Source of the DNA: a virus
DNA length: 51,545 nucleotides
Strand: one strand, 5' to 3'
Virus record (IMG/VR): IMGVR_UViG_3300045988_024116
Span: 1-51,545 of that record
Numbering within the stretch: position 1 is the stretch's first letter; every line of letters begins with the position of its first letter. The notes beneath the pieces are model-generated. The model saw nothing but the letters and a program-made list of their open reading frames with translations. It had not been told where the DNA came from and searched no databases. Positions 1 through 51,545 of the stretch are shown one piece after another. The position numbers were made by a program, and so were the translations under genes.

Positions 1-55
1 CCCCGCTGTCAAGCGACCGACCGACCAACTCACCTGCCTACCTGCCACATCCTAC
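1..55. repeat. 55-bp exact direct repeat shared with the window end (51491..51545). Either a circular-assembly overlap or terminal redundancy.
   Basis: Bases 1-55 (ccccgctgtcaagcgaccgaccgaccaactcacctgcctacctgccacatcctac) are identical to 51491-51545. Confidence 0.95.
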
Positions 56-113
56 CTAGACGCATATACGCATACCCTGACCCAGCCCGGCCCCATAAAC
101 GTGACCCGCGTCA

Positions 114-134
114 CCCGAACCCCACCCCTAACCC
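114..134 (-). other. G-quadruplex-capable tract on the minus strand (i-motif-capable on the plus strand)
   Basis: The plus strand reads CCC-gaa-CCCC-a-CCCC-taa-CCC: four C-runs with loops of 1-3 nt. It contains the 12-mer acccctaaccca, which recurs at 725..736. Confidence 0.4.
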
Positions 135-366
135 AGGACCAAAACCCATAACAAAACTTAAGTCACCCTTACCAACCTTAGCCCATCCTATGTGCCTCAC
201 ATCACATATGTGCTACAAGTCACACAACCAGTAACCTGCAATCTACCAAGAAACATTCATCAACCAACACGAACTAGCATCAACTAGCAACACACTCAGC
301 ACGCAAAGTCTCTCACGAAAATACCCCCTAATTTTTCCTACAAACAAAGTAAATTACATACCTAGC

Positions 367-498
367 AATGTAATTTCACACATAATCTATATGTAGTACC
401 CAAAAATAATAGTAATGTAAAGTACATATAAACAAGAAGATTCCTATGATAATGTAATATATGTGTATAGTATGTATATATGTATTGTATGTATGTAA
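367..498. repeat. AT-rich island with iterated AATGTAA motifs; candidate origin or protein-binding array
   Basis: Exact aatgtaa at 367..373, 414..420 and 451..457, plus the variant tatgtaa at 492..498. The motifs sit in a gtatgta/tatata-rich stretch unlike the rest of the genome. Confidence 0.45.
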
Positions 499-520
499 TT
501 GTAAATCGTGTTACGTAGGC

Positions 521-599
521 GTCAGGTGCGCGAGGAATTGCATAATTATGCGTTCGAGTGCATAGTTATGCACTCCTTCCCCTCCTGAATTGTCCTGAC
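521..599. promoter_or_regulatory. Operator-like module: two palindromic boxes TGCATA(A/G)TTATGC bracketed by an inverted repeat
   Basis: tgcataattatgc (539..551; its core 540..551 is a perfect palindrome) and tgcatagttatgc (559..571) start 20 bp apart. They are flanked by gtcagg (521..526) and cctgac (594..599). Confidence 0.5.
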
Positions 600-707
600 A
601 TTTACGCTACGCTATCTCTCACGCCCTATCACCCCCTCCAGGCTACCCACACACCACTAGCACCCTAAAACACGCTCAAACGGCCTTCTAGACCCCTTAA
701 CGACCGT

Positions 708-735
708 CCCTAGCTATCACCCCTACCCCTAACCC
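708..735 (-). other. Second G-quadruplex-capable tract on the minus strand
   Basis: The plus strand reads CCC-n9-CCCC-ta-CCCC-taa-CCC and includes the same 12-mer acccctaaccca (725..736) seen at 124..135. Confidence 0.3.
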
Positions 736-908
736 ACCAATTCCCTCGCACATGCGCACGCGTATAACATACTTTCCCCATAACAACCACTCAAGCCATA
801 AAACTATCCACATGCTGAGATGTCTAGTTCTACCCATGCGTCTTGACACCGGCCCTGTCGCACGATAACCAAACCTCAGAATGTTACCAACGACACACCA
901 ACAAACTA

Positions 909-937
909 TTGACAACCAACAAACAACGTACTATTCA
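909..937 (+). promoter_or_regulatory. Candidate sigma70-type early promoter
   Basis: TTGACA (909..914), 17-nt spacer, TATTCA (932..937). Confidence 0.35.
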
Positions 938-1009
938 CGCGCGCGTTCCTTATTCCTACCCGCTAACACCCACACTTAAACAATGTGTCCCTAATCACAT
1001 GTTTTCATG

Positions 1010-1038
1010 TTGACAACGTACTAGCGCCGTACTAATCT
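1010..1038 (+). promoter_or_regulatory. Candidate sigma70-type early promoter
   Basis: TTGACA (1010..1015), 17-nt spacer, TAATCT (1033..1038). Confidence 0.5.
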
Positions 1039-1100
1039 TTAGTTATCGGCAAGCGAGAGACAACGCAAGCCCAATGAGATGCAAGTCACAAGGTTTCGAG

Positions 1101-1129
1101 TTGACACGCTGACAACAGCGCGTTAGACT
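1101..1129 (+). promoter_or_regulatory. Candidate sigma70-type early promoter just upstream of the first plus-strand gene
   Basis: TTGACA (1101..1106), 17-nt spacer, TAGACT (1124..1129). Confidence 0.6.
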
Positions 1130-1166
1130 AGAACCAACAACAAAGCCAAACCGAAAGGTGAAACCA

Positions 1167-1379
1167 ATGATCCGTCTAACCGTTGACGATGAAGCCCGCG
1201 CCCTGTCGGCATGGGCACACGCCGAAACCTTGTACGTAGGCGAGGATGTTATCTTTGCCCCGCTTTGGGCAACGCACGTCTGGCGCGCGCTTGCGGATGG
1301 ACATCTCTACTTTGTCGGTCCTGGTGACCTTGCAGAAATGCCCCTAGGTATCAACGCAGATACCCGCGAACTCTACTGA
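1167..1379 (+). CDS. Hypothetical early protein
   Basis: The track ORF is 1158..1379. ATG 1167 lies 8 nt after GAAAGG in the conserved CCGAAAGGTGAA leader, and the GTG at 1158 is part of that RBS. Confidence 0.6.
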   Translation: MIRLTVDDEARALSAWAHAETLYVGEDVIFAPLWATHVWRALADGHLYFVGPGDLAEMPLGINADTRELY

Positions 1380-1406
1380 AAACCCACACACAGAAAGAAA
1401 ACCAAA

Positions 1407-1703
1407 ATGCGAGACACGACACATGCAACCGTGACCCAATGGACTGAATACCGTACCCCTAGCGGGCGTTGGTCCAAAGTGCGACACGATGAAACCGAGG
1501 AAGATTTTAAGCCTTACAACCTGCGCAATTTCTTTAGTGCAAAGTTTCCGGGTGAGCGGCGTGAATACGGATACTTTAGTCAGGGCTACCTACCCTACCG
1601 CGTGACTGTTCCTAGTCCCGATGGCCGCGAGCGCCACGTTTACAAGTTCGCGTATTACACAGGGCCGCGCGAAATTGTGAATTACACGTACGAAAACGAT
1701 TAG
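1407..1703 (+). CDS. Hypothetical early protein (98 aa)
   Basis: ORF track entry with an ATG start preceded by agaaagaaaacc. Tightly packed in the same orientation as its neighbours. Confidence 0.6.
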   Translation: MRDTTHATVTQWTEYRTPSGRWSKVRHDETEEDFKPYNLRNFFSAKFPGERREYGYFSQGYLPYRVTVPSPDGRERHVYKFAYYTGPREIVNYTYEND

Positions 1704-1712
1704 TTTTCAACT

Positions 1713-1763
1713 TCCCTGACTTAATGGTGAGTATAAAGCTGGGTTCAATTCCCAGTCAGGGAA
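1713..1763 (+). ncRNA. tRNA top-half mimic E1: acceptor stem, GG linker and T-arm, with no anticodon arm
   Basis: The 7-bp acceptor tccctga (1713..1719) pairs with tcaggga (1756..1762). T-stem ctggg/cccag with loop ttcaatt (1739..1755). The 19-nt linker contains GGT..GTA. A hairpin gcgac-acaa-gtcgc follows 4 nt downstream (1768..1781). Confidence 0.6.
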
Positions 1764-1813
1764 CGATGCGACACAAGTCGCACAAACAACAACAAACCGA
1801 AAGGTTAATTGAC

Positions 1814-2071
1814 ATGGCACACACGTTCAAGACGGACCCCTGGCACGTCAAGGAAGCGCGCGGGGTTGCGTGGCATCCTAGCGAGTTTCGCCGTGAGTCC
1901 TCCCTGTTCACCAAGCATCGCCGCGATATCGCTAAGCGTATCCGCGCCCGTGAACGCCGCGAAATGGACCGTATCGCGCGCGATATCAGCGCCTACGATG
2001 ACTACTATCCGACCGGCGCAACGCTGCGTGAATTCGAGACAGACACAAACAAAGACGGTTGGCAGTACTGA
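1814..2071 (+). CDS. Hypothetical basic early protein
   Basis: The track ORF is 1724..2071. ATG 1814 lies 9 nt after GAAAGG of the conserved leader. The upstream extension overlaps the E1 RNA element and is probably not translated. Confidence 0.6.
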   Translation: MAHTFKTDPWHVKEARGVAWHPSEFRRESSLFTKHRRDIAKRIRARERREMDRIARDISAYDDYYPTGATLREFETDTNKDGWQY

Positions 2072-2080
2072 CCAACCAAG

Positions 2081-2110
2081 GGGACGGCGCGGCCCAATAC
2101 GCGCCGTCCC
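2081..2110 (+). terminator. GC-rich hairpin; candidate terminator without a U-tract
   Basis: 11-bp perfect stem gggacggcgcg/cgcgccgtccc with an 8-nt loop, starting 10 nt after the stop codon at 2069..2071. Confidence 0.5.
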
Positions 2111-2134
2111 TACAACACAGAAAGACGAAAGACA

Positions 2135-2413
2135 ATGGGTATTCTGGACGATATCGACGCCGCCGCCTATGACATTATGGCGGGCCACGTTGGTGACGGG
2201 TTCCTACCTGTCGCTAAGAACTTCAACATTGCTGAGAACCGCAACCACCCGTTTGCCAATTGCCGGTTTGACGTATACTCATACACAACGCGCGTTGCAA
2301 TGGTGAACAAGAACGAAAATGGTGACTGGGAGACTTTCGAGAGTATGCGCGCGCATCCTATGAGTAGCTTTGCCGACGCAACGCTAGTGCCTGTGGTGCA
2401 CGCCACACTCTGA
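2135..2413 (+). CDS. Hypothetical protein (92 aa)
   Basis: ORF track entry; ATG preceded by agaaagacgaaagac. Confidence 0.6.
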   Translation: MGILDDIDAAAYDIMAGHVGDGFLPVAKNFNIAENRNHPFANCRFDVYSYTTRVAMVNKNENGDWETFESMRAHPMSSFADATLVPVVHATL

Positions 2414-2417
2414 CAAC

Positions 2418-2446
2418 TTGACAACAACCAACCAACAACCTACACT
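2418..2446 (+). promoter_or_regulatory. Candidate sigma70-type promoter
   Basis: TTGACA (2418..2423), 17-nt spacer, TACACT (2441..2446). Confidence 0.55.
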
Positions 2447-2499
2447 AGAAACATAGGCAAACAGCCTACCAACCAACGACAGAAAGAGAGACAACTCAA

Positions 2500-2679
2500 A
2501 TGCGAATCAACAAGGACACTATGACCGTTATCAAGGCCGCTACCGCTGCCAAGATCACGTTTAGGAAGATGGGAGCCGACTACGGCGATAATCCCAGCGT
2601 GCTTGCCGCTATTGACGCGGTGGTTACTGCCCTTGATGGCCTGTCGGATGCAGTAGTCATGTCAGAAATTGAAGCCTAA
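2500..2679 (+). CDS. Small hypothetical protein (59 aa), below the ORF-track cutoff
   Basis: Read by hand: ATG 2500 preceded by agaaagagag; translation MRINKDTMTVIKAATAAKITFRKMGADYGDNPSVLAAIDAVVTALDGLSDAVVMSEIEA; stop TAA 2677..2679. Confidence 0.55.
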   Translation: MRINKDTMTVIKAATAAKITFRKMGADYGDNPSVLAAIDAVVTALDGLSDAVVMSEIEA

Positions 2680-2700
2680 CAAAACGTTCCTAATGGAACA

Positions 2701-2749
2701 TCCCTAGCCTGTCGGTAGGTAAATGCAGGTTCAACCCCTGCCTAGGGAG
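2701..2749 (+). ncRNA. tRNA top-half mimic E2, a paralogue of E1
   Basis: The 7-bp acceptor tccctag (2701..2707) pairs with ctaggga (2742..2748). T-stem gcagg/cctgc with loop ttcaacc (2725..2741). The 17-nt linker contains GGT..GTA. A hairpin gctaacca-agg-tggttagc follows 4 nt downstream (2754..2772). Confidence 0.6.
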
Positions 2750-2795
2750 CTGAGCTAACCAAGGTGGTTAGCGACAACAATCGAGAGGTTAAACC

Positions 2796-3260
2796 ATGTG
2801 CAATGAATATGCCTACAAGCTCGCTAAGGCACTCATTTACCCTGAGCTGACTGTAGAGTTTGCCGCTGACGTTATCAACGGCTACGTTTACGGTATCGAC
2901 ATTTGGGACGAAGTTTGCACTCTCACGGGCGGATGGTGCAATGATGCTAACGTCTTTGTCGCATGGGACAAGATGGGCCGTCCCGATGAATGGGAATACC
3001 TAGACACTGACTACGATATGGAACGGGACCCTGCCCGTAGGCGCGCAATGGTCGCTAATGCTCGCATCTCTGCAATGGCTGAGTGTGTCGCAGAAGCACT
3101 AGGTTATGTTGTTAACGATATTGTCGCTAACGAGGGTTGGAAATGTGTGCCCGTGGAAGATGTGAAACAGGATATGCACGGTATTGGTTGGCTTGAGTAC
3201 GGTTGCGCCATTTTGGACGTTTACACTGAGAGTTACCTGTTTAAGCCTAGCGGAAAGTGA
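2796..3260 (+). CDS. Hypothetical protein (154 aa)
   Basis: ORF track entry; ATG preceded by gagagg. Confidence 0.65.
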   Translation: MCNEYAYKLAKALIYPELTVEFAADVINGYVYGIDIWDEVCTLTGGWCNDANVFVAWDKMGRPDEWEYLDTDYDMERDPARRRAMVANARISAMAECVAEALGYVVNDIVANEGWKCVPVEDVKQDMHGIGWLEYGCAILDVYTESYLFKPSGK

Positions 3261-3496
3261 GAACTAACATGTTGCCTAAATGGTACGGTATCCCCGATAT
3301 CGTCTTTGAGTGGCGCGGTGCTTGGAATGACCCTATGTTGCACTACAAGGGGCATGTGTTTAACGCCAATGAGATGCAAGACGGGTTGTGGGAGAACTAC
3401 CGGGAAGACCTGGAAACAGGGTATACGTCCCTTGAGTGGGAGGAATATGTCAGTGACAACGCAACTAACTACCTTGACGATGCACTATTTTTTTGA
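3257..3496 (+). CDS. Hypothetical protein (79 aa)
   Basis: ORF track entry; 4-nt overlap with the upstream stop. Confidence 0.6.
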   Translation: MRTNMLPKWYGIPDIVFEWRGAWNDPMLHYKGHVFNANEMQDGLWENYREDLETGYTSLEWEEYVSDNATNYLDDALFF

Positions 3497-3516
3497 GCGG
3501 GAGGAATGGTAACAAC

Positions 3517-3681
3517 ATGATTATGCTAGGTATTATCGGCCTTGTCGTCGCTGTTGGCCTTGTCTATATGGGCTTTAATGGTGACTCTAACCTGATATGC
3601 TATCTGGGTATCCTGGGTGGCGGGATGGTAGGACTCTGTAGCATTATGCACATTCTTTACGTAATGGGGATGGTGCGCTAA
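3517..3681 (+). CDS. Small membrane protein (two hydrophobic segments)
   Basis: The track ORF is 3493..3681. ATG 3517 follows gggagg. Sequence MIMLGIIGLVVAVGLVYMGF...GILGGGMVGLCSIMHILYVMGMV. The start is uncertain. Confidence 0.5.
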   Translation: MIMLGIIGLVVAVGLVYMGFNGDSNLICYLGILGGGMVGLCSIMHILYVMGMVR

Positions 3682-3682
3682 T

Positions 3683-4063
3683 ATGTGGGAAGAATTGCTA
3701 AGCGTCATTAGCGACCGTCACTATCCGCTAGAGTCTATGCAGGAACGCATTGCAGGGTATGTTGACCTTAAGACAGGATGGGACCTGTCGCTAATCAACC
3801 CTTGGTTTATCGAACGTGGCTATGAGTTTGTGGGACTACTTGACTTATTCTCTGAGAATGAGCCTAGCGGTTTGTACGTCAACATTAATGGGTACGTGTG
3901 GCGTTGTCGCACTAATGCCGCTGACAATAGCATTTATTGGTACTGGGAGTCCGATAGCGAGGGCATTAGCCTAGACGATATGCGGTTCCTGCATGGCTAC
4001 GCGCAAATGTTCATCTGGGACGCTGACTCACAAACTTGTGAGCTAGTTAACGTTGCAGAATGA
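3683..4063 (+). CDS. Hypothetical protein (126 aa)
   Basis: ORF track entry; the start abuts the upstream stop. Confidence 0.6.
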   Translation: MWEELLSVISDRHYPLESMQERIAGYVDLKTGWDLSLINPWFIERGYEFVGLLDLFSENEPSGLYVNINGYVWRCRTNAADNSIYWYWESDSEGISLDDMRFLHGYAQMFIWDADSQTCELVNVAE

Positions 4064-4081
4064 CTGCCAACCTGGTAGACT
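4053..4081 (+). promoter_or_regulatory. Candidate promoter
   Basis: TTGCAG (4053..4058), 17-nt spacer, TAGACT (4076..4081). Confidence 0.45.
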
Positions 4082-4117
4082 AAAAGTACAAACCAACCAA
4101 GCCGAAAGGTGAAAACA

Positions 4118-4624
4118 ATGATTCAGACACAGTTTGCACACACTGTCAACGTTCCCGATGAATGGGAGCATAACGGACACACTTTCCAAGTGTTTCATGA
4201 GGAGTGGGCAGAGTGTCCTACTGAATGGCTAGATAGCGCCGATGCACTGTGTGTCCTGGGAGGTCCTCATGGTTGCATCCTGCACCACCCCGCAAAGACT
4301 AACTGCCCTGCAATGTGGGAGTTTGACAACTTCCATGAGGAACACGGTAGGATGCCTACCCAGGAAGAATGGGCGGCGCTTTGCCCTGATTATTGGGTGT
4401 ACGTTGGTTGGCATGGGATGGATGCTGACCGTCTGTTCGCGGCCGCGTTCCGCAAGGATACGTGGACTACTGACCCTTGCGAGGGGTACGTTCACGAGTA
4501 CTCTATGTGGGCAGACGGATATGTCTGGGTTGTGTCGGACACAACCACGGGTGACTCTCTAGGGGGCATCTATGCCGATAGCGAGGAAGACGCTATCAAG
4601 GTCTATACCGAAAACTATATGTGA
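4118..4624 (+). CDS. Hypothetical acidic, Trp-rich protein; paralogue of 5601..6152
   Basis: The track ORF is 4109..4624. ATG 4118 lies 8 nt after GAAAGG of the conserved leader. The C-terminal motif YSMW..VWVVSD...GGIYADSEEDAIKVY is shared with 5601..6152. Confidence 0.65.
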   Translation: MIQTQFAHTVNVPDEWEHNGHTFQVFHEEWAECPTEWLDSADALCVLGGPHGCILHHPAKTNCPAMWEFDNFHEEHGRMPTQEEWAALCPDYWVYVGWHGMDADRLFAAAFRKDTWTTDPCEGYVHEYSMWADGYVWVVSDTTTGDSLGGIYADSEEDAIKVYTENYM

Positions 4625-4639
4625 GAACGGGAGAAAACA

Positions 4640-4927
4640 ATGATCGAAAACTGGGATACTAAGTTCTGTTTCACCGCCGACGAACTGGGAGTCGCTAAGG
4701 GTGAATACGATTACGTGACACGTAGCGGCGACCTACGTATCCGGGAAGACTTTGAGGCTATGGCCGCTGAAGCCGTGGACGACTTGCACAAGCCTATTAC
4801 CATGCTTGGTAGGACCGTCAAGGCGAGTGACATTGCTAGGGAGATGCTGAGCGACGACTGGAAGGCATATGTCAACAGTTGTATCTCACACCTAATCGCA
4901 ATGGAAGAGATTAAGGAAGTTCGCTAA
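4640..4927 (+). CDS. Hypothetical protein (95 aa)
   Basis: ORF track entry; ATG preceded by gggagaa. Confidence 0.6.
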   Translation: MIENWDTKFCFTADELGVAKGEYDYVTRSGDLRIREDFEAMAAEAVDDLHKPITMLGRTVKASDIAREMLSDDWKAYVNSCISHLIAMEEIKEVR

Positions 4928-5035
4928 TGTTCGCCGTCGCTTACTACACCCTAGTCCTACTGACTATCCTTGCCCCTGTCGGCATCTACTGCCACAACAC
5001 CGAAAAATACTACAACGAAAGTGAGAACAACAACA

Positions 5036-5374
5036 ATGACTGACATTGAAACCCTCGTCAACAAGATTAACAAGCTCAACGCAGAGATTAGCACCCTGAC
5101 CGAGGCGCGCGACGCACTCAAGGCGGAACTGTGCGCACAGTTCAACGCGGGAGACAAGATTCAGGTTGGTGACACGCGCGTGACGTTCGCTACCCGAAAG
5201 ACTATCAACGCCGCCGCTGTCGAAGCACTGCCAGCGTTTAAGAAACTGCCTAAGGCCGTGCGTGAATCAGTCTATGACAAGCCTAAGTTGAATACTAAGA
5301 AACTTGCCGCGCTTGACCTGCTTGACCTGTCGCCCGCCACTACCGTCTCGGACGTGTACGCCACATTCCGATGA
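5036..5374 (+). CDS. Hypothetical coiled-coil protein
   Basis: The track ORF is 4970..5374. ATG 5036 follows gaaagtgag. Sequence MTDIETLVNKINKLNAEISTLTEARDALKAEL. Confidence 0.55.
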   Translation: MTDIETLVNKINKLNAEISTLTEARDALKAELCAQFNAGDKIQVGDTRVTFATRKTINAAAVEALPAFKKLPKAVRESVYDKPKLNTKKLAALDLLDLSPATTVSDVYATFR

Positions 5375-5601
5375 ACTGGAGGCAATACGGGACGGGCGAC
5401 GGTGGATACACAGTTGAACAGGTTGAGGCCGTCGCCCGGTCCCTTGAAGATCATGAGCTGGTTGAATACTCAACCATGTGGCACGAGTCCGTGCGACAGA
5501 TGCGCGCCGCCGAAATTATCCACGATAATCTGGGAGTCGGCGCGGAAATTGAATTGCCTAACGGCATAAACATTTACCTAGTGAACGGGGACAACAACTA
5601 A
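5371..5601 (+). CDS. Hypothetical protein (76 aa)
   Basis: ORF track entry; ATGA overlap with the upstream gene. Confidence 0.55.
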   Translation: MNWRQYGTGDGGYTVEQVEAVARSLEDHELVEYSTMWHESVRQMRAAEIIHDNLGVGAEIELPNGINIYLVNGDNN

Positions 5602-6152
5602 TGAGCGTTGAAGTTATTGCACAACAGTTTGACGATACGTGTGTATTCAAGGCAGACAATGGAAACATTTATGTTGTCATGCGAGACACAGATGCGGTTG
5701 AACCTATTGAACTAGTCGGTAATACCGATATGTTCATGTTTGGGGACTGGTCAGACTACGACGATGAGCCTACACCCTATAGCACTGTCATGCGCTTCAG
5801 TGAAGCACATGGTGTAAGTGTGGACGGGGATATGATTGCAAGCATCCTGAGTGGCGACTACTGCAAGCACTTCAAGTTTGAGGGTTGGCAGGACTATGAT
5901 TACTACGAGGATTATGGATGTCTGTTTGTCGTCCATAAGTCCCTTGGTACCGCTGAAGAATGGTTCCACTACAGTGAGATGTGGGACGTGAACGATGTGT
6001 GGCAGGTTATTGATATGGCTAATAATGAGACTGTATCAGCTATCTATGCCGACAGTCCGCAAACTGCGATAGAACTGTTCCTGAATAAGGGTGATGGGGC
6101 ATCCCTTGAAACTATTGTTAACAATGCACGAGAGAATTGGAGCAATAACTAA
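5601..6152 (+). CDS. Hypothetical strongly acidic protein; paralogue of 4118..4624
   Basis: ORF track entry; TAATG coupling to the upstream gene. The C-terminal motif YSEMW..VWQVID...SAIYADSPQTAIELF matches the motif in 4118..4624. Confidence 0.65.
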   Translation: MSVEVIAQQFDDTCVFKADNGNIYVVMRDTDAVEPIELVGNTDMFMFGDWSDYDDEPTPYSTVMRFSEAHGVSVDGDMIASILSGDYCKHFKFEGWQDYDYYEDYGCLFVVHKSLGTAEEWFHYSEMWDVNDVWQVIDMANNETVSAIYADSPQTAIELFLNKGDGASLETIVNNARENWSNN

Positions 6153-6568
6153 TGTTTGCACACTACGTATTGGACGGGGTTTTCTGTTGGCGTGAATGTG
6201 AACGCGATACGTTCGATGAGTTATTCTGCGCGCGTGAAATTGGGGACTACCCGCGTTCTAAGGATAGCGAGACGGACTACTACAACGCGTGGGAATACTG
6301 GGACAATAGCGAGATGTTCTGGGAATGGCTTACCGACAAGGTCAAAGAGTTTGGTTTTGTTGACTACGACAAGCACCCACAGAACGGTACGTTTATGTGG
6401 ATTCAAGCTGAAGAGATGTTGGTTGTGTGCCCTGACACGGCTGTCGAATTGCCTACGGATATTGTCGCTACGTTCGACAGGGACAGTCTGTACGAAACGG
6501 AATACGCGGAGGGCATCGTCCGGGGTGGTGTGTTCTACGCTACGATTATTGCAAGGGAGCTTGACTAA
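6152..6568 (+). CDS. Hypothetical protein (138 aa)
   Basis: ORF track entry; TAATG coupling to the upstream gene. Confidence 0.6.
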   Translation: MFAHYVLDGVFCWRECERDTFDELFCAREIGDYPRSKDSETDYYNAWEYWDNSEMFWEWLTDKVKEFGFVDYDKHPQNGTFMWIQAEEMLVVCPDTAVELPTDIVATFDRDSLYETEYAEGIVRGGVFYATIIARELD

Positions 6569-6717
6569 TGGACAACGCTTATATTCAGGTGTTGGCAGAC
6601 GGGACAGGTATTGTTGTGTCGCATGACTTTGATATGGGTATCGGTGTCATTGCGGGACTGCGTATTCTCGCCCGGCTTACCAAGGAACAGGTCAACATGA
6701 TTAGGGAGGATAACTAA
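6568..6717 (+). CDS. Small hypothetical protein (49 aa), below the ORF-track cutoff
   Basis: Read by hand: ATG 6568 overlaps the upstream TAA (TAATG). Translation MDNAYIQVLADGTGIVVSHDFDMGIGVIAGLRILARLTKEQVNMIREDN. Its TAA overlaps the next ATG at 6717. Confidence 0.5.
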   Translation: MDNAYIQVLADGTGIVVSHDFDMGIGVIAGLRILARLTKEQVNMIREDN

Positions 6718-7055
6718 TGAACATGGAAGAATTGACTGAGGTGTATAGCGACGCTTGTATGCGCGCGGTGGAAGATGCTATCCACGAGCTTGCTAACAAG
6801 TGGGACAGTGGTACAAAGAACTACCTGCGCGAACAGGGATATGCTGTTTGTGCTGAACTGTATAACGACAGTCTGTGCGTTTACGCATACCTCGGCAAGG
6901 ACGATTACTTTGGCCCTATTAAGTATGAGGACGACGCACTGAACGAGGCTATCCAGGAAGTATTCGACGCGTTGGGAGCGCAAGTTGTTCTCAACGCAAT
7001 GATTTATTGCGGCTGGGAAGAAACTATACAGACGATTACATGGGAGATTAACTAA
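6717..7055 (+). CDS. Hypothetical protein (112 aa)
   Basis: ORF track entry; translationally coupled on both sides. Confidence 0.6.
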   Translation: MNMEELTEVYSDACMRAVEDAIHELANKWDSGTKNYLREQGYAVCAELYNDSLCVYAYLGKDDYFGPIKYEDDALNEAIQEVFDALGAQVVLNAMIYCGWEETIQTITWEIN

Positions 7056-8471
7056 ATGAGCTTTGCACCGCGCCACTACCAAGAACGTGTACTGGAAGGT
7101 TTGGCGAACAGTAAAACGCCGTACACGGGCCTGGTAGGCGCGGGCCTTGGTACGGGCAAGACGGCAATGAGCGTGTGGAACGCCCTCAACGCTTTTGGTA
7201 GCGCTATCGGGGAACAGATTATCCTCATTGTCGCCCCTGTCCGTACCGAGTCCGGTTGGCGCTCGCACTGGAAGACGCTCGCCGGAATTGACATGCGCAC
7301 GCTGTCCGGTAAGAAAACTAAGACTGCCCTTGCAGTATGGGACGATCTGGAAAACCACGTGCCCGGCGTGTACTTCATTACGTGGGAGCTGATGCGCTCG
7401 CGGAATAAGGAAAAGCGCTGGGACGGACGGGCCAAAAAGTACGTCTACAAGTCCATGCCTAAGCCGTTCTACGGTGTAGAGTTTGGGATGGTTATTGCCG
7501 ATGAATGGCACCGTGCGTGCAACCACTCTAGCCTCAACTTTGACGTGGCACGACACATCAAGGCACAGTACCGCCTCGCCCTGAGTGCGACACCGGCAGG
7601 GAACAAGCCCTGCAACATTTGGGCGGCGCTGAAGTTCCTATGGCCTAACCACTACGGTGGTTACTGGGACTTTTGCGAAAAGTTCTTCAAGGTGGAAGTC
7701 AACCCGTGGTCGGCCTATGGCAAGGACTTTTCGGGAGAACGTTCCCCCGGCATGGTCCGTCGTGGAGCGCCCTCGTATCACGAGGTTTCACAGGCCGAGG
7801 CGAACCCTGAACTGCCCGGCGTGATTATTCACCGCGTAGAAGTCGAACTGTCTCGCACGCAGCGCAAGATGTATGACGATCTGGAACAGAAGGCACTCAC
7901 GTTCCTTGGAGAAAACCCGCTGGCACTGAGCATCCCGATGGAACTTGATCTACGTCTGCGACAGATGACGCTGGGAGTCCCCTCGTTCAACGAGGAAGGG
8001 ACTGTTGATTACAAGGAAGATTGTAAGTCGTCCAAGCTCGACGCAATGATGGATATTACTGCTGACCTGCCTGAAGATGAACCTGTCGTCGTGTGGGTAC
8101 ACTCGCAAAAGTTCATTAAGGCCGCGCTGTACCGTCTGAAGAAAGCCGGGATTAAGGCCATTGAAGTCTCTGGCAAGTCGCGCGGTGACTTCCATGCCAT
8201 GATTAACGGGGACGTGCGCGTCATTGTCGCGCAGCACGAGGCCATGTCTGAAGGCGTTGACGGACTTCAGCGAGTGTGTCATACTGAGATTTGGCTGAGC
8301 CAGTCAAACAGCCTTGTGATTAACGAACAGGCGACGGGACGACTCAACCGACAGGGCCAGACACAGCCTGTTAACCGTTTCCTGATTCAGGCGACCAATA
8401 CGGTGGATGACCGTGTGCTGGGACGCTTGCAGGAACGATTTGACAAGCTGAAGGCATCTGGACTAATCTAA
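7056..8471 (+). CDS. SNF2/DEAD-like superfamily 2 helicase
   Basis: Walker A GAGLGTGKT, motif II VIADEWHR, and a C-terminal helicase domain (VIVAQHEAMSEGVDGLQ, QATGRLNRQGQ). Confidence 0.8.
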   Translation: MSFAPRHYQERVLEGLANSKTPYTGLVGAGLGTGKTAMSVWNALNAFGSAIGEQIILIVAPVRTESGWRSHWKTLAGIDMRTLSGKKTKTALAVWDDLENHVPGVYFITWELMRSRNKEKRWDGRAKKYVYKSMPKPFYGVEFGMVIADEWHRACNHSSLNFDVARHIKAQYRLALSATPAGNKPCNIWAALKFLWPNHYGGYWDFCEKFFKVEVNPWSAYGKDFSGERSPGMVRRGAPSYHEVSQAEANPELPGVIIHRVEVELSRTQRKMYDDLEQKALTFLGENPLALSIPMELDLRLRQMTLGVPSFNEEGTVDYKEDCKSSKLDAMMDITADLPEDEPVVVWVHSQKFIKAALYRLKKAGIKAIEVSGKSRGDFHAMINGDVRVIVAQHEAMSEGVDGLQRVCHTEIWLSQSNSLVINEQATGRLNRQGQTQPVNRFLIQATNTVDDRVLGRLQERFDKLKASGLI

Positions 8472-8503
8472 TACTGAAACAACACAATTAAGGGGTCAAA
8501 GTA

Positions 8504-8725
8504 ATGGAAACGTTTAACACTATCGTAGTACTCGTAATTTTGATCACGATTCTAGGCACTATCACAGTGGGTATGTTCTCTGCTGCCTACTACTTTTGGA
8601 AGTGTCCACAAGATCGTCTAGCCGTTATTATCATTTACGCTATACCTAGTTTCGTGGCTGGTATGATTAGCTTGTTGGCGGTTGTCAATGTTATTTACTA
8701 CTGGCTTATCCCAGTAATCTTTTAA
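8504..8725 (+). CDS. Small membrane protein
   Basis: ORF track entry with two long hydrophobic segments; ATG preceded by aagggg. Confidence 0.55.
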   Translation: METFNTIVVLVILITILGTITVGMFSAAYYFWKCPQDRLAVIIIYAIPSFVAGMISLLAVVNVIYYWLIPVIF

Positions 8726-8747
8726 CAACGATTGAAAGGAGAAAACA

Positions 8748-9071
8748 ATGGATTGGAATGACTTGTACGATGATAGCTGGGAGTTATATAAGAAGATTGG
8801 CAACACGATCTTGCCCGTCTTTGTCGGCGCTGATGCTGGGTTCACCACCGATACAAAATACCTAACGCTGATGCAGCGGGGTACTGTCGTGAGACTTGCA
8901 GGCAAGTGTTACATCTTTTGCATTAAAGAAGCTGCATTACGCGGTACTGGGTGCTGGGTGGATGGGTTTGGTGAGACATTCACACCATTGGAGTTTCTTA
9001 CAGAGATTGACGATGCTGCTGAAGTGGGACTCTGCCCTTGGCTTATTCACAACGGCTCCCACAACAGATAA
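8748..9071 (+). CDS. Hypothetical protein (107 aa)
   Basis: ORF track entry; ATG preceded by aaaggagaa. Confidence 0.6.
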   Translation: MDWNDLYDDSWELYKKIGNTILPVFVGADAGFTTDTKYLTLMQRGTVVRLAGKCYIFCIKEAALRGTGCWVDGFGETFTPLEFLTEIDDAAEVGLCPWLIHNGSHNR

Positions 9072-9102
9072 CAACAAACCAACAAACCAAAGGAGAACAA
9101 AC

Positions 9103-9321
9103 ATGAAGACTTATACCAACACCGATACCGAGCGCAACTACAGTGGGACTGTTCGCCTCATTTTCTGCATCCTGTTCGCAGTTGTGGGAGTCTGGTTCCC
9201 GTCCTACTTTATGTGGGTTGTCTGGGCCTTTGTCGCCTATGTTGCCCTACTCGCTATTCTGTGGGTGTTCATTGCAATTCTCAGCATTGTCGTGCTGAAG
9301 AGTATTACTAATCTTGGCTGA
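9103..9321 (+). CDS. Small membrane protein
   Basis: The track ORF is 8896..9321. ATG 9103 follows aaaggagaac. Sequence MKTYTNTDTERNYSGTVRLIFCILFAVVGVWF... is hydrophobic. Confidence 0.6.
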   Translation: MKTYTNTDTERNYSGTVRLIFCILFAVVGVWFPSYFMWVVWAFVAYVALLAILWVFIAILSIVVLKSITNLG

Positions 9322-9335
9322 AAGGAGGCTAGACC

Positions 9336-9731
9336 ATGCAGATTATCGAAGTCAACCACAAGACAGCGGCAAACCTCCTGAAGAAGTCAGTAGAAGAATA
9401 CTGGCTGGATGACAACAAAGATGCCTATATCCGCTTCACGGACGGGAGCACTGTGTGTGTTCACATGCTTGAACGGGCGTATGCTGCGTATGTCTCGCTT
9501 AAAAAGCGGGAGGTTCATCAGAATAGTAGCTTTGGGGACGAACAAACTATTTACTGGTTCAACCGTGAAGGCAGCGACGGTGCCACGATCACAGACCGCA
9601 CTGTGTCCCTAGACTTTGATCATGTAAGGTATTACTATCACCGACAGTTTGATCTTGTAACTCGACAATACATTCCTGTCATTGAACTGCATTACTACGA
9701 AAAGGGAGAAGAAATTGCCCGTAACGATTAA
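9336..9731 (+). CDS. Hypothetical protein (131 aa)
   Basis: ORF track entry; ATG preceded by aaaggagg. Confidence 0.6.
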   Translation: MQIIEVNHKTAANLLKKSVEEYWLDDNKDAYIRFTDGSTVCVHMLERAYAAYVSLKKREVHQNSSFGDEQTIYWFNREGSDGATITDRTVSLDFDHVRYYYHRQFDLVTRQYIPVIELHYYEKGEEIARND

Positions 9732-10398
9732 GGAAATCTACGCGCCTATCCTTGGCTTTGGTTGGGAGAACCTTCCTAACCGCTATGTCCAGCGAGAGTA
9801 TCTTCCAATTGAAGACGGCCTCGTGACCTCGCCCAGCGGCACTGTCGTTGGTACTGGCACCCTGCCGGGTGGCAAACTGCGTCTGCTTGGAGACAAGGGT
9901 CAGGTTTGTGCTCAGCGCTGGACCGGACAGGATGAAATGCTAGTTGTTGACCCGTTCGACAACCGTGTGTTCACCGTCCCGTCTGTGGAAGACTTGAAGT
10001 GTAATGCCCGTGAGATGGTGTCGGCGCATATTAACATTGCCGATGCTAAGCCTATGGACCTGTCTATCATGTGGACGGATGACGTTGCGGGAGAGTGCGG
10101 CTTTGACGTGGCCGACATCCCTGAGCCAGATGAACTCAAGTACACCTACCGACTAAATGGTATGGCTCTGCTTGGCCTGGTCAACGATGGGGACGACAAC
10201 CTGGTTGTGTCCCGCACGTCTGTAATGTGTCGTCTGCTGCGGTACAAGGCTGGGGATAGGTTTGCGTTCCAAGGCTACCGAAAGAAGAACATGCCAGGTC
10301 TGCTGAATGACACGGGAGGTTTCTCTGACTTCGCCCGGAAGATTCTTGCGTGGTCTGAGTGTATGACTCGTGAACAGCGGGAGATTCTTTCCAAGTGA
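9715..10398 (+). CDS. Hypothetical protein (about 227 aa)
   Basis: The track ORF is 9682..10398. A likely TTG start at 9715 follows aagggagaag. The start is uncertain. Confidence 0.55.
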   Translation: MPVTIKEIYAPILGFGWENLPNRYVQREYLPIEDGLVTSPSGTVVGTGTLPGGKLRLLGDKGQVCAQRWTGQDEMLVVDPFDNRVFTVPSVEDLKCNAREMVSAHINIADAKPMDLSIMWTDDVAGECGFDVADIPEPDELKYTYRLNGMALLGLVNDGDDNLVVSRTSVMCRLLRYKAGDRFAFQGYRKKNMPGLLNDTGGFSDFARKILAWSECMTREQREILSK

Positions 10399-10802
10399 GA
10401 GAGTACATTCGAGCCGCCAGGGACGAGGCCGCTAAGTCCCGTTGTGACCGTGCTCACGTGGGGTGCGTGATCGTTGATCGAGTGACGGGACAGGTTGTGT
10501 CGCGTGCGTTCAACGAGACACCACACGGCCTTGAGCCGTGCGACACGGGAGGCCACCGGATTGTCGATGACCATTGCGTCAACACTATCCATGCTGAGCG
10601 CAACGCGATTCGACAGATGAAGGAACATGGGAGCGAGTACACGCTCTACGTGACCCACTATCCGTGTCGTGGTTGCGCGCATCTTATCTCGTCTTGCCCT
10701 GAGATCGTAGAAGTTGTGTACCTCGGGGACTACAACAATTCCAGCGAGGCGACTGCTCTCCTGAGCGGCCTGTCGAAGGGGGTTCATCGTGGGGAAGAAT
10801 AA
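10395..10802 (+). CDS. dCMP/cytidine deaminase family zinc enzyme
   Basis: Motifs HAERNAI and PCRGCA (H-A-E ... P-C-x-x-C); GTGA overlap with the upstream gene. Confidence 0.8.
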   Translation: MREYIRAARDEAAKSRCDRAHVGCVIVDRVTGQVVSRAFNETPHGLEPCDTGGHRIVDDHCVNTIHAERNAIRQMKEHGSEYTLYVTHYPCRGCAHLISSCPEIVEVVYLGDYNNSSEATALLSGLSKGVHRGEE

Positions 10803-11070
10803 GCTCACCTTGGAGATTCCTCCCGGCTGTTTGTTCACGGCTATTGAACTGGACAAGATTGAGAAGACGGGGTGGTATGTCAAGGGAAATGAGATCATGT
10901 GTCGTACGACGACAATGCCGGGCATTGGTACCCGAGCATTGCGCAAGGTTCTCGAACCGGGAGACTTTCTGGTTCTCATTGAGTCTCCACTAGATGACTT
11001 GCATAATTTTGCGTGGAACATGTACGTACTGAAAGAGGCAGAGTATTGGAGGTGGTTAGAGCGTGAGTGA
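10789..11070 (+). CDS. Hypothetical protein (93 aa)
   Basis: ORF track entry; GTG start overlapping the deaminase 3' end. Confidence 0.5.
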   Translation: MGKNKLTLEIPPGCLFTAIELDKIEKTGWYVKGNEIMCRTTTMPGIGTRALRKVLEPGDFLVLIESPLDDLHNFAWNMYVLKEAEYWRWLERE

Positions 11071-11767
11071 AATCTACGACCGTATTGTACGGGAGTTGAC
11101 GAAGCCGTCTGAGCGTGACAAGCAACGTAAGGTTGGTCCGTCTGAGCTGGGAGACCTGTGTGAGCGCTGCTTGGCAGAAAAGCTGCTGGGTGTGCATGTG
11201 GAGGAAAAGACGTACCCTCTTGCCCCGATGATTGGGACCGCGTTCCACTTGTACCTTGAGACGACACTGGGGCTAGAAGATTACCTGAAGGAAACAAAGG
11301 TAACAGTTGGCGAGATTGAAGGGTATGGAGCGATTCGTGGGACTGCTGACGGGTTTGATCTTAGGGGCGGACATGTTGTTGATTACAAGGTCTTGTCGAA
11401 GAAGAAGATCAAGGCTTTCTCGTCTGCAACGTTCTTCGATGAGGAACGTAACCCTGAGTTCTATTCGGACTCGATGACCGAAGGCCAGCTCAAAAAGTAC
11501 TATTACCAGATGCAGTTGTATGGTCTGGGTATGGAGAACGCTGGCTATGAGGTGAATCACACTTCCCTGATTTTGTTTCCCAGGGATGCTACGATAGAAT
11601 CTGTCACAACGGCAACTCACGAGTTGTGCTTCAAGTACAACCGTGAAGCTGCCTTGGCTGTCCTGGAACGCGCCAACGAGATTTTCAAGTGGGCCACCAA
11701 CAACCCGGACAACCTGGGAGAACTCGACAGCCATCCCGGCTGTTACTACTGCGCTTTCAAGCGCTAA
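11063..11767 (+). CDS. PD-(D/E)XK nuclease of the Cas4/RecB-like type with four Cys
   Basis: N-terminal CERC and C-terminal CYYC; nuclease core GTADGFD...VVDYKV; QMQLYG (QxxxY). Confidence 0.7.
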   Translation: MSEIYDRIVRELTKPSERDKQRKVGPSELGDLCERCLAEKLLGVHVEEKTYPLAPMIGTAFHLYLETTLGLEDYLKETKVTVGEIEGYGAIRGTADGFDLRGGHVVDYKVLSKKKIKAFSSATFFDEERNPEFYSDSMTEGQLKKYYYQMQLYGLGMENAGYEVNHTSLILFPRDATIESVTTATHELCFKYNREAALAVLERANEIFKWATNNPDNLGELDSHPGCYYCAFKR

Positions 11768-11781
11768 AAGAAAGGAGAAAC

Positions 11782-12564
11782 ATGGGAAAGTTCGACTCGT
11801 TCCTCAAGAACCTCAACATCGAAGTGTCCGACCCCCGCATCACTACCCCTAAGATCAAGATGCTGATCTACGGTATGTCTGGAACGGGAAAGACCTCGCT
11901 TGCTGTCTCTGCCTCTAAGGTCGAAGAGCTGGGACCAGTCCTTTACATCGACTTGGAGCGTGGCACCGCCCCAGCAGCCAAGTATGGTGACCTGGACAAT
12001 ATGCTGGTCGTCCAGCCTGCCTCCTACCAGCAATTCGCGGAACTGCTGATCGAGATCAGCAAGAATAAGGACATGGAGTTCAAGACAATTGTCATCGACA
12101 CCATTGACCGCTTGCAGGAACTAATCAAGTTCCACTTCAAGAGCACAAAGCCCAATGACAGTTTTGCCATGTGGGATGCTACCTACGAGAAGATTATTGA
12201 TCTTGTCAACAAGATCAGCTTTGACCTCGGACTGAACATCATTTGTATCACACATGAGGCGCGCGAGGTAAACGACGTTTCCCGACTGTCGCTTATCGGA
12301 CCATCATTTGAGGGCAAGCAAAGCCTCAAGAAACTGCCAGGTATCTTCGACATCATTGCTCGTATGACATGGGAGGATGTTGGAGACGATGACAATGAAG
12401 AGTTGGTCACAGTCATGACTGTAAGGTCCCCGTCTGAAGTGCTGGCAAAGACGCGGTTTGACCCGATGCCGTCTATGTCTGGAAACACGACAATGGAGAA
12501 GATCATGGGTTGGGTCCACGAGCATTGTGAAACACAGGAAGTAAAGGAAGAAAATGACGACTAG
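11782..12564 (+). CDS. RecA-fold AAA ATPase (AAA_24/Sak4-like recombination ATPase)
   Basis: The track ORF is 11689..12564. ATG 11782 follows aaaggagaa. Walker A YGMSGTGKTS, Walker B IVIDTID. Confidence 0.7.
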   Translation: MGKFDSFLKNLNIEVSDPRITTPKIKMLIYGMSGTGKTSLAVSASKVEELGPVLYIDLERGTAPAAKYGDLDNMLVVQPASYQQFAELLIEISKNKDMEFKTIVIDTIDRLQELIKFHFKSTKPNDSFAMWDATYEKIIDLVNKISFDLGLNIICITHEAREVNDVSRLSLIGPSFEGKQSLKKLPGIFDIIARMTWEDVGDDDNEELVTVMTVRSPSEVLAKTRFDPMPSMSGNTTMEKIMGWVHEHCETQEVKEENDD

Positions 12565-12745
12565 GTACCTCTCTATTAATGATGCGTCTGAGCGCACGGG
12601 AGTTGGTCGAACGACCATCCTGTACCGTATCAACACCGGGAAGTTCCCACAGCCTGACGCAATCGTTACTTACAAGCGAACTGCCGCCCTCGGGTGGCTA
12701 CCTGAAACCATCGAAGATTACAACACCAACAAGAAGGAGAACTGA
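12554..12745 (+). CDS. AlpA/excisionase-like helix-turn-helix DNA-binding protein
   Basis: 63 aa: YLSINDASERTGVGRTTILYRINTGKFPQP, typical of the MerR-type winged HTH in AlpA/Xis proteins. Confidence 0.6.
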   Translation: MTTRYLSINDASERTGVGRTTILYRINTGKFPQPDAIVTYKRTAALGWLPETIEDYNTNKKEN

Positions 12746-12750
12746 TTAAC

Positions 12751-13218
12751 ATGGCAATCAATTTCAACGAGCTTATGTCCCTGGATGTCGCTGAGTCCCT
12801 TAGCTTTGAACCACTGCCAGAAGGCCAGTACAAGGTGACCGTCGATGCCTGCGAGCTGGGAGAGTCCAAGAAGGGCAAGCCCATGTATACTGTGGACTTC
12901 GTTGTCAACGAGGGCGACCACGCATCCCGCCAGATTCGCTACTGGCTGGTCCTAGTTACCAAGAATGGCCTGCACTGGGAGCTGCCGAAGTTCTGCGAGG
13001 CATCAGGCAACGCTTGGCCTGATGAACCCACCGCCCGTAATTCGGACTACTACTACAAGGTGGCCGCTGATATCGTTGGTAAGACTGCGACGATCACCGT
13101 TGCGATTGAAGAGCGCGAGTACAACGGTGAGATGCGCAAGAACAACAACATCAAGAAGGTCGAATGGGACGAGGCCAAGACTAAGAAGAAGTCTAAGGCA
13201 TCGATGATCGAACTCTGA
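12751..13218 (+). CDS. DUF669-like protein (putative ssDNA-binding partner of the AAA_24 ATPase)
   Basis: The N-terminal pattern F..E.LPEGQYKV.V plus its position next to the Sak4-like ATPase. Called from memory of the family. Confidence 0.45.
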   Translation: MAINFNELMSLDVAESLSFEPLPEGQYKVTVDACELGESKKGKPMYTVDFVVNEGDHASRQIRYWLVLVTKNGLHWELPKFCEASGNAWPDEPTARNSDYYYKVAADIVGKTATITVAIEEREYNGEMRKNNNIKKVEWDEAKTKKKSKASMIEL

Positions 13219-13226
13219 TCTTCACA

Positions 13227-13269
13227 GGCGGGCCGTATCTTGACACCAGGGTACGGCCCGCCGTACTAT
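13227..13269 (+). promoter_or_regulatory. Hairpin with an embedded promoter
   Basis: 11-bp stem ggcgggccgta/tacggcccgcc (13227..13262). TTGACA (13240..13245) lies in the loop, followed by an 18-nt spacer and TACTAT (13264..13269). Confidence 0.5.
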
Positions 13270-13290
13270 ATACAAGCAGAAAGGAGAGCA

Positions 13291-15606
13291 ATGAACCTCA
13301 AAGAGTTCTTCCAAGCAGTCCTCCCAGACGGTGAAGGCTGGACACCAATCATCCTCAAGGGTCCGATGGGCGGTCTCACTAACTTCCGGTGGTTTGAGCT
13401 GCCAGCGCAGCTCGACAAGATGGTGGCATACGCCGAGGCTAACGCCGACTTGGACGTATACTACTCTCCCTTCCTTTACACCAAGCCCCCGGCCCTGTCG
13501 AACACGAGGCACGCAGCCAAAGACAACGTGACCAAGGCAGCGTGCGTCTGGGCAGACGGCGACGACTGCCCCATCGACAAACTGAAGGTCAAGCCCTCTA
13601 TCACCGTCCAGACCAGCGAGAAGCACTGGCAAGGATACTGGCTTCTTGAAGATGCCGGCGACCTGTCCAATGACATGCTCGAAGCACTCTCACGAGGACT
13701 CTACGAAGCACACAAGAACGACGGCATGGACCGAGGCTGGCCCCTGTCGAAGAAGCTCCGCGTCCCCTTCACGCACAACCTCAAGAAGGTGAAGCCCTGG
13801 GAGATTACTCTCGCTACTAACGACGAGCCTATCACCGCAGCTGAGTTCGCGGCTGAGTACCCACCTGTCGAACGTATGGGCATTGAGGAAGAAGACTTCC
13901 CCACTGACATCCCCAGCATGTTTGAGGTGTTGGGCATGGTGAATCGTAGCTACATCACGGACCTGGCTACGGACGACTCTTTCAACACCGAAGAGGACCG
14001 TAGCTCGAAGATGTACCATCTTCAGTGTGCTCTCTGGGAAGAAGGTTGTTCAATTGTTGAAGCATTTGCCGTTGTGCGTGCCACTGAGTTCAACAAGTTT
14101 GAACAAGACGGACGCGGCGACGGCTACCTATGGAAACAGATCAACCGCGACTACGCACGTTGGAAGGCAGAGCACAACGGCCCCACGGAAAACGATCTCG
14201 AAGCGACAACCCGTATCGGCTCGTCCTACCTGCTGAGTGAATCGCGTGAGCTGTCGTTGCAGGATGTTGACTTCCTACACGGGGACGAGGAAGAACCGAT
14301 GGGCCTTTTTGTTGACCAGTTCGCAGCATGGGCATCAACCAAGTCAGCAATGGCACCTAAGCAATTCCACTACGCGGGCGCTCTCGCTATCTTGTCGTCC
14401 ATGTTCGCGAAGTACGCCTTCCTCCCTACCAACGTGCAGAAGATGCCACTGAATCTGTACTTCCTGGTTCTGGGACGTACTACACAGTCCCGAAAGTCCA
14501 CGTCACTTCGCCTCGCTGAGTCCATGATGCGAGACGTGGCTGTCGGCATCGGCAGGGGGCCAGATGCGTTCATTGCACCGGAAGACTCAACAGGTGAAGC
14601 GCTGTCTACATACCTGCGTACCAAGCCGAAAGAGTCTGGTCTGTTCGCAATTGATGAGGTCCAAGACTTCTTTGCACACGCCGCCCAGAAGGGTAGCTAC
14701 ATGGCCTCGATGATGCCGTTCCTCACCAAGTCTTACGACGGCTACATCCCAGCTGTCGCACGTAAAGACAAGGGCGGCAAGGTTGCTTACCAGACTGCGA
14801 CCCCGTACTACATGACGTTCTACGGGACAGGTATTCTTGACCAGGCCGCGAAGCACCTGACGACCGAGAAGGTGGAGTCTGGCTTCACGCCCCGTTGTCT
14901 TGTCGTTATTGATGACCGAGACAAGTACATCACCTCGTCTCAGGATGTGAAGCTCGTGCAAGTGAGCGCATCAACAGGCAAGATTGAGGACAAGCAGCGT
15001 GACTTCATGCTGTCGAACCTTATCAAGTCTGTGACCAAGTTCGATGTGGCTTTCAACGCTCGCCGTGCGCAACGCATGGAGAATGAGGAAGTCCGTATCC
15101 CTGTCGAGTTTGAGCCGGGTGTGTTCGAGCGGTGGATTGAGTTCTCGGAAGAGGCAAAGGTACTGGCTGAACGACATATGCTGAACAGTCGTGAGTTGTT
15201 TCCCGGCACTGAGCGTATGACGTTCTCTGTGCTCCGCATTTCTGCGCTGCTCGCTATGTATAACGGGCCGACGACAAAGGGCACCGTCGTTGTCACAATG
15301 CGGGAAATGCTCAAGGCTATCTCGCTTGCGTCCATCTGGCTGTCTTCTAACGAGGTGTTCATCCACCACGTGAAGAACAGCAACTTCAGCAACAAGGTGG
15401 ACAAGCTCATTAACTTCGTTGCGCGCACTGACAATGGTATGGTTTCGATTCCGAAACTCATGTTGAAGTTCCAGTCTGAAATCAGCGGTATGCGTGAACT
15501 GAAGGAAATCATCACATATGCCCAGGCACGTGGAGTTATCCAAGAAGTCGTGAAGGGGAAAACAAATAACGAACGATTCATTAAGTACACGGGAGGGCAA
15601 GTATGA
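13291..15606 (+). CDS. Bifunctional primase-polymerase with a C-terminal D5/DUF3987-like helicase
   Basis: The track ORF is 13240..15606. ATG 13291 follows aaaggagag. AEP-like motifs DVYYSP, VWADGDD and SEKHWQGYW; P-loop GRTTQSRKST. Confidence 0.7.
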   Translation: MNLKEFFQAVLPDGEGWTPIILKGPMGGLTNFRWFELPAQLDKMVAYAEANADLDVYYSPFLYTKPPALSNTRHAAKDNVTKAACVWADGDDCPIDKLKVKPSITVQTSEKHWQGYWLLEDAGDLSNDMLEALSRGLYEAHKNDGMDRGWPLSKKLRVPFTHNLKKVKPWEITLATNDEPITAAEFAAEYPPVERMGIEEEDFPTDIPSMFEVLGMVNRSYITDLATDDSFNTEEDRSSKMYHLQCALWEEGCSIVEAFAVVRATEFNKFEQDGRGDGYLWKQINRDYARWKAEHNGPTENDLEATTRIGSSYLLSESRELSLQDVDFLHGDEEEPMGLFVDQFAAWASTKSAMAPKQFHYAGALAILSSMFAKYAFLPTNVQKMPLNLYFLVLGRTTQSRKSTSLRLAESMMRDVAVGIGRGPDAFIAPEDSTGEALSTYLRTKPKESGLFAIDEVQDFFAHAAQKGSYMASMMPFLTKSYDGYIPAVARKDKGGKVAYQTATPYYMTFYGTGILDQAAKHLTTEKVESGFTPRCLVVIDDRDKYITSSQDVKLVQVSASTGKIEDKQRDFMLSNLIKSVTKFDVAFNARRAQRMENEEVRIPVEFEPGVFERWIEFSEEAKVLAERHMLNSRELFPGTERMTFSVLRISALLAMYNGPTTKGTVVVTMREMLKAISLASIWLSSNEVFIHHVKNSNFSNKVDKLINFVARTDNGMVSIPKLMLKFQSEISGMRELKEIITYAQARGVIQEVVKGKTNNERFIKYTGGQV

Positions 15607-17660
15607 AGGTTCTAACCGAAGACTGTGACAAGCTGCCTGTTCTTGCACAGATTCTTCTTAGGCGGGCGCTCGTGGTGTCCGGCCTTTCAGAGGACGTGCA
15701 TGTCGAAATCACTGATGACGTGAACGATGACGACATTAAGATCACCCTCGGCACAGTCAAGGGTTACAAGGGTAAGGCGTACAAGACGCTCTCACCTAAG
15801 CAGATCGTCACTAACCCGCAGGCTGGTCTGTTCCTCGCTCAGGCATTGCAATATGCTTACCTTGGTGCAGAGCAGCTTGGTCTGAAGCAAGGCGAAGATT
15901 GGGTGATTTGGGAGGGCGAGGACATCACGTTCAAGCCGGGCACACTGATTGCACTCGATATCGAGTCCGCAGGTGACATTGACGAAGACACTTTTGCTGC
16001 TGGCCGTATCCTGTCTATCGCCCTGTGGAACGGCAAGTTTGGTGTCGTTATCCCAGAAGAACTCGCTGAGACCGACAAGGCGGCAGAGCTTATCAAGCGA
16101 CTGTGCGACACCTGCACTGTCATCTGTCACAACGGCACGTTCGATATGCCCTACCTGTCGAAGCGCTTGGGTATCCGTGTGTACCATCATGAGGACACGC
16201 TGCTCATGCACTTCGTGCTCGACAACCTGGCCGGTGAGCATGGCTTGAAGCCTCTTGCTCGCCGCTGGTTGCGTGCTGAAGACTGGGACTCTGACGCTAA
16301 ATCCTACCTGAAGGGTGGAGCGTACTTCGAGAACATTCCCCGTGAAAAGCTCTATGAGTACAACTTGATGGACGTTGTATGGACCCACAAACTGTACGAA
16401 TATTTCCTTCCGATGCTCAAGAACAGCGGAAAGTATGACTATTACCGCTACCGTATGCAAGTTACGAGGGTTCTCAACGATGTGCAGATGAACGGCGTTG
16501 CAGTCTCACTCGATGCTCTTGACGAGCTTGAGAAGAAGTACCAGGAACAGTGTGACAAGTCGCTTGTGACGCTACGTGAACACGCAGGTGGGGACTTCAA
16601 CCCCCAGTCACCGAAGCAGATCAAGGACTACTTCACTTCTAAGGGTGTGTCGTCCCCGTCGTTCGACAGTGACCACCTGAAGAAACTGCGACGCGAAGGC
16701 AAGGAGACTGAGTTTATCGACGCTCTGCTTGCCTACCGCTACGCTGCTAAGGTGATTGGGAGCTTTATTACTAACGTGCGCCGGAAGGTCGGTGAGGATG
16801 GACGTATCCACCCGTACTACCTTCCTCACGGTGCTAAGACTGGTCGCCTCTCGGCTAAAGGTCCGGCGATTCAGACGATGGGGCGCGACAGTGGCATCAA
16901 GCGTGCCCTTGTCGCTGCGCCTGGGTGCAAGATCATCTCGTGTGACTACTCGCAGGCTGAGCTACGTACTGTCGCTGAGCTTGCCGACGACAAGGCCATG
17001 ATTGCTGCCTTCCAGCCGGGTGCGCCGGACTTCTTCGATGACCTGATGACGAAAATCTGGCCCGAAGAGTTCCCGACAATCGAAGCATACGAGGCGTTCA
17101 AGCACGAACAGCCAAAGACTGCTAAGAACAGGCGCGCACTGGTCAAGAGTGTGGTGTACGGCCTCAACTATGGCCGTGGTGTTGCCGCTATTGCGACAGC
17201 TCTTGAACAGCCATTTGAAACTGCGCAGCACGTTGTTGATCAATACCTCGGTGCCTACCCAGGACTTCGAGACTGGCAGGCACGAGTACGCTACAGCGTC
17301 GGACGGAAGGAAGAAGACAACGAACGTAAAACCAAGTTCGGCCTCACGTTCAACCCCCTGTTTGTGTCGGATAACAACTACAGTTCGACGCAGAACGAAG
17401 CACTTGCATTTGTTCCACAGTCCACTGCGAACGACATTTGCCTGAACGCAGCAATCAAGATCAATGAACAGGTTGGTCAATACAGCGCTAAGCTGATTGG
17501 TCTCGTCCATGACGCTACCTACGTCGAGTGCCCAGAAGAAACCATCGAAGAGTGCTCGAAGATGATGGAGCGCGAAATGGCTAAGGCAGCAACACTCGTC
17601 TTTGATCGCGTGCCATTTGCCGCTGAAGCTGAAGTCGGAAACAACTGGGAGGAAGTGTGA
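15603..17660 (+). CDS. Family A DNA polymerase with a 3'-5' exonuclease domain
   Basis: Exo I ALDIESAG; Pol motif A DYSQAELR; motif B RRALVKSVVYGLNYG; motif C LVHDA. Confidence 0.85.
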   Translation: MKVLTEDCDKLPVLAQILLRRALVVSGLSEDVHVEITDDVNDDDIKITLGTVKGYKGKAYKTLSPKQIVTNPQAGLFLAQALQYAYLGAEQLGLKQGEDWVIWEGEDITFKPGTLIALDIESAGDIDEDTFAAGRILSIALWNGKFGVVIPEELAETDKAAELIKRLCDTCTVICHNGTFDMPYLSKRLGIRVYHHEDTLLMHFVLDNLAGEHGLKPLARRWLRAEDWDSDAKSYLKGGAYFENIPREKLYEYNLMDVVWTHKLYEYFLPMLKNSGKYDYYRYRMQVTRVLNDVQMNGVAVSLDALDELEKKYQEQCDKSLVTLREHAGGDFNPQSPKQIKDYFTSKGVSSPSFDSDHLKKLRREGKETEFIDALLAYRYAAKVIGSFITNVRRKVGEDGRIHPYYLPHGAKTGRLSAKGPAIQTMGRDSGIKRALVAAPGCKIISCDYSQAELRTVAELADDKAMIAAFQPGAPDFFDDLMTKIWPEEFPTIEAYEAFKHEQPKTAKNRRALVKSVVYGLNYGRGVAAIATALEQPFETAQHVVDQYLGAYPGLRDWQARVRYSVGRKEEDNERKTKFGLTFNPLFVSDNNYSSTQNEALAFVPQSTANDICLNAAIKINEQVGQYSAKLIGLVHDATYVECPEETIEECSKMMEREMAKAATLVFDRVPFAAEAEVGNNWEEV

Positions 17661-17950
17661 CAGACTACAAGCGGGCACCCTGTAGTGGAGCACCAACCGA
17701 ATGGTTCTACGACACGACACTCTACGAAACAGTCGTGAGAGCTTTCTGTAATGAGTGCCCCATCAAGGAACAATGCCTTCAAGACTGCCTGATAGCAGAA
17801 GAAACACCAATCGACGGCAAAAAGTTCCGCTCTGGTGTTTTTGGTGGCCTCTCACCGACAGGCCGAAACAGGCTCATGGGTACCGGGTATGCGGTCATCA
17901 CCGAAAACTGGATGGAGGAAGATAATGACGACGACAGTAATAGCAATTGA
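17657..17950 (+). CDS. whiB: WhiB-family Fe-S transcription factor
   Basis: Cys pattern C-x21-C-x2-C-x5-C (APCSG...FCNECPIKEQC). Confidence 0.75.
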   Translation: MTDYKRAPCSGAPTEWFYDTTLYETVVRAFCNECPIKEQCLQDCLIAEETPIDGKKFRSGVFGGLSPTGRNRLMGTGYAVITENWMEEDNDDDSNSN

Positions 17951-18389
17951 CCCCGGTGTGAACACCGGCCTCGTTGTGGCACGTGTTGAAGAAGAGGTGG
18001 AGATTCTACACTTCGACCAGTTCATTTGCTCGACACATACCGAAACGGCAGAACTCATCAAGCACTACCTTGACGAGTACCCTCAAGCCGTTGTCGTGGC
18101 TGAGCAGTTCGACCTGAGACCCAGCAACAAGTTCACCGCAGACCTTACCCCCGTGAAGGTCAACGCAATCCTTGACTGGTTTGTCGATGACATCCACTAC
18201 CAGACACCGGCACAGGCCAAGGGGCTGGTTAAGGACGCGACACTGAAGAATCTGGGGTGGTGGCTCACAGGGAAAGATGTGAGCTACAAGGACGCTAACG
18301 ATGTCCGTGATGCCTTCCGGCACCTCGTGTACTACCTGGTTCACGAGCTGAAGCACAAGTGGACACTCGACAACGGGTGGCCGAGATAG
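17925..18389 (+). CDS. RuvC-like Holliday junction resolvase
   Basis: The track ORF is 17835..18389. ATG 17925 follows ggaggaag. N-terminal VIAIDPGVNTG and VVAEQF acidic motifs. Confidence 0.65.
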   Translation: MTTTVIAIDPGVNTGLVVARVEEEVEILHFDQFICSTHTETAELIKHYLDEYPQAVVVAEQFDLRPSNKFTADLTPVKVNAILDWFVDDIHYQTPAQAKGLVKDATLKNLGWWLTGKDVSYKDANDVRDAFRHLVYYLVHELKHKWTLDNGWPR

Positions 18390-18390
18390 C

Positions 18391-18434
18391 GAAAACCCCT
18401 CTGCTAGGAAAGGAGAACTAGCAGAGGGGTTTTC
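18391..18434. terminator. Bidirectional intrinsic terminator at the convergence of the two arms
   Basis: 17-bp perfect stem gaaaacccctctgctag/ctagcagaggggttttc with a 10-nt loop; A-run and T-run at the stem ends. Confidence 0.85.
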
Positions 18435-18496
18435 TGTGCCACACCCAACAAGCAAACACACGGAGGTGGTTGATTGTCACCGACTAGTATAGCATA

Positions 18497-19177
18497 TCAG
18501 CCGATCTTTGCGGCACCAACTACCAGGCCACCCCAACCGACGTTAGCGCCTGTCGAACAAGCGATCTTGACCGCAACCGCAACGCTCTTGTTAGGCGTGT
18601 TAGCGTAGTACGGAATGGGACTGCCCGTGAACAAGAAGCAACTTTCCGGCCTGTATGTGTTCATGGCACCGACGTTCTTGTACGGAGCACCCGCGACAGA
18701 GCAGAAAAGGTCAATGTTCGCGTTGACAGCACCAGCCGTAGAATCGTTAGCGATAGTGACATGGGATGTGATTAGCCAAACACCCTTCTTTGGCAGCATA
18801 ATGTTCTGGCTAATCACCGCATTAGCACCATTCACACCATAGCGGTACCACGTACCAAAGGCACGGTTGTCGTTAACGTAATCGACTTCAATATCACCAC
18901 CGCTGACCTTCGTCAGCTGACCATTAGTGTTGATAAGGAACTCGCCAGTGTCCTTACGGTAAACAAGCACATCAAACTGTCCCGCACTAGCCTTACGAAT
19001 AGCGGCCAGCTTAGTGTCATAATCGCTCGCGTTATTAGCAATAATGACACGGCCCTTTTGCAGACCCTTCACAACATCCGATACGGAGTTGAAACCAAGA
19101 TTCATAAACACCGGCCACGACTGCACAATATCACTGTCGCTGTAATTCCAGATGCCCTGATCGTTAATCGTACCCAT
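18497..19177 (-). CDS. Tail fibre or receptor-binding-type protein (last gene of the tail module)
   Basis: ORF track entry (226 aa). Called from its position downstream of the Dit/Tal-like genes; no diagnostic motif. Confidence 0.4.
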   Translation of the reverse strand: MGTINDQGIWNYSDSDIVQSWPVFMNLGFNSVSDVVKGLQKGRVIIANNASDYDTKLAAIRKASAGQFDVLVYRKDTGEFLINTNGQLTKVSGGDIEVDYVNDNRAFGTWYRYGVNGANAVISQNIMLPKKGVWLITSHVTIANDSTAGAVNANIDLFCSVAGAPYKNVGAMNTYRPESCFLFTGSPIPYYANTPNKSVAVAVKIACSTGANVGWGGLVVGAAKIG

Positions 19178-19178
19178 G

Positions 19179-19787
19179 TTAGTACCTCACTCCCGAGAGT
19201 TGGACAGACAAGTGCGCCTGCCCATTGTAATTGTCAATGTAACCAGGCTGTCCAAGCAACCCTTGAAACCCAATAAACGCATAGCCATACTGGAAGTTAT
19301 CGAAATCAACAACCATCGTAAACGACAACGAACAAGACAAGGCATAGCGAGTCGAGTTATTCTGACGCTCGAAAATCGAGTTAGCGTGGCTAACCAGTTT
19401 TCGCTCACGCATCTGGTTATCGCGCACACCGACGACAGCCTGGGGGTGCGTGTAGTTAGAAAGGTCAATCTCATTCGTTGGCAAGTAGAGATAACCTGTG
19501 ATTGACAACTGCATGAATGAACCAGAATAACCCCAGTCAAGGGGAAGTGTCCACAAGTCCTCATACGCACCAATACCGGGCCTCGCACCCGGCTGTTCAA
19601 TGAACAACTCATGGTAGAACGGCTGGGCAACACCGTTCGCAGCACGTGTCGAAGTCAAGGCACTAACAGCGTCATAAGAATTACTAACCTTGCTCTTCAT
19701 CAAGGTCATGTCATTCTCAAGATACGCTACGCGCCTGTCGATGTCACTTCCCCATGCCTGGGATGGGGTCGGCAGATTGTGCTTCAC
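19179..19787 (-). CDS. Tail tip or fibre-associated protein
   Basis: ORF track entry (202 aa). GTG start preceded by aaaggag; N-terminal coiled-coil-like segment. Confidence 0.4.
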   Translation of the reverse strand: MKHNLPTPSQAWGSDIDRRVAYLENDMTLMKSKVSNSYDAVSALTSTRAANGVAQPFYHELFIEQPGARPGIGAYEDLWTLPLDWGYSGSFMQLSITGYLYLPTNEIDLSNYTHPQAVVGVRDNQMRERKLVSHANSIFERQNNSTRYALSCSLSFTMVVDFDNFQYGYAFIGFQGLLGQPGYIDNYNGQAHLSVQLSGVRY

Positions 19788-21543
19788 TATGCGTCACTCC
19801 TTTCAACGTCAGCTCTCGAAGCGTAATACCAGCCTCAAGAGGATAATCCGCAACTCGTGGCCTATCGAATATTGTAGCAACATCCGACACCTGAGTAAGC
19901 GCTTCACAAGAGGCTTTCACACTCGACTCATCATACGAAGCTGACTTGATATGCCACGTAAAGCGGTCATACACCGCTGTCGTCCCAGCAATGCGCCCAA
20001 ACACCTGCTGATTCGACACCACAGGCTTGTTCTTCGTGAACTCCAACAAGTCGTCCATGATCTTCTTCATGGTCGTACCTTGCGGCCACTTCTCAGCAGC
20101 CTTCTCCGGCAATGGTGCACCCGTAAAGGCATCGACATCGGACAAGTACACAGGTTCACGCTCGAAGTCATATACAACATCCGTGTATGACTCGTGCATC
20201 GGAACAGTGCCAGTCCAATCCATCTCAGCAGAATAGCCAAACGCGCTCTGAGCCTTATACACACAAGCCTCGTACGCCTGGGTCTTAGTCGTTAGGTTCA
20301 TGCTGTCGATCTTCACAGCATCCGTCTTGTACGGGTAGCCTGTGTAGAACGTAAACGTCTCCTGATCACACAGGTAAGCGTGCCCGTAAATACGCAGTGT
20401 GCTGTAGTCAGTCTGACCGTCCGACTCGGCAATACGGTAAGGGGCTAGACGCTCATTCGACATGCCCGTCACAGTCACTTTGATCTGGTTCGCCTCGTCA
20501 CCTTTCTCGATATGGAGCGAACCACCCTCGGCATACCACTGAGCGGGTGTAATCGGCTTGTTATCCTTACCAACGACGGAATACACAGAACGAGCGAAGT
20601 AGACCTGATTGTTAGCGCGAGTCCTAATGTTGAAGTCCGTGCCAACCTCGTTAGGCATCACGCACTCAGGCTGGGAATACAGGTAATCAATCGTCCCTTG
20701 AATCTCAAGCACAAACTCTTTAGTCTCGCCAGACTCGACTGACAAAACCTCAGCAGCCTTAATGGACTCCACTGTCGTCTTGTTGTTAGACGGCTGTGGG
20801 TGGATAAGGCTAATGCGATCTTCGCCTGGAACAGTAGGACGAGTACCACCAATATTGCCAGACTTGTAATCAGAGGACGAGGCGTGAACGACAGGTGGGT
20901 AATAAGTACACTCAATATGCGAGAAAGGCTCACCAATAGCCCACTGAATAGAATAGTCTACAGTAGAGCCTTGGAACCTCGTAAGAACAGTGTGGTTCTC
21001 AAACAGCACAATCGTGTCATAAACCCACGTAATCTGATAATTGTTAGCAGACAAGAAGCTCTTGAGAATAGTCCACAAATTACCCTTACCGCCAACAAAA
21101 TCGTACGTTTTAGTTGCAATAGTGGTCTTAGGTGTAATAAATGGATTACGTTCATTAGCAGTCGGCTTAGCGACATACACCTTTGGAGACTCGACACCCG
21201 CAGCCTTAAACACCTGCGCAATAACCTTGTCCATCGTCACGGCCTGAAGGTGCTTAACCTCGGCAGATACGTCAAGGCGATAAAAAGGGTCATTCAGCGT
21301 AGCAGACCAGGACCACGGGGTGTTCGTAATTGACCGGACAAATGCGTGAGTACGGCCAAAGACAGGGCTGTCGAGCCTAATCTCCTTCGTCATCACATCA
21401 GCGGCCTCCACATAACCAGCACCCTCCAACGAATACTCAGAGAAGCCACCCGTCGTTGAATCACGGTCAAGCGACACAGCATCCTCAACGACAGACCAAC
21501 CAGTCAGCTTGTTATTGGGAAACCCGATAGCTTGCATCACCAC
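19744..21543 (-). CDS. Tail-associated (Tal-like) baseplate protein
   Basis: 599 aa, directly after the Dit-like gene and the tape measure. Called from synteny. Confidence 0.55.
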   Translation of the reverse strand: MVMQAIGFPNNKLTGWSVVEDAVSLDRDSTTGGFSEYSLEGAGYVEAADVMTKEIRLDSPVFGRTHAFVRSITNTPWSWSATLNDPFYRLDVSAEVKHLQAVTMDKVIAQVFKAAGVESPKVYVAKPTANERNPFITPKTTIATKTYDFVGGKGNLWTILKSFLSANNYQITWVYDTIVLFENHTVLTRFQGSTVDYSIQWAIGEPFSHIECTYYPPVVHASSSDYKSGNIGGTRPTVPGEDRISLIHPQPSNNKTTVESIKAAEVLSVESGETKEFVLEIQGTIDYLYSQPECVMPNEVGTDFNIRTRANNQVYFARSVYSVVGKDNKPITPAQWYAEGGSLHIEKGDEANQIKVTVTGMSNERLAPYRIAESDGQTDYSTLRIYGHAYLCDQETFTFYTGYPYKTDAVKIDSMNLTTKTQAYEACVYKAQSAFGYSAEMDWTGTVPMHESYTDVVYDFEREPVYLSDVDAFTGAPLPEKAAEKWPQGTTMKKIMDDLLEFTKNKPVVSNQQVFGRIAGTTAVYDRFTWHIKSASYDESSVKASCEALTQVSDVATIFDRPRVADYPLEAGITLRELTLKGVTHSEAQSADPIPGMGK

Positions 21544-22460
21544 GAGTAAACCTCTTCCAACGTAACAGATGCGGTGTAATGACCGCGATAGTTGTTCACA
21601 GTCACAACACTAGCTGAACCAGGCACAACCTGAAGGTTCCCACCACCGGACGGGTATGCAAACTCATACAGGTTAACAGCTGTGTCGATGTGAGTGTCCT
21701 CGGGCACGATCTGCAACATAGCCCAGTCGAGAGCACCCTCACCCTGTGGAATAATCGACACCTCCCACAGAGCTGGGTAAAAAGCGCGCACCTGGTTCTT
21801 GTTAAAAGAACTAACAGTGTTGCGACCATCAAGACTACGGAACCTGAACGAGAACGGCTGCTTACCGTCTTCCGGTCCAGATGACAAAAACACGCCCGTA
21901 TGGCCTTCAGGAATAAGAACACGCTCAGTGTACTGACCAACCTTCGACAAAGCCAGAGACACCTGCCGCCCATTCAGGCGATCAACCTCGTGCTGGAACT
22001 TGTTATTCGTCTGAAGAACACCGCCCTTCAGCACGACACCAGGGTGTCCAGACTGAGAGTTGTTAGCCTTCGTGGGGAATAGTGCTTGCTTACCCCAGTC
22101 ATTAAACGCAAACGGTGAACCAACATGGTAATGCAAGTACGGCAAACCCATCAAAGGCGACAAAACGTTCTTCATCGAGAACGGGTCCAGATACGTCACC
22201 CACTCGCCCGTCCTGTTCATAAACAGCTCACGGAACGTATTAGCCTGCTCACGATTCAAGAACGACCACGACAACTCATAATGCCTACCACCATACACAG
22301 AACCGCCCATGTAGGCGAGACCATTCAAGAGGCGCTGCGAGTCGCCCGAATGAACATTAGTCGAAACGGGCGACTCATCCGGTGCCGGAAACCACTTGAT
22401 AATGTCGTTACCAACGCCAAAACAAACCTCGCGGGTTGCGCAACCCCTAGTAGACACCAC
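21537..22460 (-). CDS. Distal tail protein (Dit-like)
   Basis: 307 aa, immediately downstream of the tape measure. Called from synteny. Confidence 0.55.
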   Translation of the reverse strand: MVSTRGCATREVCFGVGNDIIKWFPAPDESPVSTNVHSGDSQRLLNGLAYMGGSVYGGRHYELSWSFLNREQANTFRELFMNRTGEWVTYLDPFSMKNVLSPLMGLPYLHYHVGSPFAFNDWGKQALFPTKANNSQSGHPGVVLKGGVLQTNNKFQHEVDRLNGRQVSLALSKVGQYTERVLIPEGHTGVFLSSGPEDGKQPFSFRFRSLDGRNTVSSFNKNQVRAFYPALWEVSIIPQGEGALDWAMLQIVPEDTHIDTAVNLYEFAYPSGGGNLQVVPGSASVVTVNNYRGHYTASVTLEEVYSW

Positions 22461-25400
22461 GGTTACCTGTCCTCATATTCCCATTGTCGATGCTCTGGCT
22501 AATGGCACGACCATCAAGGACGACAGCCGTAGAAACAGCCTTCACCAACTGATTAAACTGTGCTGGGTTAATTGTAACAAGATCAGAGCTACCACCCATA
22601 GCATAGACACCGCCAGCCGACACAGGCACCTGCATCGTGTTCAAGGCGTTCATGAAGTTCTTGCCGTAGAAATCGACAGCGGGTTGAGAAATCACGTACT
22701 CACCACTACGGACACGGAACATGCCCTTACCGTCCGTAGCCATGAGGTTGTCGGCCTTCGGGTTAGCCGGAGGACGACCAGGCAACAAGCCACCACCCGC
22801 AAACCCAGGCAGAGAGTTCGCGCTCGACAGCAACCCACCTGTATACAGAGTTCCGATGTTCCTACCAGAACGGGTACGAACAGTGCGGTTCTGACTACCC
22901 AGCGGGTTCATCCGCGCAGCATTAAGCGCAGCGGCATAAGACGCTTCATCAATCTGGTACCTGACCCTGACGTTGATCTCACGGCTACTCGGCTGGACAG
23001 GAACAGTCACAGGGTCAGCGTGCAACGAATCAATGGCACCCTGTGTCGAAGCGACAGTGCCATTATCCGTCACATTTTCCTTCACATCACGAGGAACCTG
23101 CCCAATAGTCGAAGTCAAGCTATCGAAAGCGCCAGCAAGTTCAGTCACTTCACCCTGGTTGAACCCAAGCTGAGTAACCTGGTCAATAAACTGCTGCTTC
23201 AGCGATTGCGTGTACGCCTCAATCTCCTGTGTCGAATGACCAGCGGCAGCATACGCCTCAATCAAACCAATCATCTGAGACTGCAACGACCGCAAAGCCT
23301 CACGGTTAGCGATAGCCGCCTCCGTGTAGCCCTTCAGTGCAAACTGCCCAGCCTGAAGAGTTGCGATCTCCTTGTCGTTGTCCGCAATCTTCGTCTGGCC
23401 CTCATTGATCTTCTGCTTAGCCTCGTCAATATCAACCTGAGTAGACTGTGCACGCTCCGTGTCGCCGTACTTCACAGCGACAGCATGGAAGAACTCAGCA
23501 TCGTGCAATTCCTGCTGGTTCTTACGCATATCCGACGCAAGTTTCTCATTCTCCTTACGAAGATCAGAAACCTTCTTCGTCGTGCCCTCAACATCCTTCT
23601 TCAGGCTGTTCAAGCCCTTACGGTAATTGTCCTGAGCAGTCGTAGAACGCCACCACGAAGTCAACGCCTTATCGAGCGCAGACTTCAAGCGGCTAAGGAA
23701 GTCCTCGAAAAGCTCAGCAGCAGTCTTCGTTTCCTTCTTTGCACGGCCCGCACCGCCGCCTCCACCGGAACGAGGCGAACGGCCACCACCTCCACCACCG
23801 GAGCGAGAAGGCTTAGCCTTGAAGTTGTTGCTACTAAACGCCGATGCACCGTTGTTACGGTTAGCAAAGGTTGGCATACGAATCTTGGACTTCTGTCCCG
23901 GAGTGTACGAACCCTTACCCGTCTTAGACTTCGCACCACCAATCGCACCCATGTACGACTGGATGGAGTTCCAGATAGCCTGCACCTTGCCAAGGAAACC
24001 TTGAGCCTGCGACACAGCCTGAGCCGCATTATCAACCATCTGACCAAGCGACGCATCCGTAGCAGAATGGTCAACCTCGCCAGACTGGTACGGCTGGGCA
24101 ATAATCGCGGCCATAGTGTCTCGTTGCTGCTCGAACTGGCTCATGTCGAAGCCCTGGGCAGCAAGGAAGTCAATGGTGTCTTGAATCGAGTTCTGAGCGT
24201 ACTGGTACGCCTCTTCACCCGTATAGCCCATTTCCTCAATACCGGCCGCAGCAGCATTACCCATCTTCTCAAAGTAGTTCGAGATAGCTTGGATATTCGC
24301 CTGACCATCTGGGCTGTTCGGGTCCATCGACGTGCCGTGCTCCTGCATCGACTCGTACACCTGCTGCAACGACGAATCGAGAGCAGCAGCCGCGTCTGTC
24401 GAAGAGAACATTTCATCGAGCACAGAGCGGATAGCCTCTGCCATGCTATGAAACTCGCCCTTAGCGTCACCGATCTTCAGGCCAGCCCCTTCTGCTGCGT
24501 CGCCGGTCTCTTCAATACCTTGATTAAAGAGTGCAGCGTCATTTAGAGCGTCACGCATAGCGCCGCCGACACCCTCGGTCTTAGACTTCAGACCTTCTAG
24601 AGCTTCAATCTGCTGGTTGTACGGCTGAGCAGCTTCAGCACGCTTCTGGTTAGCAGCAGCATTGCCACCACCCGTACCATTCATGGTGCCGGTGTCAACA
24701 ATTGTGCTGTTAACAGCGTTAACAGCGTCAGCCTTGCGAGCCTTAATCTGGTCAATATAGCCATTCACGTAAGCATCAGCAGCCTTCTGACCACCACCCT
24801 GAGCCTCAGAGGTGGACGCGAGCTTGATGTACTTAGCATACGAGAAGCCCATATCGACAAGGGCCTGCTTAGTTTCCTTCGACATGTTCTTAAAGGCATC
24901 AGACCCCTGAACAGCATCCATAATCAATGCTTGGGTGTGCTCACCGATCTTCAAGGTCGAGAAGCCCATTGCCTCGGCCTGCTCGTGGGTAGCCTGAACA
25001 ACCTGACCGGACTTATCAATGTAGTAACCAAGCGCCTGGCCGTTAGAGGTGAGAACTTCACCATTCTGTTCAATCGCTGTGTTCAGCTCCATAAAGCCAG
25101 TCTGCGTGCCATTACCGACTTCCTTTGTATCCTGAGCTAAAGCGTTCAGAATAGCCGAAGAACCACCTACAGCGTTCTTAAACTCGTCAGCCTTAGCCGA
25201 CGACTCCTGGAAAGCATCACCCAAGTACGTAGCGCCGACAGACACGAGCGACAAGCCAGCCGAGATAGCAATACCCCACGGGCCACCAAACATAGCCATA
25301 AGGCCAGAGCCAACCGACGACAGCTTAGACAATGCGCCCACAGCTTGACCAGCGCCAGCAGCCACAGAAGCACCAGTAGAAACCGCAGACGCAGCAGCCT

Positions 25401-27687
25401 GAGCACCCTTAGCAGCCGCAGCCTTACCAGCAGCCGCAGCCACCGCGTTATCCGCAGCAGCAAGCCTCTGGTTGGCCGAAGCAGCCGCATTAGCAGTAGC
25501 CACGTTAGCCGCAAGAGTACTGTCGTAAGCGACCGTGGCCGACCGAGCCTGGTTCACAGCCTTCCACACAGTGCCCCACGTCAAACTTGCATCACCTGTC
25601 GCCTGACGCATACGGTTGCCCATCTGCAAATAAGTGGCAGACATCGACACAGCCGCAGCCTTCGTAGCCAACAAACCAACACGCACTGTCGCCACAGCCG
25701 CGAGCGCACCCACAAACGCCTGAATAGGGGCAGGCAGCTTAGCGAAAGCGTTAACGATACCTGTCGCAGCAGAAATCAGCAGCTTGAACGGAACCATGAA
25801 GCTAGAGTTCATAGCCGCACCAGCGTTCTGCAAGGCGTGCTGGAAAGCCTCAACCTTCGCAGCCATAGTGTCCATGATGATACCCATCGACTCATCAATG
25901 AACGTCGTGCCCTTAGAAGCCGCCTCGGCCTCCTTCAGCTGCTCCACATACAGACCGACACTGTTCGACATACGAGACAGCAATTCAACGTCACGCACGT
26001 TCTTGAAGCCCAAGTCCTTAATCGCCTGAGCCTTCTCAACCTTATCGCTGATACCCGCAAGGTTCTGCAAGATGCCCTGGAACACCCTGTTCGGGTCGTT
26101 ACGCCACAACTTCTGGAACTCAGCATCAGTCACGCCGACAGCCTGAGCGTAGGTGTGCATCTTCTCGCCACCATCAGCAGCCGCCGCATTGATCGAGTTG
26201 AAGATACGCTGAAGCGAGCCGCGCGCCCATTCTTTCGGAATAGCGAGCGACGACAACGTAGACGACAGGGCAAGAATCTCATTCTGAGTGAAGCCAGCAG
26301 ACTTACCCTGAGCTGCAATCGACACGGCCATATTAGCGATCTCAGGCTCAGTCGCAACCGACTTTGCACCAAGATCAGCAATCTGGTTAGCCAGAACCGC
26401 GTAGCCGTCGCCCTTACCCTTGGCGGACTCCTGCAAGCCACCCATCATCTGACCGAAACGACCAAAGGCTGTAGTCGCAGACTCGACCTCCATGCCGGTC
26501 ACTGTAGAGAACTCAGCGACAGCCTTCGTGAAGTCCTTGAGCTGGTTTGTCGGGATGTTCATCTGGGCACCAAGCGTGCCGATCTTCGCCAGATCAGCAA
26601 ACGACGTAGTAGTCGTCGTAGAAAGCTCGGTGTAAGACTTGCGCAGCTCATTCAAGCTCTGTGTCGTACCCTGAGCGGTGCGCTCCACATCAGCAAATGC
26701 GCGCTCCTGCGCAATACCAGCCTGAGCAGCAGACGACACCACACGACCAATGCCAGCCGTAATAGCGCCGTAATACACGGCCATGTCACGAGCAGCATAA
26801 CGAGCGTTCTCAATAGCGTGCTCACTCATACGAGCATTAGCGCGAGCATTACTCGCATCAGAACGAATAGCAGTACGCTTAGTCAGCTCTTCCTCACGGA
26901 TACGCGCACGCTCAGTACGAGCAAGCTCAGCCTCACGAGAAGCCTCAATACGGGCAGATGCACTAGCGACAGCGGCGGCACGCTTAGACTCAGCAGAAGC
27001 CGTCGTTGCAGCGGCCCTGATCTCAGCCTGCTCCAAAGCGATGAGCGCTTGAATCTCAGCAAGACGGGTAGCCTCAGCGCCCTTCGCCCGTACAAGGCTA
27101 CGCTCATCCCTCCCCTTCTGCTTCTGCAACGGGATAGCGTTATCCTCACGCTTCACAGAAGCTTGCGCACGCAACTTTTCAGCCTGCGCCTCAGTCTTAC
27201 GCGCCTGCGACTGATTCAGCTGAGCCTGAGCCTTCTTCGCCTTATTCTCAGCCTCAGCCATAGCATTAGACGCAGAAGCAACCTCACGCATAGCCGAGGC
27301 AGTATCCTTCAGCTTAGCGATATGGTCCTTGCTCAAGCTGTTCATCGTGCGAGTCTCACGGATGAACTGTCGATACGCCGAAACAGCCTTATCGACACCC
27401 GCTGACAAATCAGCCTTACTAGCGTCCCCAGCAGCCTTATTCAACGAGCCAAGCGCATCCGCAACCGACTTCAGCGCAGATGCAGAATCGCGCATATTCT
27501 TGACCTTCGAGCTGTCAAGCTGCAAAGAATCAAGAACAGTCCCACCACGACCAGAAGGTGCCTTCAGAGAAGCGACAGCACTCTGAAGCGAACCAATCTG
27601 CTTTTCCAGAGCACCAATGCTCTGTGCCGCCTTATCTGCCCCAGCAGCGTTAACGTCAATGTCGATCTTGATTGACTCGTCTGCCAC
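22447..27687 (-). CDS. Tape measure protein (about 1746 aa)
   Basis: Giant Ala/Gly/Gln-rich ORF after the chaperone pair (track 22447..27726). A likely GTG start at 27687 follows aggag. Confidence 0.9.
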   Translation of the reverse strand: MADESIKIDIDVNAAGADKAAQSIGALEKQIGSLQSAVASLKAPSGRGGTVLDSLQLDSSKVKNMRDSASALKSVADALGSLNKAAGDASKADLSAGVDKAVSAYRQFIRETRTMNSLSKDHIAKLKDTASAMREVASASNAMAEAENKAKKAQAQLNQSQARKTEAQAEKLRAQASVKREDNAIPLQKQKGRDERSLVRAKGAEATRLAEIQALIALEQAEIRAAATTASAESKRAAAVASASARIEASREAELARTERARIREEELTKRTAIRSDASNARANARMSEHAIENARYAARDMAVYYGAITAGIGRVVSSAAQAGIAQERAFADVERTAQGTTQSLNELRKSYTELSTTTTTSFADLAKIGTLGAQMNIPTNQLKDFTKAVAEFSTVTGMEVESATTAFGRFGQMMGGLQESAKGKGDGYAVLANQIADLGAKSVATEPEIANMAVSIAAQGKSAGFTQNEILALSSTLSSLAIPKEWARGSLQRIFNSINAAAADGGEKMHTYAQAVGVTDAEFQKLWRNDPNRVFQGILQNLAGISDKVEKAQAIKDLGFKNVRDVELLSRMSNSVGLYVEQLKEAEAASKGTTFIDESMGIIMDTMAAKVEAFQHALQNAGAAMNSSFMVPFKLLISAATGIVNAFAKLPAPIQAFVGALAAVATVRVGLLATKAAAVSMSATYLQMGNRMRQATGDASLTWGTVWKAVNQARSATVAYDSTLAANVATANAAASANQRLAAADNAVAAAAGKAAAAKGAQAAASAVSTGASVAAGAGQAVGALSKLSSVGSGLMAMFGGPWGIAISAGLSLVSVGATYLGDAFQESSAKADEFKNAVGGSSAILNALAQDTKEVGNGTQTGFMELNTAIEQNGEVLTSNGQALGYYIDKSGQVVQATHEQAEAMGFSTLKIGEHTQALIMDAVQGSDAFKNMSKETKQALVDMGFSYAKYIKLASTSEAQGGGQKAADAYVNGYIDQIKARKADAVNAVNSTIVDTGTMNGTGGGNAAANQKRAEAAQPYNQQIEALEGLKSKTEGVGGAMRDALNDAALFNQGIEETGDAAEGAGLKIGDAKGEFHSMAEAIRSVLDEMFSSTDAAAALDSSLQQVYESMQEHGTSMDPNSPDGQANIQAISNYFEKMGNAAAAGIEEMGYTGEEAYQYAQNSIQDTIDFLAAQGFDMSQFEQQRDTMAAIIAQPYQSGEVDHSATDASLGQMVDNAAQAVSQAQGFLGKVQAIWNSIQSYMGAIGGAKSKTGKGSYTPGQKSKIRMPTFANRNNGASAFSSNNFKAKPSRSGGGGGGRSPRSGGGGGAGRAKKETKTAAELFEDFLSRLKSALDKALTSWWRSTTAQDNYRKGLNSLKKDVEGTTKKVSDLRKENEKLASDMRKNQQELHDAEFFHAVAVKYGDTERAQSTQVDIDEAKQKINEGQTKIADNDKEIATLQAGQFALKGYTEAAIANREALRSLQSQMIGLIEAYAAAGHSTQEIEAYTQSLKQQFIDQVTQLGFNQGEVTELAGAFDSLTSTIGQVPRDVKENVTDNGTVASTQGAIDSLHADPVTVPVQPSSREINVRVRYQIDEASYAAALNAARMNPLGSQNRTVRTRSGRNIGTLYTGGLLSSANSLPGFAGGGLLPGRPPANPKADNLMATDGKGMFRVRSGEYVISQPAVDFYGKNFMNALNTMQVPVSAGGVYAMGGSSDLVTINPAQFNQLVKAVSTAVVLDGRAISQSIDNGNMRTGNRGVY

Positions 27688-27702
27688 CTTAACTCCTAAA
27701 AA

Positions 27703-27744
27703 GAAAAGTCCCTGATACCACTTCAATGATACCAGGGACTTTTC
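27703..27744 (-). terminator. Intrinsic-terminator-like hairpin between the chaperone and the tape measure
   Basis: 12-bp stem gaaaagtccctg/cagggacttttc. On the minus strand it is followed by uuuuu and then the tape measure RBS aggag. Confidence 0.6.
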
Positions 27745-28206
27745 CTACCTAACTTGCTCAAGCGCTTCAAGAGGTGAAGGCAACGGCTCTTTCGTACCGT
27801 CCGAGTATTCGACAGTGCCCATCACCGTGTATGTGCTTTCACCCGGCTTGGTTTCCTTCGCGTGCTCACGATGTCTATCTAGCTCAGCACATGAATAACA
27901 CGTCGATGTCTCAACATGAAATTCAATTGCACTATGCTCACTGCGACCGTACCAAAGCGGCGTACCGCACTTGTTACACAGACTATCGAGATAATACTGA
28001 TAACCCGCAGCCAAAGCCAGGTCCAAGTTAGTGTATTCAGTTTGATCTATCGGCTCCGAGTCAAGCTCATCACCAATCCACACAGGCGCAACCCGAGCAA
28101 ACATGCCATGCGCGCCCGTAAACAGTGTCGGAGGCTTACTCTCCGCTCTCGCCGTCTTCAACAGGAGAATCATCCACTGGTTCTCCGGCTTGCTCAGCTC
28201 CGTCCC
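27745..28206 (-). CDS. Frameshift extension of the tail assembly chaperone (gpT-like part) with a CxxC...CxxC zinc ribbon
   Basis: The frame is open from 28398 to 27745 and is +1 relative to 28136..28768. No RBS or start of its own was found. Contains CNKCGTPLW...CYSCAE. Confidence 0.55.
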   Translation of the reverse strand, partial: GTELSKPENQWMILLLKTARAESKPPTLFTGAHGMFARVAPVWIGDELDSEPIDQTEYTNLDLALAAGYQYYLDSLCNKCGTPLWYGRSEHSAIEFHVETSTCYSCAELDRHREHAKETKPGESTYTVMGTVEYSDGTKEPLPSPLEALEQVR

Positions 28207-28768
28207 CACGAAATGTAGGATCAGAAATCGCCTCAGCCACCACAGCTCCAAGCTCCTGAGCGTCATTCCACGTCGCACAAATCTGCTGCCACAAGAACTC
28301 AGGCAGATAGCCACGCAGCTCCGCAGCCTCGTCCTCGTCCAAGCCGTTCTTCGACTCGCCAGTCTCATTGTCGATGATCTCGACACAGGCACGAGCAACG
28401 ATATACTCCATCAGACGGTCTTCACGCTCGATCTCGATGACAGCCTTTTCCTCAGCACTCTTGTTCTTCGTAGAGAAGAACGGGTCTTCCCAGACCTTGC
28501 GCTTCAGGACGTACAGCTCCTTGTTCGACAGGGCGCGCAGACGCAGCGTGATCGTCTGCTTGCGCAGCTTTTCAAGCTCTTCCTCAAGCTCGACACCGGG
28601 GGCAGTGTCGGTAATAGAACGAGACAGCGGTGCCTCAGCGATCTGCGCGGTCTTAGCCAGTTCGACCAGCTGAGCGAAGCGCTCCGCATCTTCAGTATTC
28701 AGGGGCACGTCGATAGCCTTAACCGTAGGCTTGATAGACGAGATAATCTTAGACAGCTCAAAAGCCAT
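28136..28768 (-). CDS. Tail assembly chaperone (gpG-like)
   Basis: 210-aa acidic protein between the major tail protein and the tape measure. Its 3' end is overlapped by the second open frame. Confidence 0.7.
   Translation of the reverse strand: MAFELSKIISSIKPTVKAIDVPLNTEDAERFAQLVELAKTAQIAEAPLSRSITDTAPGVELEEELEKLRKQTITLRLRALSNKELYVLKRKVWEDPFFSTKNKSAEEKAVIEIEREDRLMEYIVARACVEIIDNETGESKNGLDEDEAAELRGYLPEFLWQQICATWNDAQELGAVVAEAISDPTFRGDGAEQAGEPVDDSPVEDGESGE
28204..28207 (-). other. Candidate +1 slippery site (G GGG A) for the chaperone frameshift
   Basis: The minus strand reads cgu-ggg-gac in frame 0 and gug-ggg-acg in the +1 frame. A Gly tRNA on GGG can re-pair one base downstream. Confidence 0.35.
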
Positions 28769-28792
28769 GATGTCTACTCCAATCAGATAAAG

Positions 28793-28827
28793 GAATACCC
28801 CCGCACCTCGGGGGCACGGGGGTATTC
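28793..28827 (-). terminator. Hairpin after the major tail protein gene
   Basis: 10-bp stem gaataccccc/gggggtattc; followed on the minus strand by cuuuaucu. Confidence 0.5.
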
Positions 28828-28839
28828 TATCAGAATTGA

Positions 28840-29385
28840 TCAGGCAGCGACAGCCTTATTCAACTCCATAAAGCCCTGGGGCAGGAACGGGACGGTGAAC
28901 TGAATCGGCTTGTCGCCGTCACCCAACTCGTCCTTCGGGTTGTCCGGCACGACCTTAAAGGCCGAGAGTTCCATACCAGCCTCGACAGGGGTGCCCTGTC
29001 GGAAACCGATACGCTGGACCAGGTAGCCTTCCTTGATACCATCAAGGGTGCCACGCTTGAACAGCTGGTACGCCTTGTCGTAGACAGACGTATTGCCAGC
29101 AGCCTTCTGTCCAGCCGCGATAGCCTCGCGGAAGAACGTCAGCGAAGCCTCATAGTTGGCAATGGTCGGGGTCTTTGCGTTACCAGAATCACAAATGGTA
29201 CGCGAGTCATCCGTGTCCGAGTCCGTCGCACCGAGCGTCATACCCGCCGCGATAGCACACGAAATATCGACAGCCTTCGGCGTGCCGCCCGTGTAGGTCG
29301 TCGCCTTAAACAGGTCAGCCGTAGTGGTGATAGCATCAGCCGGAACCCACCAAATAGTGGTGTTCGGAGACAGCATCTTGGGCAT
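28840..29385 (-). CDS. Major tail protein
   Basis: 181 aa, upstream of the chaperone pair. The N-terminus MPKMLSPNTTIWWVP is typical of siphovirus tail tube proteins. Confidence 0.7.
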   Translation of the reverse strand: MPKMLSPNTTIWWVPADAITTTADLFKATTYTGGTPKAVDISCAIAAGMTLGATDSDTDDSRTICDSGNAKTPTIANYEASLTFFREAIAAGQKAAGNTSVYDKAYQLFKRGTLDGIKEGYLVQRIGFRQGTPVEAGMELSAFKVVPDNPKDELGDGDKPIQFTVPFLPQGFMELNKAVAA

Positions 29386-29573
29386 CAGTCTTCCTCCTTG
29401 TTGGAAACGATATCGTCATCTTCAATGGTATCATCCTCGCCGCAACACTTGGCCTGTGTAATCGGCGTATTGTCATCGACAACCTCATACATGTCCGGCA
29501 GAACAGCCAGCTCATCTTCAGTCTTGTCGCAGACAATATTGGTAAAAACATTGCGCACGCGCAATTCACTCAC
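29385..29573 (-). CDS. Small acidic hypothetical protein
   Basis: ORF track entry (62 aa); ATGA-type coupling to its neighbours. Confidence 0.45.
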   Translation of the reverse strand: MSELRVRNVFTNIVCDKTEDELAVLPDMYEVVDDNTPITQAKCCGEDDTIEDDDIVSNKEED

Positions 29574-29982
29574 CCCTATCTAGGTTGACGTAAAAACTCA
29601 TACTGTGCTGATAAACCGCAGGACGCAGGGTAGAATCAAAATCGCTATCAGTACCAACCGACGCAGCAATGTTGACACCATTCGACCCTTCAATCAATAC
29701 AGCACCAATGAGCTTCTCTTTCACAACCGACACAAGCCGGTTGAGAATGTCTTTATTCGCGGCGTACACGTCCACCGTGAACGGATGCTCGTACACATCC
29801 AGAGTATGTCCAGCCAAAGACACATATTCGTCCAACTGACGATTAATCTCGGCACCACCGTGGTACACGATATAGAGAGGCACCTTCGTATCACGTGAAA
29901 AAGAGTCGAAAACCTTAATGCTGTTGATCGTGTTCAACAAGGCAATGCAAGCCTCGTCAAACTCTAATGTACGATCTTTCAC
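29566..29982 (-). CDS. Tail terminator or head-tail joining protein
   Basis: 138 aa, between the gp10-like protein and the major tail protein. Called from synteny. Confidence 0.5.
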   Translation of the reverse strand: MKDRTLEFDEACIALLNTINSIKVFDSFSRDTKVPLYIVYHGGAEINRQLDEYVSLAGHTLDVYEHPFTVDVYAANKDILNRLVSVVKEKLIGAVLIEGSNGVNIAASVGTDSDFDSTLRPAVYQHSMSFYVNLDRGE

Positions 29983-30458
29983 TTCAGCCTCCCGTAGAAC
30001 TCTTCACGGAACACAGCCGTCACACGAGGCAAATACTTAGCCGGGGTAATACCCTTCCCCTTGTCGCCGCCAGTCGCCTTACCACGCAATCCAGAACGAA
30101 GATAGCCTGTCGTACGCTGACTATACGTACCGTTCTCCTGCCACGAGTAATACGGCTTAGCCTTATCCCACCGATGCCAACCAATCTCGACAACCTTGCC
30201 ACCCTTAGAAGCATCAACACGGAAAGCATCACGCATATAACCAGTATCAACACGGCGCGGGTCTGTCGCAATCAAAGCACGGCCATACTCAGTAGAAGCG
30301 ATAGCAGCAGCCTTAGCCGCAGCGTCAACCTTCTTCCACGCAGCGTCGATGATCTTCTTCTTCGCCTTAGCCGCAGCACCATAACGGTCAGAATCGACAG
30401 TTACCTTAATGCCAGCAACGCGCCCGTCAAACTTGACGGTTTTCCTCGTCCTAGCCAT
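29979..30458 (-). CDS. HK97 gp10-like tail completion/neck protein
   Basis: The track ORF is 29979..30485. ATG 30458 follows ggggga. The pattern VDTGYMRDAF recalls the gp10 family. Confidence 0.55.
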   Translation of the reverse strand: MARTRKTVKFDGRVAGIKVTVDSDRYGAAAKAKKKIIDAAWKKVDAAAKAAAIASTEYGRALIATDPRRVDTGYMRDAFRVDASKGGKVVEIGWHRWDKAKPYYSWQENGTYSQRTTGYLRSGLRGKATGGDKGKGITPAKYLPRVTAVFREEFYGRLK

Positions 30459-30942
30459 TAGTAGTCTCCCCCGTTGCCACATCACACAAAAGCGTCACCT
30501 GCCAGTTCAGTGTATCAACCTGAGCGTTACGCACAACCAGCCTCAAGCCTTGAATCCCCGGGTCTGTTGGCATCTCCTCAATCCGGACGCGCATACCCTC
30601 AGCGAACGACACACGCATCTCCGGCCTGCCCCACATATCACGTGACAAAGCCTCATTCTTGTCGATATGCAAAAGCTGCACACGATACGCATGAACACCG
30701 GTGACTGTACCTGCCCACTCACGATTACGGGCACGCCAGTCAACATTGGGCGTGACGTTCGCCCAACCCAGCCATATAGGGTTGTGGTAATCATACGACA
30801 AACCAGTCTCTTCAGACCAGTCATACGACATCGTATCCGGCTCAGTGAAGATGGCCACCTTCGTATTAGCCAACAACTGCAATGGATAATACGATGCATA
30901 CATGAACAGAGGATGAATATTCGGGTCAATCGACAAGCCCAT
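30451..30942 (-). CDS. Head closure/head-tail adaptor protein
   Basis: The track ORF is 30451..30960. ATG 30942 is TAATG-coupled to the upstream gene. Called from synteny. Confidence 0.5.
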   Translation of the reverse strand: MGLSIDPNIHPLFMYASYYPLQLLANTKVAIFTEPDTMSYDWSEETGLSYDYHNPIWLGWANVTPNVDWRARNREWAGTVTGVHAYRVQLLHIDKNEALSRDMWGRPEMRVSFAEGMRVRIEEMPTDPGIQGLRLVVRNAQVDTLNWQVTLLCDVATGETTNG

Positions 30943-31328
30943 TAGAAGTTCACCGCCCAATCCACTGGCTCAAACGTTGGCTGCACAACATCAAAACAGA
31001 GGTTATTTACCTCATCTTCCTTCGCCTGAGCACGCAACTGCCGAGCACGTCCGACAATTGCAGCCAGCAACTTCGCGCCGTCCGTCTGCTTGTCGTCCGT
31101 CTTCAAGACAAGCAGCTGCAAAGCCTTATCCATGCCAATAGCGTCACACGCATCGGCAGCAGCCAGCTTCACATTCCCACCGTTAACAGCGAGCAAAGCC
31201 TCAATCTCTTCATCCGCGAAAAGATAACGCGGCTCGTTCCTCAAATCACGCAAGTCCTCCAACTTACGCAAATCAGGAATAAGAACACGCACCTGACCCA
31301 CAGGAGAAGAAAAATCAATATCACTCAT
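30942..31328 (-). CDS. Head-tail connector (gp6-like)
   Basis: The track ORF is 30942..31367. ATG 31328 lies just after the post-capsid hairpin. Called from synteny. Confidence 0.55.
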   Translation of the reverse strand: MSDIDFSSPVGQVRVLIPDLRKLEDLRDLRNEPRYLFADEEIEALLAVNGGNVKLAAADACDAIGMDKALQLLVLKTDDKQTDGAKLLAAIVGRARQLRAQAKEDEVNNLCFDVVQPTFEPVDWAVNF

Positions 31329-31340
31329 AAAACCAGTATA

Positions 31341-31377
31341 GCAAGACCCCGTGACCAAAGGGGCCACAGGGTCTTGC
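31341..31377 (-). terminator. Hairpin after the major capsid gene
   Basis: 9-bp stem gcaagaccc/gggtcttgc; lies between the capsid stop (31393) and the next start (31328). Confidence 0.5.
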
Positions 31378-31392
31378 TACTCAGCTAACTGA

Positions 31393-32535
31393 TCAGAGGT
31401 GATCGCTTTGACCACCGGCAGACAGGACGACACCATCAAGGTTCAGCAGGCCAGCACCCGCGATCTGACGAACGCGAATCTCCACGTCGTCATTGTCGAA
31501 AGAACCTTCACGGTAATCGACAGCACCGCCGCCGAGCATCGTACCAGTCGCGTTGTGGGCGCGAAGCTCCGGGGTCTCACGGCCACGCATGGAGGTCTTA
31601 GCGATAGTGGTCTTATCGCCAGCCTTACCACCCTTGGGGACAAGCGCCCAAGCATCGTCACCAACAATGGTGCCAATGAGATCAGACTCGACAACCTCAA
31701 TGTCGGTCAGCGTGTTGGTGCTGATCGTGGTCGTCTTGCCGTTGGTCGTGCGAATCTCACGGATAGCGAGAAGTTCGCGGGCAAGCTGAGCCTGAGCGGG
31801 CGAACACACCAGCGCGAAACCACCCGGAACGGTGACAGTGCGACCGGACTCAGACTTGGTGTTAAGAGCCTGCCAACGAGCAGCAGTGATAGCACCGTAG
31901 GAAATACGCGCATCCTTGCCGTTAGCACCGGCAACAGCCTCACCCTTGAACTCGGCAGGCACCTTCGACAGGTCAAGCTGACGACCCAGCTCGGTCTTAA
32001 TGTTCTTGTTGCGGGGGTCGAACAAGGTCATGAGAACCAGCAAGTCCTCAGTGCGAGCCGCAAGACGGCCAGCGTCAGTCGGCAGCTTCTCAATCGTGTT
32101 CCAATCATCATTGACGATTGCCTCGAATGAGAACTGAAGGCGCGCACCGTGCTTACCGACCTCGACAAAGCGGCCATTGCCGGTGTAGGTAAGCGTCGGG
32201 TAAGGGGTCAACTCAGGAATCGCGGGCAACGTATCCTGAATAGGCGAGAAACCACCATTGTCAATCGGCATCGTAGCAATGTCCGAATTGAGCGACAGGT
32301 ACGCGGCAGGACGGAAGTCGTTGAGAAGAACCTTCTCAGCGATCTTCGGCCAGATCGAGTCATACTCGTTGTAAGCGTTAACGAACTGCACATTAGCAGC
32401 GTTAACAAACATGGTTGGAGCGAGGCTGTCAGAGGTGACAGCCTCCTTCAGACGAGCCTGGGCGATCTTGTCGCCAGCGAAAGAGCCTTCGAGCAGCTTG
32501 TTGAACTCAAGCTGCTTTTCCTCAAAAGTAGTCAT
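31393..32535 (-). CDS. Major capsid protein (HK97-fold type)
   Basis: 380 aa after the scaffold and decoration genes; strong RBS gaggtttaac before the ATG. Confidence 0.8.
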   Translation of the reverse strand: MTTFEEKQLEFNKLLEGSFAGDKIAQARLKEAVTSDSLAPTMFVNAANVQFVNAYNEYDSIWPKIAEKVLLNDFRPAAYLSLNSDIATMPIDNGGFSPIQDTLPAIPELTPYPTLTYTGNGRFVEVGKHGARLQFSFEAIVNDDWNTIEKLPTDAGRLAARTEDLLVLMTLFDPRNKNIKTELGRQLDLSKVPAEFKGEAVAGANGKDARISYGAITAARWQALNTKSESGRTVTVPGGFALVCSPAQAQLARELLAIREIRTTNGKTTTISTNTLTDIEVVESDLIGTIVGDDAWALVPKGGKAGDKTTIAKTSMRGRETPELRAHNATGTMLGGGAVDYREGSFDNDDVEIRVRQIAGAGLLNLDGVVLSAGGQSDHL

Positions 32536-32547
32536 TAGTTAAACCTC

Positions 32548-33039
32548 TCAGGCCAGGGGACGAGTGTCGAGAACAACCTGGTAGACGCTATCCTTAGCGG
32601 CGGTAGCGTAAATCTCCTTCGCCCAGCCGAGCACAACATCAGCGCCAGCCTTGGTGAAGGTAATGGTCGGCTTGCCACCGGCAGTAGCGGCCTTCAGGTA
32701 GACGAGCGTGCCAGGATTGAACGGGGACGGAGCAGTACCATCAACCTTGAGAGCGAACACGCCGCCCTTCACGCGAACAGAAGCGTGCTGATCACGGTTC
32801 AGACCATACGTAGGCTTGGTAAGAGCCTCAGCAGCAGTCGCGTAATCCGTCTTCTCATTCTTCGGAGCAACATCCGACATCAGAATGCCAGCAATACCGG
32901 CCTCCTTGTTGACGACAACCGCATCACCGGCCTTCAGGTGCTTCTGCGTGTCGTCAATAGCAAGCGACAGAGTATCGCTGTACTCGAAAATCTGGTTATC
33001 CTTGTTACCCGTCAGAGGGAACTTCTTGATACCCGCCAT
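32548..33039 (-). CDS. Putative head decoration or auxiliary capsid protein
   Basis: The track ORF is 32548..33051. ATG 33039 lies just after the scaffold stop. Its position between scaffold and capsid is the only evidence. Confidence 0.4.
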   Translation of the reverse strand: MAGIKKFPLTGNKDNQIFEYSDTLSLAIDDTQKHLKAGDAVVVNKEAGIAGILMSDVAPKNEKTDYATAAEALTKPTYGLNRDQHASVRVKGGVFALKVDGTAPSPFNPGTLVYLKAATAGGKPTITFTKAGADVVLGWAKEIYATAAKDSVYQVVLDTRPLA

Positions 33040-33041
33040 GA

Positions 33042-33932
33042 TCACTTCCAACCAATCTTAGAGAAAGATTCCTTCAAGGAAACCTCAGCCGATTCTTCCA
33101 CAACAGGGGTGGCAGTCGCAGCGACAGCCTCCTTGAGATACGCGCGCTCGGCCTCAAGAGCGGAATCGACATCCGCGCCCTTCTTCACAGCCTCACGAAC
33201 ACGCGCGACAGCCGCCTCGGGCAGACCCGACTCGGCAATCTTCTTACCAGCCTCAAGGACAGAATCAACATCGACAGATGCCTCTTCGACCTTCTCAGCC
33301 GGTTCCTCCACCTTGGCCTCCTGAATCGCGGCCACAGCAGATTCCAGCTTAGAGCCGATAGCTTCAACAAGAGAAGCGATCTCACCCTTCAGCTCATCGA
33401 ACTTGGACTCAAGCAGCTTTTCGTCCACAGTTCCCTCCTTAATAGAATTGTTGTTCCTATTTGATTCTAGCAGATCAACAATGCCACCACCCGCACCAGG
33501 CGCGGTAACAAAGTCAACCGACCTAACGCCAGCAAAAACAGGAACAACACCTGTTTCCGCAATTGGCTGGTCGCACCAAGCATTAATGGAAACACCAATA
33601 TGTTCCCACTTATCCTTGATTAGCTCGTTAACACCCGAGAACACCTTACACACAGTGTAGAGTGCCCCATCCTCACCAACTGTCGCGTCTTCAAGGAAAA
33701 CGCCAGCATAGTCACGAATAGAACGCTCCGGGCGCTCCCATTCCTCGGACTCAGTTGGGTGGTCGATAAACATTTCCGTGCCAGCCTTAAAAAGGTGAGC
33801 AGACTCAGCCAAGTTCTCAGCGGTGTAAATACCGCTAGAACCCTGGCCGGGCACGATAATTCTGATTCGATACTTTCCCTCACCAAGAGACTCAGTACCG
33901 ACAGCGCTCGTGGACTCATGCAGCTTAGGCAT
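33042..33932 (-). CDS. Capsid scaffolding protein (possibly a protease-scaffold fusion)
   Basis: The track ORF is 33042..33968. ATG 33932 follows ggaggg. The C-terminal half is Ala/Glu-rich and helical. Confidence 0.6.
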   Translation of the reverse strand: MPKLHESTSAVGTESLGEGKYRIRIIVPGQGSSGIYTAENLAESAHLFKAGTEMFIDHPTESEEWERPERSIRDYAGVFLEDATVGEDGALYTVCKVFSGVNELIKDKWEHIGVSINAWCDQPIAETGVVPVFAGVRSVDFVTAPGAGGGIVDLLESNRNNNSIKEGTVDEKLLESKFDELKGEIASLVEAIGSKLESAVAAIQEAKVEEPAEKVEEASVDVDSVLEAGKKIAESGLPEAAVARVREAVKKGADVDSALEAERAYLKEAVAATATPVVEESAEVSLKESFSKIGWK

Positions 33933-35271
33933 CGGTCCCTCCATTATCTCGATTGTCGTTAGTACCATCAGACAACGGGCCTACACCCGTTGAGCGTCCG
34001 TCCTCGTCATCAGTCTTTGCTGCTGTTGAATCGTCCTCACCCTCAGCCTCATTCTCAGAGGGCAGTTCAGGCAAGTCTTCCAACGGCAAAGAGCCAGCAA
34101 TCTTCAAGAGTTGCAGAACACCGGAACGCATTTCAACCTGATGCAAAGCACCATTCTGGAACGCCAGCGTCAAAGACTGAATACGGCGGTGAGTCTGGTC
34201 ATTATTGATCGAACCGTACTCGATCTGCACCTTAATGCCGAGAGCCGCAGCAATCTCATTCAACATGTCGATATGGAGTTGACGACGCAACTCCAACGCC
34301 TTAAACGTCGGGTCTTCAAGCGCAGTCTCAGCACCCTGACGACCGCCCGCAGAACCATCCGTCAACAACACCGACAAAGGGATGTCAAGCGCAGCCGACA
34401 CCATAGACGCAAGAGGCGTACCAGCCGAGAAATCAATCCCAGCGCCAGCCTTATTAATCGCCTGAATATCCTGCCCAGCACCGATGCTCGCAGTGCCACC
34501 GACACCCGGACCAGCCATACGCTGCTGAACGGCCTGTTGCTGCTTAGAATTAACACTCGTTGCCTTAAAGGCCAGCTTAGCGAGAGACTTCTCCATGAGG
34601 TGCGCGACCTCAAGATGCTCCTTGTACTTCTGCGCATACGACATAGCACTCATGAGATCGGGCTTGCCATACTGTTCAGCAGCAAGGCGATTCACGGTCG
34701 CATACACAGCCGTCAAGCGCTTGTTCACCTTGTAGTTAGACTTGGTGATCTTCACGCTCACGCAGTCCCACAGCATGTACCACTGAGGCTCACCACTTAC
34801 GACAGGGTTAATGAGTAGGGCAACGACATCACCAGTCAGATCATCGGTAGCCACACCAGCAAGGCGCATCAACGGAACAGGCGTAACAGTCTTTGTCGCC
34901 TTATCAACAAGATAAATGACGCAACCGTCAGTGTTGAAAGACTGCTCATCACGAACACGCGCCTGCACACTGAAACAAGCCTTCGCGTTTTCTTCGATTA
35001 CCTTACGGGAAGGGCCAGTAGAACCCTTGTAGACAACGGGGTCGCCCCACATGTACGCATTACGTACAACCAAGCCACGCTTCACAATAGGGTTAAGGGT
35101 AGCCAAACGGCGCGCACGCGCTGAATGGTCCCTAATCACATCAAGTGTGATCAGAGAATCGGGGCCTTCGACAGCAGACAAGGGCAACCAGCCCACATCT
35201 TCTCGCTTGAGACGCGCTAGGGTATCAGAAAAAGACCCCAGCGCTTCTTGAAATGTCTGCTCATACTTCAT
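33925..35271 (-). CDS. Portal protein
   Basis: 448 aa, directly downstream of the large terminase, with an acidic C-terminal tail. Confidence 0.8.
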   Translation of the reverse strand: MKYEQTFQEALGSFSDTLARLKREDVGWLPLSAVEGPDSLITLDVIRDHSARARRLATLNPIVKRGLVVRNAYMWGDPVVYKGSTGPSRKVIEENAKACFSVQARVRDEQSFNTDGCVIYLVDKATKTVTPVPLMRLAGVATDDLTGDVVALLINPVVSGEPQWYMLWDCVSVKITKSNYKVNKRLTAVYATVNRLAAEQYGKPDLMSAMSYAQKYKEHLEVAHLMEKSLAKLAFKATSVNSKQQQAVQQRMAGPGVGGTASIGAGQDIQAINKAGAGIDFSAGTPLASMVSAALDIPLSVLLTDGSAGGRQGAETALEDPTFKALELRRQLHIDMLNEIAAALGIKVQIEYGSINNDQTHRRIQSLTLAFQNGALHQVEMRSGVLQLLKIAGSLPLEDLPELPSENEAEGEDDSTAAKTDDEDGRSTGVGPLSDGTNDNRDNGGTDA

Positions 35272-35284
35272 GCTAATTATCCTA

Positions 35285-36793
35285 TCACGCTAGAAATACA
35301 GACAACTCTTCCTCGAACATGAAGTCCAAGAGGTCATCTTCTTCTAGTAGATCATCGGGCGAATAGTACTGACCTTCTGAATCACCAGCCATGATCGCGT
35401 TAATGTCCTGGAAAGCGTAAATGACAGCATCGAGAACGTCAGGAGACTTGATGCCACGCTTACGCATATTCTCCTTCGATTCAATCAGCATGGCACTACC
35501 GCGATACTCGTACTTGATTGACGCGATCTCGTTATGCAGCTCATCGTCATCGGGCAGGAAGACACGACCATCAGCGACAGCCTTAGCGAATTGATCGTAC
35601 ATAGCAGCTCGATAGTTATACCACTTAGTGCTGTCACCGGACTTCGCGTTACCGTGAATACCAATGACAGAAATGTCAGCGGGCACGAAATTGTAGATAC
35701 TATCGAGAACGGATGCACCAACACCGATAGCGTCAATACGAATCTCGACAGCCCCGAGTTCGACTGCCAGCTCACCAACCTTACGGGCAAGCTCAGGGCC
35801 ATTCAAGCCCTGGTAACGCCCATGAATACGGATGTACCCCCCTTGGTTAGATACGATCACCGAGCTGTCGGAACCGTAACGAGCAACGTCAACACCGAGA
35901 ACAATCGGCATACCCTCATCCGGCTCCGAGGTGTCGTACGCCTCCATAGACTGCATGACGCGACCCATATTGAACAGACCGTCGTCAGACACGTCCGGGA
36001 ACTCACCGAGAACACGTGCGACGAAACGAGGGTCATCCTCGCCCCATTCCTTCTTACGTGCCTCAACCCAGTCAACCTGCACAAGACGAGTCGCAACCTC
36101 GACAGGTACGACTTCACCTGTGAAATTAGGTGTGTCATACGCACCGAACTGGATAATGTTCCAGGAGCGCTCTTCAGGCTTCAGGCGCATCTCACGCTTG
36201 AACACCTCGGCCATGTAGCAGGACGGGTCGTTAGGGTTAGCAATAGCCAAGATGCGTGCATACTTGTTGGTCGTGATTGCGTCGGCAGCGGTGAAGATTT
36301 CCTTGGAGATACCTCCCGCCTCGTCCATGATGACTAGGACGTACTGGTCGTGGACACCCTGAAAGCCCGACTCGTCCTTATCGTCCGGCTTCATACCGAA
36401 AGCGATAGGGTCTTGTCGGTCTCCCATCTTCCATGTTGCGTCAGCGTTAACCTTGCCACCAATGCCAGCATCGGCCTTGACACGAGGAATCTCTTTCCAC
36501 AGGACGTTACGGACCTGTTTCCAGTTTGTCGCCGTCGTGACGACTGTCGTATCATCGACAGGATGGGTGTCTACCCACCAGTTGACAAGGGTAGCTGACA
36601 AACGTGACTTTCCCACACCATTGCCAGTAACCACAAGGGTTTTCTGATGTTCAACAACAGACTGTGAAACTTCACGCTGCTTCGACCACATAAACAGGCC
36701 GTGGTCTTCAGCCCACTTGGCAGGATTATTACGCCACACTTCAAGACGCTGGGCATCAGAAAACTTCTTAGCGACAGCACCGAAAGGCAGCAT
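35285..36793 (-). CDS. terL: Terminase large subunit
   Basis: Walker A VVTGNGVGKSR, Walker B VLVIMDEAGG, and a C-terminal nuclease-like domain. Confidence 0.9.
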   Translation of the reverse strand: MLPFGAVAKKFSDAQRLEVWRNNPAKWAEDHGLFMWSKQREVSQSVVEHQKTLVVTGNGVGKSRLSATLVNWWVDTHPVDDTTVVTTATNWKQVRNVLWKEIPRVKADAGIGGKVNADATWKMGDRQDPIAFGMKPDDKDESGFQGVHDQYVLVIMDEAGGISKEIFTAADAITTNKYARILAIANPNDPSCYMAEVFKREMRLKPEERSWNIIQFGAYDTPNFTGEVVPVEVATRLVQVDWVEARKKEWGEDDPRFVARVLGEFPDVSDDGLFNMGRVMQSMEAYDTSEPDEGMPIVLGVDVARYGSDSSVIVSNQGGYIRIHGRYQGLNGPELARKVGELAVELGAVEIRIDAIGVGASVLDSIYNFVPADISVIGIHGNAKSGDSTKWYNYRAAMYDQFAKAVADGRVFLPDDDELHNEIASIKYEYRGSAMLIESKENMRKRGIKSPDVLDAVIYAFQDINAIMAGDSEGQYYSPDDLLEEDDLLDFMFEEELSVFLA

Positions 36794-37377
36794 TACTCAC
36801 CCTCAACTTCTACAGTAGCCTCAAGCAGCGCAGCAGGCTTATTCACAGCCTGAGCAAACCAATCAGCCTTGTTAACCTCCAAAGCCTTCTTAGCCCCAGC
36901 CGACAGGTGCGGATACATGAGAGCCGTGTACTCTTCCAACACCTGATTAGTGAACGACAGCACGATGTTCACTTGCTTCTCTTCGATCACACGAATCTCA
37001 TGAGTCACCGTCTGGCGCTTCAGGTTAGCGACCTCGGAAATCTCACGCAGAACAGCAAGAACAGCCTGAAGATTCTGACCCCAGTTACCCTTCTCGTCAG
37101 CAAGGCCGAACATCTCGATCTGGCTGTAGGCCATGTCAACAAGCGCATCAAGACGATCAAGCTGCTTGATGCGCATATTGCGAGGCGACAATTCCTGTCG
37201 GCTGTCGTAGTACGACTGCTCGATGACGAACAGCTCTTCAGATGTGAAGCCTGTCGCCTGGATGATCTTGTTCCTGTCGGCACCACGCTTCAGTAGCGAT
37301 AGGGCCGCGTCTCGCTTACCCTTCAGCTCCGGGTCATCACTCGTCAGCAAATTGCGCGATTCGTTCGCTGAACTCAT
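36793..37377 (-). CDS. terS: Terminase small subunit (putative)
   Basis: 194 aa, ATGA-coupled to terL. HTH-like N-terminal region (LLKRGADRNKIIQATGFTSEELFVIE). Confidence 0.55.
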   Translation of the reverse strand: MSSANESRNLLTSDDPELKGKRDAALSLLKRGADRNKIIQATGFTSEELFVIEQSYYDSRQELSPRNMRIKQLDRLDALVDMAYSQIEMFGLADEKGNWGQNLQAVLAVLREISEVANLKRQTVTHEIRVIEEKQVNIVLSFTNQVLEEYTALMYPHLSAGAKKALEVNKADWFAQAVNKPAALLEATVEVEGE

Positions 37378-37489
37378 TTAGCACCTCTTCAACCGTCTTC
37401 TGAAACTTCTTGTCCAAGTACGCATAAGTACAAGACACACCGACAACGGCACCAACGAAGATACCAAGCAAAAACCAGACCAAAAACAT
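37337..37489 (-). CDS. Small single-pass membrane protein (50 aa), below the ORF-track cutoff
   Basis: Read by hand: the ATG is TAATG-coupled to the upstream gene. Translation MFLVWFLLGIFVGAVVGVSCTYAYLDKKFQKTVEEVLNEFSERIAQFADE. It overlaps the terS start by 41 nt. Confidence 0.45.
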   Translation of the reverse strand: MFLVWFLLGIFVGAVVGVSCTYAYLDKKFQKTVEEVLNEFSERIAQFADE

Positions 37490-37731
37490 TAGTCCTCCTT
37501 CGGAACAGAGGGCAGGTCATCGACCTTCACGCCAGCCTGAATCGCTGCCACACGAACAGCGTAAGCGTGTTCCTTCCACAAAAACACCCGAGTGCGCAAA
37601 TCAGCTTCAAGGTCATCCCTGGCATCCTGTATTTCCTGGGCCTTCCTATAGCGATCAACACACACATCAACAATAGCCTTGATAACAAGGGTGACAGCAG
37701 AGCATATCAGCCCCACAAGCGCAGTATTCAC
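37489..37731 (-). CDS. Membrane-anchored lysis-cassette protein (N-terminal TM, charged C-terminus)
   Basis: ORF track entry (80 aa): MNTALVGLICSAVTLVIKAIV followed by a charged helix. Confidence 0.5.
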   Translation of the reverse strand: MNTALVGLICSAVTLVIKAIVDVCVDRYRKAQEIQDARDDLEADLRTRVFLWKEHAYAVRVAAIQAGVKVDDLPSVPKED

Positions 37732-37742
37732 GTATCCCCCTG

Positions 37743-38228
37743 TTACTCACTAACGGTTGACAAGTATTCTTGCCTCGCCTTATTATACCGTTCCTCAGCT
37801 TCTTCCAGCTTGCTCTTCGGCAGTACTCCGGGCCTATACGAGTAAGGCCACACACGCACAGCACGCGCAATAAAGAACAAACCAATGATTACTGACAAAA
37901 TAATAACATGAAGCGGCCAGCGCACATGTGCCGTGGTCAGCAGGAATTCATTAATCGAAATGAGCATAATGCCAACAAAGGATGTCAAGGCTGCTGGACC
38001 TTCCAACCACCAAGAACCAAGCCAGGCTGACGGCGCGCCCAAAGTACCTGAAACGAGCATAAGAACACCCGCAAGGATAACAACCCAAGGAAGCGCCGCA
38101 GCACTCGTCAAGAACCCAATACCTGTAATAGCGATAGCCGTGTAGATAACCACCATAATAGCAGTCACCGACCTCGGCTCACTCATTGATCTCAGCAACT
38201 TCTTCATGTCACTTATTATAGCGAACAC
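37743..38228 (-). CDS. Polytopic membrane protein (holin-like, about 4 TM)
   Basis: ORF track entry (161 aa) with four hydrophobic segments and a charged C-terminus. Adjacent to the endolysin. Confidence 0.5.
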   Translation of the reverse strand: MFAIISDMKKLLRSMSEPRSVTAIMVVIYTAIAITGIGFLTSAAALPWVVILAGVLMLVSGTLGAPSAWLGSWWLEGPAALTSFVGIMLISINEFLLTTAHVRWPLHVIILSVIIGLFFIARAVRVWPYSYRPGVLPKSKLEEAEERYNKARQEYLSTVSE

Positions 38229-38265
38229 CCCCTACCACACAAGTAGGGGGTGTTCTTACTGAATG

Positions 38266-38520
38266 TCACTCAGCGTCAGGAGTGCCGTAAGAGGGTGCCG
38301 TATAGACACCGCCAGTGTGAACGGTTGCGATAAGGAAACCGATCACAGACAGGACTCGTTCGATCACCTGAGACCACTGCTCCCAGTTTTCGGCGGTCCA
38401 ACCGCCGTAAGCGACACCAACCATTCCGATAGCCGCAAACACTGCGTACAGTGCCTTACGGCGCTCTGGGGTCAGCAAGTACCACTTAGTACGATCAGTG
38501 GTCAAGACTTCATTAGCCAT
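38266..38520 (-). CDS. Holin-like small membrane protein (2 TM)
   Basis: 84 aa, immediately downstream of the endolysin. Confidence 0.55.
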   Translation of the reverse strand: MANEVLTTDRTKWYLLTPERRKALYAVFAAIGMVGVAYGGWTAENWEQWSQVIERVLSVIGFLIATVHTGGVYTAPSYGTPDAE

Positions 38521-38541
38521 GAAAGTTCCTCCTCGTAGAAG

Positions 38542-39564
38542 TTACTTCGATTCTACCAGCTTCACGATACCGTCAGCGTCCTGTTCGACAACCAGCTTAC
38601 CGACAATCAGCTTGCCGTTCTCATCGAAAATCGAGCACGCACCATCAAGGCGCGTCTGAGCGAGGCCAACAGCCATAGAGCCGTCCTTGGTAAGGAAGTA
38701 ATCGCCGCCCTTGTACTGCAACCACCCGGTGCGCATAGCACCGTTTTCCTCAAGGTAGTACCACTTGCCCTTGACGAGCTGCCAGCCGGTCTGCATCTGG
38801 CCCTTGTCGTTCAGGAGGAACCAGTTTTCGTCGATCTTCTGCCAGCCAGTTTCCATCTCGCCGTAGCGCGAATCGTGCATATCATGCAGGAAGTACCAGT
38901 GGCCGTCGATATGCTGCCAACCAGCCTGCAACCAACCCTTCTCGTTGGCGTAGAACCACTTATCGTTCACAGGGAACCAGCCGGTCTCGAAACCACCGTC
39001 CGAGGTACGGTACCACCAGCCACCATTCTGCGACACCCAACCCTCAGACTGAGTGATCTCAGCATCAAGGTTGTCATAGTACGCCTGAGCCTTCTTCATG
39101 TACTCGCCAGCGTACGTATCGCGCAGAGACGCAGGGCAGGCAGTCGAATAGAAGTCCGAGTGGGGGAACACGTTGACACGCCACTGCGGACGGCCAAGGC
39201 CATACGCACGACACAGGGCCGCAGTCAGGTGCGCACCTGCATCAAGCGTCGCTTCACTGATGTCCCAGCCACCCTCAGCGCCAGTGGAGTTAGCGTGCTC
39301 AATGCCAATCGAACACGAGTTAACGCCGGGGCAGTGCCAGGCCGTGTCCTTGTCGTGGACGAACTGCGCGGTGCTGCCGTCAACGTCCACGTTGTAGTGC
39401 GCAGACGTGCCATTATGGTTAAACGCTGCAAGGACACCACCATGCGACATAGCCTTGCCAGCGTTATGGTGGACGATAACACGGTCAAGTGCTCGACTAC
39501 GGCCCTCATCGTAGTTATCACACCACAGGTTGTAATCAGCGATCAGATTATGCCAGTCAGTCAC
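38542..39564 (-). CDS. Endolysin: N-acetylmuramoyl-L-alanine amidase (Amidase_2/PGRP type) plus 6-7 CW_binding_1 repeats
   Basis: A likely GTG start at 39564 follows ggagaa (the track starts at 39603). Zn-ligand pattern VIVHHNAG ... PHSDFYSTACP. C-terminal repeats GW..x..W(Y/F)Y(L/F)..G.M.TGW. Confidence 0.85.
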   Translation of the reverse strand: MTDWHNLIADYNLWCDNYDEGRSRALDRVIVHHNAGKAMSHGGVLAAFNHNGTSAHYNVDVDGSTAQFVHDKDTAWHCPGVNSCSIGIEHANSTGAEGGWDISEATLDAGAHLTAALCRAYGLGRPQWRVNVFPHSDFYSTACPASLRDTYAGEYMKKAQAYYDNLDAEITQSEGWVSQNGGWWYRTSDGGFETGWFPVNDKWFYANEKGWLQAGWQHIDGHWYFLHDMHDSRYGEMETGWQKIDENWFLLNDKGQMQTGWQLVKGKWYYLEENGAMRTGWLQYKGGDYFLTKDGSMAVGLAQTRLDGACSIFDENGKLIVGKLVVEQDADGIVKLVESK

Positions 39565-39862
39565 TATAACTTCTCCTAATCTCCCAAGGACCGAAGTCCT
39601 CATACTCGGAGATAATCATATCAGTGAACACGCGGACACCCTCTTCAGTGACATACACCTGGGGATAAGAGTTTCTACCGTTCTTATAGACACGCCAGAT
39701 ACCAAGCAGTCCTTTAGCCTTTTCCGTAGGCTCGCTAATATGCCGACCCTTCTTCAGGTATCCTTCACGACGCAGAAGCCTAACAACCTTCGTAGGGCCG
39801 ATACTAGGAATCTCCCTTCTCAGGCTCTTACCGAAATCACGCAAGCTAATTTCTTCCATCAC
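39557..39862 (-). CDS. Hypothetical DNA-binding-like protein
   Basis: 101 aa. The segment SIGPTKVVRLLRREGYLKK is HTH-like; this is a weak call. Confidence 0.4.
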   Translation of the reverse strand: MMEEISLRDFGKSLRREIPSIGPTKVVRLLRREGYLKKGRHISEPTEKAKGLLGIWRVYKNGRNSYPQVYVTEEGVRVFTDMIISEYEDFGPWEIRRSYSD

Positions 39863-40284
39863 ATACCATCCACATCAACGAAATAATCCGAAAATGGGTT
39901 ATCGCCAGGCTCGGCAAACTCCATGTTGATAGGTGCTGCCTCAGCATCGGATGGACGCAGAACATCCTTTGGCTGTCGAACGGACTTGAAGATGAGCGTC
40001 CAGTCAACAGGCATGTAGTCACCGAGCATGATCATGTCCTTGATCGTCAGGCTACCGTTCACCAACTTAGTGTGGTAATAGCGTGCGGAAGGCCCGCCGG
40101 TAAGTTCTCCATCTTTCATGACCGACAGGCCAGCATCCTTGAACTGCTTAATCACAAGTTCCCGAACGAAGGCAACACGGGTTTCTACATCCTGTGGGTA
40201 CTTGCCGCCCATCCGGGTGGCACGAGCCTTAGCCATGCGGGCGCGAGCCTCTTCGAGCTTCACAGGGTCAGTAATTTTAGTCAT
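39859..40284 (-). CDS. Hypothetical protein (141 aa)
   Basis: ORF track entry; overlaps its neighbours by 4-8 nt. Confidence 0.6.
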   Translation of the reverse strand: MTKITDPVKLEEARARMAKARATRMGGKYPQDVETRVAFVRELVIKQFKDAGLSVMKDGELTGGPSARYYHTKLVNGSLTIKDMIMLGDYMPVDWTLIFKSVRQPKDVLRPSDAEAAPINMEFAEPGDNPFSDYFVDVDGM

Positions 40285-40525
40285 TTTTCACCTCATACTT
40301 CTTCAAGAGGTCCGGTCGGAACCCAGACCAGTGTTCCTTCATTTCCTCGCCTTCACGCACAACGACGACAGGTGCTTGCTGATAACCCAGCGCGCGGATA
40401 ATTGCCAGCGCATCTGCATCTTCCGTTACGTCGATGCTATTGAACGGTAGTCCAAGTGCCTTCAGCTTGCGGTACGTCGCCGTACACTGCTGGCAGTTGG
40501 GCTTGGAGTAGACATTGATGTTCAT
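40277..40525 (-). CDS. nrdH: NrdH/glutaredoxin-like redoxin
   Basis: 82 aa: MNINVYSKPNCQQCTATYRKL (CxxC) with a thioredoxin-fold pattern. Confidence 0.75.
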   Translation of the reverse strand: MNINVYSKPNCQQCTATYRKLKALGLPFNSIDVTEDADALAIIRALGYQQAPVVVVREGEEMKEHWSGFRPDLLKKYEVKND

Positions 40526-40527
40526 TC

Positions 40528-40938
40528 TCAGATAGACCTTCCAGTCGAACCAAAACCACCATTACCTCGCTCACCGGCTTGGACAGGTGGCTGTGCGTAG
40601 AGGGCAGATGCGCCCTCTAGCTTGACGATGACAATTTGAGCGACCCGTTCATGTTCTTCGAGAACGACAGGGGTGTCTTTACTCATGTTCCACAGCGGAA
40701 CGAGAACTTCGCCCTCGTAACCAGCGTCGATGACACCGACACCATTAGCGAGTAGAAGGCCCTTCTTGCTCAAGGAAGAGCGGGCAAAGACGAGTCCGAC
40801 AGAGCCGTCAGGAATGTCGAACTTAGCGGGGTAGTAGCCTGTCTGCACGAGGATAACTTCTCCGGGGTAGATGATCACCGGCATCTTCGTGGACAGGTCG
40901 AAACCAGCATCGTTATGGTGCTGTCGTGTGGGGCGCAT
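40528..40938 (-). CDS. dut: dUTP diphosphatase
   Basis: The track ORF is 40528..40986. ATG 40938 follows aaaggagc. Motifs AGFDL, ARSSLS, GVIDAGYEGE and RGNGGFGSTG. Confidence 0.85.
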   Translation of the reverse strand: MRPTRQHHNDAGFDLSTKMPVIIYPGEVILVQTGYYPAKFDIPDGSVGLVFARSSLSKKGLLLANGVGVIDAGYEGEVLVPLWNMSKDTPVVLEEHERVAQIVIVKLEGASALYAQPPVQAGERGNGGFGSTGRSI

Positions 40939-41461
40939 TTTTGCTCCTTTCGTTGAGTACAACCATGAGTGCAGCAGCTTTAGCAAACTTCAGTGTGCTT
41001 GGTGCTGCAATGCAGTCTGTGATAACTTCGTCGGCTAGTTGGCCGAAGTCTGTTTCTAAGGCACTGTAGTACTCGTACCATTTGTTGATGTGTTGTCGGC
41101 TAATTCCCATGTACGTGTCTGGGTCGCCGCTTGTGACACTGATACGAGAGTCTTTGTCCCAAATATAGTTCAAATCTTTAAGATCAGGTACGTGTGGAAC
41201 GAGCTTGTTTGCGTAGTTGTTGTTCCGGCTCACGTACTGACTCAGACAGATAACGACATCATTGAAGCGGGGCTTTGTCTTGGTCTCGCCGTACCACCAT
41301 TTATAAATACTGTCGATGAGCTTTTCTGCTGTTTCGTCCAGTTTCACCGGGTTGAACTTTTTGACGCTGGTTGGTTGCCTCACGGCCCGGTCGGAATAAC
41401 TGAAGCTGCTGCGCCCAACTCGCTTGAGCCACGTTTCCACAACCTTACTTGGGTCTGTCAT
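40913..41461 (-). CDS. Hypothetical protein (182 aa) in a locally AT-rich segment
   Basis: ORF track entry; ATG preceded by gaaaggaggga; it has its own candidate promoter. Confidence 0.6.
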   Translation of the reverse strand: MTDPSKVVETWLKRVGRSSFSYSDRAVRQPTSVKKFNPVKLDETAEKLIDSIYKWWYGETKTKPRFNDVVICLSQYVSRNNNYANKLVPHVPDLKDLNYIWDKDSRISVTSGDPDTYMGISRQHINKWYEYYSALETDFGQLADEVITDCIAAPSTLKFAKAAALMVVLNERSKNAPHTTAP

Positions 41462-41484
41462 TGTCCCTCCTTTCTACGCAGTCA

Positions 41485-41513
41485 ATATTAGTACGTGTTA
41501 GTGTAGGGTACAA
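41485..41513 (-). promoter_or_regulatory. Candidate promoter for the 41461 gene block
   Basis: On the minus strand: TTGTAC (41513..41508), 17-nt spacer, TAATAT (41490..41485). Confidence 0.45.
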
Positions 41514-41556
41514 GCGAAACCTGTGTGACCTATGCCACACTGTGTTTTGGGTAAGA

Positions 41557-41590
41557 CAGAGCGCCAGCACTAAACAGCACTGGCGCTCTG
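41557..41590 (-). terminator. Hairpin terminating the moron transcription unit
   Basis: 11-bp stem cagagcgccag/ctggcgctctg, 33 nt after the stop codon of the surface protein gene. Confidence 0.5.
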
Positions 41591-41622
41591 CCCTGTTAGG
41601 AAGGAGGCTTCTAGTGTATCAC

Positions 41623-42945
41623 TCAGATATGGTCGTTGCCAAATCGACCGGCACGCCAGGCGAGGTAGCAGGCCAATGCACCACCACCGATTGCAATAAG
41701 CGCAATCACGATAGCCTCAGATGCAGCACCCGTCTTAGCGAGCTTGCCCTGTTCTGGTACGACAGCCGTGGCAGTCGGCTGAGGCGTAGGGGTCGCAGAC
41801 TGCGGCTCATCCGAGGGGCTAGGTGCCGGAGTAGGCTTCTCAGACGGTGCAGGAGCAGGCGTAGGCTTCTCGGAAGGAGTAGGCTCCGGCGTAACGCTAG
41901 GCGCAGGGGTCGGCTTCACAGAAGGTGTAGGCTGCGGGGCAGGCGTAACACTCGGCTCCGGTGCAGGGGCAGGCGTAGAAGGCTCCGGCGTAGGCTCAGG
42001 TGTGACGCTAGGCTCCGGCGACGGCTCAGGGGTAGGCTTCACAGAACCATTACCGTCCGTACCACCGTTACTCTTAACCGTTGCCGTAGCTTCGAGCTTC
42101 ATGCCGTTGATCTCAGCATGATTGGTCGCAGAGTTCTGACCCTCGGGAACGAGGGTATGCTCAGGCGGGTAGGTGACACACGTCTTGGAGCCTTCAGGGG
42201 CCGTGAACTTAATCGTGTTGTCATCAACCTGAGTAGCCGTGATAACCGCAGTCGTATCCGGGTTCCACGTATCCGACTTAGCACACTTCACGGTGGTTCC
42301 GAGCTTAGCGTCAAAGTCCTTAACAGTGTATTCGACACCACCCTTAGCAATCCACTTGATGCCCCACGAGATAGTCCCATCAGCATTAGACCACCCGAAC
42401 TTTACGTTCTCTGGGTTGGCATATTCATAATGGGCCGGGCCGTCACAATCGTTCGAGCATGTTCCGGTGCCCTCCTTATCGCCCCACACGAGCTTCTTCA
42501 CGGCCTCACCGTTCAGGGTGATCGTGCCTTCAGTGGTCCCAATCGCACCACCCTGAAGGCGAGCACGCGCCCACCAGGTGCCCTTCACGTCCGTCTTGTC
42601 TGCGTAAGAGGCCGGAACCTCCTTGACCGTGCAGGTCAGCGTCGCCTCGTTAGCCACACACTCACCAACGACAGTGCCGTCATCGAGCGTGAAGGGGAAA
42701 GAGGCGTTCCACACGAACGGAGCCTTACCCTCGTTCGGCACCGTCGAGACGGTGAAAGACTGGCCGACAGCCAGCTTCTCCACGGCCCAGGTACCGCCGA
42801 CGTTGACCTCAGAAGAGGTCTGGCGAGAAGAAGACGTAGCCTTCGTGACCTCGGCCTTGATCTCAGGGGTGTTGTCGGCAGCGTATGCCGCTGCCGGGGT
42901 GAGCATCAGGAGTGCGACACCTATCGTCGCAAGAAAACGCTTCAT
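41623..42945 (-). CDS. Secreted, cell-wall-anchored surface protein (adhesin-like) with an LAxTG sorting signal
   Basis: ATG 42945 follows gaaagga. Signal peptide [22 protein letters not shown]. About 100 aa of Pro/Thr/Ser/Glu-rich stalk. LAKTG (41728..41742) is followed by a hydrophobic stretch and WRAGRF. Confidence 0.8.
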
Positions 42946-43036
42946 GTTGATTGATCCTTTCGTTGTTGTCCGGTCTGACAACTTGAGTATAGCTGTCAGA
43001 CCGGACTTGATACAACTAATATGCGTGTGACTCTAC

Positions 43037-44110
43037 TCACAGCATGATGAAGACTAGGCAATCTTCCTCTCGCACCCAATCGTTCTTCGTCCTCTCACCC
43101 TTCGGCTTAGGCACCGGGGCAGGAGTTGGAGTCACTACGACAGGCGGCTCAGGTCGAGCGGGTGTCGGCGGCTGCGGAGAAGGTGTAGGAGGCACCACAA
43201 CCGGTGGTTCTGGCTTAGGAACTACAGGCTGTGGTTGTGGCTTAGGGTCTTCCACATATTTAGCAGCAATAGTACGGATATCGCCAGAAATATCTCTCAC
43301 GTTGCCAGGCTCGTCAAGACTGACGACGGATACGGCAGTGATGGTCATGGAAGAAGGATAGGCACCCTTGTGTTGAGTCGCATCAACATACCTGTCATGC
43401 CCAGGCTCAATACCACCAGAGTCAAGGAACGAACCACCAATGATGTGGGACAGACGGATAACCCACCCGTTCTCAGGATCAGTGAACGGTGAGGGGTCGC
43501 TCATCTCCGAGTATTTAACTGTATGAACAAGTTGATTCTCTAAGTAAAAGTCAACACGATCATTAAGTTTAGCAACACTATATAGATAGAAATATTTGTT
43601 GCTCTCATAGTTTCGCCTGTTTACTGTCGATAGTTGGACAACCTTTGCGTGTTGTTCACTCTTAGTAACATCACCAGCGCGCGGTGTATGAGTATTCACC
43701 TGGTATATGTTTTCTTGCCACCCCTTAGCCTCAAGGATGTCAATTTCACCACAAGCGGGCCAGTCACCCTTCGTGCCAGTCATCCAGATACCAGGCCAGG
43801 AAGGGCCAGCGGCAGGTAGCTTAGCGTACACCGACACGATAAACTGACCCTTAGCCTGAAAAAGAATCTCTCCCTTATCCGGCTTACGGGTATTGACCAT
43901 AGCAGACAAGAACGGGGCCTTTTCGGCATCTGCGCCGGTGGCAACGGTTCCATTTAGTTGAAGACCACCCCATTTCATAAATGAAATGTTCTTGTCTGTG
44001 AACCGCATCTGAGTACCCTTATTAGGGTCGAACTTACCCCAAACAGGCGACCACCTGGATGTGTCCAGACTTCTAAATTCGTCGTAAAAAAGTTGCTTAG
44101 CCATGCACAT
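43037..44110 (-). CDS. Glycoside hydrolase family 16 (beta-glucanase/laminarinase-like) with a Pro-rich C-terminal region
   Basis: Catalytic signature WPACGEIDILE (E-x-D-x-x-E). C-terminal PKPQPQPVVPKPEPPVVVPPTPSPQPP. No N-terminal signal peptide is visible. Confidence 0.75.
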   Translation of the reverse strand: MCMAKQLFYDEFRSLDTSRWSPVWGKFDPNKGTQMRFTDKNISFMKWGGLQLNGTVATGADAEKAPFLSAMVNTRKPDKGEILFQAKGQFIVSVYAKLPAAGPSWPGIWMTGTKGDWPACGEIDILEAKGWQENIYQVNTHTPRAGDVTKSEQHAKVVQLSTVNRRNYESNKYFYLYSVAKLNDRVDFYLENQLVHTVKYSEMSDPSPFTDPENGWVIRLSHIIGGSFLDSGGIEPGHDRYVDATQHKGAYPSSMTITAVSVVSLDEPGNVRDISGDIRTIAAKYVEDPKPQPQPVVPKPEPPVVVPPTPSPQPPTPARPEPPVVVTPTPAPVPKPKGERTKNDWVREEDCLVFIML

Positions 44111-44257
44111 ATAGTATCACCCCCCCTACCGAGTGTTAGTCGATAGGGGGATGAGTCCCCACGCATTTTGAACCCGCGTGAAAGGCCGGTACCCGAAAGG
44201 ACTAACCCTTCAGTCACCTATTCCTGAGATCAGAGGCGCGCTGTCTCAGGCCGACAA
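44111..44257 (-). promoter_or_regulatory. Structured 147-nt leader upstream of the GH16 gene with an SD-sequestering hairpin
   Basis: On the minus strand, cccccua (44150..44144) pairs with uaggggg (44128..44122), which overlaps the ggggggug RBS. Further hairpins lie at 44223..44250 and 44160..44180. Confidence 0.45.
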
Positions 44258-44554
44258 TCACAGATGGTCGAAAGGACGCTGCTCCAAAATCTCTTCCATC
44301 TTATGCCCCGGAACGGTGTAAACGCCGGGCGAGACGACACCATAGGTCATGGGCTTAATCATCGTCACAGGAGCCTTCTCGACAATGCCCTGGTCGAGCA
44401 GAGCAATCAGCTCAGCATCCTTAGTGGTGATCGTGTAGACACCCGTACGGGCCTCCTGAGTGATGGTCGTCTTCATCTCGTCATTCTTGACGACGGACGA
44501 GTACGCGCCCTCGAAAGCCTTACCGAGCTTGACAGCGAGATCGACAATGCTCAT
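44258..44554 (-). CDS. Hypothetical protein (98 aa)
   Basis: ORF track entry; ATG preceded by aaggagtaacc. Confidence 0.6.
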   Translation of the reverse strand: MSIVDLAVKLGKAFEGAYSSVVKNDEMKTTITQEARTGVYTITTKDAELIALLDQGIVEKAPVTMIKPMTYGVVSPGVYTVPGHKMEEILEQRPFDHL

Positions 44555-44595
44555 GGTTACTCCTTGGTTGTCGTTGTTGTTACGAGGACAGTGTA

Positions 44596-44928
44596 TCAGT
44601 CCTGGATGACATCGAAGTCTCCACCAAGTTCCGTCAGGATACTTGCGAGTTCACTATTGCTGAACTTGTCACACCAAGTAGTTATCCAGTATTCCTTGTA
44701 ATCATCATTACCAAGGATGCCTTCTTCAACATGGAGGAAGTAGTTACCCTCTGCTGTGATCACACAAGGCCCGATAGCGCACTGTTCGAGATCGTATTCC
44801 GTGCCGTCCTTGTCCCGGACGATAGTGTCAGACTTAGGTTTTTCTTCCTCAAGTTCGACACCCAGCTGAGGGGCGATCTTCTTCAGTAGCCTATCAGCGA
44901 GTTCATCAAACTGTTCATCAGTCAGCAT
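44596..44928 (-). CDS. Hypothetical protein (110 aa)
   Basis: ORF track entry. Confidence 0.6.
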   Translation of the reverse strand: MLTDEQFDELADRLLKKIAPQLGVELEEEKPKSDTIVRDKDGTEYDLEQCAIGPCVITAEGNYFLHVEEGILGNDDYKEYWITTWCDKFSNSELASILTELGGDFDVIQD

Positions 44929-44930
44929 TG

Positions 44931-45317
44931 TTAGACCCCCTTCAGCGCCCAGTCGAGTTCTTCATTGAGTTCTTCATCATTCCGGCACCATTGGGCTGCC
45001 TTAAGGACATCCTGTAGAAACTCCTCCCAGAAGCGCTTATCCGAAAGCCAATCATATTCCTTATTTTCTTCAATAAGCTCTGTCGGCTCCTTGAACTCAG
45101 CGTCATGCAACCAAGTAGTGAACACAGGAAGATTGATGTCAATGGTCGTAAGGTGCCCCCAGTCGGACCACCAGCCCGCGATAGTGTAGCTTTCACCGAA
45201 ACTGGTGGTAAAGGTGTACTCAGGGTGGTCGAGCATACCTGTATACATACACATATCGCACGAACCGTCAGTGTCTTCGTAAGTGTTTGAGTCGAAGTTA
45301 GTAAGTCGTAACTTCAT
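44931..45317 (-). CDS. Hypothetical protein (128 aa)
   Basis: ORF track entry; ATG preceded by aaaggagaaac. Confidence 0.6.
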   Translation of the reverse strand: MKLRLTNFDSNTYEDTDGSCDMCMYTGMLDHPEYTFTTSFGESYTIAGWWSDWGHLTTIDINLPVFTTWLHDAEFKEPTELIEENKEYDWLSDKRFWEEFLQDVLKAAQWCRNDEELNEELDWALKGV

Positions 45318-45336
45318 TTTGTTTCTCCTTTCTGTC

Positions 45337-45409
45337 GTGCTGCTACAGGACTCGAACCTGCAACCTCTGAGTCTTACTCAGTGCTCTCACCAATTTGAGC
45401 TAAGCAGCT
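45337..45409 (-). ncRNA. Aberrant tRNA-like gene (anticodon arm 2 nt short)
   Basis: Canonical D-arm (gctc-aaattggtga-gagc) and T-arm (gcagg-ttcgagt-cctgt). The anticodon arm ctgag-taaga-ctcag gives a 5-nt loop, or a 4-bp stem with loop gtaagac. There is an A1:A72 mismatch. Confidence 0.5.
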
Positions 45410-45438
45410 TGTTACCTGACCAGGGCAACCCAGCCGTT

Positions 45439-45489
45439 CGATGAGGGTGTCTTGGTCATGACACTTTGTGCTATCGAGCAAACCTCATC
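45439..45489 (-). ncRNA. Candidate 51-nt minihelix RNA in the tRNA cluster (weak)
   Basis: 7-bp terminal stem gatgagg/cctcatc, an internal hairpin tgct-cgat-agca, and the hairpin gtgtc-atgaccaa-gacac abutting the 3' strand. No canonical T-loop. Confidence 0.25.
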
Positions 45490-45497
45490 GTCAAGCG

Positions 45498-45568
45498 CTC
45501 CCAGACTAGGACTCGAACCTAGTCCGACAGGGCCAAAACCTGCCGTGCTGCCATTACACTATCTGGGA
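45498..45568 (-). tRNA. tRNA-Gln (anticodon TTG)
   Basis: Hand-folded cloverleaf: acceptor tcccaga/tctggga, anticodon stem gcagg/cctgt, loop ttTTGgc, T-arm ctagg-ttcgagt-cctag. Confidence 0.85.
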
Positions 45569-45575
45569 TTATGTG

Positions 45576-45647
45576 CTTCAGGGCCGGGAATCGAACCCGA
45601 GCCTCCGGGGCCTATACCCCAGTATGCTGCCACTACACCAGCCTGAA
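45576..45647 (-). ncRNA. Aberrant tRNA-like gene (anticodon ATA by canonical numbering, with stem mismatches)
   Basis: The D-arm gtgt-agtggca-gcat is paralogous to that of tRNA-Gln. T-arm tcggg-ttcgatt-cccgg. C7:C66 and U28:C42 mismatches; anticodon loop gtATAgg. Confidence 0.45.
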
Positions 45648-45651
45648 GCTG

Positions 45652-45723
45652 TCGGAATGGTGAGACTCGAACTCACGGCCCCCTGGTCCCAAACCAGGTG
45701 CGCTACCACTGCGCTACATTCCG
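45652..45723 (-). tRNA. tRNA-Pro (anticodon TGG)
   Basis: Hand-folded cloverleaf: acceptor cggaatg/cattccg, D-arm gcgc-agtggta-gcgc, anticodon loop ttTGGga, T-arm gtgag-ttcgagt-ctcac. Confidence 0.9.
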
Positions 45724-45887
45724 TTAGAAGGGGTGCTGTTGACTGACGAAACAAAAACCATCACACAAAAATTGTCAGCCCTAGGGTGCTACCCCGCACG
45801 TGACCCCCGTCACGGCAACCGGCACGTCCGCCTGATCAGGGCGGCAGGCGGCTATGGCCTAATCATCCAGCATCGTCCGGTGCTTGG

Positions 45888-45972
45888 TGGTCCCCTCGGT
45901 GAGAATCGAACTCACACTCCTTTCGGAACTCGATTTTGAGTCGAGCGCGTCTGCCTGTTCCGCCACAAGGGG
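45888..45972 (-). tRNA. tRNA-Leu (anticodon CAA), type II, with encoded CCA
   Basis: Acceptor ccccttg/cgagggg, D region tggcggaacaggcagacgcgc, anticodon loop ctCAAaa, long variable arm ttccgaaaggagt, T-arm gtgag-ttcgatt-ctcac, 3' a-cca. Confidence 0.85.
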
Positions 45973-46030
45973 TGTGCCTCTGAGTCGCGGCGACGATTGT
46001 TCTCAGAGGCTATTCAGTTGTTATGTGTTC

Positions 46031-46060
46031 AGTATAGGGCTGCAATTTCTAAGTTGTCAA
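46031..46060 (-). promoter_or_regulatory. Candidate promoter of the tRNA cluster
   Basis: On the minus strand: TTGACA (46060..46055), 18-nt spacer, TATACT (46036..46031). A 9-bp hairpin (45976..46010) lies between it and tRNA-Leu. Confidence 0.55.
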
Positions 46061-46081
46061 CTCCATACTAAGTGATGCGTG

Positions 46082-46294
46082 TCACGGATTGTAGTACACG
46101 GCCACACGACGGCTACCCGTCATCATGCCGACAGGTAGGAACCCAAAAAGCTGAGTGCTCGTGTAGAACTCTTCCAAGGTACACGCACACCAACCACTCG
46201 AAGTACGCACGTAGGTTTCCAGCGACCCACCGAGAACAGTGCCCAGAGGGTAGTTTTCAAGGTCAGTAGGGGACTTGATTGACTCGAACTGCAC
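46082..46294 (-). CDS. Hypothetical protein (70 aa)
   Basis: ORF track entry. Confidence 0.5.
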   Translation of the reverse strand: MQFESIKSPTDLENYPLGTVLGGSLETYVRTSSGWCACTLEEFYTSTQLFGFLPVGMMTGSRRVAVYYNP

Positions 46295-46296
46295 GT

Positions 46297-46644
46297 TTAC
46301 ACTCCTGGGTCGATGACAGTAGCAATATAGTCGTTATCCTCGTACTCATTGATGAGCTGGTTAACAAGGTCGAGATCGCTCCACAGCTTCTTAGAAACAG
46401 ACGGCGCAGTACGGACCCAGAAACCGTCATAGACCTTCAGAAAAGGTCCAAGCGTGCCTGAGATAACGACACTGCCGCGATCTGTGATAGCCTTGAAGTC
46501 CGCACAGGACTCGATATCACCAACATTACCTTTACCTGTTGCCTCTACGAACCACACCTTTAGCTTGGTAATAGGCATATTATACAGCTTCATGCGGTTA
46601 TTATGCGTTTCGGTGTATAGCTTAGTAAACTCATTGTTGCTCAC
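46297..46644 (-). CDS. Hypothetical protein (115 aa)
   Basis: ORF track entry; GTG start preceded by gaaggagaa. Confidence 0.6.
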   Translation of the reverse strand: MSNNEFTKLYTETHNNRMKLYNMPITKLKVWFVEATGKGNVGDIESCADFKAITDRGSVVISGTLGPFLKVYDGFWVRTAPSVSKKLWSDLDLVNQLINEYEDNDYIATVIDPGV

Positions 46645-46646
46645 AA

Positions 46647-46823
46647 TTATTCTCCTTCTTTCAGTTCAGAGTATTTCCAATGACCGATGTTTCCGTACGT
46701 AAACTCGATGATGCAATCTTCACGCTTACGTCGATGTGAAGCCCTGTGACTCGCAATACCCAGGTAGTTAAACTCCCTATCACAGGTATAGCAGTAGCAG
46801 TCTTTAGTCACTCGTGCTCGCAT
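46647..46823 (-). CDS. Small C2H2-zinc-finger-like protein (58 aa), below the ORF-track cutoff
   Basis: Read by hand: MRARVTKDCYCYTCDREFNYLGIASHRASHRRKREDCIIEFTYGNIGHWKYSELKEGE. Pattern C-x2-C-x11-H-x3-H. Its ATG overlaps the upstream TGA. Confidence 0.5.
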   Translation of the reverse strand: MRARVTKDCYCYTCDREFNYLGIASHRASHRRKREDCIIEFTYGNIGHWKYSELKEGE

Positions 46824-46975
46824 CAGCCCTGCCTCTCCACAAAAACTTCATCCGTTTCTGGGTACCAATAGATGTTGACACAGTGTTCTTCACCGTCAAG
46901 CATCACGTCAGTGCTGATGCTAACAAAGGGCGGCTCGTCGGTATCAAACACAGTACCTTCAAGTTCAGTAATCAT
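46823..46975 (-). CDS. Small acidic hypothetical protein (50 aa), below the ORF-track cutoff
   Basis: Read by hand: the ATG follows gaaaggagaac. Translation MITELEGTVFDTDEPPFVSISTDVMLDGEEHCVNIYWYPETDEVFVERQG. Confidence 0.5.
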   Translation of the reverse strand: MITELEGTVFDTDEPPFVSISTDVMLDGEEHCVNIYWYPETDEVFVERQG

Positions 46976-47005
46976 TTTGTTCTCCTTTCAATTGCTGATG
47001 TATTT

Positions 47006-47034
47006 ATACTAATCCACTCTGCCACACCTGTCAA
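47006..47034 (-). promoter_or_regulatory. Strong candidate promoter inside the leftward arm
   Basis: On the minus strand: TTGACA (47034..47029), 17-nt spacer, TAGTAT (47011..47006). Confidence 0.6.
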
Positions 47035-47077
47035 CAAGTAACAGCGTGACGTGTACCACATCGTTGTGAGGGTAAAT

Positions 47078-47113
47078 AAAACCACTGTGCCTTAAGCCAA
47101 GCACAGTGGTTTT
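47078..47113. terminator. Intrinsic terminator (bidirectional shape)
   Basis: 13-bp perfect stem aaaaccactgtgc/gcacagtggtttt with a 10-nt loop and flanking A/T runs. Confidence 0.7.
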
Positions 47114-47198
47114 ATCGGATCAAAGATCCATCAACTGGTAATGACCAGCTTAGCACAGCAACGAGAGATCGTGCAACACTAATTGAGTGTGAAGTAGG

Positions 47199-47426
47199 TC
47201 ACGGTAGCAGACCGGGTATCCGACCCACCAACGAATCAGCGACATCATATGGAGTTGCACCCTCGTCGGGATACATAAAGGACAAAATCTCATCCCAGCG
47301 CACCCCGTCATAGAGGCCAAGCTCGTTAGCTGCTTGCGAAGTGACTTCAGCCTCTAGCAGCTCCTTCAGACGGTCCTCAGTAATGACGAACCTATCAGCA
47401 CCAATGTACTTGATTTCGTCAATCAT
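47199..47426 (-). CDS. Hypothetical protein
   Basis: The track ORF is 47199..47441. ATG 47426 is coupled to the upstream stop. Confidence 0.55.
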   Translation of the reverse strand: MIDEIKYIGADRFVITEDRLKELLEAEVTSQAANELGLYDGVRWDEILSFMYPDEGATPYDVADSLVGRIPGLLP

Positions 47427-47641
47427 GGCAGCACCTTCCACCCTTCACCGTCTCCGATCTCCTTCTTCATCTGAGCATCAGAAGTAGCTTGGTTAGACCA
47501 CAAATCCTTTGAGTGGACCCAATAGTCATCCATATCCTCCCCAATTGACTTCAGATAACGAATATCATACGGGTCGATCAAGACAGCACCAGGCGCGAGA
47601 CGGTGGAACGGAATAGCCAGCTCACTGAAATTGATAATCAT
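47423..47641 (-). CDS. Hypothetical protein (72 aa)
   Basis: ORF track entry; 4-nt overlaps on both sides. Confidence 0.55.
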   Translation of the reverse strand: MIINFSELAIPFHRLAPGAVLIDPYDIRYLKSIGEDMDDYWVHSKDLWSNQATSDAQMKKEIGDGEGWKVLP

Positions 47642-47856
47642 TCTCGATTCTCCTTTGCTTCAACAAGACGATACTTAGCAATCGCGTAGTCATCCTTCTC
47701 TTCTTCGACAAACTGACCAACACGGCCAATGCCGCCCCAGCCCATCTTCTCAGACAGGTAAGCGTGAACAATCTTGTACTTCTTACCGCTACCAGTCTTG
47801 ATACTGCCTGTCTTCTTATTGAAAATCACGTAGATTTCCTCAGCAGGTTCAATCAT
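47638..47856 (-). CDS. Hypothetical protein (72 aa)
   Basis: ORF track entry. Confidence 0.55.
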   Translation of the reverse strand: MIEPAEEIYVIFNKKTGSIKTGSGKKYKIVHAYLSEKMGWGGIGRVGQFVEEEKDDYAIAKYRLVEAKENRE

Positions 47857-48260
47857 CAGTTCTCATCTCCGCTCGTCTGAAGGTCAATGTCCGGCAGAAG
47901 CGTCTCAGGACGGAACGCAACCTTGTAGTGGAACGTATCAACATTAGAGCCGTCCATCTGCTCCACAAAATACGTCACATTATCCGAGATACCTAGAAAA
48001 TGCTTCTTGTACTCGTCCTCACCCGTCTTGCAGGTGACTTCAAGCTGGTTGTCTTCCTTGTCCTTCGTAATCGAGCACAAACCTTCGATGCTCAGAAGGT
48101 ACTTGTCCGTGATGCCATTGACGAATACAACCCGTCGCATCACACGGAAATTGTCGCTCTCGTAGCTGATGTTACGCGAGGCCGTTTCAGCCGCGTTACA
48201 CGCACCCAGCGAAAGCGCCGCAGCAACAGCGACGACAGGCCCGATAATCTTCTTCATCAT
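47856..48260 (-). CDS. Putative lipoprotein (candidate superinfection-exclusion factor)
   Basis: N-terminus MMKKIIGPVVAVAAALSLGAC: a signal peptide ending in a lipobox-like LGAC. Confidence 0.6.
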   Translation of the reverse strand: MMKKIIGPVVAVAAALSLGACNAAETASRNISYESDNFRVMRRVVFVNGITDKYLLSIEGLCSITKDKEDNQLEVTCKTGEDEYKKHFLGISDNVTYFVEQMDGSNVDTFHYKVAFRPETLLPDIDLQTSGDEN

Positions 48261-48760
48261 TCCTTGTTCTCCTTCTTCATAAACAGCTTCATAAAGCTGT
48301 GGTCGTCTTGGTATTCCTTCAAGAAAATGTTGTTCGCAACTGCCAGCAGGCCGATAGGCGCAAAGTTGTTCTCCGTATCAAGGAAGAAGTTACGGTACTT
48401 GATAAACCGACCGTCAAGAACCGTCTCACCGTTCACAGCGTCACGGCACTTTTGGAGCGCATTGTTGTGGCGCTCGGCAATGTCGTTGATCTCCGGCTGT
48501 CGGAAAGCGACGGACCTTGCCTCCTTATCCAGGTGGTTATCGCCTTGAATGGTGTCGATAATATAATCCCGGCTCTCCACCGGGAAAGAATCATCTGCGG
48601 GGACAAAACAATCATCATTTGACTTTATAAAGCTGTACGTGCCCTCATCAAAAAACTCAAGATCAACAATCCAACCAGCGGGAAGTTCATCCAGAGCAGC
48701 CTCAAGCACATCTGTGTTATGAACCAGATCAATATGTTCAGTATCAACTGTCACTAGCAT
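48257..48760 (-). CDS. Hypothetical protein (167 aa)
   Basis: ORF track entry. Confidence 0.6.
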   Translation of the reverse strand: MLVTVDTEHIDLVHNTDVLEAALDELPAGWIVDLEFFDEGTYSFIKSNDDCFVPADDSFPVESRDYIIDTIQGDNHLDKEARSVAFRQPEINDIAERHNNALQKCRDAVNGETVLDGRFIKYRNFFLDTENNFAPIGLLAVANNIFLKEYQDDHSFMKLFMKKENKE

Positions 48761-49278
48761 TTTGTGTTCTTCCTTTCATAACGGTTTATGCTGTCAAAAC
48801 CATCGAGTATACCGAGAATACGTGGATGCTTACTAAAACTTGGAAGATGCTCTGTATCAGGGTTGCCAACAACACCCTCAAAGAAACCTAAGATGTAGTC
48901 ATCAGCCCACTTCCTGTAATCCCTCATGTACGCACCTAGCACACGCTTCTTCAGCTTGGCATCATAGCCATACTCATCTGAGAGAGCGATCCTCCAACAG
49001 TATTTAAGAAAACTAATAATGTCATCTTCACCGACAATCGTGAGCCTACCTGTATCCGCGTCAGATTCCAAATACGTCAGACACCCATACATCTCAGCAA
49101 CACATTTCAACGACTCGTTGATAGCCCGCGCATCCGAGTGATCCCTGTAAATCGCGTAGTACTCAACCTGAGAAGGATTGCTGTACTCGACACCATACTC
49201 ATCCATCAGTACATCATTGCCGAGAACAAACTCGCCCCTACGGAAGAAATAAGCGGCCAATTCAATAGGGTGCCTCAT
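48754..49278 (-). CDS. Hypothetical protein (174 aa)
   Basis: ORF track entry. Confidence 0.6.
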   Translation of the reverse strand: MRHPIELAAYFFRRGEFVLGNDVLMDEYGVEYSNPSQVEYYAIYRDHSDARAINESLKCVAEMYGCLTYLESDADTGRLTIVGEDDIISFLKYCWRIALSDEYGYDAKLKKRVLGAYMRDYRKWADDYILGFFEGVVGNPDTEHLPSFSKHPRILGILDGFDSINRYERKNTKC

Positions 49279-49451
49279 GATTCTACAAACCTTACAAGAA
49301 GGCTAATAAGAAGAATGACACAGCCAGCGTCCAACACAGCGTTAATCATGTGGTTTTGGTCCCGCTTCGGGCCATTACGAAACATCTTCGAGTTAACAGC
49401 CCACATAGTGAACCACGCACAAACAATAACAATTTGCGCAATAGTAAACAT
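49275..49451 (-). CDS. Small membrane protein
   Basis: The track ORF is 49275..49511. ATG 49451 follows ggaggtagc. Two hydrophobic segments. Confidence 0.5.
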   Translation of the reverse strand: MFTIAQIVIVCAWFTMWAVNSKMFRNGPKRDQNHMINAVLDAGCVILLISLLVRFVES

Positions 49452-49636
49452 TATGCTGCTACCTCCAATGCAATCTGCACGATGTAGCAAATTGCGACAA
49501 TACCGGCGCAAACAGAGGCCAGCACATCAGGCCAGATTCTAAAGCCCTCAATACCCTTCTTGAACCGTGCAAGCAGTGCGAAAGCAATACTAATACCGGC
49601 CCAGACGACAGCAAGGCAAATGTGAAAAGTGATCAC
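49451..49636 (-). CDS. Small membrane protein (61 aa)
   Basis: ORF track entry; hydrophobic throughout. Confidence 0.5.
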   Translation of the reverse strand: MITFHICLAVVWAGISIAFALLARFKKGIEGFRIWPDVLASVCAGIVAICYIVQIALEVAA

Positions 49637-49881
49637 GTGAGACTCCTTTCAATAGTAAAACGTTCATCAGTAGGGACAACCTTGATTCGCACAAAGTAAC
49701 CGTAGGGTTCTTCCCACATAGGAACCTCAAGCTCAACCTCGAAAGGCTCCGACTCGTCCCAAGCCTGTTCCAAATAACCAATAAGGGTATTTTGGAAGTA
49801 AGGCGGCAGATCAGGACACTGTGCAACAATACCTTCTGGGGACAGATCAAACCCCACCCCGGTCTTTGTTAGTTTAGCCAT
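49633..49881 (-). CDS. Hypothetical protein (82 aa)
   Basis: ORF track entry. Confidence 0.55.
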   Translation of the reverse strand: MAKLTKTGVGFDLSPEGIVAQCPDLPPYFQNTLIGYLEQAWDESEPFEVELEVPMWEEPYGYFVRIKVVPTDERFTIERSLT

Positions 49882-50234
49882 TAGTAACTCTTATGAATCA
49901 GGTGGACATGCTCACGGTTACGCATGATTCGGACGAACATTTCGTGGTCATCCTTCTTCGTGTCATAGCAGCTCAGCCAGTAACCGTTAGCGCGGAACCA
50001 CTCTGCACCACCAATAGCAATCACACACCCGGTAATAATGTCTGCCACGTCATCAGGTGTCTTAATCTTAATACGGCTGGGTTGGCCGTCAAGATACGTC
50101 AGCTCGAACGGTTCCTCGTTGTTGTAGAGACCGCTATACATCTTTAGTTCTAGTGTTCGGTACTGCTGAAATGCCTCTTCGTACTCGCGGTGTAGAGATG
50201 AGTACTTATCAAGAGTCTCTTCAATCGTCTGCAT
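49881..50234 (-). CDS. Hypothetical protein (about 117 aa)
   Basis: The track ORF is 49881..50309. ATG 50234 follows aaggaaggaaac. Confidence 0.55.
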   Translation of the reverse strand: MQTIEETLDKYSSLHREYEEAFQQYRTLELKMYSGLYNNEEPFELTYLDGQPSRIKIKTPDDVADIITGCVIAIGGAEWFRANGYWLSCYDTKKDDHEMFVRIMRNREHVHLIHKSY

Positions 50235-50259
50235 TTTTGTTTCCTTCCTTGTTGTGTTG

Positions 50260-50376
50260 TTAGTTGAAAACCCGGTGACCATCGTTAATGATGGTGTAGC
50301 CACGCTCATGGCAAATATCCGCTACTTCTTCTTCGCTGTAGTAGTTGCCCTTGTTGTCCAGCCAGTAGTACGTCAT
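50260..50376 (-). CDS. Possible 38-aa ORF (weak)
   Basis: Read by hand: MTYYWLDNKGNYYSEEEVADICHERGYTIINDGHRVFN. It fills an otherwise empty gap, but no clear RBS is present. Confidence 0.3.
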   Translation of the reverse strand: MTYYWLDNKGNYYSEEEVADICHERGYTIINDGHRVFN

Positions 50377-50441
50377 TGGATGAGAAAGTACGTTGTGTTA
50401 CCAGCGAGGACACTCGCGCCACTACTGAGCCTAGTGATCAT

Positions 50442-50651
50442 CTACGACACAATCCTTCCAATACCGTCAATAATCAATCCAAGCCCTAAAAGGAACAACG
50501 ACAGTGCAGCCATACCGACAGCTACGGCCAAGACCTTATCAGTTATGTAATCGTAGCCAGAGTCCCACACTTCGTAAGCGAGAACCGCCAGGATAAGCGT
50601 GGCAGAAAAACATAGCACGCTTGCCACAATAAGACCAATCCCTACTCCCAT
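50442..50651 (-). CDS. Small membrane protein (about 69 aa)
   Basis: The track ORF is 50442..50720. ATG 50651 follows ggggga. Two hydrophobic segments. Confidence 0.5.
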   Translation of the reverse strand: MGVGIGLIVASVLCFSATLILAVLAYEVWDSGYDYITDKVLAVAVGMAALSLFLLGLGLIIDGIGRIVS

Positions 50652-50652
50652 G

Positions 50653-50979
50653 TCACATCCCCCAGTGAATAACCGACACCTTTGACCCATTGTGGCGCAT
50701 AAGGTCTGCAAGTTGTTCATCAGCGTACTGTTCGCCGCTAAACGTCACCCAACGACGTTCTGGCCCATCATTGATGAGAAAAGCCTCCCAACCACCACAG
50801 TTGAGCAGTGTGCCAGTATCGAAGTTTTCGACGGGGTAGACGACTGTTTCCAAGTCCTTGTTAATCAGCTCAACCTGGGTGCCTGTCAGTTCTGTGCTGT
50901 CGGTGTTGTATGCTTCATCGAGCTTCTTACGGAACTCTTCGATAGCATCGTCAATCATCTTCTGAATGTTGTTGGTCAT
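50653..50979 (-). CDS. Hypothetical protein (108 aa)
   Basis: ORF track entry; ATG preceded by aaaggagaaacc. Confidence 0.6.
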   Translation of the reverse strand: MTNNIQKMIDDAIEEFRKKLDEAYNTDSTELTGTQVELINKDLETVVYPVENFDTGTLLNCGGWEAFLINDGPERRWVTFSGEQYADEQLADLMRHNGSKVSVIHWGM

Positions 50980-50993
50980 TGGTTTCTCCTTTG

Positions 50994-51311
50994 CTAGTGT
51001 TCCGGGTGCGGGTCGAAAATAACTTCGACAGTCAGGTTGCCACGCTTAATGTTGTTGAGCATTGTGAAAACGTCACAAGAATAGCCCTCATTGTTGACCC
51101 ACCTGCCGCTTAGTATGCCTGCTGCTTCACGGTTCGACAGCAGCCATACAGGGTTTGTGGTGAGGGTGGAGTTATGCAGTCGAATAACCGTGCCAGGATT
51201 AAGGATGCCACCGTAGATGATGTTGTGGCCTGTGGTGATGTAGATCCTTGAGGCCCACACAGTATCCAACAGGTTGTCGTATGCCTCCGACAGGGCCGTG
51301 GTTTCCTGCAT
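50994..51311 (-). CDS. Hypothetical protein, first gene of the leftward arm
   Basis: ORF track entry; ATG preceded by gaaaggagaaatgac. Confidence 0.6.
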   Translation of the reverse strand: MQETTALSEAYDNLLDTVWASRIYITTGHNIIYGGILNPGTVIRLHNSTLTTNPVWLLSNREAAGILSGRWVNNEGYSCDVFTMLNNIKRGNLTVEVIFDPHPEH

Positions 51312-51338
51312 GTCATTTCTCCTTTCGTTGATGCTTTA

Positions 51339-51367
51339 AGTATAGAAGGGTAGACGGTTAAAGTCAA
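51339..51367 (-). promoter_or_regulatory. Strong candidate leftward early promoter
   Basis: On the minus strand: TTGACT (51367..51362), 17-nt spacer, TATACT (51344..51339), about 28 nt upstream of the first leftward gene. Confidence 0.6.
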
Positions 51368-51490
51368 CAAGATAGCGTGTGATCTGACCCACTCTATTGA
51401 GGGGTGTGGGGGAGAAATACACGAAGGGGTATGACACCCCCTCTCTTCTTTACACTCATAAGCATTTGATTTTTTAAAAGCTATTTTTTA

Positions 51491-51545
51491 CCCCGCTGTC
51501 AAGCGACCGACCGACCAACTCACCTGCCTACCTGCCACATCCTAC
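51491..51545. repeat. Second copy of the 55-bp end repeat (equals 1..55)
   Basis: Exact identity to bases 1-55. Confidence 0.95.

Follow-up and report, generated by a model that had tools for sequence, protein, structure and literature searches.

E1, an element of about 50 nt between two early genes of an uncultured phage, is a member of a conserved and apparently undescribed RNA family that lies between the genes of several uncultured phage lineages. The family comprises more than 120 distinct copies of one anticodon-less, tRNA-like architecture, and its fold is maintained by selection. With a confidence a little better than even, we propose that E1 and a second copy, E2, are cis-acting processing (punctuation) signals in phage polycistronic mRNAs. 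The window is the whole 51,545-nt stretch of DNA that was analysed, and its features are collected in Table 1.

A tRNA-like element without an anticodon arm

An earlier reading of the sequence alone had described E1 as a perfect 7-bp acceptor stem joined to a T-arm, and this description holds. The acceptor strands are TCCCTGA (1713-1719) and TCAGGGA (1756-1762), and the T-arm, CTGGG-TTCAATT-CCCAG (1739-1755; loop UUCAAUU as RNA), adjoins the 3′ acceptor strand without a gap. The discriminator position is A1763. The sequence-only reading had also counted just 19 nt (1720-1738) between the 5′ acceptor strand and the T-arm, without an anticodon arm. We obtained the same count and found these 19 nt to be structured: a 4-bp D-like hairpin, CUUA-AUGG-UGAG (1720-1731), whose loop ends in GG, is followed by a 7-nt linker (1732-1738). 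The GG of this small hairpin can form a tRNA elbow with the T-loop. The claim of a non-decoding structure that keeps the acceptor/T-arm stack and elbow and lacks the anticodon arm is strengthened by the covariation described below.

The surroundings of E1 were likewise confirmed. ORF 1407-1703 ends upstream of the element with TAG at 1701-1703, and the reported hairpin, (T)GCGAC-ACAA-GTCGC(A), lies downstream. The E2 named in the earlier reading is present too, with the layout of E1 and different, compensating stem sequences. A further hairpin sits directly before each element, at 1692-1708 and at 2686-2699, and was missing from the earlier account; the one before E1, which encloses the TAG of ORF 1407-1703, stops 4 nt short of the element.

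The minimum-free-energy fold of 1705-1790 is the E1 structure (-28.7 kcal/mol, z = -4.2). Positions 1688-1786 fold at -34.1 kcal/mol (z = -4.3), and none of 200 shuffles was equally stable. The module of hairpin, mini-tRNA and hairpin is predicted to fold at -34 to -35 kcal/mol.

Table 1. Positions of E1, E2 and associated features in the window
Feature	Position	Strand	Description
Upstream hairpin of E1	1692-1708	+	GAAAAC-GAUUA-GUUUUC (sequence and fold)
E1 mini-tRNA	1713-1763	+	~50 nt; acceptor stem, D-like hairpin, linker, T-arm, discriminator
CGA spacer	1764-1766	+	C1764 is the invariant C74 position
Downstream hairpin of E1	1767-1782	+	UGCGAC-ACAA-GUCGCA, 3 nt past discriminator (sequence and fold)
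Shine-Dalgarno GAAAGG	1799-1804	+	Before gene 1814-2071
Gene after E1	1814-2071	+	85 aa, invariant Arg-rich helix
Upstream hairpin of E2	2686-2699	+	GUUCC-UAAU-GGAAC, ends 1 nt before E2
E2 mini-tRNA	2701-2749	+	UCCCUAG, CCUG-UCGG-UAGG, UAAAU, GCAGG-UUCAACC-CCUGC, CUAGGGA; discriminator G2749
Downstream hairpin of E2	2754-2772	+	GCUAACCA-AGG-UGGUUAGC, 4 nt past discriminator
Shine-Dalgarno GAGAGG	2783-2788	+	After downstream hairpin of E2; then ORF 2796-3260
Five real tRNA genes	45337-45972	-	ARAGORN five, Rfam four

As the sequence-only reading had anticipated, no standard tRNA is called at E1 by ARAGORN or by Rfam (gathering score; E up to 10), though real tRNAs are called at 45.3-46.0 kb. 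The best Rfam match at E1 is an antisense hit to Plastid-ycf2 (23 bits, against a 65.7-bit threshold) that reflects the reverse-complemented T-arm. Rfam reported a single true tRNA and nothing else at ten loci of other lineages. Canonical tRNA identity (RF00005) is ruled out because E1 has no anticodon arm or anticodon.

Distribution and covariation of the family

We scanned the window with a strict descriptor that demanded 7/7 acceptor pairs, 5/5 T-stem pairs, a TTCRA loop and 8-30 nt between. Three sites were found, compared with 0.023 per dinucleotide shuffle. The third site (13733-13782, - strand) was rejected as a chance match: it is antisense within the primase gene, has G-U pairs in its T-stem and is unscored by the family model.

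The covariance-model check that had been suggested for E1/E2-type elements revealed a family in related phages whose helices are supported by covariation. With this model, 63 related phage contigs yielded 112 copies, every one on the + (early-gene) strand; E1 scored 67 bits (E ~1e-15) and E2 63.8 bits. Among the related phages, 97.1% of cells are paired, compared with 75% in shuffles, and 14 of the 16 pairs show compensatory changes on both sides. The covariation score was 0.62, compared with at most 0.19 for slid registers. In a broader set that includes other lineages, 98.4% of cells are paired and the covariation score is 0.655. RNAalifold returned the same fold from an independent MAFFT alignment. 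Alignment A1 was picked by a descriptor that admits only fully paired acceptors and T-stems, and the model was the template to which A2 and A3 were fitted; the less biased evidence comes from the D-hairpin pairs, which lie outside the descriptor, and from a slot test.

In the slot test, an element was present within 150 nt upstream of the same gene, that after E1, in 45 of 46 orthologous loci. Between them, these slot elements have 25 distinct sequences and no fewer than 8 acceptor stems, indicating that pairing, not sequence, is kept at acceptor pairs 5-7 and in the T-stem. At the one exception (contig L006), the gene directly follows the early promoter TTGACA-17-TAGACT and there is no element. 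The element is present only where an upstream cistron is to be cut off.

The element also recurs, in up to 8 copies per contig, in phage lineages whose proteins show almost no similarity to those of this one. Two contigs (L073 and L106) carry 7-8 elements each, roughly one per intergenic gap, and genomes have 2-8 copies with differing acceptor stems. All elements lie in intergenic gaps on the coding strand, with a median of 12 nt from the upstream stop codon to the element and 48 nt from the element to the next start codon.

The copies share a set of tRNA-like traits: a 7-bp acceptor on a 5-bp T-stem, a UUCRANN T-loop, the T-loop-closing pair G53-C61 (65/65 sequences) and the GG of the D-loop (all but one of 58 distinct cores). 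The pairs U1-A72, C2-G71 and C3-G70 hardly vary within the ~50-kb group; in other lineages, GCGC and UCGC acceptors are seen as well.

Flanking hairpins, the 3′ signature and a proposed role in processing

Hairpins flank the elements at tight offsets across the family and are enriched three- to four-fold. Upstream hairpins end 0-1 or 4 nt before the element, and perfect upstream stems of at least 6 bp accompany 46% of elements, compared with 13% of control positions. Downstream hairpins start 3-4 nt past the discriminator, and stems of at least 6 bp are found at 49% of elements, compared with 12.5% of control positions. The downstream sequences diverge across the family while the hairpin itself is kept; third-class elements have none. 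Frequently, the stop codon of the preceding gene lies inside the upstream hairpin.

The 3′ ends have a distinct signature. Among 122 unique elements, R73 is found in 120, C74 in all, C75 in 2 and R76 in all, giving a trailing motif R73-C74-(G/U)75-R76 in place of RCCA. The full CCA is avoided, occurring in 2/122. Position 74 is likewise C in each of the phage's five real tRNAs, and only one of these has an encoded CCA. tRNA-Leu(aag), one of the five, is followed ~20 nt downstream by an ORF start, and its trailer, CGACAG, is that of third-class elements. In two relatives (L049 and L050), a full tRNA-Pro(cgg) occupies an early-operon intergenic slot, in the same layout of hairpin, tRNA, leader, Shine-Dalgarno and ATG as at the elements.

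We found no + strand promoter or terminator at the elements (1690-1790 and 2680-2780 for terminator-like sites). A reading of the elements as intrinsic terminators was rejected, since the + strand has no GC hairpin with a U-run and the trailers are CGAUG and CUGAG.

The sequence-only reading had offered two functions, punctuation of the early polycistronic mRNA and a decoy for tRNA-binding factors, and comparative anatomy favors punctuation. The elements lie on the coding strand and only between genes, with hairpins on either side where new RNA ends would be capped. C74 never varies, CCA is avoided, two relatives have a real tRNA in an equivalent slot, and the element is missing where the downstream gene directly follows the promoter. 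The lack of a + strand promoter or terminator of their own further supports a processing role.

We propose that host RNase P would read the acceptor/T-arm/elbow module and cut its 5′ end before U1713, leaving the upstream cistron with a 3′ hairpin that would block 3′ exonucleases. A second endonuclease would cut between the discriminator and C74 (1763/1764). Candidates are RNase E of an actinobacterial host, which cuts 5′ of cytidines, and RNase Z, which requires that CCA be absent. Mycobacterial RNase E cuts RN|CNU, directly 5′ of C (PMC10641625). The downstream mRNA would thereby be freed, and the hairpin placed 3-4 nt inside its new 5′ end should slow 5′-end-dependent decay. The excised mini-tRNA would be a by-product, perhaps CCA-tailed like plant t-elements. 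The net effect would be to convert a single early transcript into separately stabilized, hairpin-capped mRNAs. The invariant C74 and avoided CCA provide a sharp, testable mark of the 3′ processing route.

RNase P also cuts mRNAs and non-tRNA phage RNAs (PMC11143913). No phage-encoded tRNA-processing enzyme was found among the ~50 ORFs scanned. The host probably belongs to the Actinomycetota, as judged by MAG binning, DNA polymerase relatives and endolysin type, and the RNase set would follow from this assignment; even the nearest cultured relatives share no more than 37% identity in DNA polymerase.

Several observations stand against processing. The upstream hairpin is often 0-1 nt from the proposed RNase P site, leaving scant single-stranded leader for the RNase P protein. 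Tandem tRNAs 3 nt apart are still processed, however (PMC11143913), and the phage's own tRNA cluster has similarly tight spacing of this 3-nt type. With CCA missing, RNase P RNA could make the RCCA contact only in part. It is not obvious why a generic signal would need the near-invariant U1-A72/C2-G71/C3-G70 pairs, and the E2-type sequence common to barely related lineages is left unexplained by processing. The third-class elements also count against it, as they lack a downstream hairpin.

Alternative roles and relation to known systems

The excised mini-tRNA, once processed and CCA-tailed, could instead be the functional product and work in trans, drawing off readers of acceptor ends or elbows as a decoy or sponge, a role that may coexist with cis-processing and that we consider possible but unlikely. 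Its targets could be MenT/AbiEii nucleotidyltransferase or toxSAS (CapRel/FaRel2) toxins; otherwise it could titrate RNase P, CCA-adding or tRNA modification enzymes. Such a role would fit the elbow (GG and UUCRA T-loop) and the terminal acceptor pairs that are nearly invariant in the ~50-kb group, the early expression and the multiple copies per genome with different acceptor stems. It would also fit the persistence of the E2-type sequence in unrelated lineages. The E2 acceptor and D-hairpin sequence was found unchanged in 28 IMG/VR contigs, counted among the matches listed in a survey by pattern pre-screen, and E2-type versions are near-identical across lineages with almost no mutual protein similarity. 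Moreover, acceptor-end-modifying toxins are known in the Actinomycetota, the probable hosts (PMC7450476, PMC10435456), and toxSAS enzymes choose tRNAs by the acceptor stem, with acceptor minihelices used (10.1101/2024.07.05.602228).

However, acceptor pairs 5-7 and the T-stem vary freely among close relatives at one slot, which is unexpected for a mimic of a single, specific host tRNA, and the elements lack their own promoter and terminator. A decoy also leaves the position-locked hairpins and the absence after the promoter unexplained, and plant t-elements keep the same tRNA features with no known trans role (PMC11658184).

That the elements serve both purposes, with CCA-tailed 50-mers from punctuation piling up as acceptor-stem/elbow decoys, seems to us distinctly unlikely. 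Such decoys would then be aimed at MenT/AbiEii-type nucleotidyltransferases and toxSAS pyrophosphokinases, or would hijack RNase P or the CCA-adding enzyme. If the dual purpose were true, the elements would be a new class of RNA-based anti-defence in phage intergenic space, and the U1-A72/C2-G71/C3-G70 end and the cross-lineage E2-type sequence would be its recognition determinants.

More doubtful again is an uncut module that works as a folded roadblock or insulator by halting 3′-to-5′ exonucleases, uncoupling translation or pausing RNA polymerase. The high predicted stability of the module is consistent with this, as are its strictly intergenic position from ~12 nt past the upstream stop codon and the frequent placement of that codon within the upstream hairpin. 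A roadblock, however, has no need for a T-loop, a GG elbow, the 7+5 bp geometry, C74 or CCA avoidance. Plain GC hairpins serve elsewhere in the operon (e.g. ~2081-2111), and the exchange with a real tRNA points to the tRNA-processing machinery.

It is very improbable that the elements are linker DNA that provides homology for recombination of early modules, like the PeSL cassettes of T4-type phages. Gene content does change around them. In the E1 slot, the downstream gene and the element are kept throughout, and the MSKTYK-type variant alone has 14 different upstream-gene C-termini. Some E1 slots hold E2-type acceptor stems, suggesting exchange between copies. Contig L001 keeps E2, but an additional ORF separates it from the window's upstream gene, and the gene downstream is a different one. 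Recombination wants identity, yet the sequences diverge while the pairing stays, including G-U pairs that form on the + strand only, and mosaicism at the elements could merely follow from conserved intergenic DNA.

Decaying tRNA pseudogenes, attP-type tRNA fragments or chance have almost no probability as explanations: descent from a tRNA gene is plausible, given the resemblance of the acceptor stem and T-arm to the phage tRNA-Gln (the nearest, at only 21 bits with the family model), but these readings are already contradicted by covariation, the many distinct copies in several lineages keep the anticodon-less form by compensatory change, chance would give 0.023 sites per window, and attP fragments would not fit 2-8 copies in one orientation that include both acceptor strands, with no integrase domain among the ~50 ORFs scanned (small ORFs in part).

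We compared the elements, as putative processing signals, with known systems. Plant mitochondrial t-elements were reportedly described by Hanic-Joyce in 1990. Like the phage elements, they are non-decoding, carry a GGTTCRANYCC T-arm, lie next to coding regions in longer transcripts and have no encoded CCA. Cuts at t-elements by RNase P and RNase Z make mRNA ends, and the excised t-elements are CCA-tailed and modified and are not aminoacylated (Forner 2007, PMC1920247; PMC11658184). The T-arm motif as defined for t-elements (PMC1920247) is present in both E1 (GGTTCAATTCC) and E2 (GGTTCAACCCC). However, t-elements occur scattered, each a degenerate relic of an organellar tRNA gene's cloverleaf, whereas the phage elements are uniform at ~50 nt, cleanly lack the anticodon arm, show covariation and occur in phages of bacteria. 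The phage elements also have 2-8 copies per operon, position-locked hairpins and the invariant C74, and their processing is here a proposal.

Wilusz et al. (2008, 2011) are said to have described mascRNA and MEN-beta, the tRNA-like elements of MALAT1 and NEAT1. As we propose for the phage, a tRNA-like module there draws RNase P and sets an upstream 3′ end beside a protective structure, and the small RNA is finished by RNase Z and the CCA-adding enzyme. In contrast to the phage elements, these belong to eukaryotic nuclear lncRNAs, with a small anticodon-like stem, a triple helix and no downstream cistron. tRNA punctuation of animal mitochondrial transcripts, reportedly set out by Ojala in 1981, likewise has intercistronic tRNA shapes cut out by RNase P and RNase Z to free mRNAs; its units are functional decoding tRNAs, whereas the phage element cannot decode. 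The same comparison applies to tRNA-mRNA co-transcripts, of which the phage's own tRNA-Leu(aag) is a putative case. Dunn and Studier reportedly described RNase III processing hairpins between the early genes of phage T7. There, as proposed here, a host RNase cuts early mRNA at intergenic structures and stabilizing 3′ hairpins are left, but the T7 signal is a long irregular duplex for another nuclease, in place of tRNA mimicry.

The tRNA-like domains of tmRNA and of YrlA Y RNA also have an acceptor stem, a T-arm, a reduced D region and no anticodon arm, but each is built into a larger RNA that also contains an mRNA-like or a Ro60-binding module (PMC4201824; 10.1101/312249). A tmRNA identity was rejected because it needs the alanine identity pair G3:U70 and a linked mRNA-like tag region, whereas 3:70 is C-G in nearly all copies, and ARAGORN finds no tmRNA. 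A YrlA or other Y RNA identity was rejected because the elements are ~50 nt with no extra helix, and Rfam is silent on it around E1 (E up to 10) and at ten other loci (gathering score). Known phage substrates of RNase P are the P1/P7 C4 antisense RNA precursor, phi80 M3 RNA and T4 gene 32 mRNA (PMC11143913). These are single cases with other folds, unlike multi-copy intergenic tRNA mimics.

The sequence-only reading knew of no described family of this kind, and our searches of Rfam 15, GenBank phages and the accessible literature turned up no account of tRNA-like elements lacking an anticodon arm in phage operons. Megablast of 1-6000 against GenBank phages gave no match, and in blastn searches with a GC-rich element and with E2 plus its hairpin, only the T-arms of real tRNAs matched. 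The family might be included anonymously in a catalogue of 10,006 viral RNA motifs (PMC10690425).

If the processing reading is true, some phages that infect Gram-positive bacteria, probably oral actinobacteria, have evolved a minimal mimic of tRNA that retains just what RNase P, RNase Z/E and the CCA enzyme read, and they use it as a portable "cut here" signal. tRNA punctuation, familiar from organelles and eukaryotic lncRNAs, would then also operate in bacteriophages, and a class of conserved intergenic DNA in viral metagenomes, overlooked by tRNA finders and by Rfam, would be accounted for. The element would also be a natural minimal substrate for studies of elbow recognition and could serve operon engineering as a compact part, much as tRNA-spaced guide-RNA arrays do in synthetic biology.

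The neighbouring early proteins have no match in Pfam, PHROG or NCBIfam. The product of gene 1814-2071 has 142 homologues, all hypothetical, and the contigs that encode them are all DNA metagenome assemblies. AlphaFold modeled this protein at a mean pLDDT of 62.7, with the Arg-rich helix as the one confident helix.

Structure and covariation of an anticodon-less tRNA-like family

E1, the tRNA-like element between two early genes, was described in a sequence-only reading as an acceptor stem and T-arm followed by a small hairpin, and all of these parts lie where that reading placed them. The stretch between the 5' acceptor strand and the T-arm is 19 nt long, as claimed, but it is structured, consisting of a 4-bp D-like hairpin and a 7-nt linker. 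This structure is both the minimum-free-energy and the centroid fold (-28.7 kcal/mol, z = -4.2 for 1705-1790), and a longer fold over 1688-1786 reaches -34.1 kcal/mol (z = -4.3). The second copy, E2, is also present with the layout of E1, and both of its main stems are altered by compensating changes. With a strict structural descriptor, the window yields three sites versus 0.023 expected per shuffle: E1, E2 and one antisense site within the primase gene. The antisense stretch at 13733-13782 (-) in that gene meets a loose mini-tRNA descriptor only with G-U pairs and receives no covariance-model score; we regard it as a chance match, kept in relatives because it is coding sequence.

Coordinates of the mini-tRNAs, their flanking hairpins and related features (window unless a contig is named)
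Feature	Coordinates	Strand	Details
ORF preceding E1	1407-1703	+	stop TAG 1701-1703
E1 upstream hairpin	1692-1708	+	
E1 acceptor stem	1713-1719 / 1756-1762	+	UCCCUGA / UCAGGGA, perfect 7 bp
E1 D-like hairpin	1720-1731	+	CUUA-AUGG-UGAG, 4 bp; GG closes loop sequence
E1 linker		+	7 nt, 3' of D-like hairpin
E1 T-arm	1739-1755	+	CUGGG-UUCAAUU-CCCAG, abuts 3' acceptor strand
E1 discriminator position	1763	+	A
E1 downstream hairpin	1767-1782	+	
E2 upstream hairpin	2686-2699	+	
E2	2701-2749	+	UCCCUAG / CCUG-UCGG-UAGG / UAAAU / GCAGG-UUCAACC-CCUGC / CUAGGGA-G
E2 downstream hairpin	2754-2772	+	
ACCA(A/U)GGUGGU apex, window	2757-2769		
ACCA(A/U)GGUGGU apex, L073	~2900		
ACCA(A/U)GGUGGU apex, L077	~1830		
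ACCA(A/U)GGUGGU apex, L106	~2150		
tRNA-Pro(cgg), L049	3573-3644	+	more distant relative, 74% identity
tRNA-Pro(cgg), L050	3271-3342	+	more distant relative, 74% identity

The missing anticodon arm and negative tRNA finders rule out a tRNA. ARAGORN and Rfam call real tRNAs at 45.3-46.0 kb and, as the earlier reading expected, none at E1, which gives no match to either even at E up to 10. Membership tests also rejected a tmRNA domain, a Y-RNA domain, an intrinsic terminator and an attP fragment.

The window is a ~51.5-kb siphovirus-type genome with helicase, primase and family A DNA polymerase genes on the + strand and structural genes on the - strand. We found no close relative in GenBank and many in IMG/VR, where a helicase search retrieved 63 loci at 71-98% amino-acid identity. 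A covariance model built from 58 distinct mini-tRNA cores identified 112 copies in these loci, all on the early-gene strand, at 2-3 per genome, with the helicase 3.5-5.5 kb downstream. Such a scan of relatives had been proposed from the sequence alone, and the helices proved to be conserved and covarying. In the related loci, standard pairs fill 97.1% of alignment cells versus 75% in shuffles, both sides have changed at 14 of the 16 pairs, and the covariation score is 0.62 versus at most 0.19 in slid registers. RNAalifold on an independent MAFFT alignment recovered the same three helices, with compensatory change at 13 of 15 pairs. The D-like hairpin, which lies outside the selection descriptor, also covaries (C-G/U-A, U-A/C-G/U-G, G-U/A-U/C-G). 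The unpaired conserved features are of the tRNA elbow type, namely a GG ending the small loop and a UUCRA T-loop, and the G-C pair closing the T-loop is conserved. Because of the G-U pairs and the T-loop orientation, + is the functional strand.

These alignments were selected or fitted by structure. Therefore, we added a slot test independent of structure, using the 46 loci with a homologue of the gene at 1814-2071 (+) and enough upstream DNA. An element lies no more than 150 nt upstream of the homologue in 45 of them, and these elements fall into 25 distinct sequences, among which at least eight acceptor stems occur. We are virtually certain that the mini-tRNA RNA family is real. E1-type elements are always followed by the gene at 1814-2071, whose 85-aa product has an invariant Arg-rich helix (KRIRARERREMxRI). 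This helix recalls arginine-rich RNA-binding motifs like the one in lambda N. The protein's 142 homologues are all hypothetical, and the AlphaFold model is confident for the Arg-rich helix only.

A three-part module and its proposed processing

The element is the centre of a module of upstream hairpin, mini-tRNA and downstream hairpin. The upstream hairpin ends 0-1 or 4 nt 5' of element nucleotide 1 and often includes the stop codon of the preceding ORF. The downstream hairpin begins 3-4 nt 3' of the discriminator and is followed by an A/C-rich leader, a Shine-Dalgarno and the next start codon. The median gap is 12 nt between the stop codon and the element and 48 nt between the element and the start codon. 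At the anchored positions, perfect stems of at least 6 bp were found for 46% of elements upstream and 49% downstream, versus ~13% at control positions, and the hairpins are kept between phages though their sequences vary. No + strand promoter or terminator was found at the elements; the promoter-like sequences are at 1101-1129 and 2418-2446. Of 122 unique elements, 120 have a purine at position 73, and all have C at position 74 and a purine at position 76. Position 75 holds G or U in 114 of them and C in just 2. Thus, the trailer is RCGA or RCUG, not RCCA.

We lean towards a cis-processing signal, the best-supported candidate, as the function of the elements. Of a tRNA, the element keeps what RNase P, RNase Z and the CCA-adding enzyme of bacteria read: 12 bp of stacked acceptor and T stems, the T-loop/GG elbow, and C74 next to a purine discriminator. 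Model hairpin and non-tRNA substrates of RNase P have been reviewed (PMC11143913). RNase P would cut 5' of U1, and the upstream mRNA would then end in a hairpin with a 0-4-nt tail, resisting 3' exonucleases. Against this cut, many upstream hairpins leave the RNase P protein hardly any single-stranded leader; tRNAs in tandem, 3 nt apart, get processed (PMC11143913), and the same 3-nt spacing is found in the window's tRNA cluster.

A second cut would fall between N73 and the invariant C74, where either RNase E or RNase Z fits. RNase Z requires the absence of CCA, as reported by Pellegrini et al. in 2003, and as the 3' cutter it would account for the avoidance of C75. If RNase E is the 3' cutter, then A72-R73↓C74 would match, given an actinobacterial host, the RN↓CNU sites of mycobacterial RNase E, which cuts immediately 5' of cytidines, preferably after purines (PMC10641625). 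The downstream mRNA would start with CGA-hairpin. A 5'-terminal stem-loop within a few nt of the end slows 5'-end-dependent decay, as reported by Emory, Bouvet & Belasco in 1992. The excised 50-mer may receive a CCA tail, like plant t-elements (PMC11658184).

By mode of action, the closest known systems are plant mitochondrial t-elements (PMC1920247, PMC11658184), the mascRNA-type modules of MALAT1 and NEAT1, mitochondrial tRNA punctuation and, as a functional analogue in phages, RNase III sites of T7 early mRNA. The sequence-only reading knew of no phage family of this architecture, and our searches of Rfam 15, GenBank annotations and full-text literature likewise found no phage family of anticodon-less tRNA-like elements; an anonymous viral structured-RNA catalogue (PMC10690425) could include it. 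What is new is the presence in bacteriophages of tRNA-like elements of a proposed processing type, in a minimal anticodon-less form; the kind is otherwise known.

Full-length tRNAs, sequence conservation and alternative roles

All five real tRNA genes of the window have C74, and four lack an encoded CCA. tRNA-Leu(aag) is followed directly by CGACAG and then by a Shine-Dalgarno and an ORF, exactly as in third-class elements, the subgroup that has this trailer and no downstream hairpin. In contigs L049 and L050, a full-length tRNA-Pro(cgg) fills an early-operon intergenic slot with the layout of the elements: stop-codon-containing upstream hairpin, tRNA, leader, Shine-Dalgarno, ATG. Therefore, real and anticodon-less tRNAs can hold equivalent positions. 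L006 is the only locus without an element before the 1814-2071 homologue, and the gene there lies directly after the early promoter; at this one locus, the element is absent when transcription initiation makes the mRNA 5' end. L049 also carries a mini-tRNA at 954-1008 that diverges more; it is 55 nt long and its D-like stem has 5 bp.

The real tRNA cluster starts a transcription unit; before it, 45973-46060 (-) holds a promoter-like TTGACA-17-TATACT and then a hairpin, CCUCUGAG-(17 nt)-CUCAGAGG. This hairpin ends 4 nt before tRNA-Leu(caa), the same offset as upstream of E1-type elements. At 45575-45647 (-), ARAGORN reports a tRNA-Tyr whose anticodon, AUA, is unusual and whose anticodon stem has a U-C mismatch. 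The site follows tRNA-Pro by 3 nt and precedes tRNA-Gln by 6 nt. The Rfam tRNA model scores it below gathering, and the tRNA may be odd or degenerate.

A generic cleavage signal needs no sequence conservation of the kind seen at the acceptor pairs, the E2-type sequence and the hairpin apex. In the ~50-kb group, U1-A72, C2-G71 and C3-G70 hardly vary (GCGC and UCGC acceptors are found in other lineages), and in E2-type elements the sequence of acceptor and D hairpin (UCCCUAG-CCUGNNGGUAGG) is almost unchanged across otherwise unrelated lineages. The E2-type downstream hairpin keeps its apex across lineages with almost no protein similarity, which suggests a sequence-specific role beyond end protection. 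Its AAGGUGG resembles a Shine-Dalgarno. Such conservation could reflect horizontal spread or a sequence-specific partner. Given this conservation, the excised RNA might also act in trans, perhaps as a decoy for toxins directed at acceptor ends, such as MenT/AbiEii (PMC7450476, PMC10435456) or toxSAS (10.1101/2024.07.05.602228). The elements may also be recombination joints, as they lie at mosaic junctions and are kept while the genes upstream of E1 and flanking E2 vary among relatives.

More than 14 different genes occur upstream of E1 slots. When window 2680-3260 is compared with 6100-6480 of the close relative L001, E2 and its hairpin are conserved and the flanking genes differ: in L001, one more ORF separates E2 from the gene that lies upstream of it in the window, and the downstream gene is a different one.

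Other lineages, hosts and neighbouring features

For wider distribution, we scanned IMG/VR with a degenerate pattern and scored the matches listed with the covariance model. Among these matches, the same architecture occurs in contigs with almost no protein similarity to the window. One group of GC ~60% (L073, L106, L077/L082, L187) has 7-8 elements within ~5 kb, about one per intergenic gap, and in L073 and L106, though unrelated to the window, a 1814-2071 homologue also follows a mini-tRNA. The matches listed further include at least two element-bearing groups (GC 49% and 63%) and single contigs of 87 kb, 70 kb (GC 38%) and 34 kb. The statistics hold when other lineages are added (98.4% paired, covariation 0.655). 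No Rfam family matched the mini-tRNAs at ten loci of other lineages, and blastn with E2 and a GC-rich element found no mini-tRNAs in GenBank phages.

When species-representative genomes were scanned, the only true elements lay on contigs of phage size that had been binned with MAGs of uncultured Actinomyces, Rothia and Atopobium. The window's DNA polymerase best matches those of Arthrobacter phages, and its endolysin (38542-39603, -) combines an Amidase_2 domain with choline-binding-type cell-wall-binding repeats, a make-up that indicates a Gram-positive host. Together, MAG binning, polymerase matches and endolysin type point to oral Gram-positive Actinomycetota as probable hosts.

A different kind of intergenic structure within the E1 operon is a strong GC hairpin without a U-run at 2081-2111 (+), GGGACGGCGCG-(8 nt)-CGCGCCGUCCC, between the genes at 1814-2071 and 2135-2413. 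A dCMP/cytidine deaminase gene lies among the replication genes (10395-10802, +). Compared with the window, related contigs are circularly permuted, and the window's long non-coding C/A-rich left end (1-1100) may be an origin or packaging region. This end contains an AT-rich block of GTATGTAT-like repeats at ~400-500 and the paired motifs cataattatgc / catagttatgc at ~540-575.

What the first reader, a model, noticed from the sequence alone, without database searches (positions are those of the whole stretch)
2701..2772. Second copy (E2) of the tRNA top-half mimic, with compensatory base changes relative to E1
**Structure.** E2 lies after the small ORF 2500..2679 and has the same architecture as E1.
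- Acceptor: 7 bp (tccctag / ctaggga).
- Linker: 17 nt (cctgtcGGTagGTAaat).
- T-arm: gcagg-TTCAACC-cctgc.
- One unpaired base, a 4-nt spacer and a hairpin (gctacca-type stem gctaacca-agg-tggttagc).

**Comparison with E1.**
- Both helices differ in sequence but stay perfectly paired. Acceptor positions 6-7 change GA/TC to AG/CT, and the T-stem changes from ctggg/cccag to gcagg/cctgc.
- The T-loop TTCAA and the linker core C-n5-GGT-rr-GTA are conserved.
- Covariation with conserved loops is the classic signature of a selected RNA fold rather than a chance hairpin.
- The acceptor sequence (UCCCUxx) and the AATGG linker motif of E1 resemble the phage's own tRNA-Gln (tcccaga..gtgtAATGGca). This suggests descent from a tRNA gene by loss of the anticodon arm.
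Basis: seen in the sequence. Interest (0 to 1): 0.85.

Follow-up and report, generated by a model that had tools for sequence, protein, structure and literature searches.

The report
Anticodon-less tRNA mimic between phage genes
A phage of oral actinobacteria carries, between its early genes, small conserved RNA structures that copy only the top half of a tRNA, most likely so that the host's tRNA-trimming enzymes cut the phage's long early messages into separate capped pieces.

Summary
E2 is in the sequence as described. It has a 7-bp acceptor-like stem (2701-2707/2742-2748) and a canonical T-arm (2725-2741). There is no anticodon arm, and a hairpin follows at 2754-2772.

It is not chance. Watson-Crick-only matches to this layout number 2 in the window (E1 and E2) and 0 in 300 shuffles.

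In 63 related phage contigs a sequence-only profile finds 105 copies, and 104 are perfectly paired. 13 of 16 pairs show compensatory changes.

- The "linker" is a covarying 4-bp mini D-hairpin whose loop carries the GG of the tRNA elbow.
- A second hairpin (2686-2699) ends 1 nt before the element.

The copies lie between ORFs on the gene strand, a median of 12 nt after a stop codon and about 49 nt before the next start. Real tRNAs, or in one relative a promoter, occupy equivalent slots.

Best reading (about 0.5): a phage "t-element" excised by host RNase P and RNase Z, which punctuates the early polycistronic mRNA, with the flanking hairpins capping the new ends. Cleavage is inferred, not shown.

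Rfam has no such family, and none of seven literature searches found one described for phages. Unrelated phage contigs carry minimal versions.

The parts
2701..2748 (+). E2 core: anticodon-arm-less tRNA-like element. It comprises a 7-bp acceptor stem (2701-2707/2742-2748), a mini D-hairpin (2708-2719), a 5-nt connector (2720-2724) and a T-arm (2725-2741).
   Evidence: Sequence. Architecture scan. Family model at 64.4 bits. Covariation across 59 homologues.
2708..2719 (+). Mini D-arm analogue: a 4-bp stem CCUG/UAGG with the loop UCGG. The loop GG is the likely counterpart of G18-G19 of the tRNA elbow.
   Evidence: Predicted in the minimum-free-energy fold. Alignment columns 8-11/16-19 show CG/UA/AU and UA/CG/UG exchanges. 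GG is present in 58 of 59 copies.
2725..2741 (+). T-arm: a 5-bp stem GCAGG/CCUGC with the 7-nt loop UUCAACC, matching the motif GGTTCRANYCC.
   Evidence: U54, U55 and A58 are invariant, C56 is present in 58 of 59, and the closing G-C pair in 58 of 59.
2749..2753 (+). Discriminator-like G (2749) and the 4-nt trailer CUGA. No CCA is encoded. The inferred RNase Z cut lies after 2749.
   Evidence: Position 73 is A in 91 and G in 13 of 105 copies, position 74 is C in all 105, and position 75 is never C.
2686..2699 (+). Upstream hairpin GUUCC-UAAU-GGAAC, ending 1 nt before the element. The inferred RNase P cut lies at 2700|2701. Proposed role: 3' cap of the upstream mRNA, or a folding insulator.
   Evidence: A hairpin of at least 5 bp ends 0-5 nt before the element in 52 of 86 distinct flanks, against 22% at random positions. 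There are 23 different stem sequences.
2754..2772 (+). Downstream hairpin GCUAACCA-AGG-UGGUUAGC, 4 nt after the discriminator and with no U-run. Proposed role: 5' cap of the downstream mRNA.
   Evidence: A hairpin of at least 5 bp starts 3-8 nt after the acceptor end in 53 of 78 distinct flanks, against 26% at random. There are 26 different stems. It is not listed as terminator-like.
2500..2679 (+). Upstream early ORF (59 aa). Its stop codon lies 21 nt before E2.
   Evidence: No Pfam or PHROG match.
2783..3260 (+). Ribosome-binding site GAGAGG (2783-2788) and downstream early ORF (ATG 2796, 154 aa). Only 23 nt separate the hairpin from the ATG, which leaves no room for a promoter.
2418..2446 (+). 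Promoter-like site TTGACA-17-TACACT, which would drive the transcript containing ORF 2500-2679, E2 and ORF 2796-3260.
   Evidence: 10 of 12 consensus matches.
1692..1782 (+). E1, the sister copy. It has an upstream hairpin (1692-1708) that overlaps the stop codon of ORF 1407-1703, a core (1713-1762), a discriminator A (1763) and a downstream hairpin (1767-1782).
   Evidence: Family model at 65.8 bits.
45497..45568 (-). The phage's own tRNA-Gln(UUG), the closest full tRNA to the family and its likely ancestor type. It encodes no CCA.
45317..45409 (-). A real tRNA-Leu(AAG) followed directly by A-CGACAGAAAGGAG..ATG of ORF 45317..44931. This is a genuine tRNA in the same kind of slot as the mimics.

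Best explanation
E2, like E1, is a phage "t-element": a tRNA gene reduced to the parts that tRNA end-processing enzymes read. Those parts are the 12-bp acceptor/T-arm stack, the T-loop, and a GG loop that can form the elbow.

**Proposed mechanism**
1. E2 is transcribed inside the early polycistronic mRNA, probably from the promoter-like site at 2418-2446.
2. Host RNase P is proposed to cut at 2700|2701.
3. Host RNase Z is proposed to cut after the discriminator at 2749. No CCA is encoded, as in four of the phage's five tRNAs.
4. Excision separates the mRNA of ORF 2500-2679 from that of ORF 2796-3260.
5. The upstream fragment then ends in the hairpin 2686-2699.
6. The downstream fragment then starts with CUGA followed by the hairpin 2754-2772. 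These are positions where stem-loops are known to slow exonucleases and 5'-end-dependent decay.
7. The released mini-tRNA of about 49 nt is either a by-product or gains CCA.

**Shown here**
- The fold and its selection.
- The strand.
- The intergenic placement.
- The enrichment of flanking hairpins.
- Interchange of the element with real tRNAs or a promoter in relatives.

**Inferred**
- Co-transcription with the flanking genes.
- The two cleavages.
- The stabilising effect of the hairpins.
For: **The fold is selected**
- The layout occurs 111 times on the gene strand. It occurs 12 times on the other strand, all at one conserved coding site.
- 104 of 105 profile hits that were blind to structure are perfectly paired.
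- 13 of 16 pairs show double changes, and the score beats the shuffled and slid controls.
- 13 G-U cells and no A-C cells occur in the two main helices. This is weak support for the + strand, because the selection filter allowed G-U but excluded A-C.

**What is conserved is what RNase P, RNase Z and the CCA-adding enzyme read**
- The acceptor/T stack, UUCRA, the G-C closing pair and the loop GG are all kept.
- PMC4810234 describes elbow recognition by these enzymes and the use of RNase Z for CCA-less precursors.
- The middle part is free to vary. It is a long variable hairpin in the E0 class. In other phage lineages it is only a 10-13-nt single strand containing GG.

**Position**
- The median is 12 nt after a stop codon and about 49 nt before the next start. 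101 of 105 copies have a downstream ORF with a ribosome-binding site.
- There are 1-4 copies per early region, including the long E0 class.
- In the window there is no room for a promoter between E2 and the ATG at 2796.

**Flanking hairpins**
- They are enriched about 2.5-fold on both sides and have many unrelated stem sequences.

**Equivalent slots hold real tRNAs or a promoter**
- The window's tRNA-Leu sits directly before ORF 45317.
- L048 has a tRNA-Pro before an early ORF.
- L005 has a TTGACA-17-TAGACT promoter where E1 sits in its relatives.

**Other points**
- C74 is invariant and CCA is never encoded.
- Precedent exists. Plant-mitochondrial t-elements with the same GGTTCRANYCC motif define mRNA ends through RNase P and RNase Z (PMC1920247). 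t-elements also release RNAs in Haloferax (PMC6546412).
Against: - No RNA-end or cleavage data exist for this phage.
- The upstream hairpin ends only 1 nt before the proposed RNase P site, and the -1 base is mostly A rather than U. Both may be suboptimal for bacterial RNase P (my own knowledge).
- Many flanking hairpins are short and weak (5 bp). About a third of the copies lack one or the other.
- The mini D-hairpin has a 4-nt loop. Whether a true elbow forms is unknown.
- The first four acceptor pairs (UCCC/GGGA) and A73 are conserved in sequence while the rest of the helices covary freely. RNase P and RNase Z do not need that, so an additional sequence-specific partner or plain ancestry may be involved.
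- The copies are phylogenetically related, so counts of cells overstate the number of independent events.
Confidence: 0.5

Rival explanations
1. Trans-acting mini-tRNA. The element is excised and receives CCA. The free RNA of about 50 nt is the functional product. It could be a decoy or sponge for host factors that read the tRNA acceptor end or elbow. Candidates are acceptor-end-modifying or -cleaving immune toxins, the CCA-adding enzyme, EF-Tu, or the GatCAB amidotransferase that reads U1-A72 of tRNA-Gln and tRNA-Asn.
For: - The sequence of the first four acceptor pairs (U1-A72, C2-G71, C3-G70, C4-G69) and A73 is conserved while the other pairs covary. This resembles an identity set.
- The top half is nearest to tRNA-Gln.
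- Elbow-reading proteins include GatCAB and the CCA-adding enzyme (PMC4810234).
- There are several copies per genome, placed in the earliest operons.
Against: - It does not explain the tight placement between a stop codon and the next ribosome-binding site, or the two flanking hairpins.
- It does not explain replacement of the element by a promoter in L005.
- Acceptor sequences do vary: ACCC..GGGU and UCCA..UGGA in the cluster, and UGCC..GGCA and GGCC..GGCU in other lineages.
- No tRNA-related phage enzyme was found among the 39 ORFs scanned.
- This reading is not exclusive of processing, because excision is needed first.
Confidence: 0.2
2. Cis-acting structure that is not cleaved. The tRNA-like fold and its neighbouring hairpins would act within the intact mRNA. 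Possible roles are a decay barrier, a spacer that uncouples translation of neighbouring ORFs, or a ribosome- or factor-binding site near the stop codon.
For: - The element lies within about 5-20 nt of the upstream stop codon.
- It forms a compact, stable three-hairpin block between ORFs.
- There is a weak resemblance to the viral 3' tRNA-like element family RF00233 (16.6 bits).
Against: - Any stable hairpin would serve as a barrier. That does not explain strict retention of UUCRA, the G-C closing pair, the loop GG, the 7+5-bp geometry, C74 and the avoidance of CCA.
- A structure this tRNA-like would be hard to shield from RNase P in vivo (inference).
- The RF00233 score is far below that family's 40-bit threshold.
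Confidence: 0.12
3. Decaying tRNA pseudogene, or a DNA-level feature with no RNA function. Examples would be a recombination hotspot at module borders, an att-like tRNA fragment, or a protein-binding inverted repeat.
For: - The elements sit at junctions where the downstream genes differ between relatives.
- A few copies are visibly decayed: L022 at 1803, L045 at 5862, L047 at 3988 and L052 at 6254.
- The family resembles tRNA-Gln.
Against: - Compensatory changes occur at 13 of 16 pairs, and 104 of 105 copies are perfectly paired. A neutral remnant would not keep this.
- Strong strand bias: 111 hits on the gene strand against 12 on the other, all 12 at one conserved coding site.
- Both acceptor strands are present, unlike att-site tRNA fragments.
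- No integrase was found among the ORFs scanned.
- Independent lineages keep the same minimal architecture with different sequences.
Confidence: 0.04
4. The region is translated, as an N-terminal extension or a small upstream ORF, and the apparent structure is a by-product of coding constraints.
For: E1 lies in a stop-free frame continuous with the downstream ORF (ATG 1724). Many copies have ATG within ACGATG.
Against: - No ORF of 35 aa or more covers E2.
- In the E1 class, element lengths are 47-50 nt. The distance to the downstream ATG takes values 0, 1 and 2 mod 3, and the frame is closed in some copies.
- The substitution pattern is pair-compensating.
Confidence: 0.01

Closest known systems
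t-elements of plant mitochondria (PMC1920247), also used in Haloferax (PMC6546412)
   Same: - Non-canonical tRNA-like folds built around an acceptor stem and a GGTTCRANYCC T-arm.
- Embedded in longer transcripts next to coding regions.
- Their borders define mRNA 3' and 5' ends through RNase P and RNase Z.
- The excised element can persist and receive non-encoded C or CCA.
   Different: - Here the host is a bacteriophage of Actinomycetota.
- The elements are a homogeneous, multi-copy, strongly covarying family of 39-73 nt, with a defined mini D-hairpin or GG linker and no anticodon arm.
- They are bracketed by dedicated hairpins.
- Cleavage has not been demonstrated.
Mitochondrial tRNA punctuation, and bacterial operons that mix tRNAs and mRNAs (for example the tufB operon; my own knowledge)
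   Same: Excision of a tRNA-shaped unit by RNase P and RNase Z separates neighbouring RNAs. The window itself has a real tRNA-Leu directly upstream of an ORF.
   Different: Those units are working tRNAs. E1 and E2 cannot decode, so processing or another top-half function must be what is selected.
mascRNA of MALAT1 and the MEN-beta tRNA-like element (mentioned in PMC4810234; details are my own knowledge)
   Same: A tRNA mimic inside a long transcript recruits RNase P to make the upstream RNA's 3' end. That end is then protected by an adjacent structure. RNase Z and CCA addition release a small tRNA-like RNA.
   Different: Those are eukaryotic nuclear long non-coding RNAs and keep a cloverleaf with an anticodon-like arm. 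Protection there comes from a triple helix, not a simple hairpin.
RNase III sites between phage T7 early genes (my own knowledge)
   Same: Intergenic structured RNA in a phage early polycistronic transcript. A host endonuclease cuts it to give discrete mRNAs that end in stabilising stems.
   Different: A different enzyme and a different fold: a long irregular duplex, with no tRNA mimicry.
Canonical tRNA (Rfam RF00005), specifically the phage's tRNA-Gln
   Same: - Acceptor stem, discriminator, T-arm and loop GG.
- E1 and E3 share 25 and 27 of 32 top-half positions with tRNA-Gln.
- No CCA is encoded, and C74 is shared.
   Different: - There is no anticodon arm and no 8-9 linker, and the D-loop has 4 nt.
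- ARAGORN does not call it, and Rfam scores it at 15.5 bits against a 29-bit threshold.
tRNA-like domain of tmRNA, and plant-virus 3' tRNA-like structures (RF00233)
   Same: Mimicry of the acceptor/T-arm half and the elbow without a normal anticodon arm.
   Different: - tmRNA needs G3:U70 and an internal mRNA-like domain. Here pair 3:70 is C:G and ARAGORN finds no tmRNA.
- Viral tRNA-like structures are 3'-terminal, pseudoknotted and end in CCA. Here the location is internal, the acceptor helix is plain, and the score is 16.6 bits against 40.

Membership tests
Canonical tRNA (RF00005 / ARAGORN) | 7-bp acceptor stem followed by an unpaired discriminator | tested here: met
   2701-2707 pairs with 2742-2748 at 7/7 Watson-Crick, and G2749 is unpaired.
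Canonical tRNA (RF00005 / ARAGORN) | 5-bp T-stem with a 7-nt loop UUCRANN and a G53:C61 closing pair | tested here: met
   The arm lies at 2725-2741. Across 59 copies U54, U55 and A58 are invariant, and C56 and the G-C closing pair are each present in 58 of 59.
Canonical tRNA (RF00005 / ARAGORN) | D-arm: a 3-4-bp stem with a 7-11-nt loop carrying G18 G19, preceded by nucleotides 8-9 | tested here: inconclusive
   A 4-bp stem with a 4-nt loop UCGG follows directly after the acceptor stem. GG is kept in 58 of 59 copies, but the loop is too small and there is no 8-9 linker.
Canonical tRNA (RF00005 / ARAGORN) | Anticodon arm (5-bp stem, 7-nt loop) | tested here: not met
   Only 5 nt (2720-2724) lie between the mini D-hairpin and the T-stem. 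ARAGORN makes no call. The Rfam alignment deletes both middle arms and scores 15.5 bits against a 29-bit gathering score.
t-element (tRNA-like mRNA-processing signal) | Non-canonical tRNA-like fold containing the GGTTCRANYCC T-arm motif and an acceptor-like stem (definition from PMC1920247) | tested here: met
   GGTTCAACCCC at 2728-2738 lies inside a closed acceptor/T-arm fold.
t-element (tRNA-like mRNA-processing signal) | Lies within a longer transcript, next to coding regions, in the sense orientation | tested here: met
   E2 starts 21 nt after the stop codon of ORF 2500-2679 and ends 47 nt before the ATG at 2796. It is on the same strand, and there is no promoter-like site between them. 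In relatives the median distances are 12 and 49 nt. Co-transcription itself is inferred.
t-element (tRNA-like mRNA-processing signal) | Element borders coincide with RNA termini made by RNase P and RNase Z | not testable with these tools
   No transcript-end data are available. This needs RACE, end-mapping sequencing, or in vitro cleavage.
tmRNA tRNA-like domain | G3:U70 alanine identity pair and an internal tag-encoding domain between the acceptor strands | tested here: not met
   Pair 3:70 is C:G in 59 of 59 copies. Only 34 nt lie between the acceptor strands. ARAGORN reports no tmRNA.
Plant-virus 3' tRNA-like structure (RF00233) | 3'-terminal position, pseudoknotted acceptor arm, and a score at or above 40 bits | tested here: not met
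   The location is internal and intergenic, the acceptor helix is plain, and the score is 16.6 bits with E = 0.098 in a 101-nt search.
Intrinsic terminator (for hairpin 2754-2772) | G+C-rich stem followed by a U-run | tested here: not met
   The hairpin is followed by gacaacaatcg. It is not listed among terminator-like sites. The next ATG is 23 nt away with no promoter in between.

The most novel reading that the evidence does not exclude
The phage uses the host's tRNA maturation line twice. RNase P and RNase Z cut its early mRNAs at dedicated anticodon-less mini-tRNAs. The released, CCA-tailed mini-tRNAs, which keep a tRNA-Gln-like U1-A72/C2-G71/C3-G70 acceptor end, then act in trans. They would soak up a host factor that reads the acceptor end or elbow. 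Candidates are an acceptor-end-targeting immune toxin, or the GatCAB/CCA-adding machinery. The result would be protection of phage translation or a slowing of the host.
Probability: 0.12. Interest if true: 0.85.

Novelty: new variant of a known kind. Interest (0 to 1): 0.68.

Why it matters
If the cleavages are confirmed, this would be a phage counterpart of mitochondrial tRNA punctuation. It would be a compact, portable RNA module (hairpin, mini-tRNA, hairpin) that lets a virus cut and cap its own messages using only essential host enzymes that the host cannot easily withdraw.

- It would add a class of structured RNA to phage early-gene control. This class is absent from Rfam and invisible to tRNA finders.
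- It would show what happens to a tRNA gene when decoding is no longer selected but processing is. It therefore gives a natural minimal substrate for RNase P, RNase Z and the CCA-adding enzyme in Actinomycetota.
- The module resembles synthetic tRNA-spacer arrays used to release guide RNAs and could be reused in the same way.
- Minimal versions of 39-44 nt occur in unrelated phage contigs, so the phenomenon may be widespread.

Tried and rejected
**Searches that led nowhere**
- DNA similarity to 50,697 GenBank phage records gave no match, either near (8 kb query) or distant (4 kb query). Relatives had to be fetched through the SNF2 helicase protein.
- Rfam at gathering thresholds gives only four tRNAs.
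- Permissive Rfam scans give only sub-threshold hits. These are a minus-strand Plastid-ycf2 hit (23.4 and 15.4 bits against a 65.7-bit threshold), tRNA at 15.5 bits and Tymo_tRNA-like at 16.6 bits.
- ARAGORN does not call E1, E2 or the E0 class.
- Pfam and PHROGs on the ten early ORFs around the elements find nothing.
- Pfam on 29 further ORFs finds replication, capsid and lysis domains. It finds no tRNA-processing enzyme, RNA ligase or integrase.
- A scan of 185,579 species-representative genomes with the family pattern gave only two contigs, both whole-phage contigs binned into MAGs. This sequence subclass is therefore not a bacterial chromosomal element.
- Seven literature searches found t-elements in plant mitochondria and Haloferax, but no description of such elements in phages. 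A catalogue of 10,006 candidate viral structured RNAs mentions only Aragorn-overlapping tRNA-like motifs.

**Readings considered and rejected**
- Single-sequence folding energy as evidence: for E2, z is only -1.4 to -1.8.
- Minus-strand RNA: it has no T-loop motif, and the G-U pairs would become C-A mismatches.
- Terminator reading of the hairpins.
- Translation.
- The match at 13733-13782(-): a chance hit inside a conserved coding region.
Full report
**1. The observation**

The stretch 2701-2772 reads tccctag / cctgtcggtaggtaaat / gcagg-ttcaacc-cctgc / ctaggga / g / ctga / gctaacca-agg-tggttagc.
- RNAfold returns the same fold. In addition it pairs CCUG (2708-2711) with UAGG (2716-2719) around a UCGG loop.
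- E1 at 1713-1762 has the same layout, with different acceptor pairs 6-7 and a different T-stem.
- A scan for this architecture required a 7-bp stem, a linker of 8-30 nt, a 5-bp stem, a TTCRANN loop, and the 3' acceptor strand immediately after. In the window it finds E1, E2 and one G-U-containing site inside a coding region (13733-13782, minus strand).
- Dinucleotide shuffles give 0.043 matches per window. With Watson-Crick pairs only, the count is 2 against 0 in 300 shuffles.
- Folding energy alone would not have flagged E2 (z = -1.4 to -1.8).
- ARAGORN and Rfam call five and four real tRNAs respectively at 45337-45972, but not E1 or E2.

**2. Relatives and covariation**

- The window is a roughly 51.5-kb tailed-phage genome with no DNA-level relative among GenBank phages.
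- The SNF2 helicase (7056-8471) retrieved 63 related IMG/VR contigs at 71-98% protein identity.
- In these contigs plus the window, the strict layout occurs 111 times on the gene strand. It occurs 12 times on the other strand, all at the one conserved coding site.
- The 59 distinct sequences align without difficulty (A1).
- 13 of 16 pairs show changes on both sides. The covariation score is 0.63, against 0.20 for shuffled partners and 0.07-0.18 for slid partners. Acceptor pairs 5-7 and T-stem pairs 1-3 each use three to five pair types.
- That set had been selected for pairing, so I repeated the collection with a sequence-only nhmmer profile. Of 105 full-length hits, 104 are perfectly paired at 7/7 and 5/5. 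The remaining one has a single T-stem mismatch. Four further copies are visibly decayed.
- The two main helices contain 13 G-U cells and no A-C cells, and the T-loop motif exists only on the + strand. The A-C absence is partly a result of the selection filter, so strand bias and the T-loop carry most of this argument.
- A covariance model built from A1 finds exactly two copies in the window, at 65.8 and 64.4 bits. The next best matches are the T-arms of the real tRNAs.

**3. What is and is not conserved**

- Invariant or nearly so: U54, U55, C56, R57 and A58; the G-C pair closing the T-loop; GG in the small hairpin loop (58 of 59); and the first four acceptor pairs UCCC/GGGA.
- Position 73 is A in 91 of 105 copies and G in 13. 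Position 74 is always C, and position 75 is never C, so CCA is never encoded.
- Four of the phage's five tRNAs also lack an encoded CCA, and all five have C74.
- The middle of the element is the free part. It is a 4-bp hairpin with a 4-nt loop in E1 and E2. It is a 4-bp hairpin with the loop GUUUGG in a third class. It is a long variable hairpin in a fourth, longer class (E0, 55-73 nt).
- With a small search space, the Rfam tRNA model aligns E2 end to end with the D and anticodon arms deleted. The score is 15.5 bits, below the 29-bit threshold.
- E2 is therefore a tRNA top half, not a tRNA.

**4. Origin**

Over acceptor, T-arm and discriminator, the nearest of the phage's tRNAs is tRNA-Gln.
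- E1 matches it at 25 of 32 positions.
- The third class matches at 27 of 32.
- E2 matches at 19 of 32.
- E2 also shares CCTGTCGG with the 3' anticodon-stem and variable region of tRNA-Gln. An 8-mer match of this kind is expected by chance at roughly 0.04-0.2 (my estimate).

Descent from a tRNA-Gln-type gene is likely for the family. It is only weakly visible in E2 itself.

**5. Context**

- E2 starts 21 nt after the stop codon of ORF 2500-2679. It ends 47 nt before the ATG of ORF 2796-3260, which has its own GAGAGG ribosome-binding site.
- A promoter-like site, TTGACA-17-TACACT, lies at 2418-2446. None lies between E2 and the next gene, and the hairpin 2754-2772 has no U-run. Read-through transcription across E2 is therefore required for the downstream gene. 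This is an inference.
- Across relatives, the elements lie a median of 12 nt after a stop codon and about 49 nt before the next start. There are one to four per early region, counting the E0 class.
- A hairpin of at least 5 bp ends 0-5 nt (most often 1 nt) before the element in 52 of 86 distinct flanks, against 22% at random positions.
- A hairpin of at least 5 bp starts 3-8 nt (most often 4 nt) after the acceptor end in 53 of 78 distinct flanks, against 26% at random.
- There are 23 and 26 different stem sequences respectively.
- In the window these hairpins are 2686-2699 and 2754-2772 for E2, and 1692-1708 and 1767-1782 for E1. The upstream E1 hairpin overlaps the stop codon of ORF 1407-1703.
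- The translation alternative fails. No ORF covers E2. In the E1 class, the distance to the downstream ATG takes all three values mod 3.

**6. Interchangeability**

Three observations link the mimics to RNA-end formation.
- The real tRNA-Leu(AAG) at 45337-45409 is followed directly by A-CGACAGAAAGGAG...ATG of ORF 45317..44931. This is the same trailer and layout as the mimics.
- In the distant relative L048, a real tRNA-Pro sits in an early intergenic slot just before a ribosome-binding site and an ATG.
- In L005, the slot that holds E1 in its relatives holds a copy of the TTGACA-17-TAGACT promoter, in front of the same gene.

A promoter, a tRNA and a tRNA mimic have one thing in common: each defines a new 5' end for the downstream message.

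**7. Mechanism proposed**

- RNase P recognises the acceptor/T stack and the elbow.
- RNase Z processes CCA-less precursors, also by way of the elbow.
- The CCA-adding enzyme measures from the elbow (PMC4810234).
- The element keeps precisely these determinants and discards the rest.

I therefore propose that host RNase P cuts at 2700|2701 and RNase Z cuts after 2749. That would leave the upstream mRNA ending in a hairpin, and the downstream mRNA starting with 4 nt followed by a hairpin. Terminal stem-loops in those positions are known to retard 3' exonucleases and 5'-end-dependent decay (established knowledge, not tested here).

The closest described systems are these.
- Plant-mitochondrial t-elements. 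They were found through the same GGTTCRANYCC motif, and their borders coincide with mRNA ends (PMC1920247).
- The t-elements used to release RNAs in Haloferax (PMC6546412).
- The MALAT1/mascRNA arrangement and the T7 RNase III sites, which are functional analogues (my own knowledge).

**8. What does not fit neatly**

- The sequence of the first four acceptor pairs and A73 is conserved, which RNase P and RNase Z do not require.
- The base at -1 is mostly A.
- The upstream hairpin abuts the proposed RNase P site.
- Many of the hairpins are weak, and about a third of copies lack one.

These points leave room for a second role for the excised mini-tRNA (decoy or sponge), or for a non-cleaved cis role. 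I give the processing model about 0.5, the trans-acting model about 0.2, a non-cleaved cis element about 0.12, and the remainder to minor rivals.

**9. Breadth and novelty**

- A pattern anchored on the T-arm, GGGA and ACGA, together with the family model, found the same architecture in contigs that share fewer than 1% of 15-mers with the cluster.
- The L089/L096/L109/L124/L142/L146 group has the full hairpin-element-hairpin layout.
- Elements were also found in L131 and in L140/L148 (three copies).
- Minimal forms exist in which the middle is only a 10-13-nt strand containing GG. These are L103 (three copies, 41-44 nt), L094/L144 (two copies), L113/L134, and a 197-kb contig, L119 (two copies, 39 nt).
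- In 185,579 species-representative genomes, the family pattern hits only two whole-phage contigs inside MAGs.
- Rfam has no such family. None of the seven literature searches returned a phage description. A catalogue of candidate viral structured RNAs mentions only tRNA-overlapping motifs.
- I class it as a new variant of a known kind: t-elements, now in phages, in a stripped-down multi-copy form with flanking hairpins.

**10. Host**

- The endolysin carries an amidase domain and choline-binding repeats. It is nearest to that of an Eggerthella phage.
- The terminase is nearest to those of Arthrobacter phages, at 42% identity.
- One ORF belongs to a family named after a Mycobacterium phage protein (PF25682).
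- The two MAG bins holding whole-phage contigs are labelled Atopobium and Actinomyces.
- Contig L058 joins DNA of 62-72% G+C directly to phage sequence at window position 2189. That DNA carries an LAxTG-type surface-protein gene and a CRISPR array of about 14 repeats. This implies a spacer against this phage.

The host is therefore probably an oral high-G+C actinobacterium. This fits a setting in which tRNA genes commonly lack CCA and RNase Z is used (my own knowledge).

Noticed in passing
L058 1-2900 (contig IMGVR_UViG_3300045988_055784); junction corresponds to window 2189: The contig is a host/phage chimera. It begins with DNA of 62-72% G+C that carries an LAxTG-anchored surface-protein ORF (18..1055). 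A CRISPR array of about 14 repeats (GGCTCATCCCCGCTCACGCGGGGAAAAC, 2068-2886) follows. Directly after the last repeat the sequence continues as phage, inside the homologue of ORF 2135-2413. This implies a host spacer against this phage and points to a high-G+C actinobacterial host.
   Followed up: partly
L005 355-440: In this close relative, the slot that holds E1 elsewhere contains a duplicated promoter (TTGACA-17-TAGACT, identical to L005 1-55), directly upstream of the same MAHTFK gene. There is no tRNA-like element.
   Followed up: partly
L048 3573-3644: A full tRNA-Pro(CGG) called by ARAGORN sits in an early intergenic slot of a distant relative. It is followed by A-CGGAGAAAAACAACC...GGAAGG...ATG, the same layout as the mimics.
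   Followed up: partly
L034-L063 group, for example L042 3719-3783; also L010 3906-3964 and L023 2790-2844: A longer class, E0 (55-73 nt), has a GRGCCGY/RCGGCTC acceptor, a long variable hairpin in place of the D-hairpin, and the same T-arm. It is followed by ACGAUG, a hairpin and then a TTGACA promoter. It is absent from the window.
   Followed up: partly
L103 433-473, 2756-2797, 4123-4166; L094 871-930, 4015-4056; L119 7782-7820, 9690-9728; L148 329-380, 2211-2257, 2921-2972: Unrelated phage contigs, including one of 197 kb, carry several copies each of even smaller anticodon-less elements (39-44 nt). Their middle part is only a GG-containing strand of 10-13 nt. Each copy lies between ORFs.
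   Followed up: partly
window 523-587: A long imperfect hairpin, gcataattatgc-gttcgagt-gcatagttatgc (11 of 12 bp), lies in the non-coding left end. Its only database echo is a sub-threshold miRNA-family hit (17.5 bits).
   Followed up: no
window 330-510: An A+T-rich non-coding stretch is full of short repeats (atgtaat, tgtatgta) between the genome end and the first promoters. It could be an origin, a packaging site or a regulatory region.
   Followed up: no
window 2081-2110: A perfect 11-bp G+C-rich hairpin, GGGACGGCGCG-gcccaata-CGCGCCGTCCC, starts 10 nt after the stop codon of ORF 1814-2071 and has no T-run. It is a candidate U-tract-less terminator or mRNA stabiliser within the first early operon.
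   Followed up: no
window 45575-45647 (-): ARAGORN calls a tRNA-Tyr with the unusual anticodon AUA (A34) and a C-C mismatch at pair 7:66. Rfam does not report it at the gathering threshold. It may be a non-standard or decaying tRNA.
   Followed up: no
window 13733-13782 (-): A top-half-like match (7-bp and 5-bp stems with G-U pairs, loop TTCGACA) lies antisense inside the 788-aa ORF. It is conserved in 11 relatives as coding sequence and is judged to be chance.
   Followed up: yes
window 45337-45972 (-) and all 105 elements: The base after the discriminator is C in every tRNA-like element and in all five phage tRNAs. CGA is the commonest trailer. Only tRNA-Leu(CAA) encodes CCA. This may reflect a retained C74 contact with RNase P RNA.
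   Followed up: partly

Follow-up and report, generated by a model that had tools for sequence, protein, structure and literature searches.

Probable MSCRAMM-type wall adhesin gene that moves as a cassette between phages of oral Actinomycetaceae

The adhesin gene and its product

The window, by which we mean the whole stretch of DNA analysed (51,545 nucleotides; IMG/VR record IMGVR_UViG_3300045988_024116), is a complete circular phage genome of 51.5 kb. At 41623..42945 on its minus strand (stop codon included), the ORF list and translation reveal a gene encoding a 440 amino acid protein of the LAKTG-anchored type. This length follows from an ATG start with the sequence AAAGGA lying 9 nt 5' to it; an alternative TTG start at 42981 would give a product of 452 amino acids.

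Direct reading and hydropathy analysis predict a Sec signal peptide at residues 1–22 (42880..42945, minus strand), which by inspection has a positively charged n-region (MKR), a 17-residue hydrophobic core and the sequence AYA/AD, with cleavage probably occurring after AYA. The hydropathy window picks out two hydrophobic stretches only, at residues 1–23 (where values exceed 1.6) and 405–430. The mature protein begins with a six-cysteine beta domain of ~270 amino acids (residues 24 to ~300, with cysteines at positions 96, 105, 163, 167, 221 and 256) that AlphaFold modelling, Foldseek matches and invariant alignment columns resolve into two parts. IgG-like domain 1 (residues ~30–153; 42487..42858, minus strand) contains the invariant Cys96–Cys105 pair, and IgG-like domain 2 (residues ~181–289; 42079..42405, minus strand), defined by AlphaFold and invariant columns, contains the Cys221–Cys256 pair together with the invariant residues K182, D210, N275 and N280 (K159, D187, N252 and N257 in the numbering of the trimmed model, where the cysteines are C198 and C233). 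K182, D210 and N275/N280 are invariant in 16–34 diverse sequences, those from Saccharibacteria (TM7) and Actinomyces included. Between the two domains, AlphaFold and the alignment place a loop (residues ~154–180; 42406..42486, minus strand) with the sequence GDxDGxGxCxxDC, encompassing Cys163 and Cys167. The D, G and C columns of this loop are nearly invariant and its pLDDT is high yet it is modelled without secondary structure; it may be a Ca2+ or disulfide knot.

The remainder of the protein comprises a stalk and a sorting signal. The Pro/Thr/Ser/Glu-rich stalk (residues ~300–401; 41743..42048, minus strand) is recognisable from its composition (35% Pro, 15% Thr, 11% Ser and 10% Glu across residues 303–401), a pLDDT below 50 and alignment indels that make its length variable between relatives. 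The cell-wall sorting signal, read directly from the translation (41626..41742, minus strand), consists of LAKTG (residues 402–406; 41728–41742), a hydrophobic segment of 24 residues and an Arg-containing tail of 10 residues. Across the family the motif takes the form LA[KHRQIV]TG or LPxTG, with L, T and G nearly invariant among 34 aligned sequences; LAxTG is the signal of class E sortases (PMC5148588). The earlier note on this DNA had described a Sec signal, a Cys-containing beta-rich domain, a Pro/Thr stalk and an LAxTG sorting signal, all of which are seen in the 440 amino acid translation.

Scans of the protein against Pfam, PHROGs and NCBIfam return nothing above threshold, with a sub-threshold match to DUF6013 the only Pfam result; the Collagen_bind (PF05737) and Big_8 (PF17961) families find no match in it. 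PF17961, an SDR-like Ig domain, is recorded only in distant, Actinomyces-type family members, and the close homologue P0182 carries a precomputed assignment to PF27998. At E <= 0.05 the LPXTG anchor model TIGR01167, which is built mainly on LPXTG tails, does not match the window, xhp1 or TM7 proteins; only the distant P0177 obtains a score, 15.2 bits where the cut-off is 15.9.

Fold prediction is more informative. The AlphaFold model of the head (mean pLDDT 88.6) is all-beta and contains two domains, with strands at 7–130 (pLDDT ~90–96) and 158–266 in the trimmed numbering. The top Foldseek matches in the PDB are Cna N1N2 (E 2e-10), ClfB, FnBPA, Cnm, Als3/9, Srr1/2 and UafA, all of them ligand-binding regions of wall-anchored adhesins, and the sole strong viral structural match carries the annotation ‘Clumping factor’. 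On the predicted model, these matches identify the head as a two-IgG MSCRAMM ligand-binding region, bearing out the earlier expectation of a Cna/MSCRAMM-like fold. A docked latch strand is absent from the model, in which residues 270–289 have pLDDT values below 50.

The head shares with the Staphylococcus aureus proteins Cna, ClfB and FnBPA the tandem arrangement of two IgG-like beta domains (Foldseek E 2e-10 to 4e-8, probability 1.0, TM ~0.47–0.51), and, like them, the protein as a whole runs from a signal peptide through a stalk to a sortase signal at its C-terminus. In addition, the conserved Lys/Asp/Asn trio of domain 2 resembles that of CnaA-type isopeptide domains, making it a candidate for the same chemistry. 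Sequence identity to these proteins is only 11–16%, however, and the window protein differs from them in its three conserved disulfide-type Cys pairs, its GDxDGxGxCxxDC loop, its LAxTG rather than LPxTG motif and its carriage by a phage. A first profile search of PDB sequences gave low-complexity matches to the stalk and weak matches to Als9 and SdrG only, and a search with a domain-only profile gave one irrelevant match and no alignment to Cna, so that the putative isopeptide triad is not alignable to Cna by sequence.

Genomic setting, phage lifestyle and host

The adhesin gene lies between two stable hairpins. At its 3' end is a stem-loop with an extended stem at 41553..41594 and a core at 41557–41590 (minus strand; −33.9 kcal/mol) that is kept in 15 relatives, with base pairs changed on both sides at three positions. 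This covariation backs the hairpin that the earlier note had described as a terminator. The element is probably a U-tract-less terminator or an RNA-stabilising element; as it has no U-tract, a function in termination is something that we infer. On the 5' side, a 16 bp stem-loop between the GH16 and adhesin genes (42968..43006, minus strand; −30.3 kcal/mol) ends 22 nt before the adhesin ATG. A putative promoter, TTGTAC-17 nt-TAATAT, can be read ahead of the next gene, p182 (41485..41513, minus strand). Both hexamers are conserved in 15 genomes, in agreement with the suggestion that a new promoter follows the hairpin, but the element scores 8/12 and falls under the threshold of our consensus scan. 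By the same scan and by inspection, no promoter fits between the 5' hairpin and the ATG of the adhesin gene. The proposal that the gene is a moron thus retains its terminator-like hairpin but loses its promoter, leaving half of the definition in place, and the carrier is without the integrase or repressor of a temperate phage.

Upstream, at 43037..44110 (minus strand), is a gene for a 357 amino acid GH16 glycoside hydrolase (Pfam GH16, 25.5 bits) with an EIDILE catalytic motif, a Pro-rich C-terminus and no signal peptide; its matches in the PDB are of laminarinase type and include 6t2n and 6t2r. This glycosidase had been put forward as the partner of the adhesin. GH16 is found in only about one-third of the members of the lineage, and we therefore reject it as a functional partner by rule, although GH16–adhesin adjacency recurs in one other lineage (L031). 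Comparison of relatives singles out a small gene, p98 (44258..44554, minus strand): the two relatives that diverge most lack both p98 and the adhesin gene, and among the neighbours only p98 has an allele history that tracks that of the adhesin (Mantel r = 0.35, p = 0.001).

All ORFs of at least 250 amino acids in the window can be assigned to replication, structure, lysis or adhesin cargo. ORF assignment and family scans detect no integrase, recombinase or recognisable repressor in the window, a tblastn search with the xhp1 integrase finds no match there, and ORFs of at least 250 amino acids include no serine recombinase, protelomerase or partition protein. To the extent that sequence can tell, the description of the phage as apparently lytic is upheld by these results. 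Nor does the window encode a sortase.

Megablast finds no relatives among deposited phages. The host is probably an oral member of the Actinomycetaceae (of Schaalia/Actinomyces type), and since the host is assigned by comparison the same holds for its sortase. An actinobacterial host, as proposed earlier from the sorting motif, fits well with homologues in the Schaalia phage xhp1 and in Actinomyces chromosomes, with a gene of the mycobacteriophage protein family Phage_VG64, and with integrase-linked contigs that carry alleles 72–82% identical and have a GC content (63–65%) in line with such a host. We also considered TM7 as the host and rejected it: LAKTG matches the Actinomyces/xhp1 type, actinophage gene families are present, TerL is closest to that of Arthrobacter phages, the GC content of the phage exceeds that of TM7 and the phage tRNAs read A/U-ending codons.

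Distribution and evolution of the adhesin family

The adhesin has more than 2,500 homologues. The family is represented in the temperate phage xhp1 of S. odontolytica (Schaalia) and in the integrase-linked contigs of 63–65% GC, as well as in a second carrier lineage, D_HF4_2, which has 51% GC and no integrase. Both xhp1 gp38 (XHP1_00038, AVJ50975.1), the product of an integrase-bearing phage in which the adhesin gene sits away from the integrase, and WMC01323.1 of Caudovirus D_HF4_2 are true homologues, with head identities of 57% and 72%, respectively, and share the architecture of the window protein down to the LAKTG motif. Both are annotated ‘hypothetical protein’ and neither is discussed in the xhp1 paper.

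Unexpectedly, a genome scan made with an alignment of seven sequences also places the family on the chromosomes of Saccharibacteria, where the gene forms an island of high GC flanked by rplA and rplJ. These Nanosynbacter proteins have 46–51% head identity to the window protein and share its Cys, K, D and N invariants, its stalk and the layout of its sorting signal; they differ in having LAITG or LAVTG as the motif and in being encoded on a chromosome, at a constant position in the core genome of an epibiont with 45% GC. Clustering at 50% makes them the nearest non-phage relatives, those on Actinomyces chromosomes being only 25–33% identical. A phage origin was rejected for a WhiB gene beside some of the TM7 copies, which has TM7-like GC and no phage homologue in the loci. 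The sharing of the family with temperate phages and Saccharibacteria had been missed by the earlier reader. Literature searches on phage-encoded LPXTG exclusion proteins and on LPXTG proteins or sortases of Saccharibacteria returned nothing on this adhesin family.

Within the lineage of the window, for which 28 genomes were gathered through a flanking gene, the adhesin gene is intact in 26, spanning dS of ~0.65, and absent from the two most divergent. Its dN/dS of 0.11 indicates purifying selection and lies within the range of neighbouring genes (0.08–0.17), and the relatives keep the signal peptide, the Cys pairs and the sorting signal alike. Raw identities (66–96%, versus 95–100% for the neighbours) might suggest a fast-evolving surface protein; we reject this description because dN/dS for the head is 0.11 and most of the differences in length and identity fall in the stalk.

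The history of the gene is not that of its surroundings. Alleles of the adjacent p182, dUTPase and endolysin genes correlate closely with each other (r = 0.83) and far less with the adhesin (r = 0.04–0.15), and the flanking hairpins are a further sign of a cassette. On these sequence comparisons the adhesin gene behaves as a mobile cassette. Its composition is also foreign: the GC content of the domain is 0.57 versus 0.52 for the genome, and GC3 is 0.64–0.76 both in 51%-GC phages and in 45%-GC TM7 genomes, which points to import from a high-GC Actinomycetaceae pool. The gene is accordingly best read as coding for a candidate MSCRAMM-type wall adhesin and as moving in cassette form between phages of oral Actinomycetaceae.

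What the adhesin may do

We consider it very probable (roughly 85%) that the infected cell makes the product as a surface adhesin and that a sortase anchors it. The phage transcript would be translated during infection and the adhesin exported by the Sec pathway, with its three Cys pairs presumably closed by host oxidative folding machinery. To judge from the motif, the housekeeping class E sortase of the host would then cut LAKTG between T and G and link the adhesin to peptidoglycan precursors, the ~100-residue stalk holding the two-IgG-domain ligand-binding head outside the wall. We suggest, at a little under even odds, that adhesion in trans is the role for which the gene has been selected, because this is the ordinary function of the MSCRAMM fold and architecture. 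The head would bind a ligand on neighbouring Actinomycetaceae cells, partner bacteria or the salivary pellicle, and infected cells and post-lysis wall remnants would be held in a host-dense biofilm, with transmission raised, we propose, as a result. Export, sortase anchoring, expression timing, ligand and fitness benefit are all read here from sequence and its comparison. A counterpoint is that a virulent phage profits from adhesion only over the latent period and the lifetime of the wall debris, and our literature searches found no precedent for a virulent phage profiting from an adhesin.

Less likely, but still deserving of attention, is a role in masking or exclusion, in which the anchored protein would bind its own wall in cis or capture incoming particles and so block superinfecting phages, adsorption of progeny to debris or docking of TM7 epibionts. 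It would then be a functional analogue of T5 Llp or TP-J34 Ltp. In virulent-type and temperate phages alike the gene lies in a lytic-cycle transcription unit (in xhp1 not next to the integrase), and purifying selection maintains it in phages that have no lysogeny genes, so that a benefit in the course of lytic growth is favoured. The closest non-phage relatives, moreover, belong to TM7, which has no known binding partner other than this host; published work describes interference between phage, host and TM7 through surface receptors (PMC11032452) and the binding of Xhp1 virions to TM7x (PMC13578794). Against this, peptides are the usual ligands of MSCRAMM heads, but the one Schaalia phage receptor to have been identified is a wall polysaccharide (PMC11032452). 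Nor is there any sign of the co-variation with tail genes that receptor masking would be expected to leave: adhesin alleles do not co-vary with tail-tip genes (Mantel r 0.11–0.14, not significant), and the head, at 9% mean amino acid distance, is far more conserved than the putative receptor-binding tail genes (21–25%).

Comparison with known phage exclusion proteins tells against masking too. T5 Llp, TP-J34 Ltp and the lactococcal Sie2009 are phage-encoded and, as is proposed for the window protein, are put on the infected cell's envelope, in the lytic or lysogenic cycle. They are, however, lipoproteins or membrane proteins that act at a membrane or outer-membrane receptor and have neither stalk nor sortase signal, whilst the window protein has a sortase signal rather than a lipobox or N-terminal transmembrane segment and shows no homology to exclusion proteins in PHROGs.

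A more speculative idea, to which we give rather less credence than to masking, is that the adhesin family constitutes a molecular interface at which Schaalia/Actinomyces meet both their phages and their Saccharibacteria epibionts. TM7 would dock on its basibiont by means of the rplA–rplJ copy, itself of high-GC foreign origin, and the homologous head that the phage displays on the infected cell would act on the same ligand, by competition, masking or mimicry. This could allow control of epibiont attachment and hence of the ‘phage sink’ and receptor down-regulation effects reported for TM7x; alternatively, the effect could be to steer encounters between virions and TM7.

That the phage is a cryptic temperate or pseudolysogenic one, with the gene serving as lysogenic-conversion cargo of a carried phage genome, is very unlikely. 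Homologues do occur in true temperate phages (xhp1 and the integrase-linked contigs), and the genome has a KilAC/ANT-like gene and a gene labelled recombination directionality factor by PHROGs. The latter, however, is the Phage_VG64 gene mentioned above, the complete circular genome lacks the lysogeny and maintenance genes listed earlier, and the phage has its own PolA, primase, helicase, nucleotide-metabolism genes and five tRNAs and a GC content 13 points under that of its temperate relatives. We give slightly less weight still to a neutral passenger, a host or prophage gene recently captured and of no use to the phage: its foreign composition and its absence from two relatives would suit such a gene, but its persistence in 26 of the 28 genomes under purifying selection, with every targeting signal and Cys pair kept, would not. 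Finally, Ig-like domains are frequent on virions and the neighbouring GH16 resembles glycan-degrading enzymes, but a Hoc-like virion decoration or a tail adhesin with BAM-type mucus binding is most improbable, the gene lying outside the structural module (18.5–37.4 kb) and the Sec and C-terminal sortase signals directing the protein away from the compartment of virion assembly, the cytoplasm.

Phage-carried, sortase-anchored adhesins are known already, as lysogenic-conversion cargo. SasX/SesI, an LPXTG surface protein of a staphylococcal phiSPbeta-like prophage, is likewise phage-carried and sortase-anchored and alters adhesion of its host (PMC7047976), but it acts in lysogens, is unrelated in sequence and has no MSCRAMM two-domain head, and the carrier described here has no lysogeny genes. 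Here the adhesin gene is conserved and under selection in a phage lineage of this kind, implying that remodelling of the infected cell's wall surface pays off for a phage growing lytically in a biofilm.

Members of the adhesin family have passed between phages of virulent type, temperate phages and the chromosomes of Saccharibacteria, and so link three partners whose surface interactions, among them TM7x-induced phage resistance and the binding of Xhp1 to TM7x, are the subject of active study. As xhp1, XH001 and TM7x are culturable, and genetic modification of both S. odontolytica and Saccharibacteria has been published, the system lends itself to experiment. The ligand of the adhesin, once identified, could bear on how CPR epibionts recognise their hosts.

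Architecture and fold of the predicted adhesin

The 440 amino acid adhesin is encoded on the minus strand (41623–42945) from an ATG preceded by AAAGGA. Read directly, its N-terminus is a 22-residue signal peptide followed by AD, after which comes a mature region of ~275 residues with cysteines at 96, 105, 163, 167, 221 and 256 and a stalk (residues 303–401) that is 35% proline, 15% threonine, 11% serine and 10% glutamate. The C-terminus consists of LAKTG (402–406), 24 hydrophobic residues and a final ten residues. The protein has two hydrophobic stretches only, one at each end. LAxTG is the signal of class E sortases (PMC5148588). The motif reads LA[KHRQ]TG in phage and Actinomyces-type members of the family and LA[IV]TG in those from Saccharibacteria (TM7); a curated LPXTG anchor HMM gave no score on the LAKTG tail.

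Searches of Pfam, PHROG and NCBIfam with the adhesin returned nothing above threshold. The Pfam domain PF17961 (SDR-like Ig domain) is present on distant family members, and P0182, a homolog ~88% identical to the window head (the mature two-domain part), has the precomputed accession PF27998.1. The local Pfam copy gave no match for that accession, and the head may already fall within a newly added Pfam family. An AlphaFold model of residues 24–318, built from an alignment of 34 homologs, has a mean pLDDT of 88.6 and comprises two beta domains with a well-ordered connecting loop. Searched against the PDB with Foldseek, it matched Staphylococcus aureus Cna (E 2e-10), ClfB and FnBPA at probability 1.0, bearing out the Cna/MSCRAMM-like fold proposed in the earlier note, and also S. 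mutans Cnm, Candida Als3/9, Srr1/2 and UafA at the same probability; all of these matches are ligand-binding regions of wall-anchored adhesins. The one strong structural match in BFVD is a metagenomic siphovirus protein annotated ‘Clumping factor’.

The adhesin is thus like the MSCRAMMs in fold and layout, including two IgG-like domains, but gave no match above threshold to their sequence families, and the likeness may extend to the binding mechanism. Among 16–34 diverse sequences, the cysteine pairs 96/105 and 221/256 are invariant and the CxxxC within a GDxDGxGxCxxDC loop is nearly so. Domain 2 has the invariant residues K182, D210, N275 and N280 in the same sequences, a lead towards the set that a CnaA-type isopeptide domain would require.

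The carrier genome

The first 55 bases of the window are identical to the last 55 (1–55 and 51491–51545), so the window represents a circularly assembled complete genome of ~51,490 bp, the duplication itself being probably an assembler k-mer overlap. A plus-strand block (1.4–18.4 kb) encodes an SNF2 helicase, an exonuclease, an AAA_24 protein, SSB, primase, PolA and a dCMP deaminase, and a minus-strand block encodes tail proteins, tape measure, capsid and protease, portal, TerL, an Amidase_2 endolysin with choline-binding repeats (38542–39603), a KilAC-like protein, a glutaredoxin and dUTPase. Beyond these genes lie the cargo region, five tRNAs and a set of small genes. The endolysin gene and a membrane-protein gene (37743–38228, minus strand) do not follow the tail genes but lie upstream of the terminase genes, and a KilAC/ANT-like ORF of 101 amino acids (39557–39862) overlaps the start of the endolysin. 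Two genes of 202 and 226 amino acids that follow the 599 amino acid tail protein (18497–19787, minus strand) are the most variable of those compared across 18 genomes (21–25% mean amino acid distance); they co-vary (r = 0.92) and are likely to be receptor-binding or host-range determinants.

All window ORFs of at least 250 amino acids could be assigned, and none encodes an integrase, serine recombinase, protelomerase or partition protein. The small ORFs that were tested included no recognisable HTH repressor, and tblastn with the integrase of xhp1, a temperate Schaalia odontolytica phage, found no match. The ORF at 47856–48260 (minus strand) is labelled ‘recombination directionality factor’ by PHROGs (E 6e-53) and belongs to the mycobacteriophage family Phage_VG64 in Pfam (E 9e-54); because the genome lacks an integrase, the former label is probably misleading. 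Calling this phage apparently lytic thus has as much support as sequence alone can give. It has no close relatives among 50,697 deposited phages, and its TerL is 42% identical to those of Arthrobacter phages.

The tRNA cluster (45337–45972, minus strand) comprises Leu-AAG, Gln-UUG, Tyr (with the unusual anticodon AUA), Pro-UGG and Leu-CAA. Most of these read A/U-ending codons, consistent with a low-GC phage infecting a high-GC host. The proline codons of the stalk are mostly CCT and CCG, so tRNA-Pro is not tuned to it.

A probable mobile cassette in phages, with homologs in Saccharibacteria

A hairpin downstream of the adhesin gene (41557–41590, extended form 41553–41594; −33.9 kcal/mol) is kept in 15 related genomes, where three of its pairs show compensatory changes. 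It had been described as the gene's own terminator: the stable, conserved structure stands, but as it has no U-tract its terminator role is only putative. A second hairpin (42968–43006; −30.3 kcal/mol) separates the adhesin ATG from the upstream GH16 gene, and a promoter-like TTGTAC-17-TAATAT ahead of the gene following the adhesin is conserved and scores under the consensus-scan threshold. The GH16 glycoside hydrolase (43037–44110, minus strand) is laminarinase-like, with an intact EIDILE catalytic motif, a Pro-rich C-terminus and no signal peptide; the 50,697 deposited phages contain no homolog. One further lineage (L031) also has it beside the adhesin. Within the window's own lineage, however, GH16 occurs in just about a third of members, making it an optional neighbour rather than the partner it was taken for.

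Database matches to the adhesin exceed 2,500, the best 120 being 83–99% identical and mostly on contigs of ~50 kb. Clustering at the 50% level shows the family to be small, with 37 clusters among 1.84 billion representatives. When 28 relatives were retrieved via the downstream flanking gene p182, and not via the adhesin, 26 had the adhesin at the same position; the two most divergent lack the entire block from the small upstream gene p98 through GH16 (where present) to the adhesin. The head has a dN/dS of 0.11, compared with 0.08–0.17 in neighbouring genes, and a dS of 0.65, above their ~0.40–0.47. In 18 genomes, p182, dUTPase and endolysin correlate mutually at 0.83 in Mantel tests, whereas the adhesin correlates with them at r 0.04–0.15 only, its allele history being uncoupled from theirs. 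Taken together, its presence in relatives, selection and uncoupled history indicate, at the level of sequence, that the adhesin is a functional gene recombining as an independent cassette between the two hairpins.

Homologs occur in xhp1, whose genome encodes an integrase (gp38, 57% head identity), and in D_HF4_2, a saliva phage of a second integrase-less lineage (51% GC, 72% identity); in the deposited collection the head is found in these two only, both annotated ‘hypothetical protein’. Integrase-linked viral contigs of 63–65% GC have alleles 72–82% identical to that of the window, a further homolog lies on an element composed of small unknown genes, and Actinomyces chromosomal homologs are 25–33% identical. 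One of these distant homologs, in A. howellii (LR134350.1; 10001–11296 of locus L003), lies after rplQ and borders a ribosomal-protein cluster.

Unexpectedly, homologs are also present in the genomes of many Candidatus Saccharibacteria (Nanosynbacter, TM7), among them isolate-derived assemblies, one single-cell genome and contigs of 280–726 kb. These have the full architecture (46–51% head identity), lie between rplA and rplJ in every case and have a GC content of 0.57–0.62 compared with 0.44–0.46 in the flanks. The A. howellii position echoes this ribosomal-operon site, which may reflect coincidence or selection for high expression. TM7 variants number more than 1,400. Full-length LA[IV]TG homologs lie on Nanosynbacter contigs L075, L080 and L087–L089 (~10001–11434 in L088), and the copy on chromosome OX335598.1 (L081) looks disrupted, with a 151 amino acid ORF only. 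The WhiB family is known chiefly from Actinobacteria and their phages. A member of this family immediately follows the homolog in some TM7 genomes (L088 11614–11940; also L076, L078, L079 and L089); its GC of 0.44 is TM7-like, and the phage loci have no counterpart. A neighbour-joining tree places the TM7 clade as sister to the phage clade, with the Actinomyces chromosomal proteins as outgroup. Head GC3 is 0.72–0.90 in the high-GC temperate contigs and stays at 0.64–0.76 in 51%-GC phages and 45%-GC TM7, so both appear to have imported the adhesin from a high-GC Actinomycetaceae pool, a direction that we infer.

The host is predicted to be an oral member of the Actinomycetaceae, probably Schaalia, as the earlier note's attribution to Actinobacteria would have it: the sorting motif, the disulfide-rich exported domain, the xhp1 link, Phage_VG64, the Arthrobacter-like terminase and near-identical alleles in 64%-GC temperate carriers all agree. 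TM7 was considered as the host and rejected.

A proposed role at the infected cell surface

Judging from its anatomy, the adhesin would be exported through Sec and fold oxidatively, LAKT|G would be cleaved, and the host housekeeping sortase would join the protein to peptidoglycan, displaying the head on its ~100-residue stalk. Putative binding in trans, the default for this fold and architecture, would then hold infected cells, and the wall fragments that lysis leaves behind, within a biofilm or aggregate dense in hosts; we put the probability of this somewhat below one half (about 0.45). The main rival, that the adhesin masks a receptor in cis or excludes phages or epibionts, is possible but distinctly less probable. 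Against masking of the phage's own receptor, adhesin alleles do not co-vary with the tail genes (r 0.11–0.14), and the head (mean distance 9%) is much more conserved than the putative receptor-binding genes (21–25%). Cryptic lysogeny, a neutral passenger and a virion component are minor alternatives.

As phage cargo the adhesin is similar to SasX, a prophage-borne LPXTG protein (PMC7047976), and like Llp and Ltp it would be a phage-made envelope protein, although these differ in anchor type and are not homologous. We found no publications on the family in phages or Saccharibacteria within an incomplete coverage of the literature, and the paper on xhp1 and the cultured TM7 strain TM7x does not mention gp38. 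TM7x is known to down-regulate a wall-polysaccharide receptor cluster, rendering S. odontolytica less susceptible to the lytic phage LC001 (PMC11032452); it is bound by Xhp1 virions and is able to serve as a phage sink (PMC13578794), and Schaalia remodels its surface-anchored proteins upon TM7 infection (PMC13622651). A putative surface-binding module common to host, phage and TM7 would fit this three-partner picture. What is new is a predicted sortase-anchored, MSCRAMM-like adhesin maintained by selection in phages without lysogeny genes, and an adhesin family common to the phages and the epibionts of the same host.
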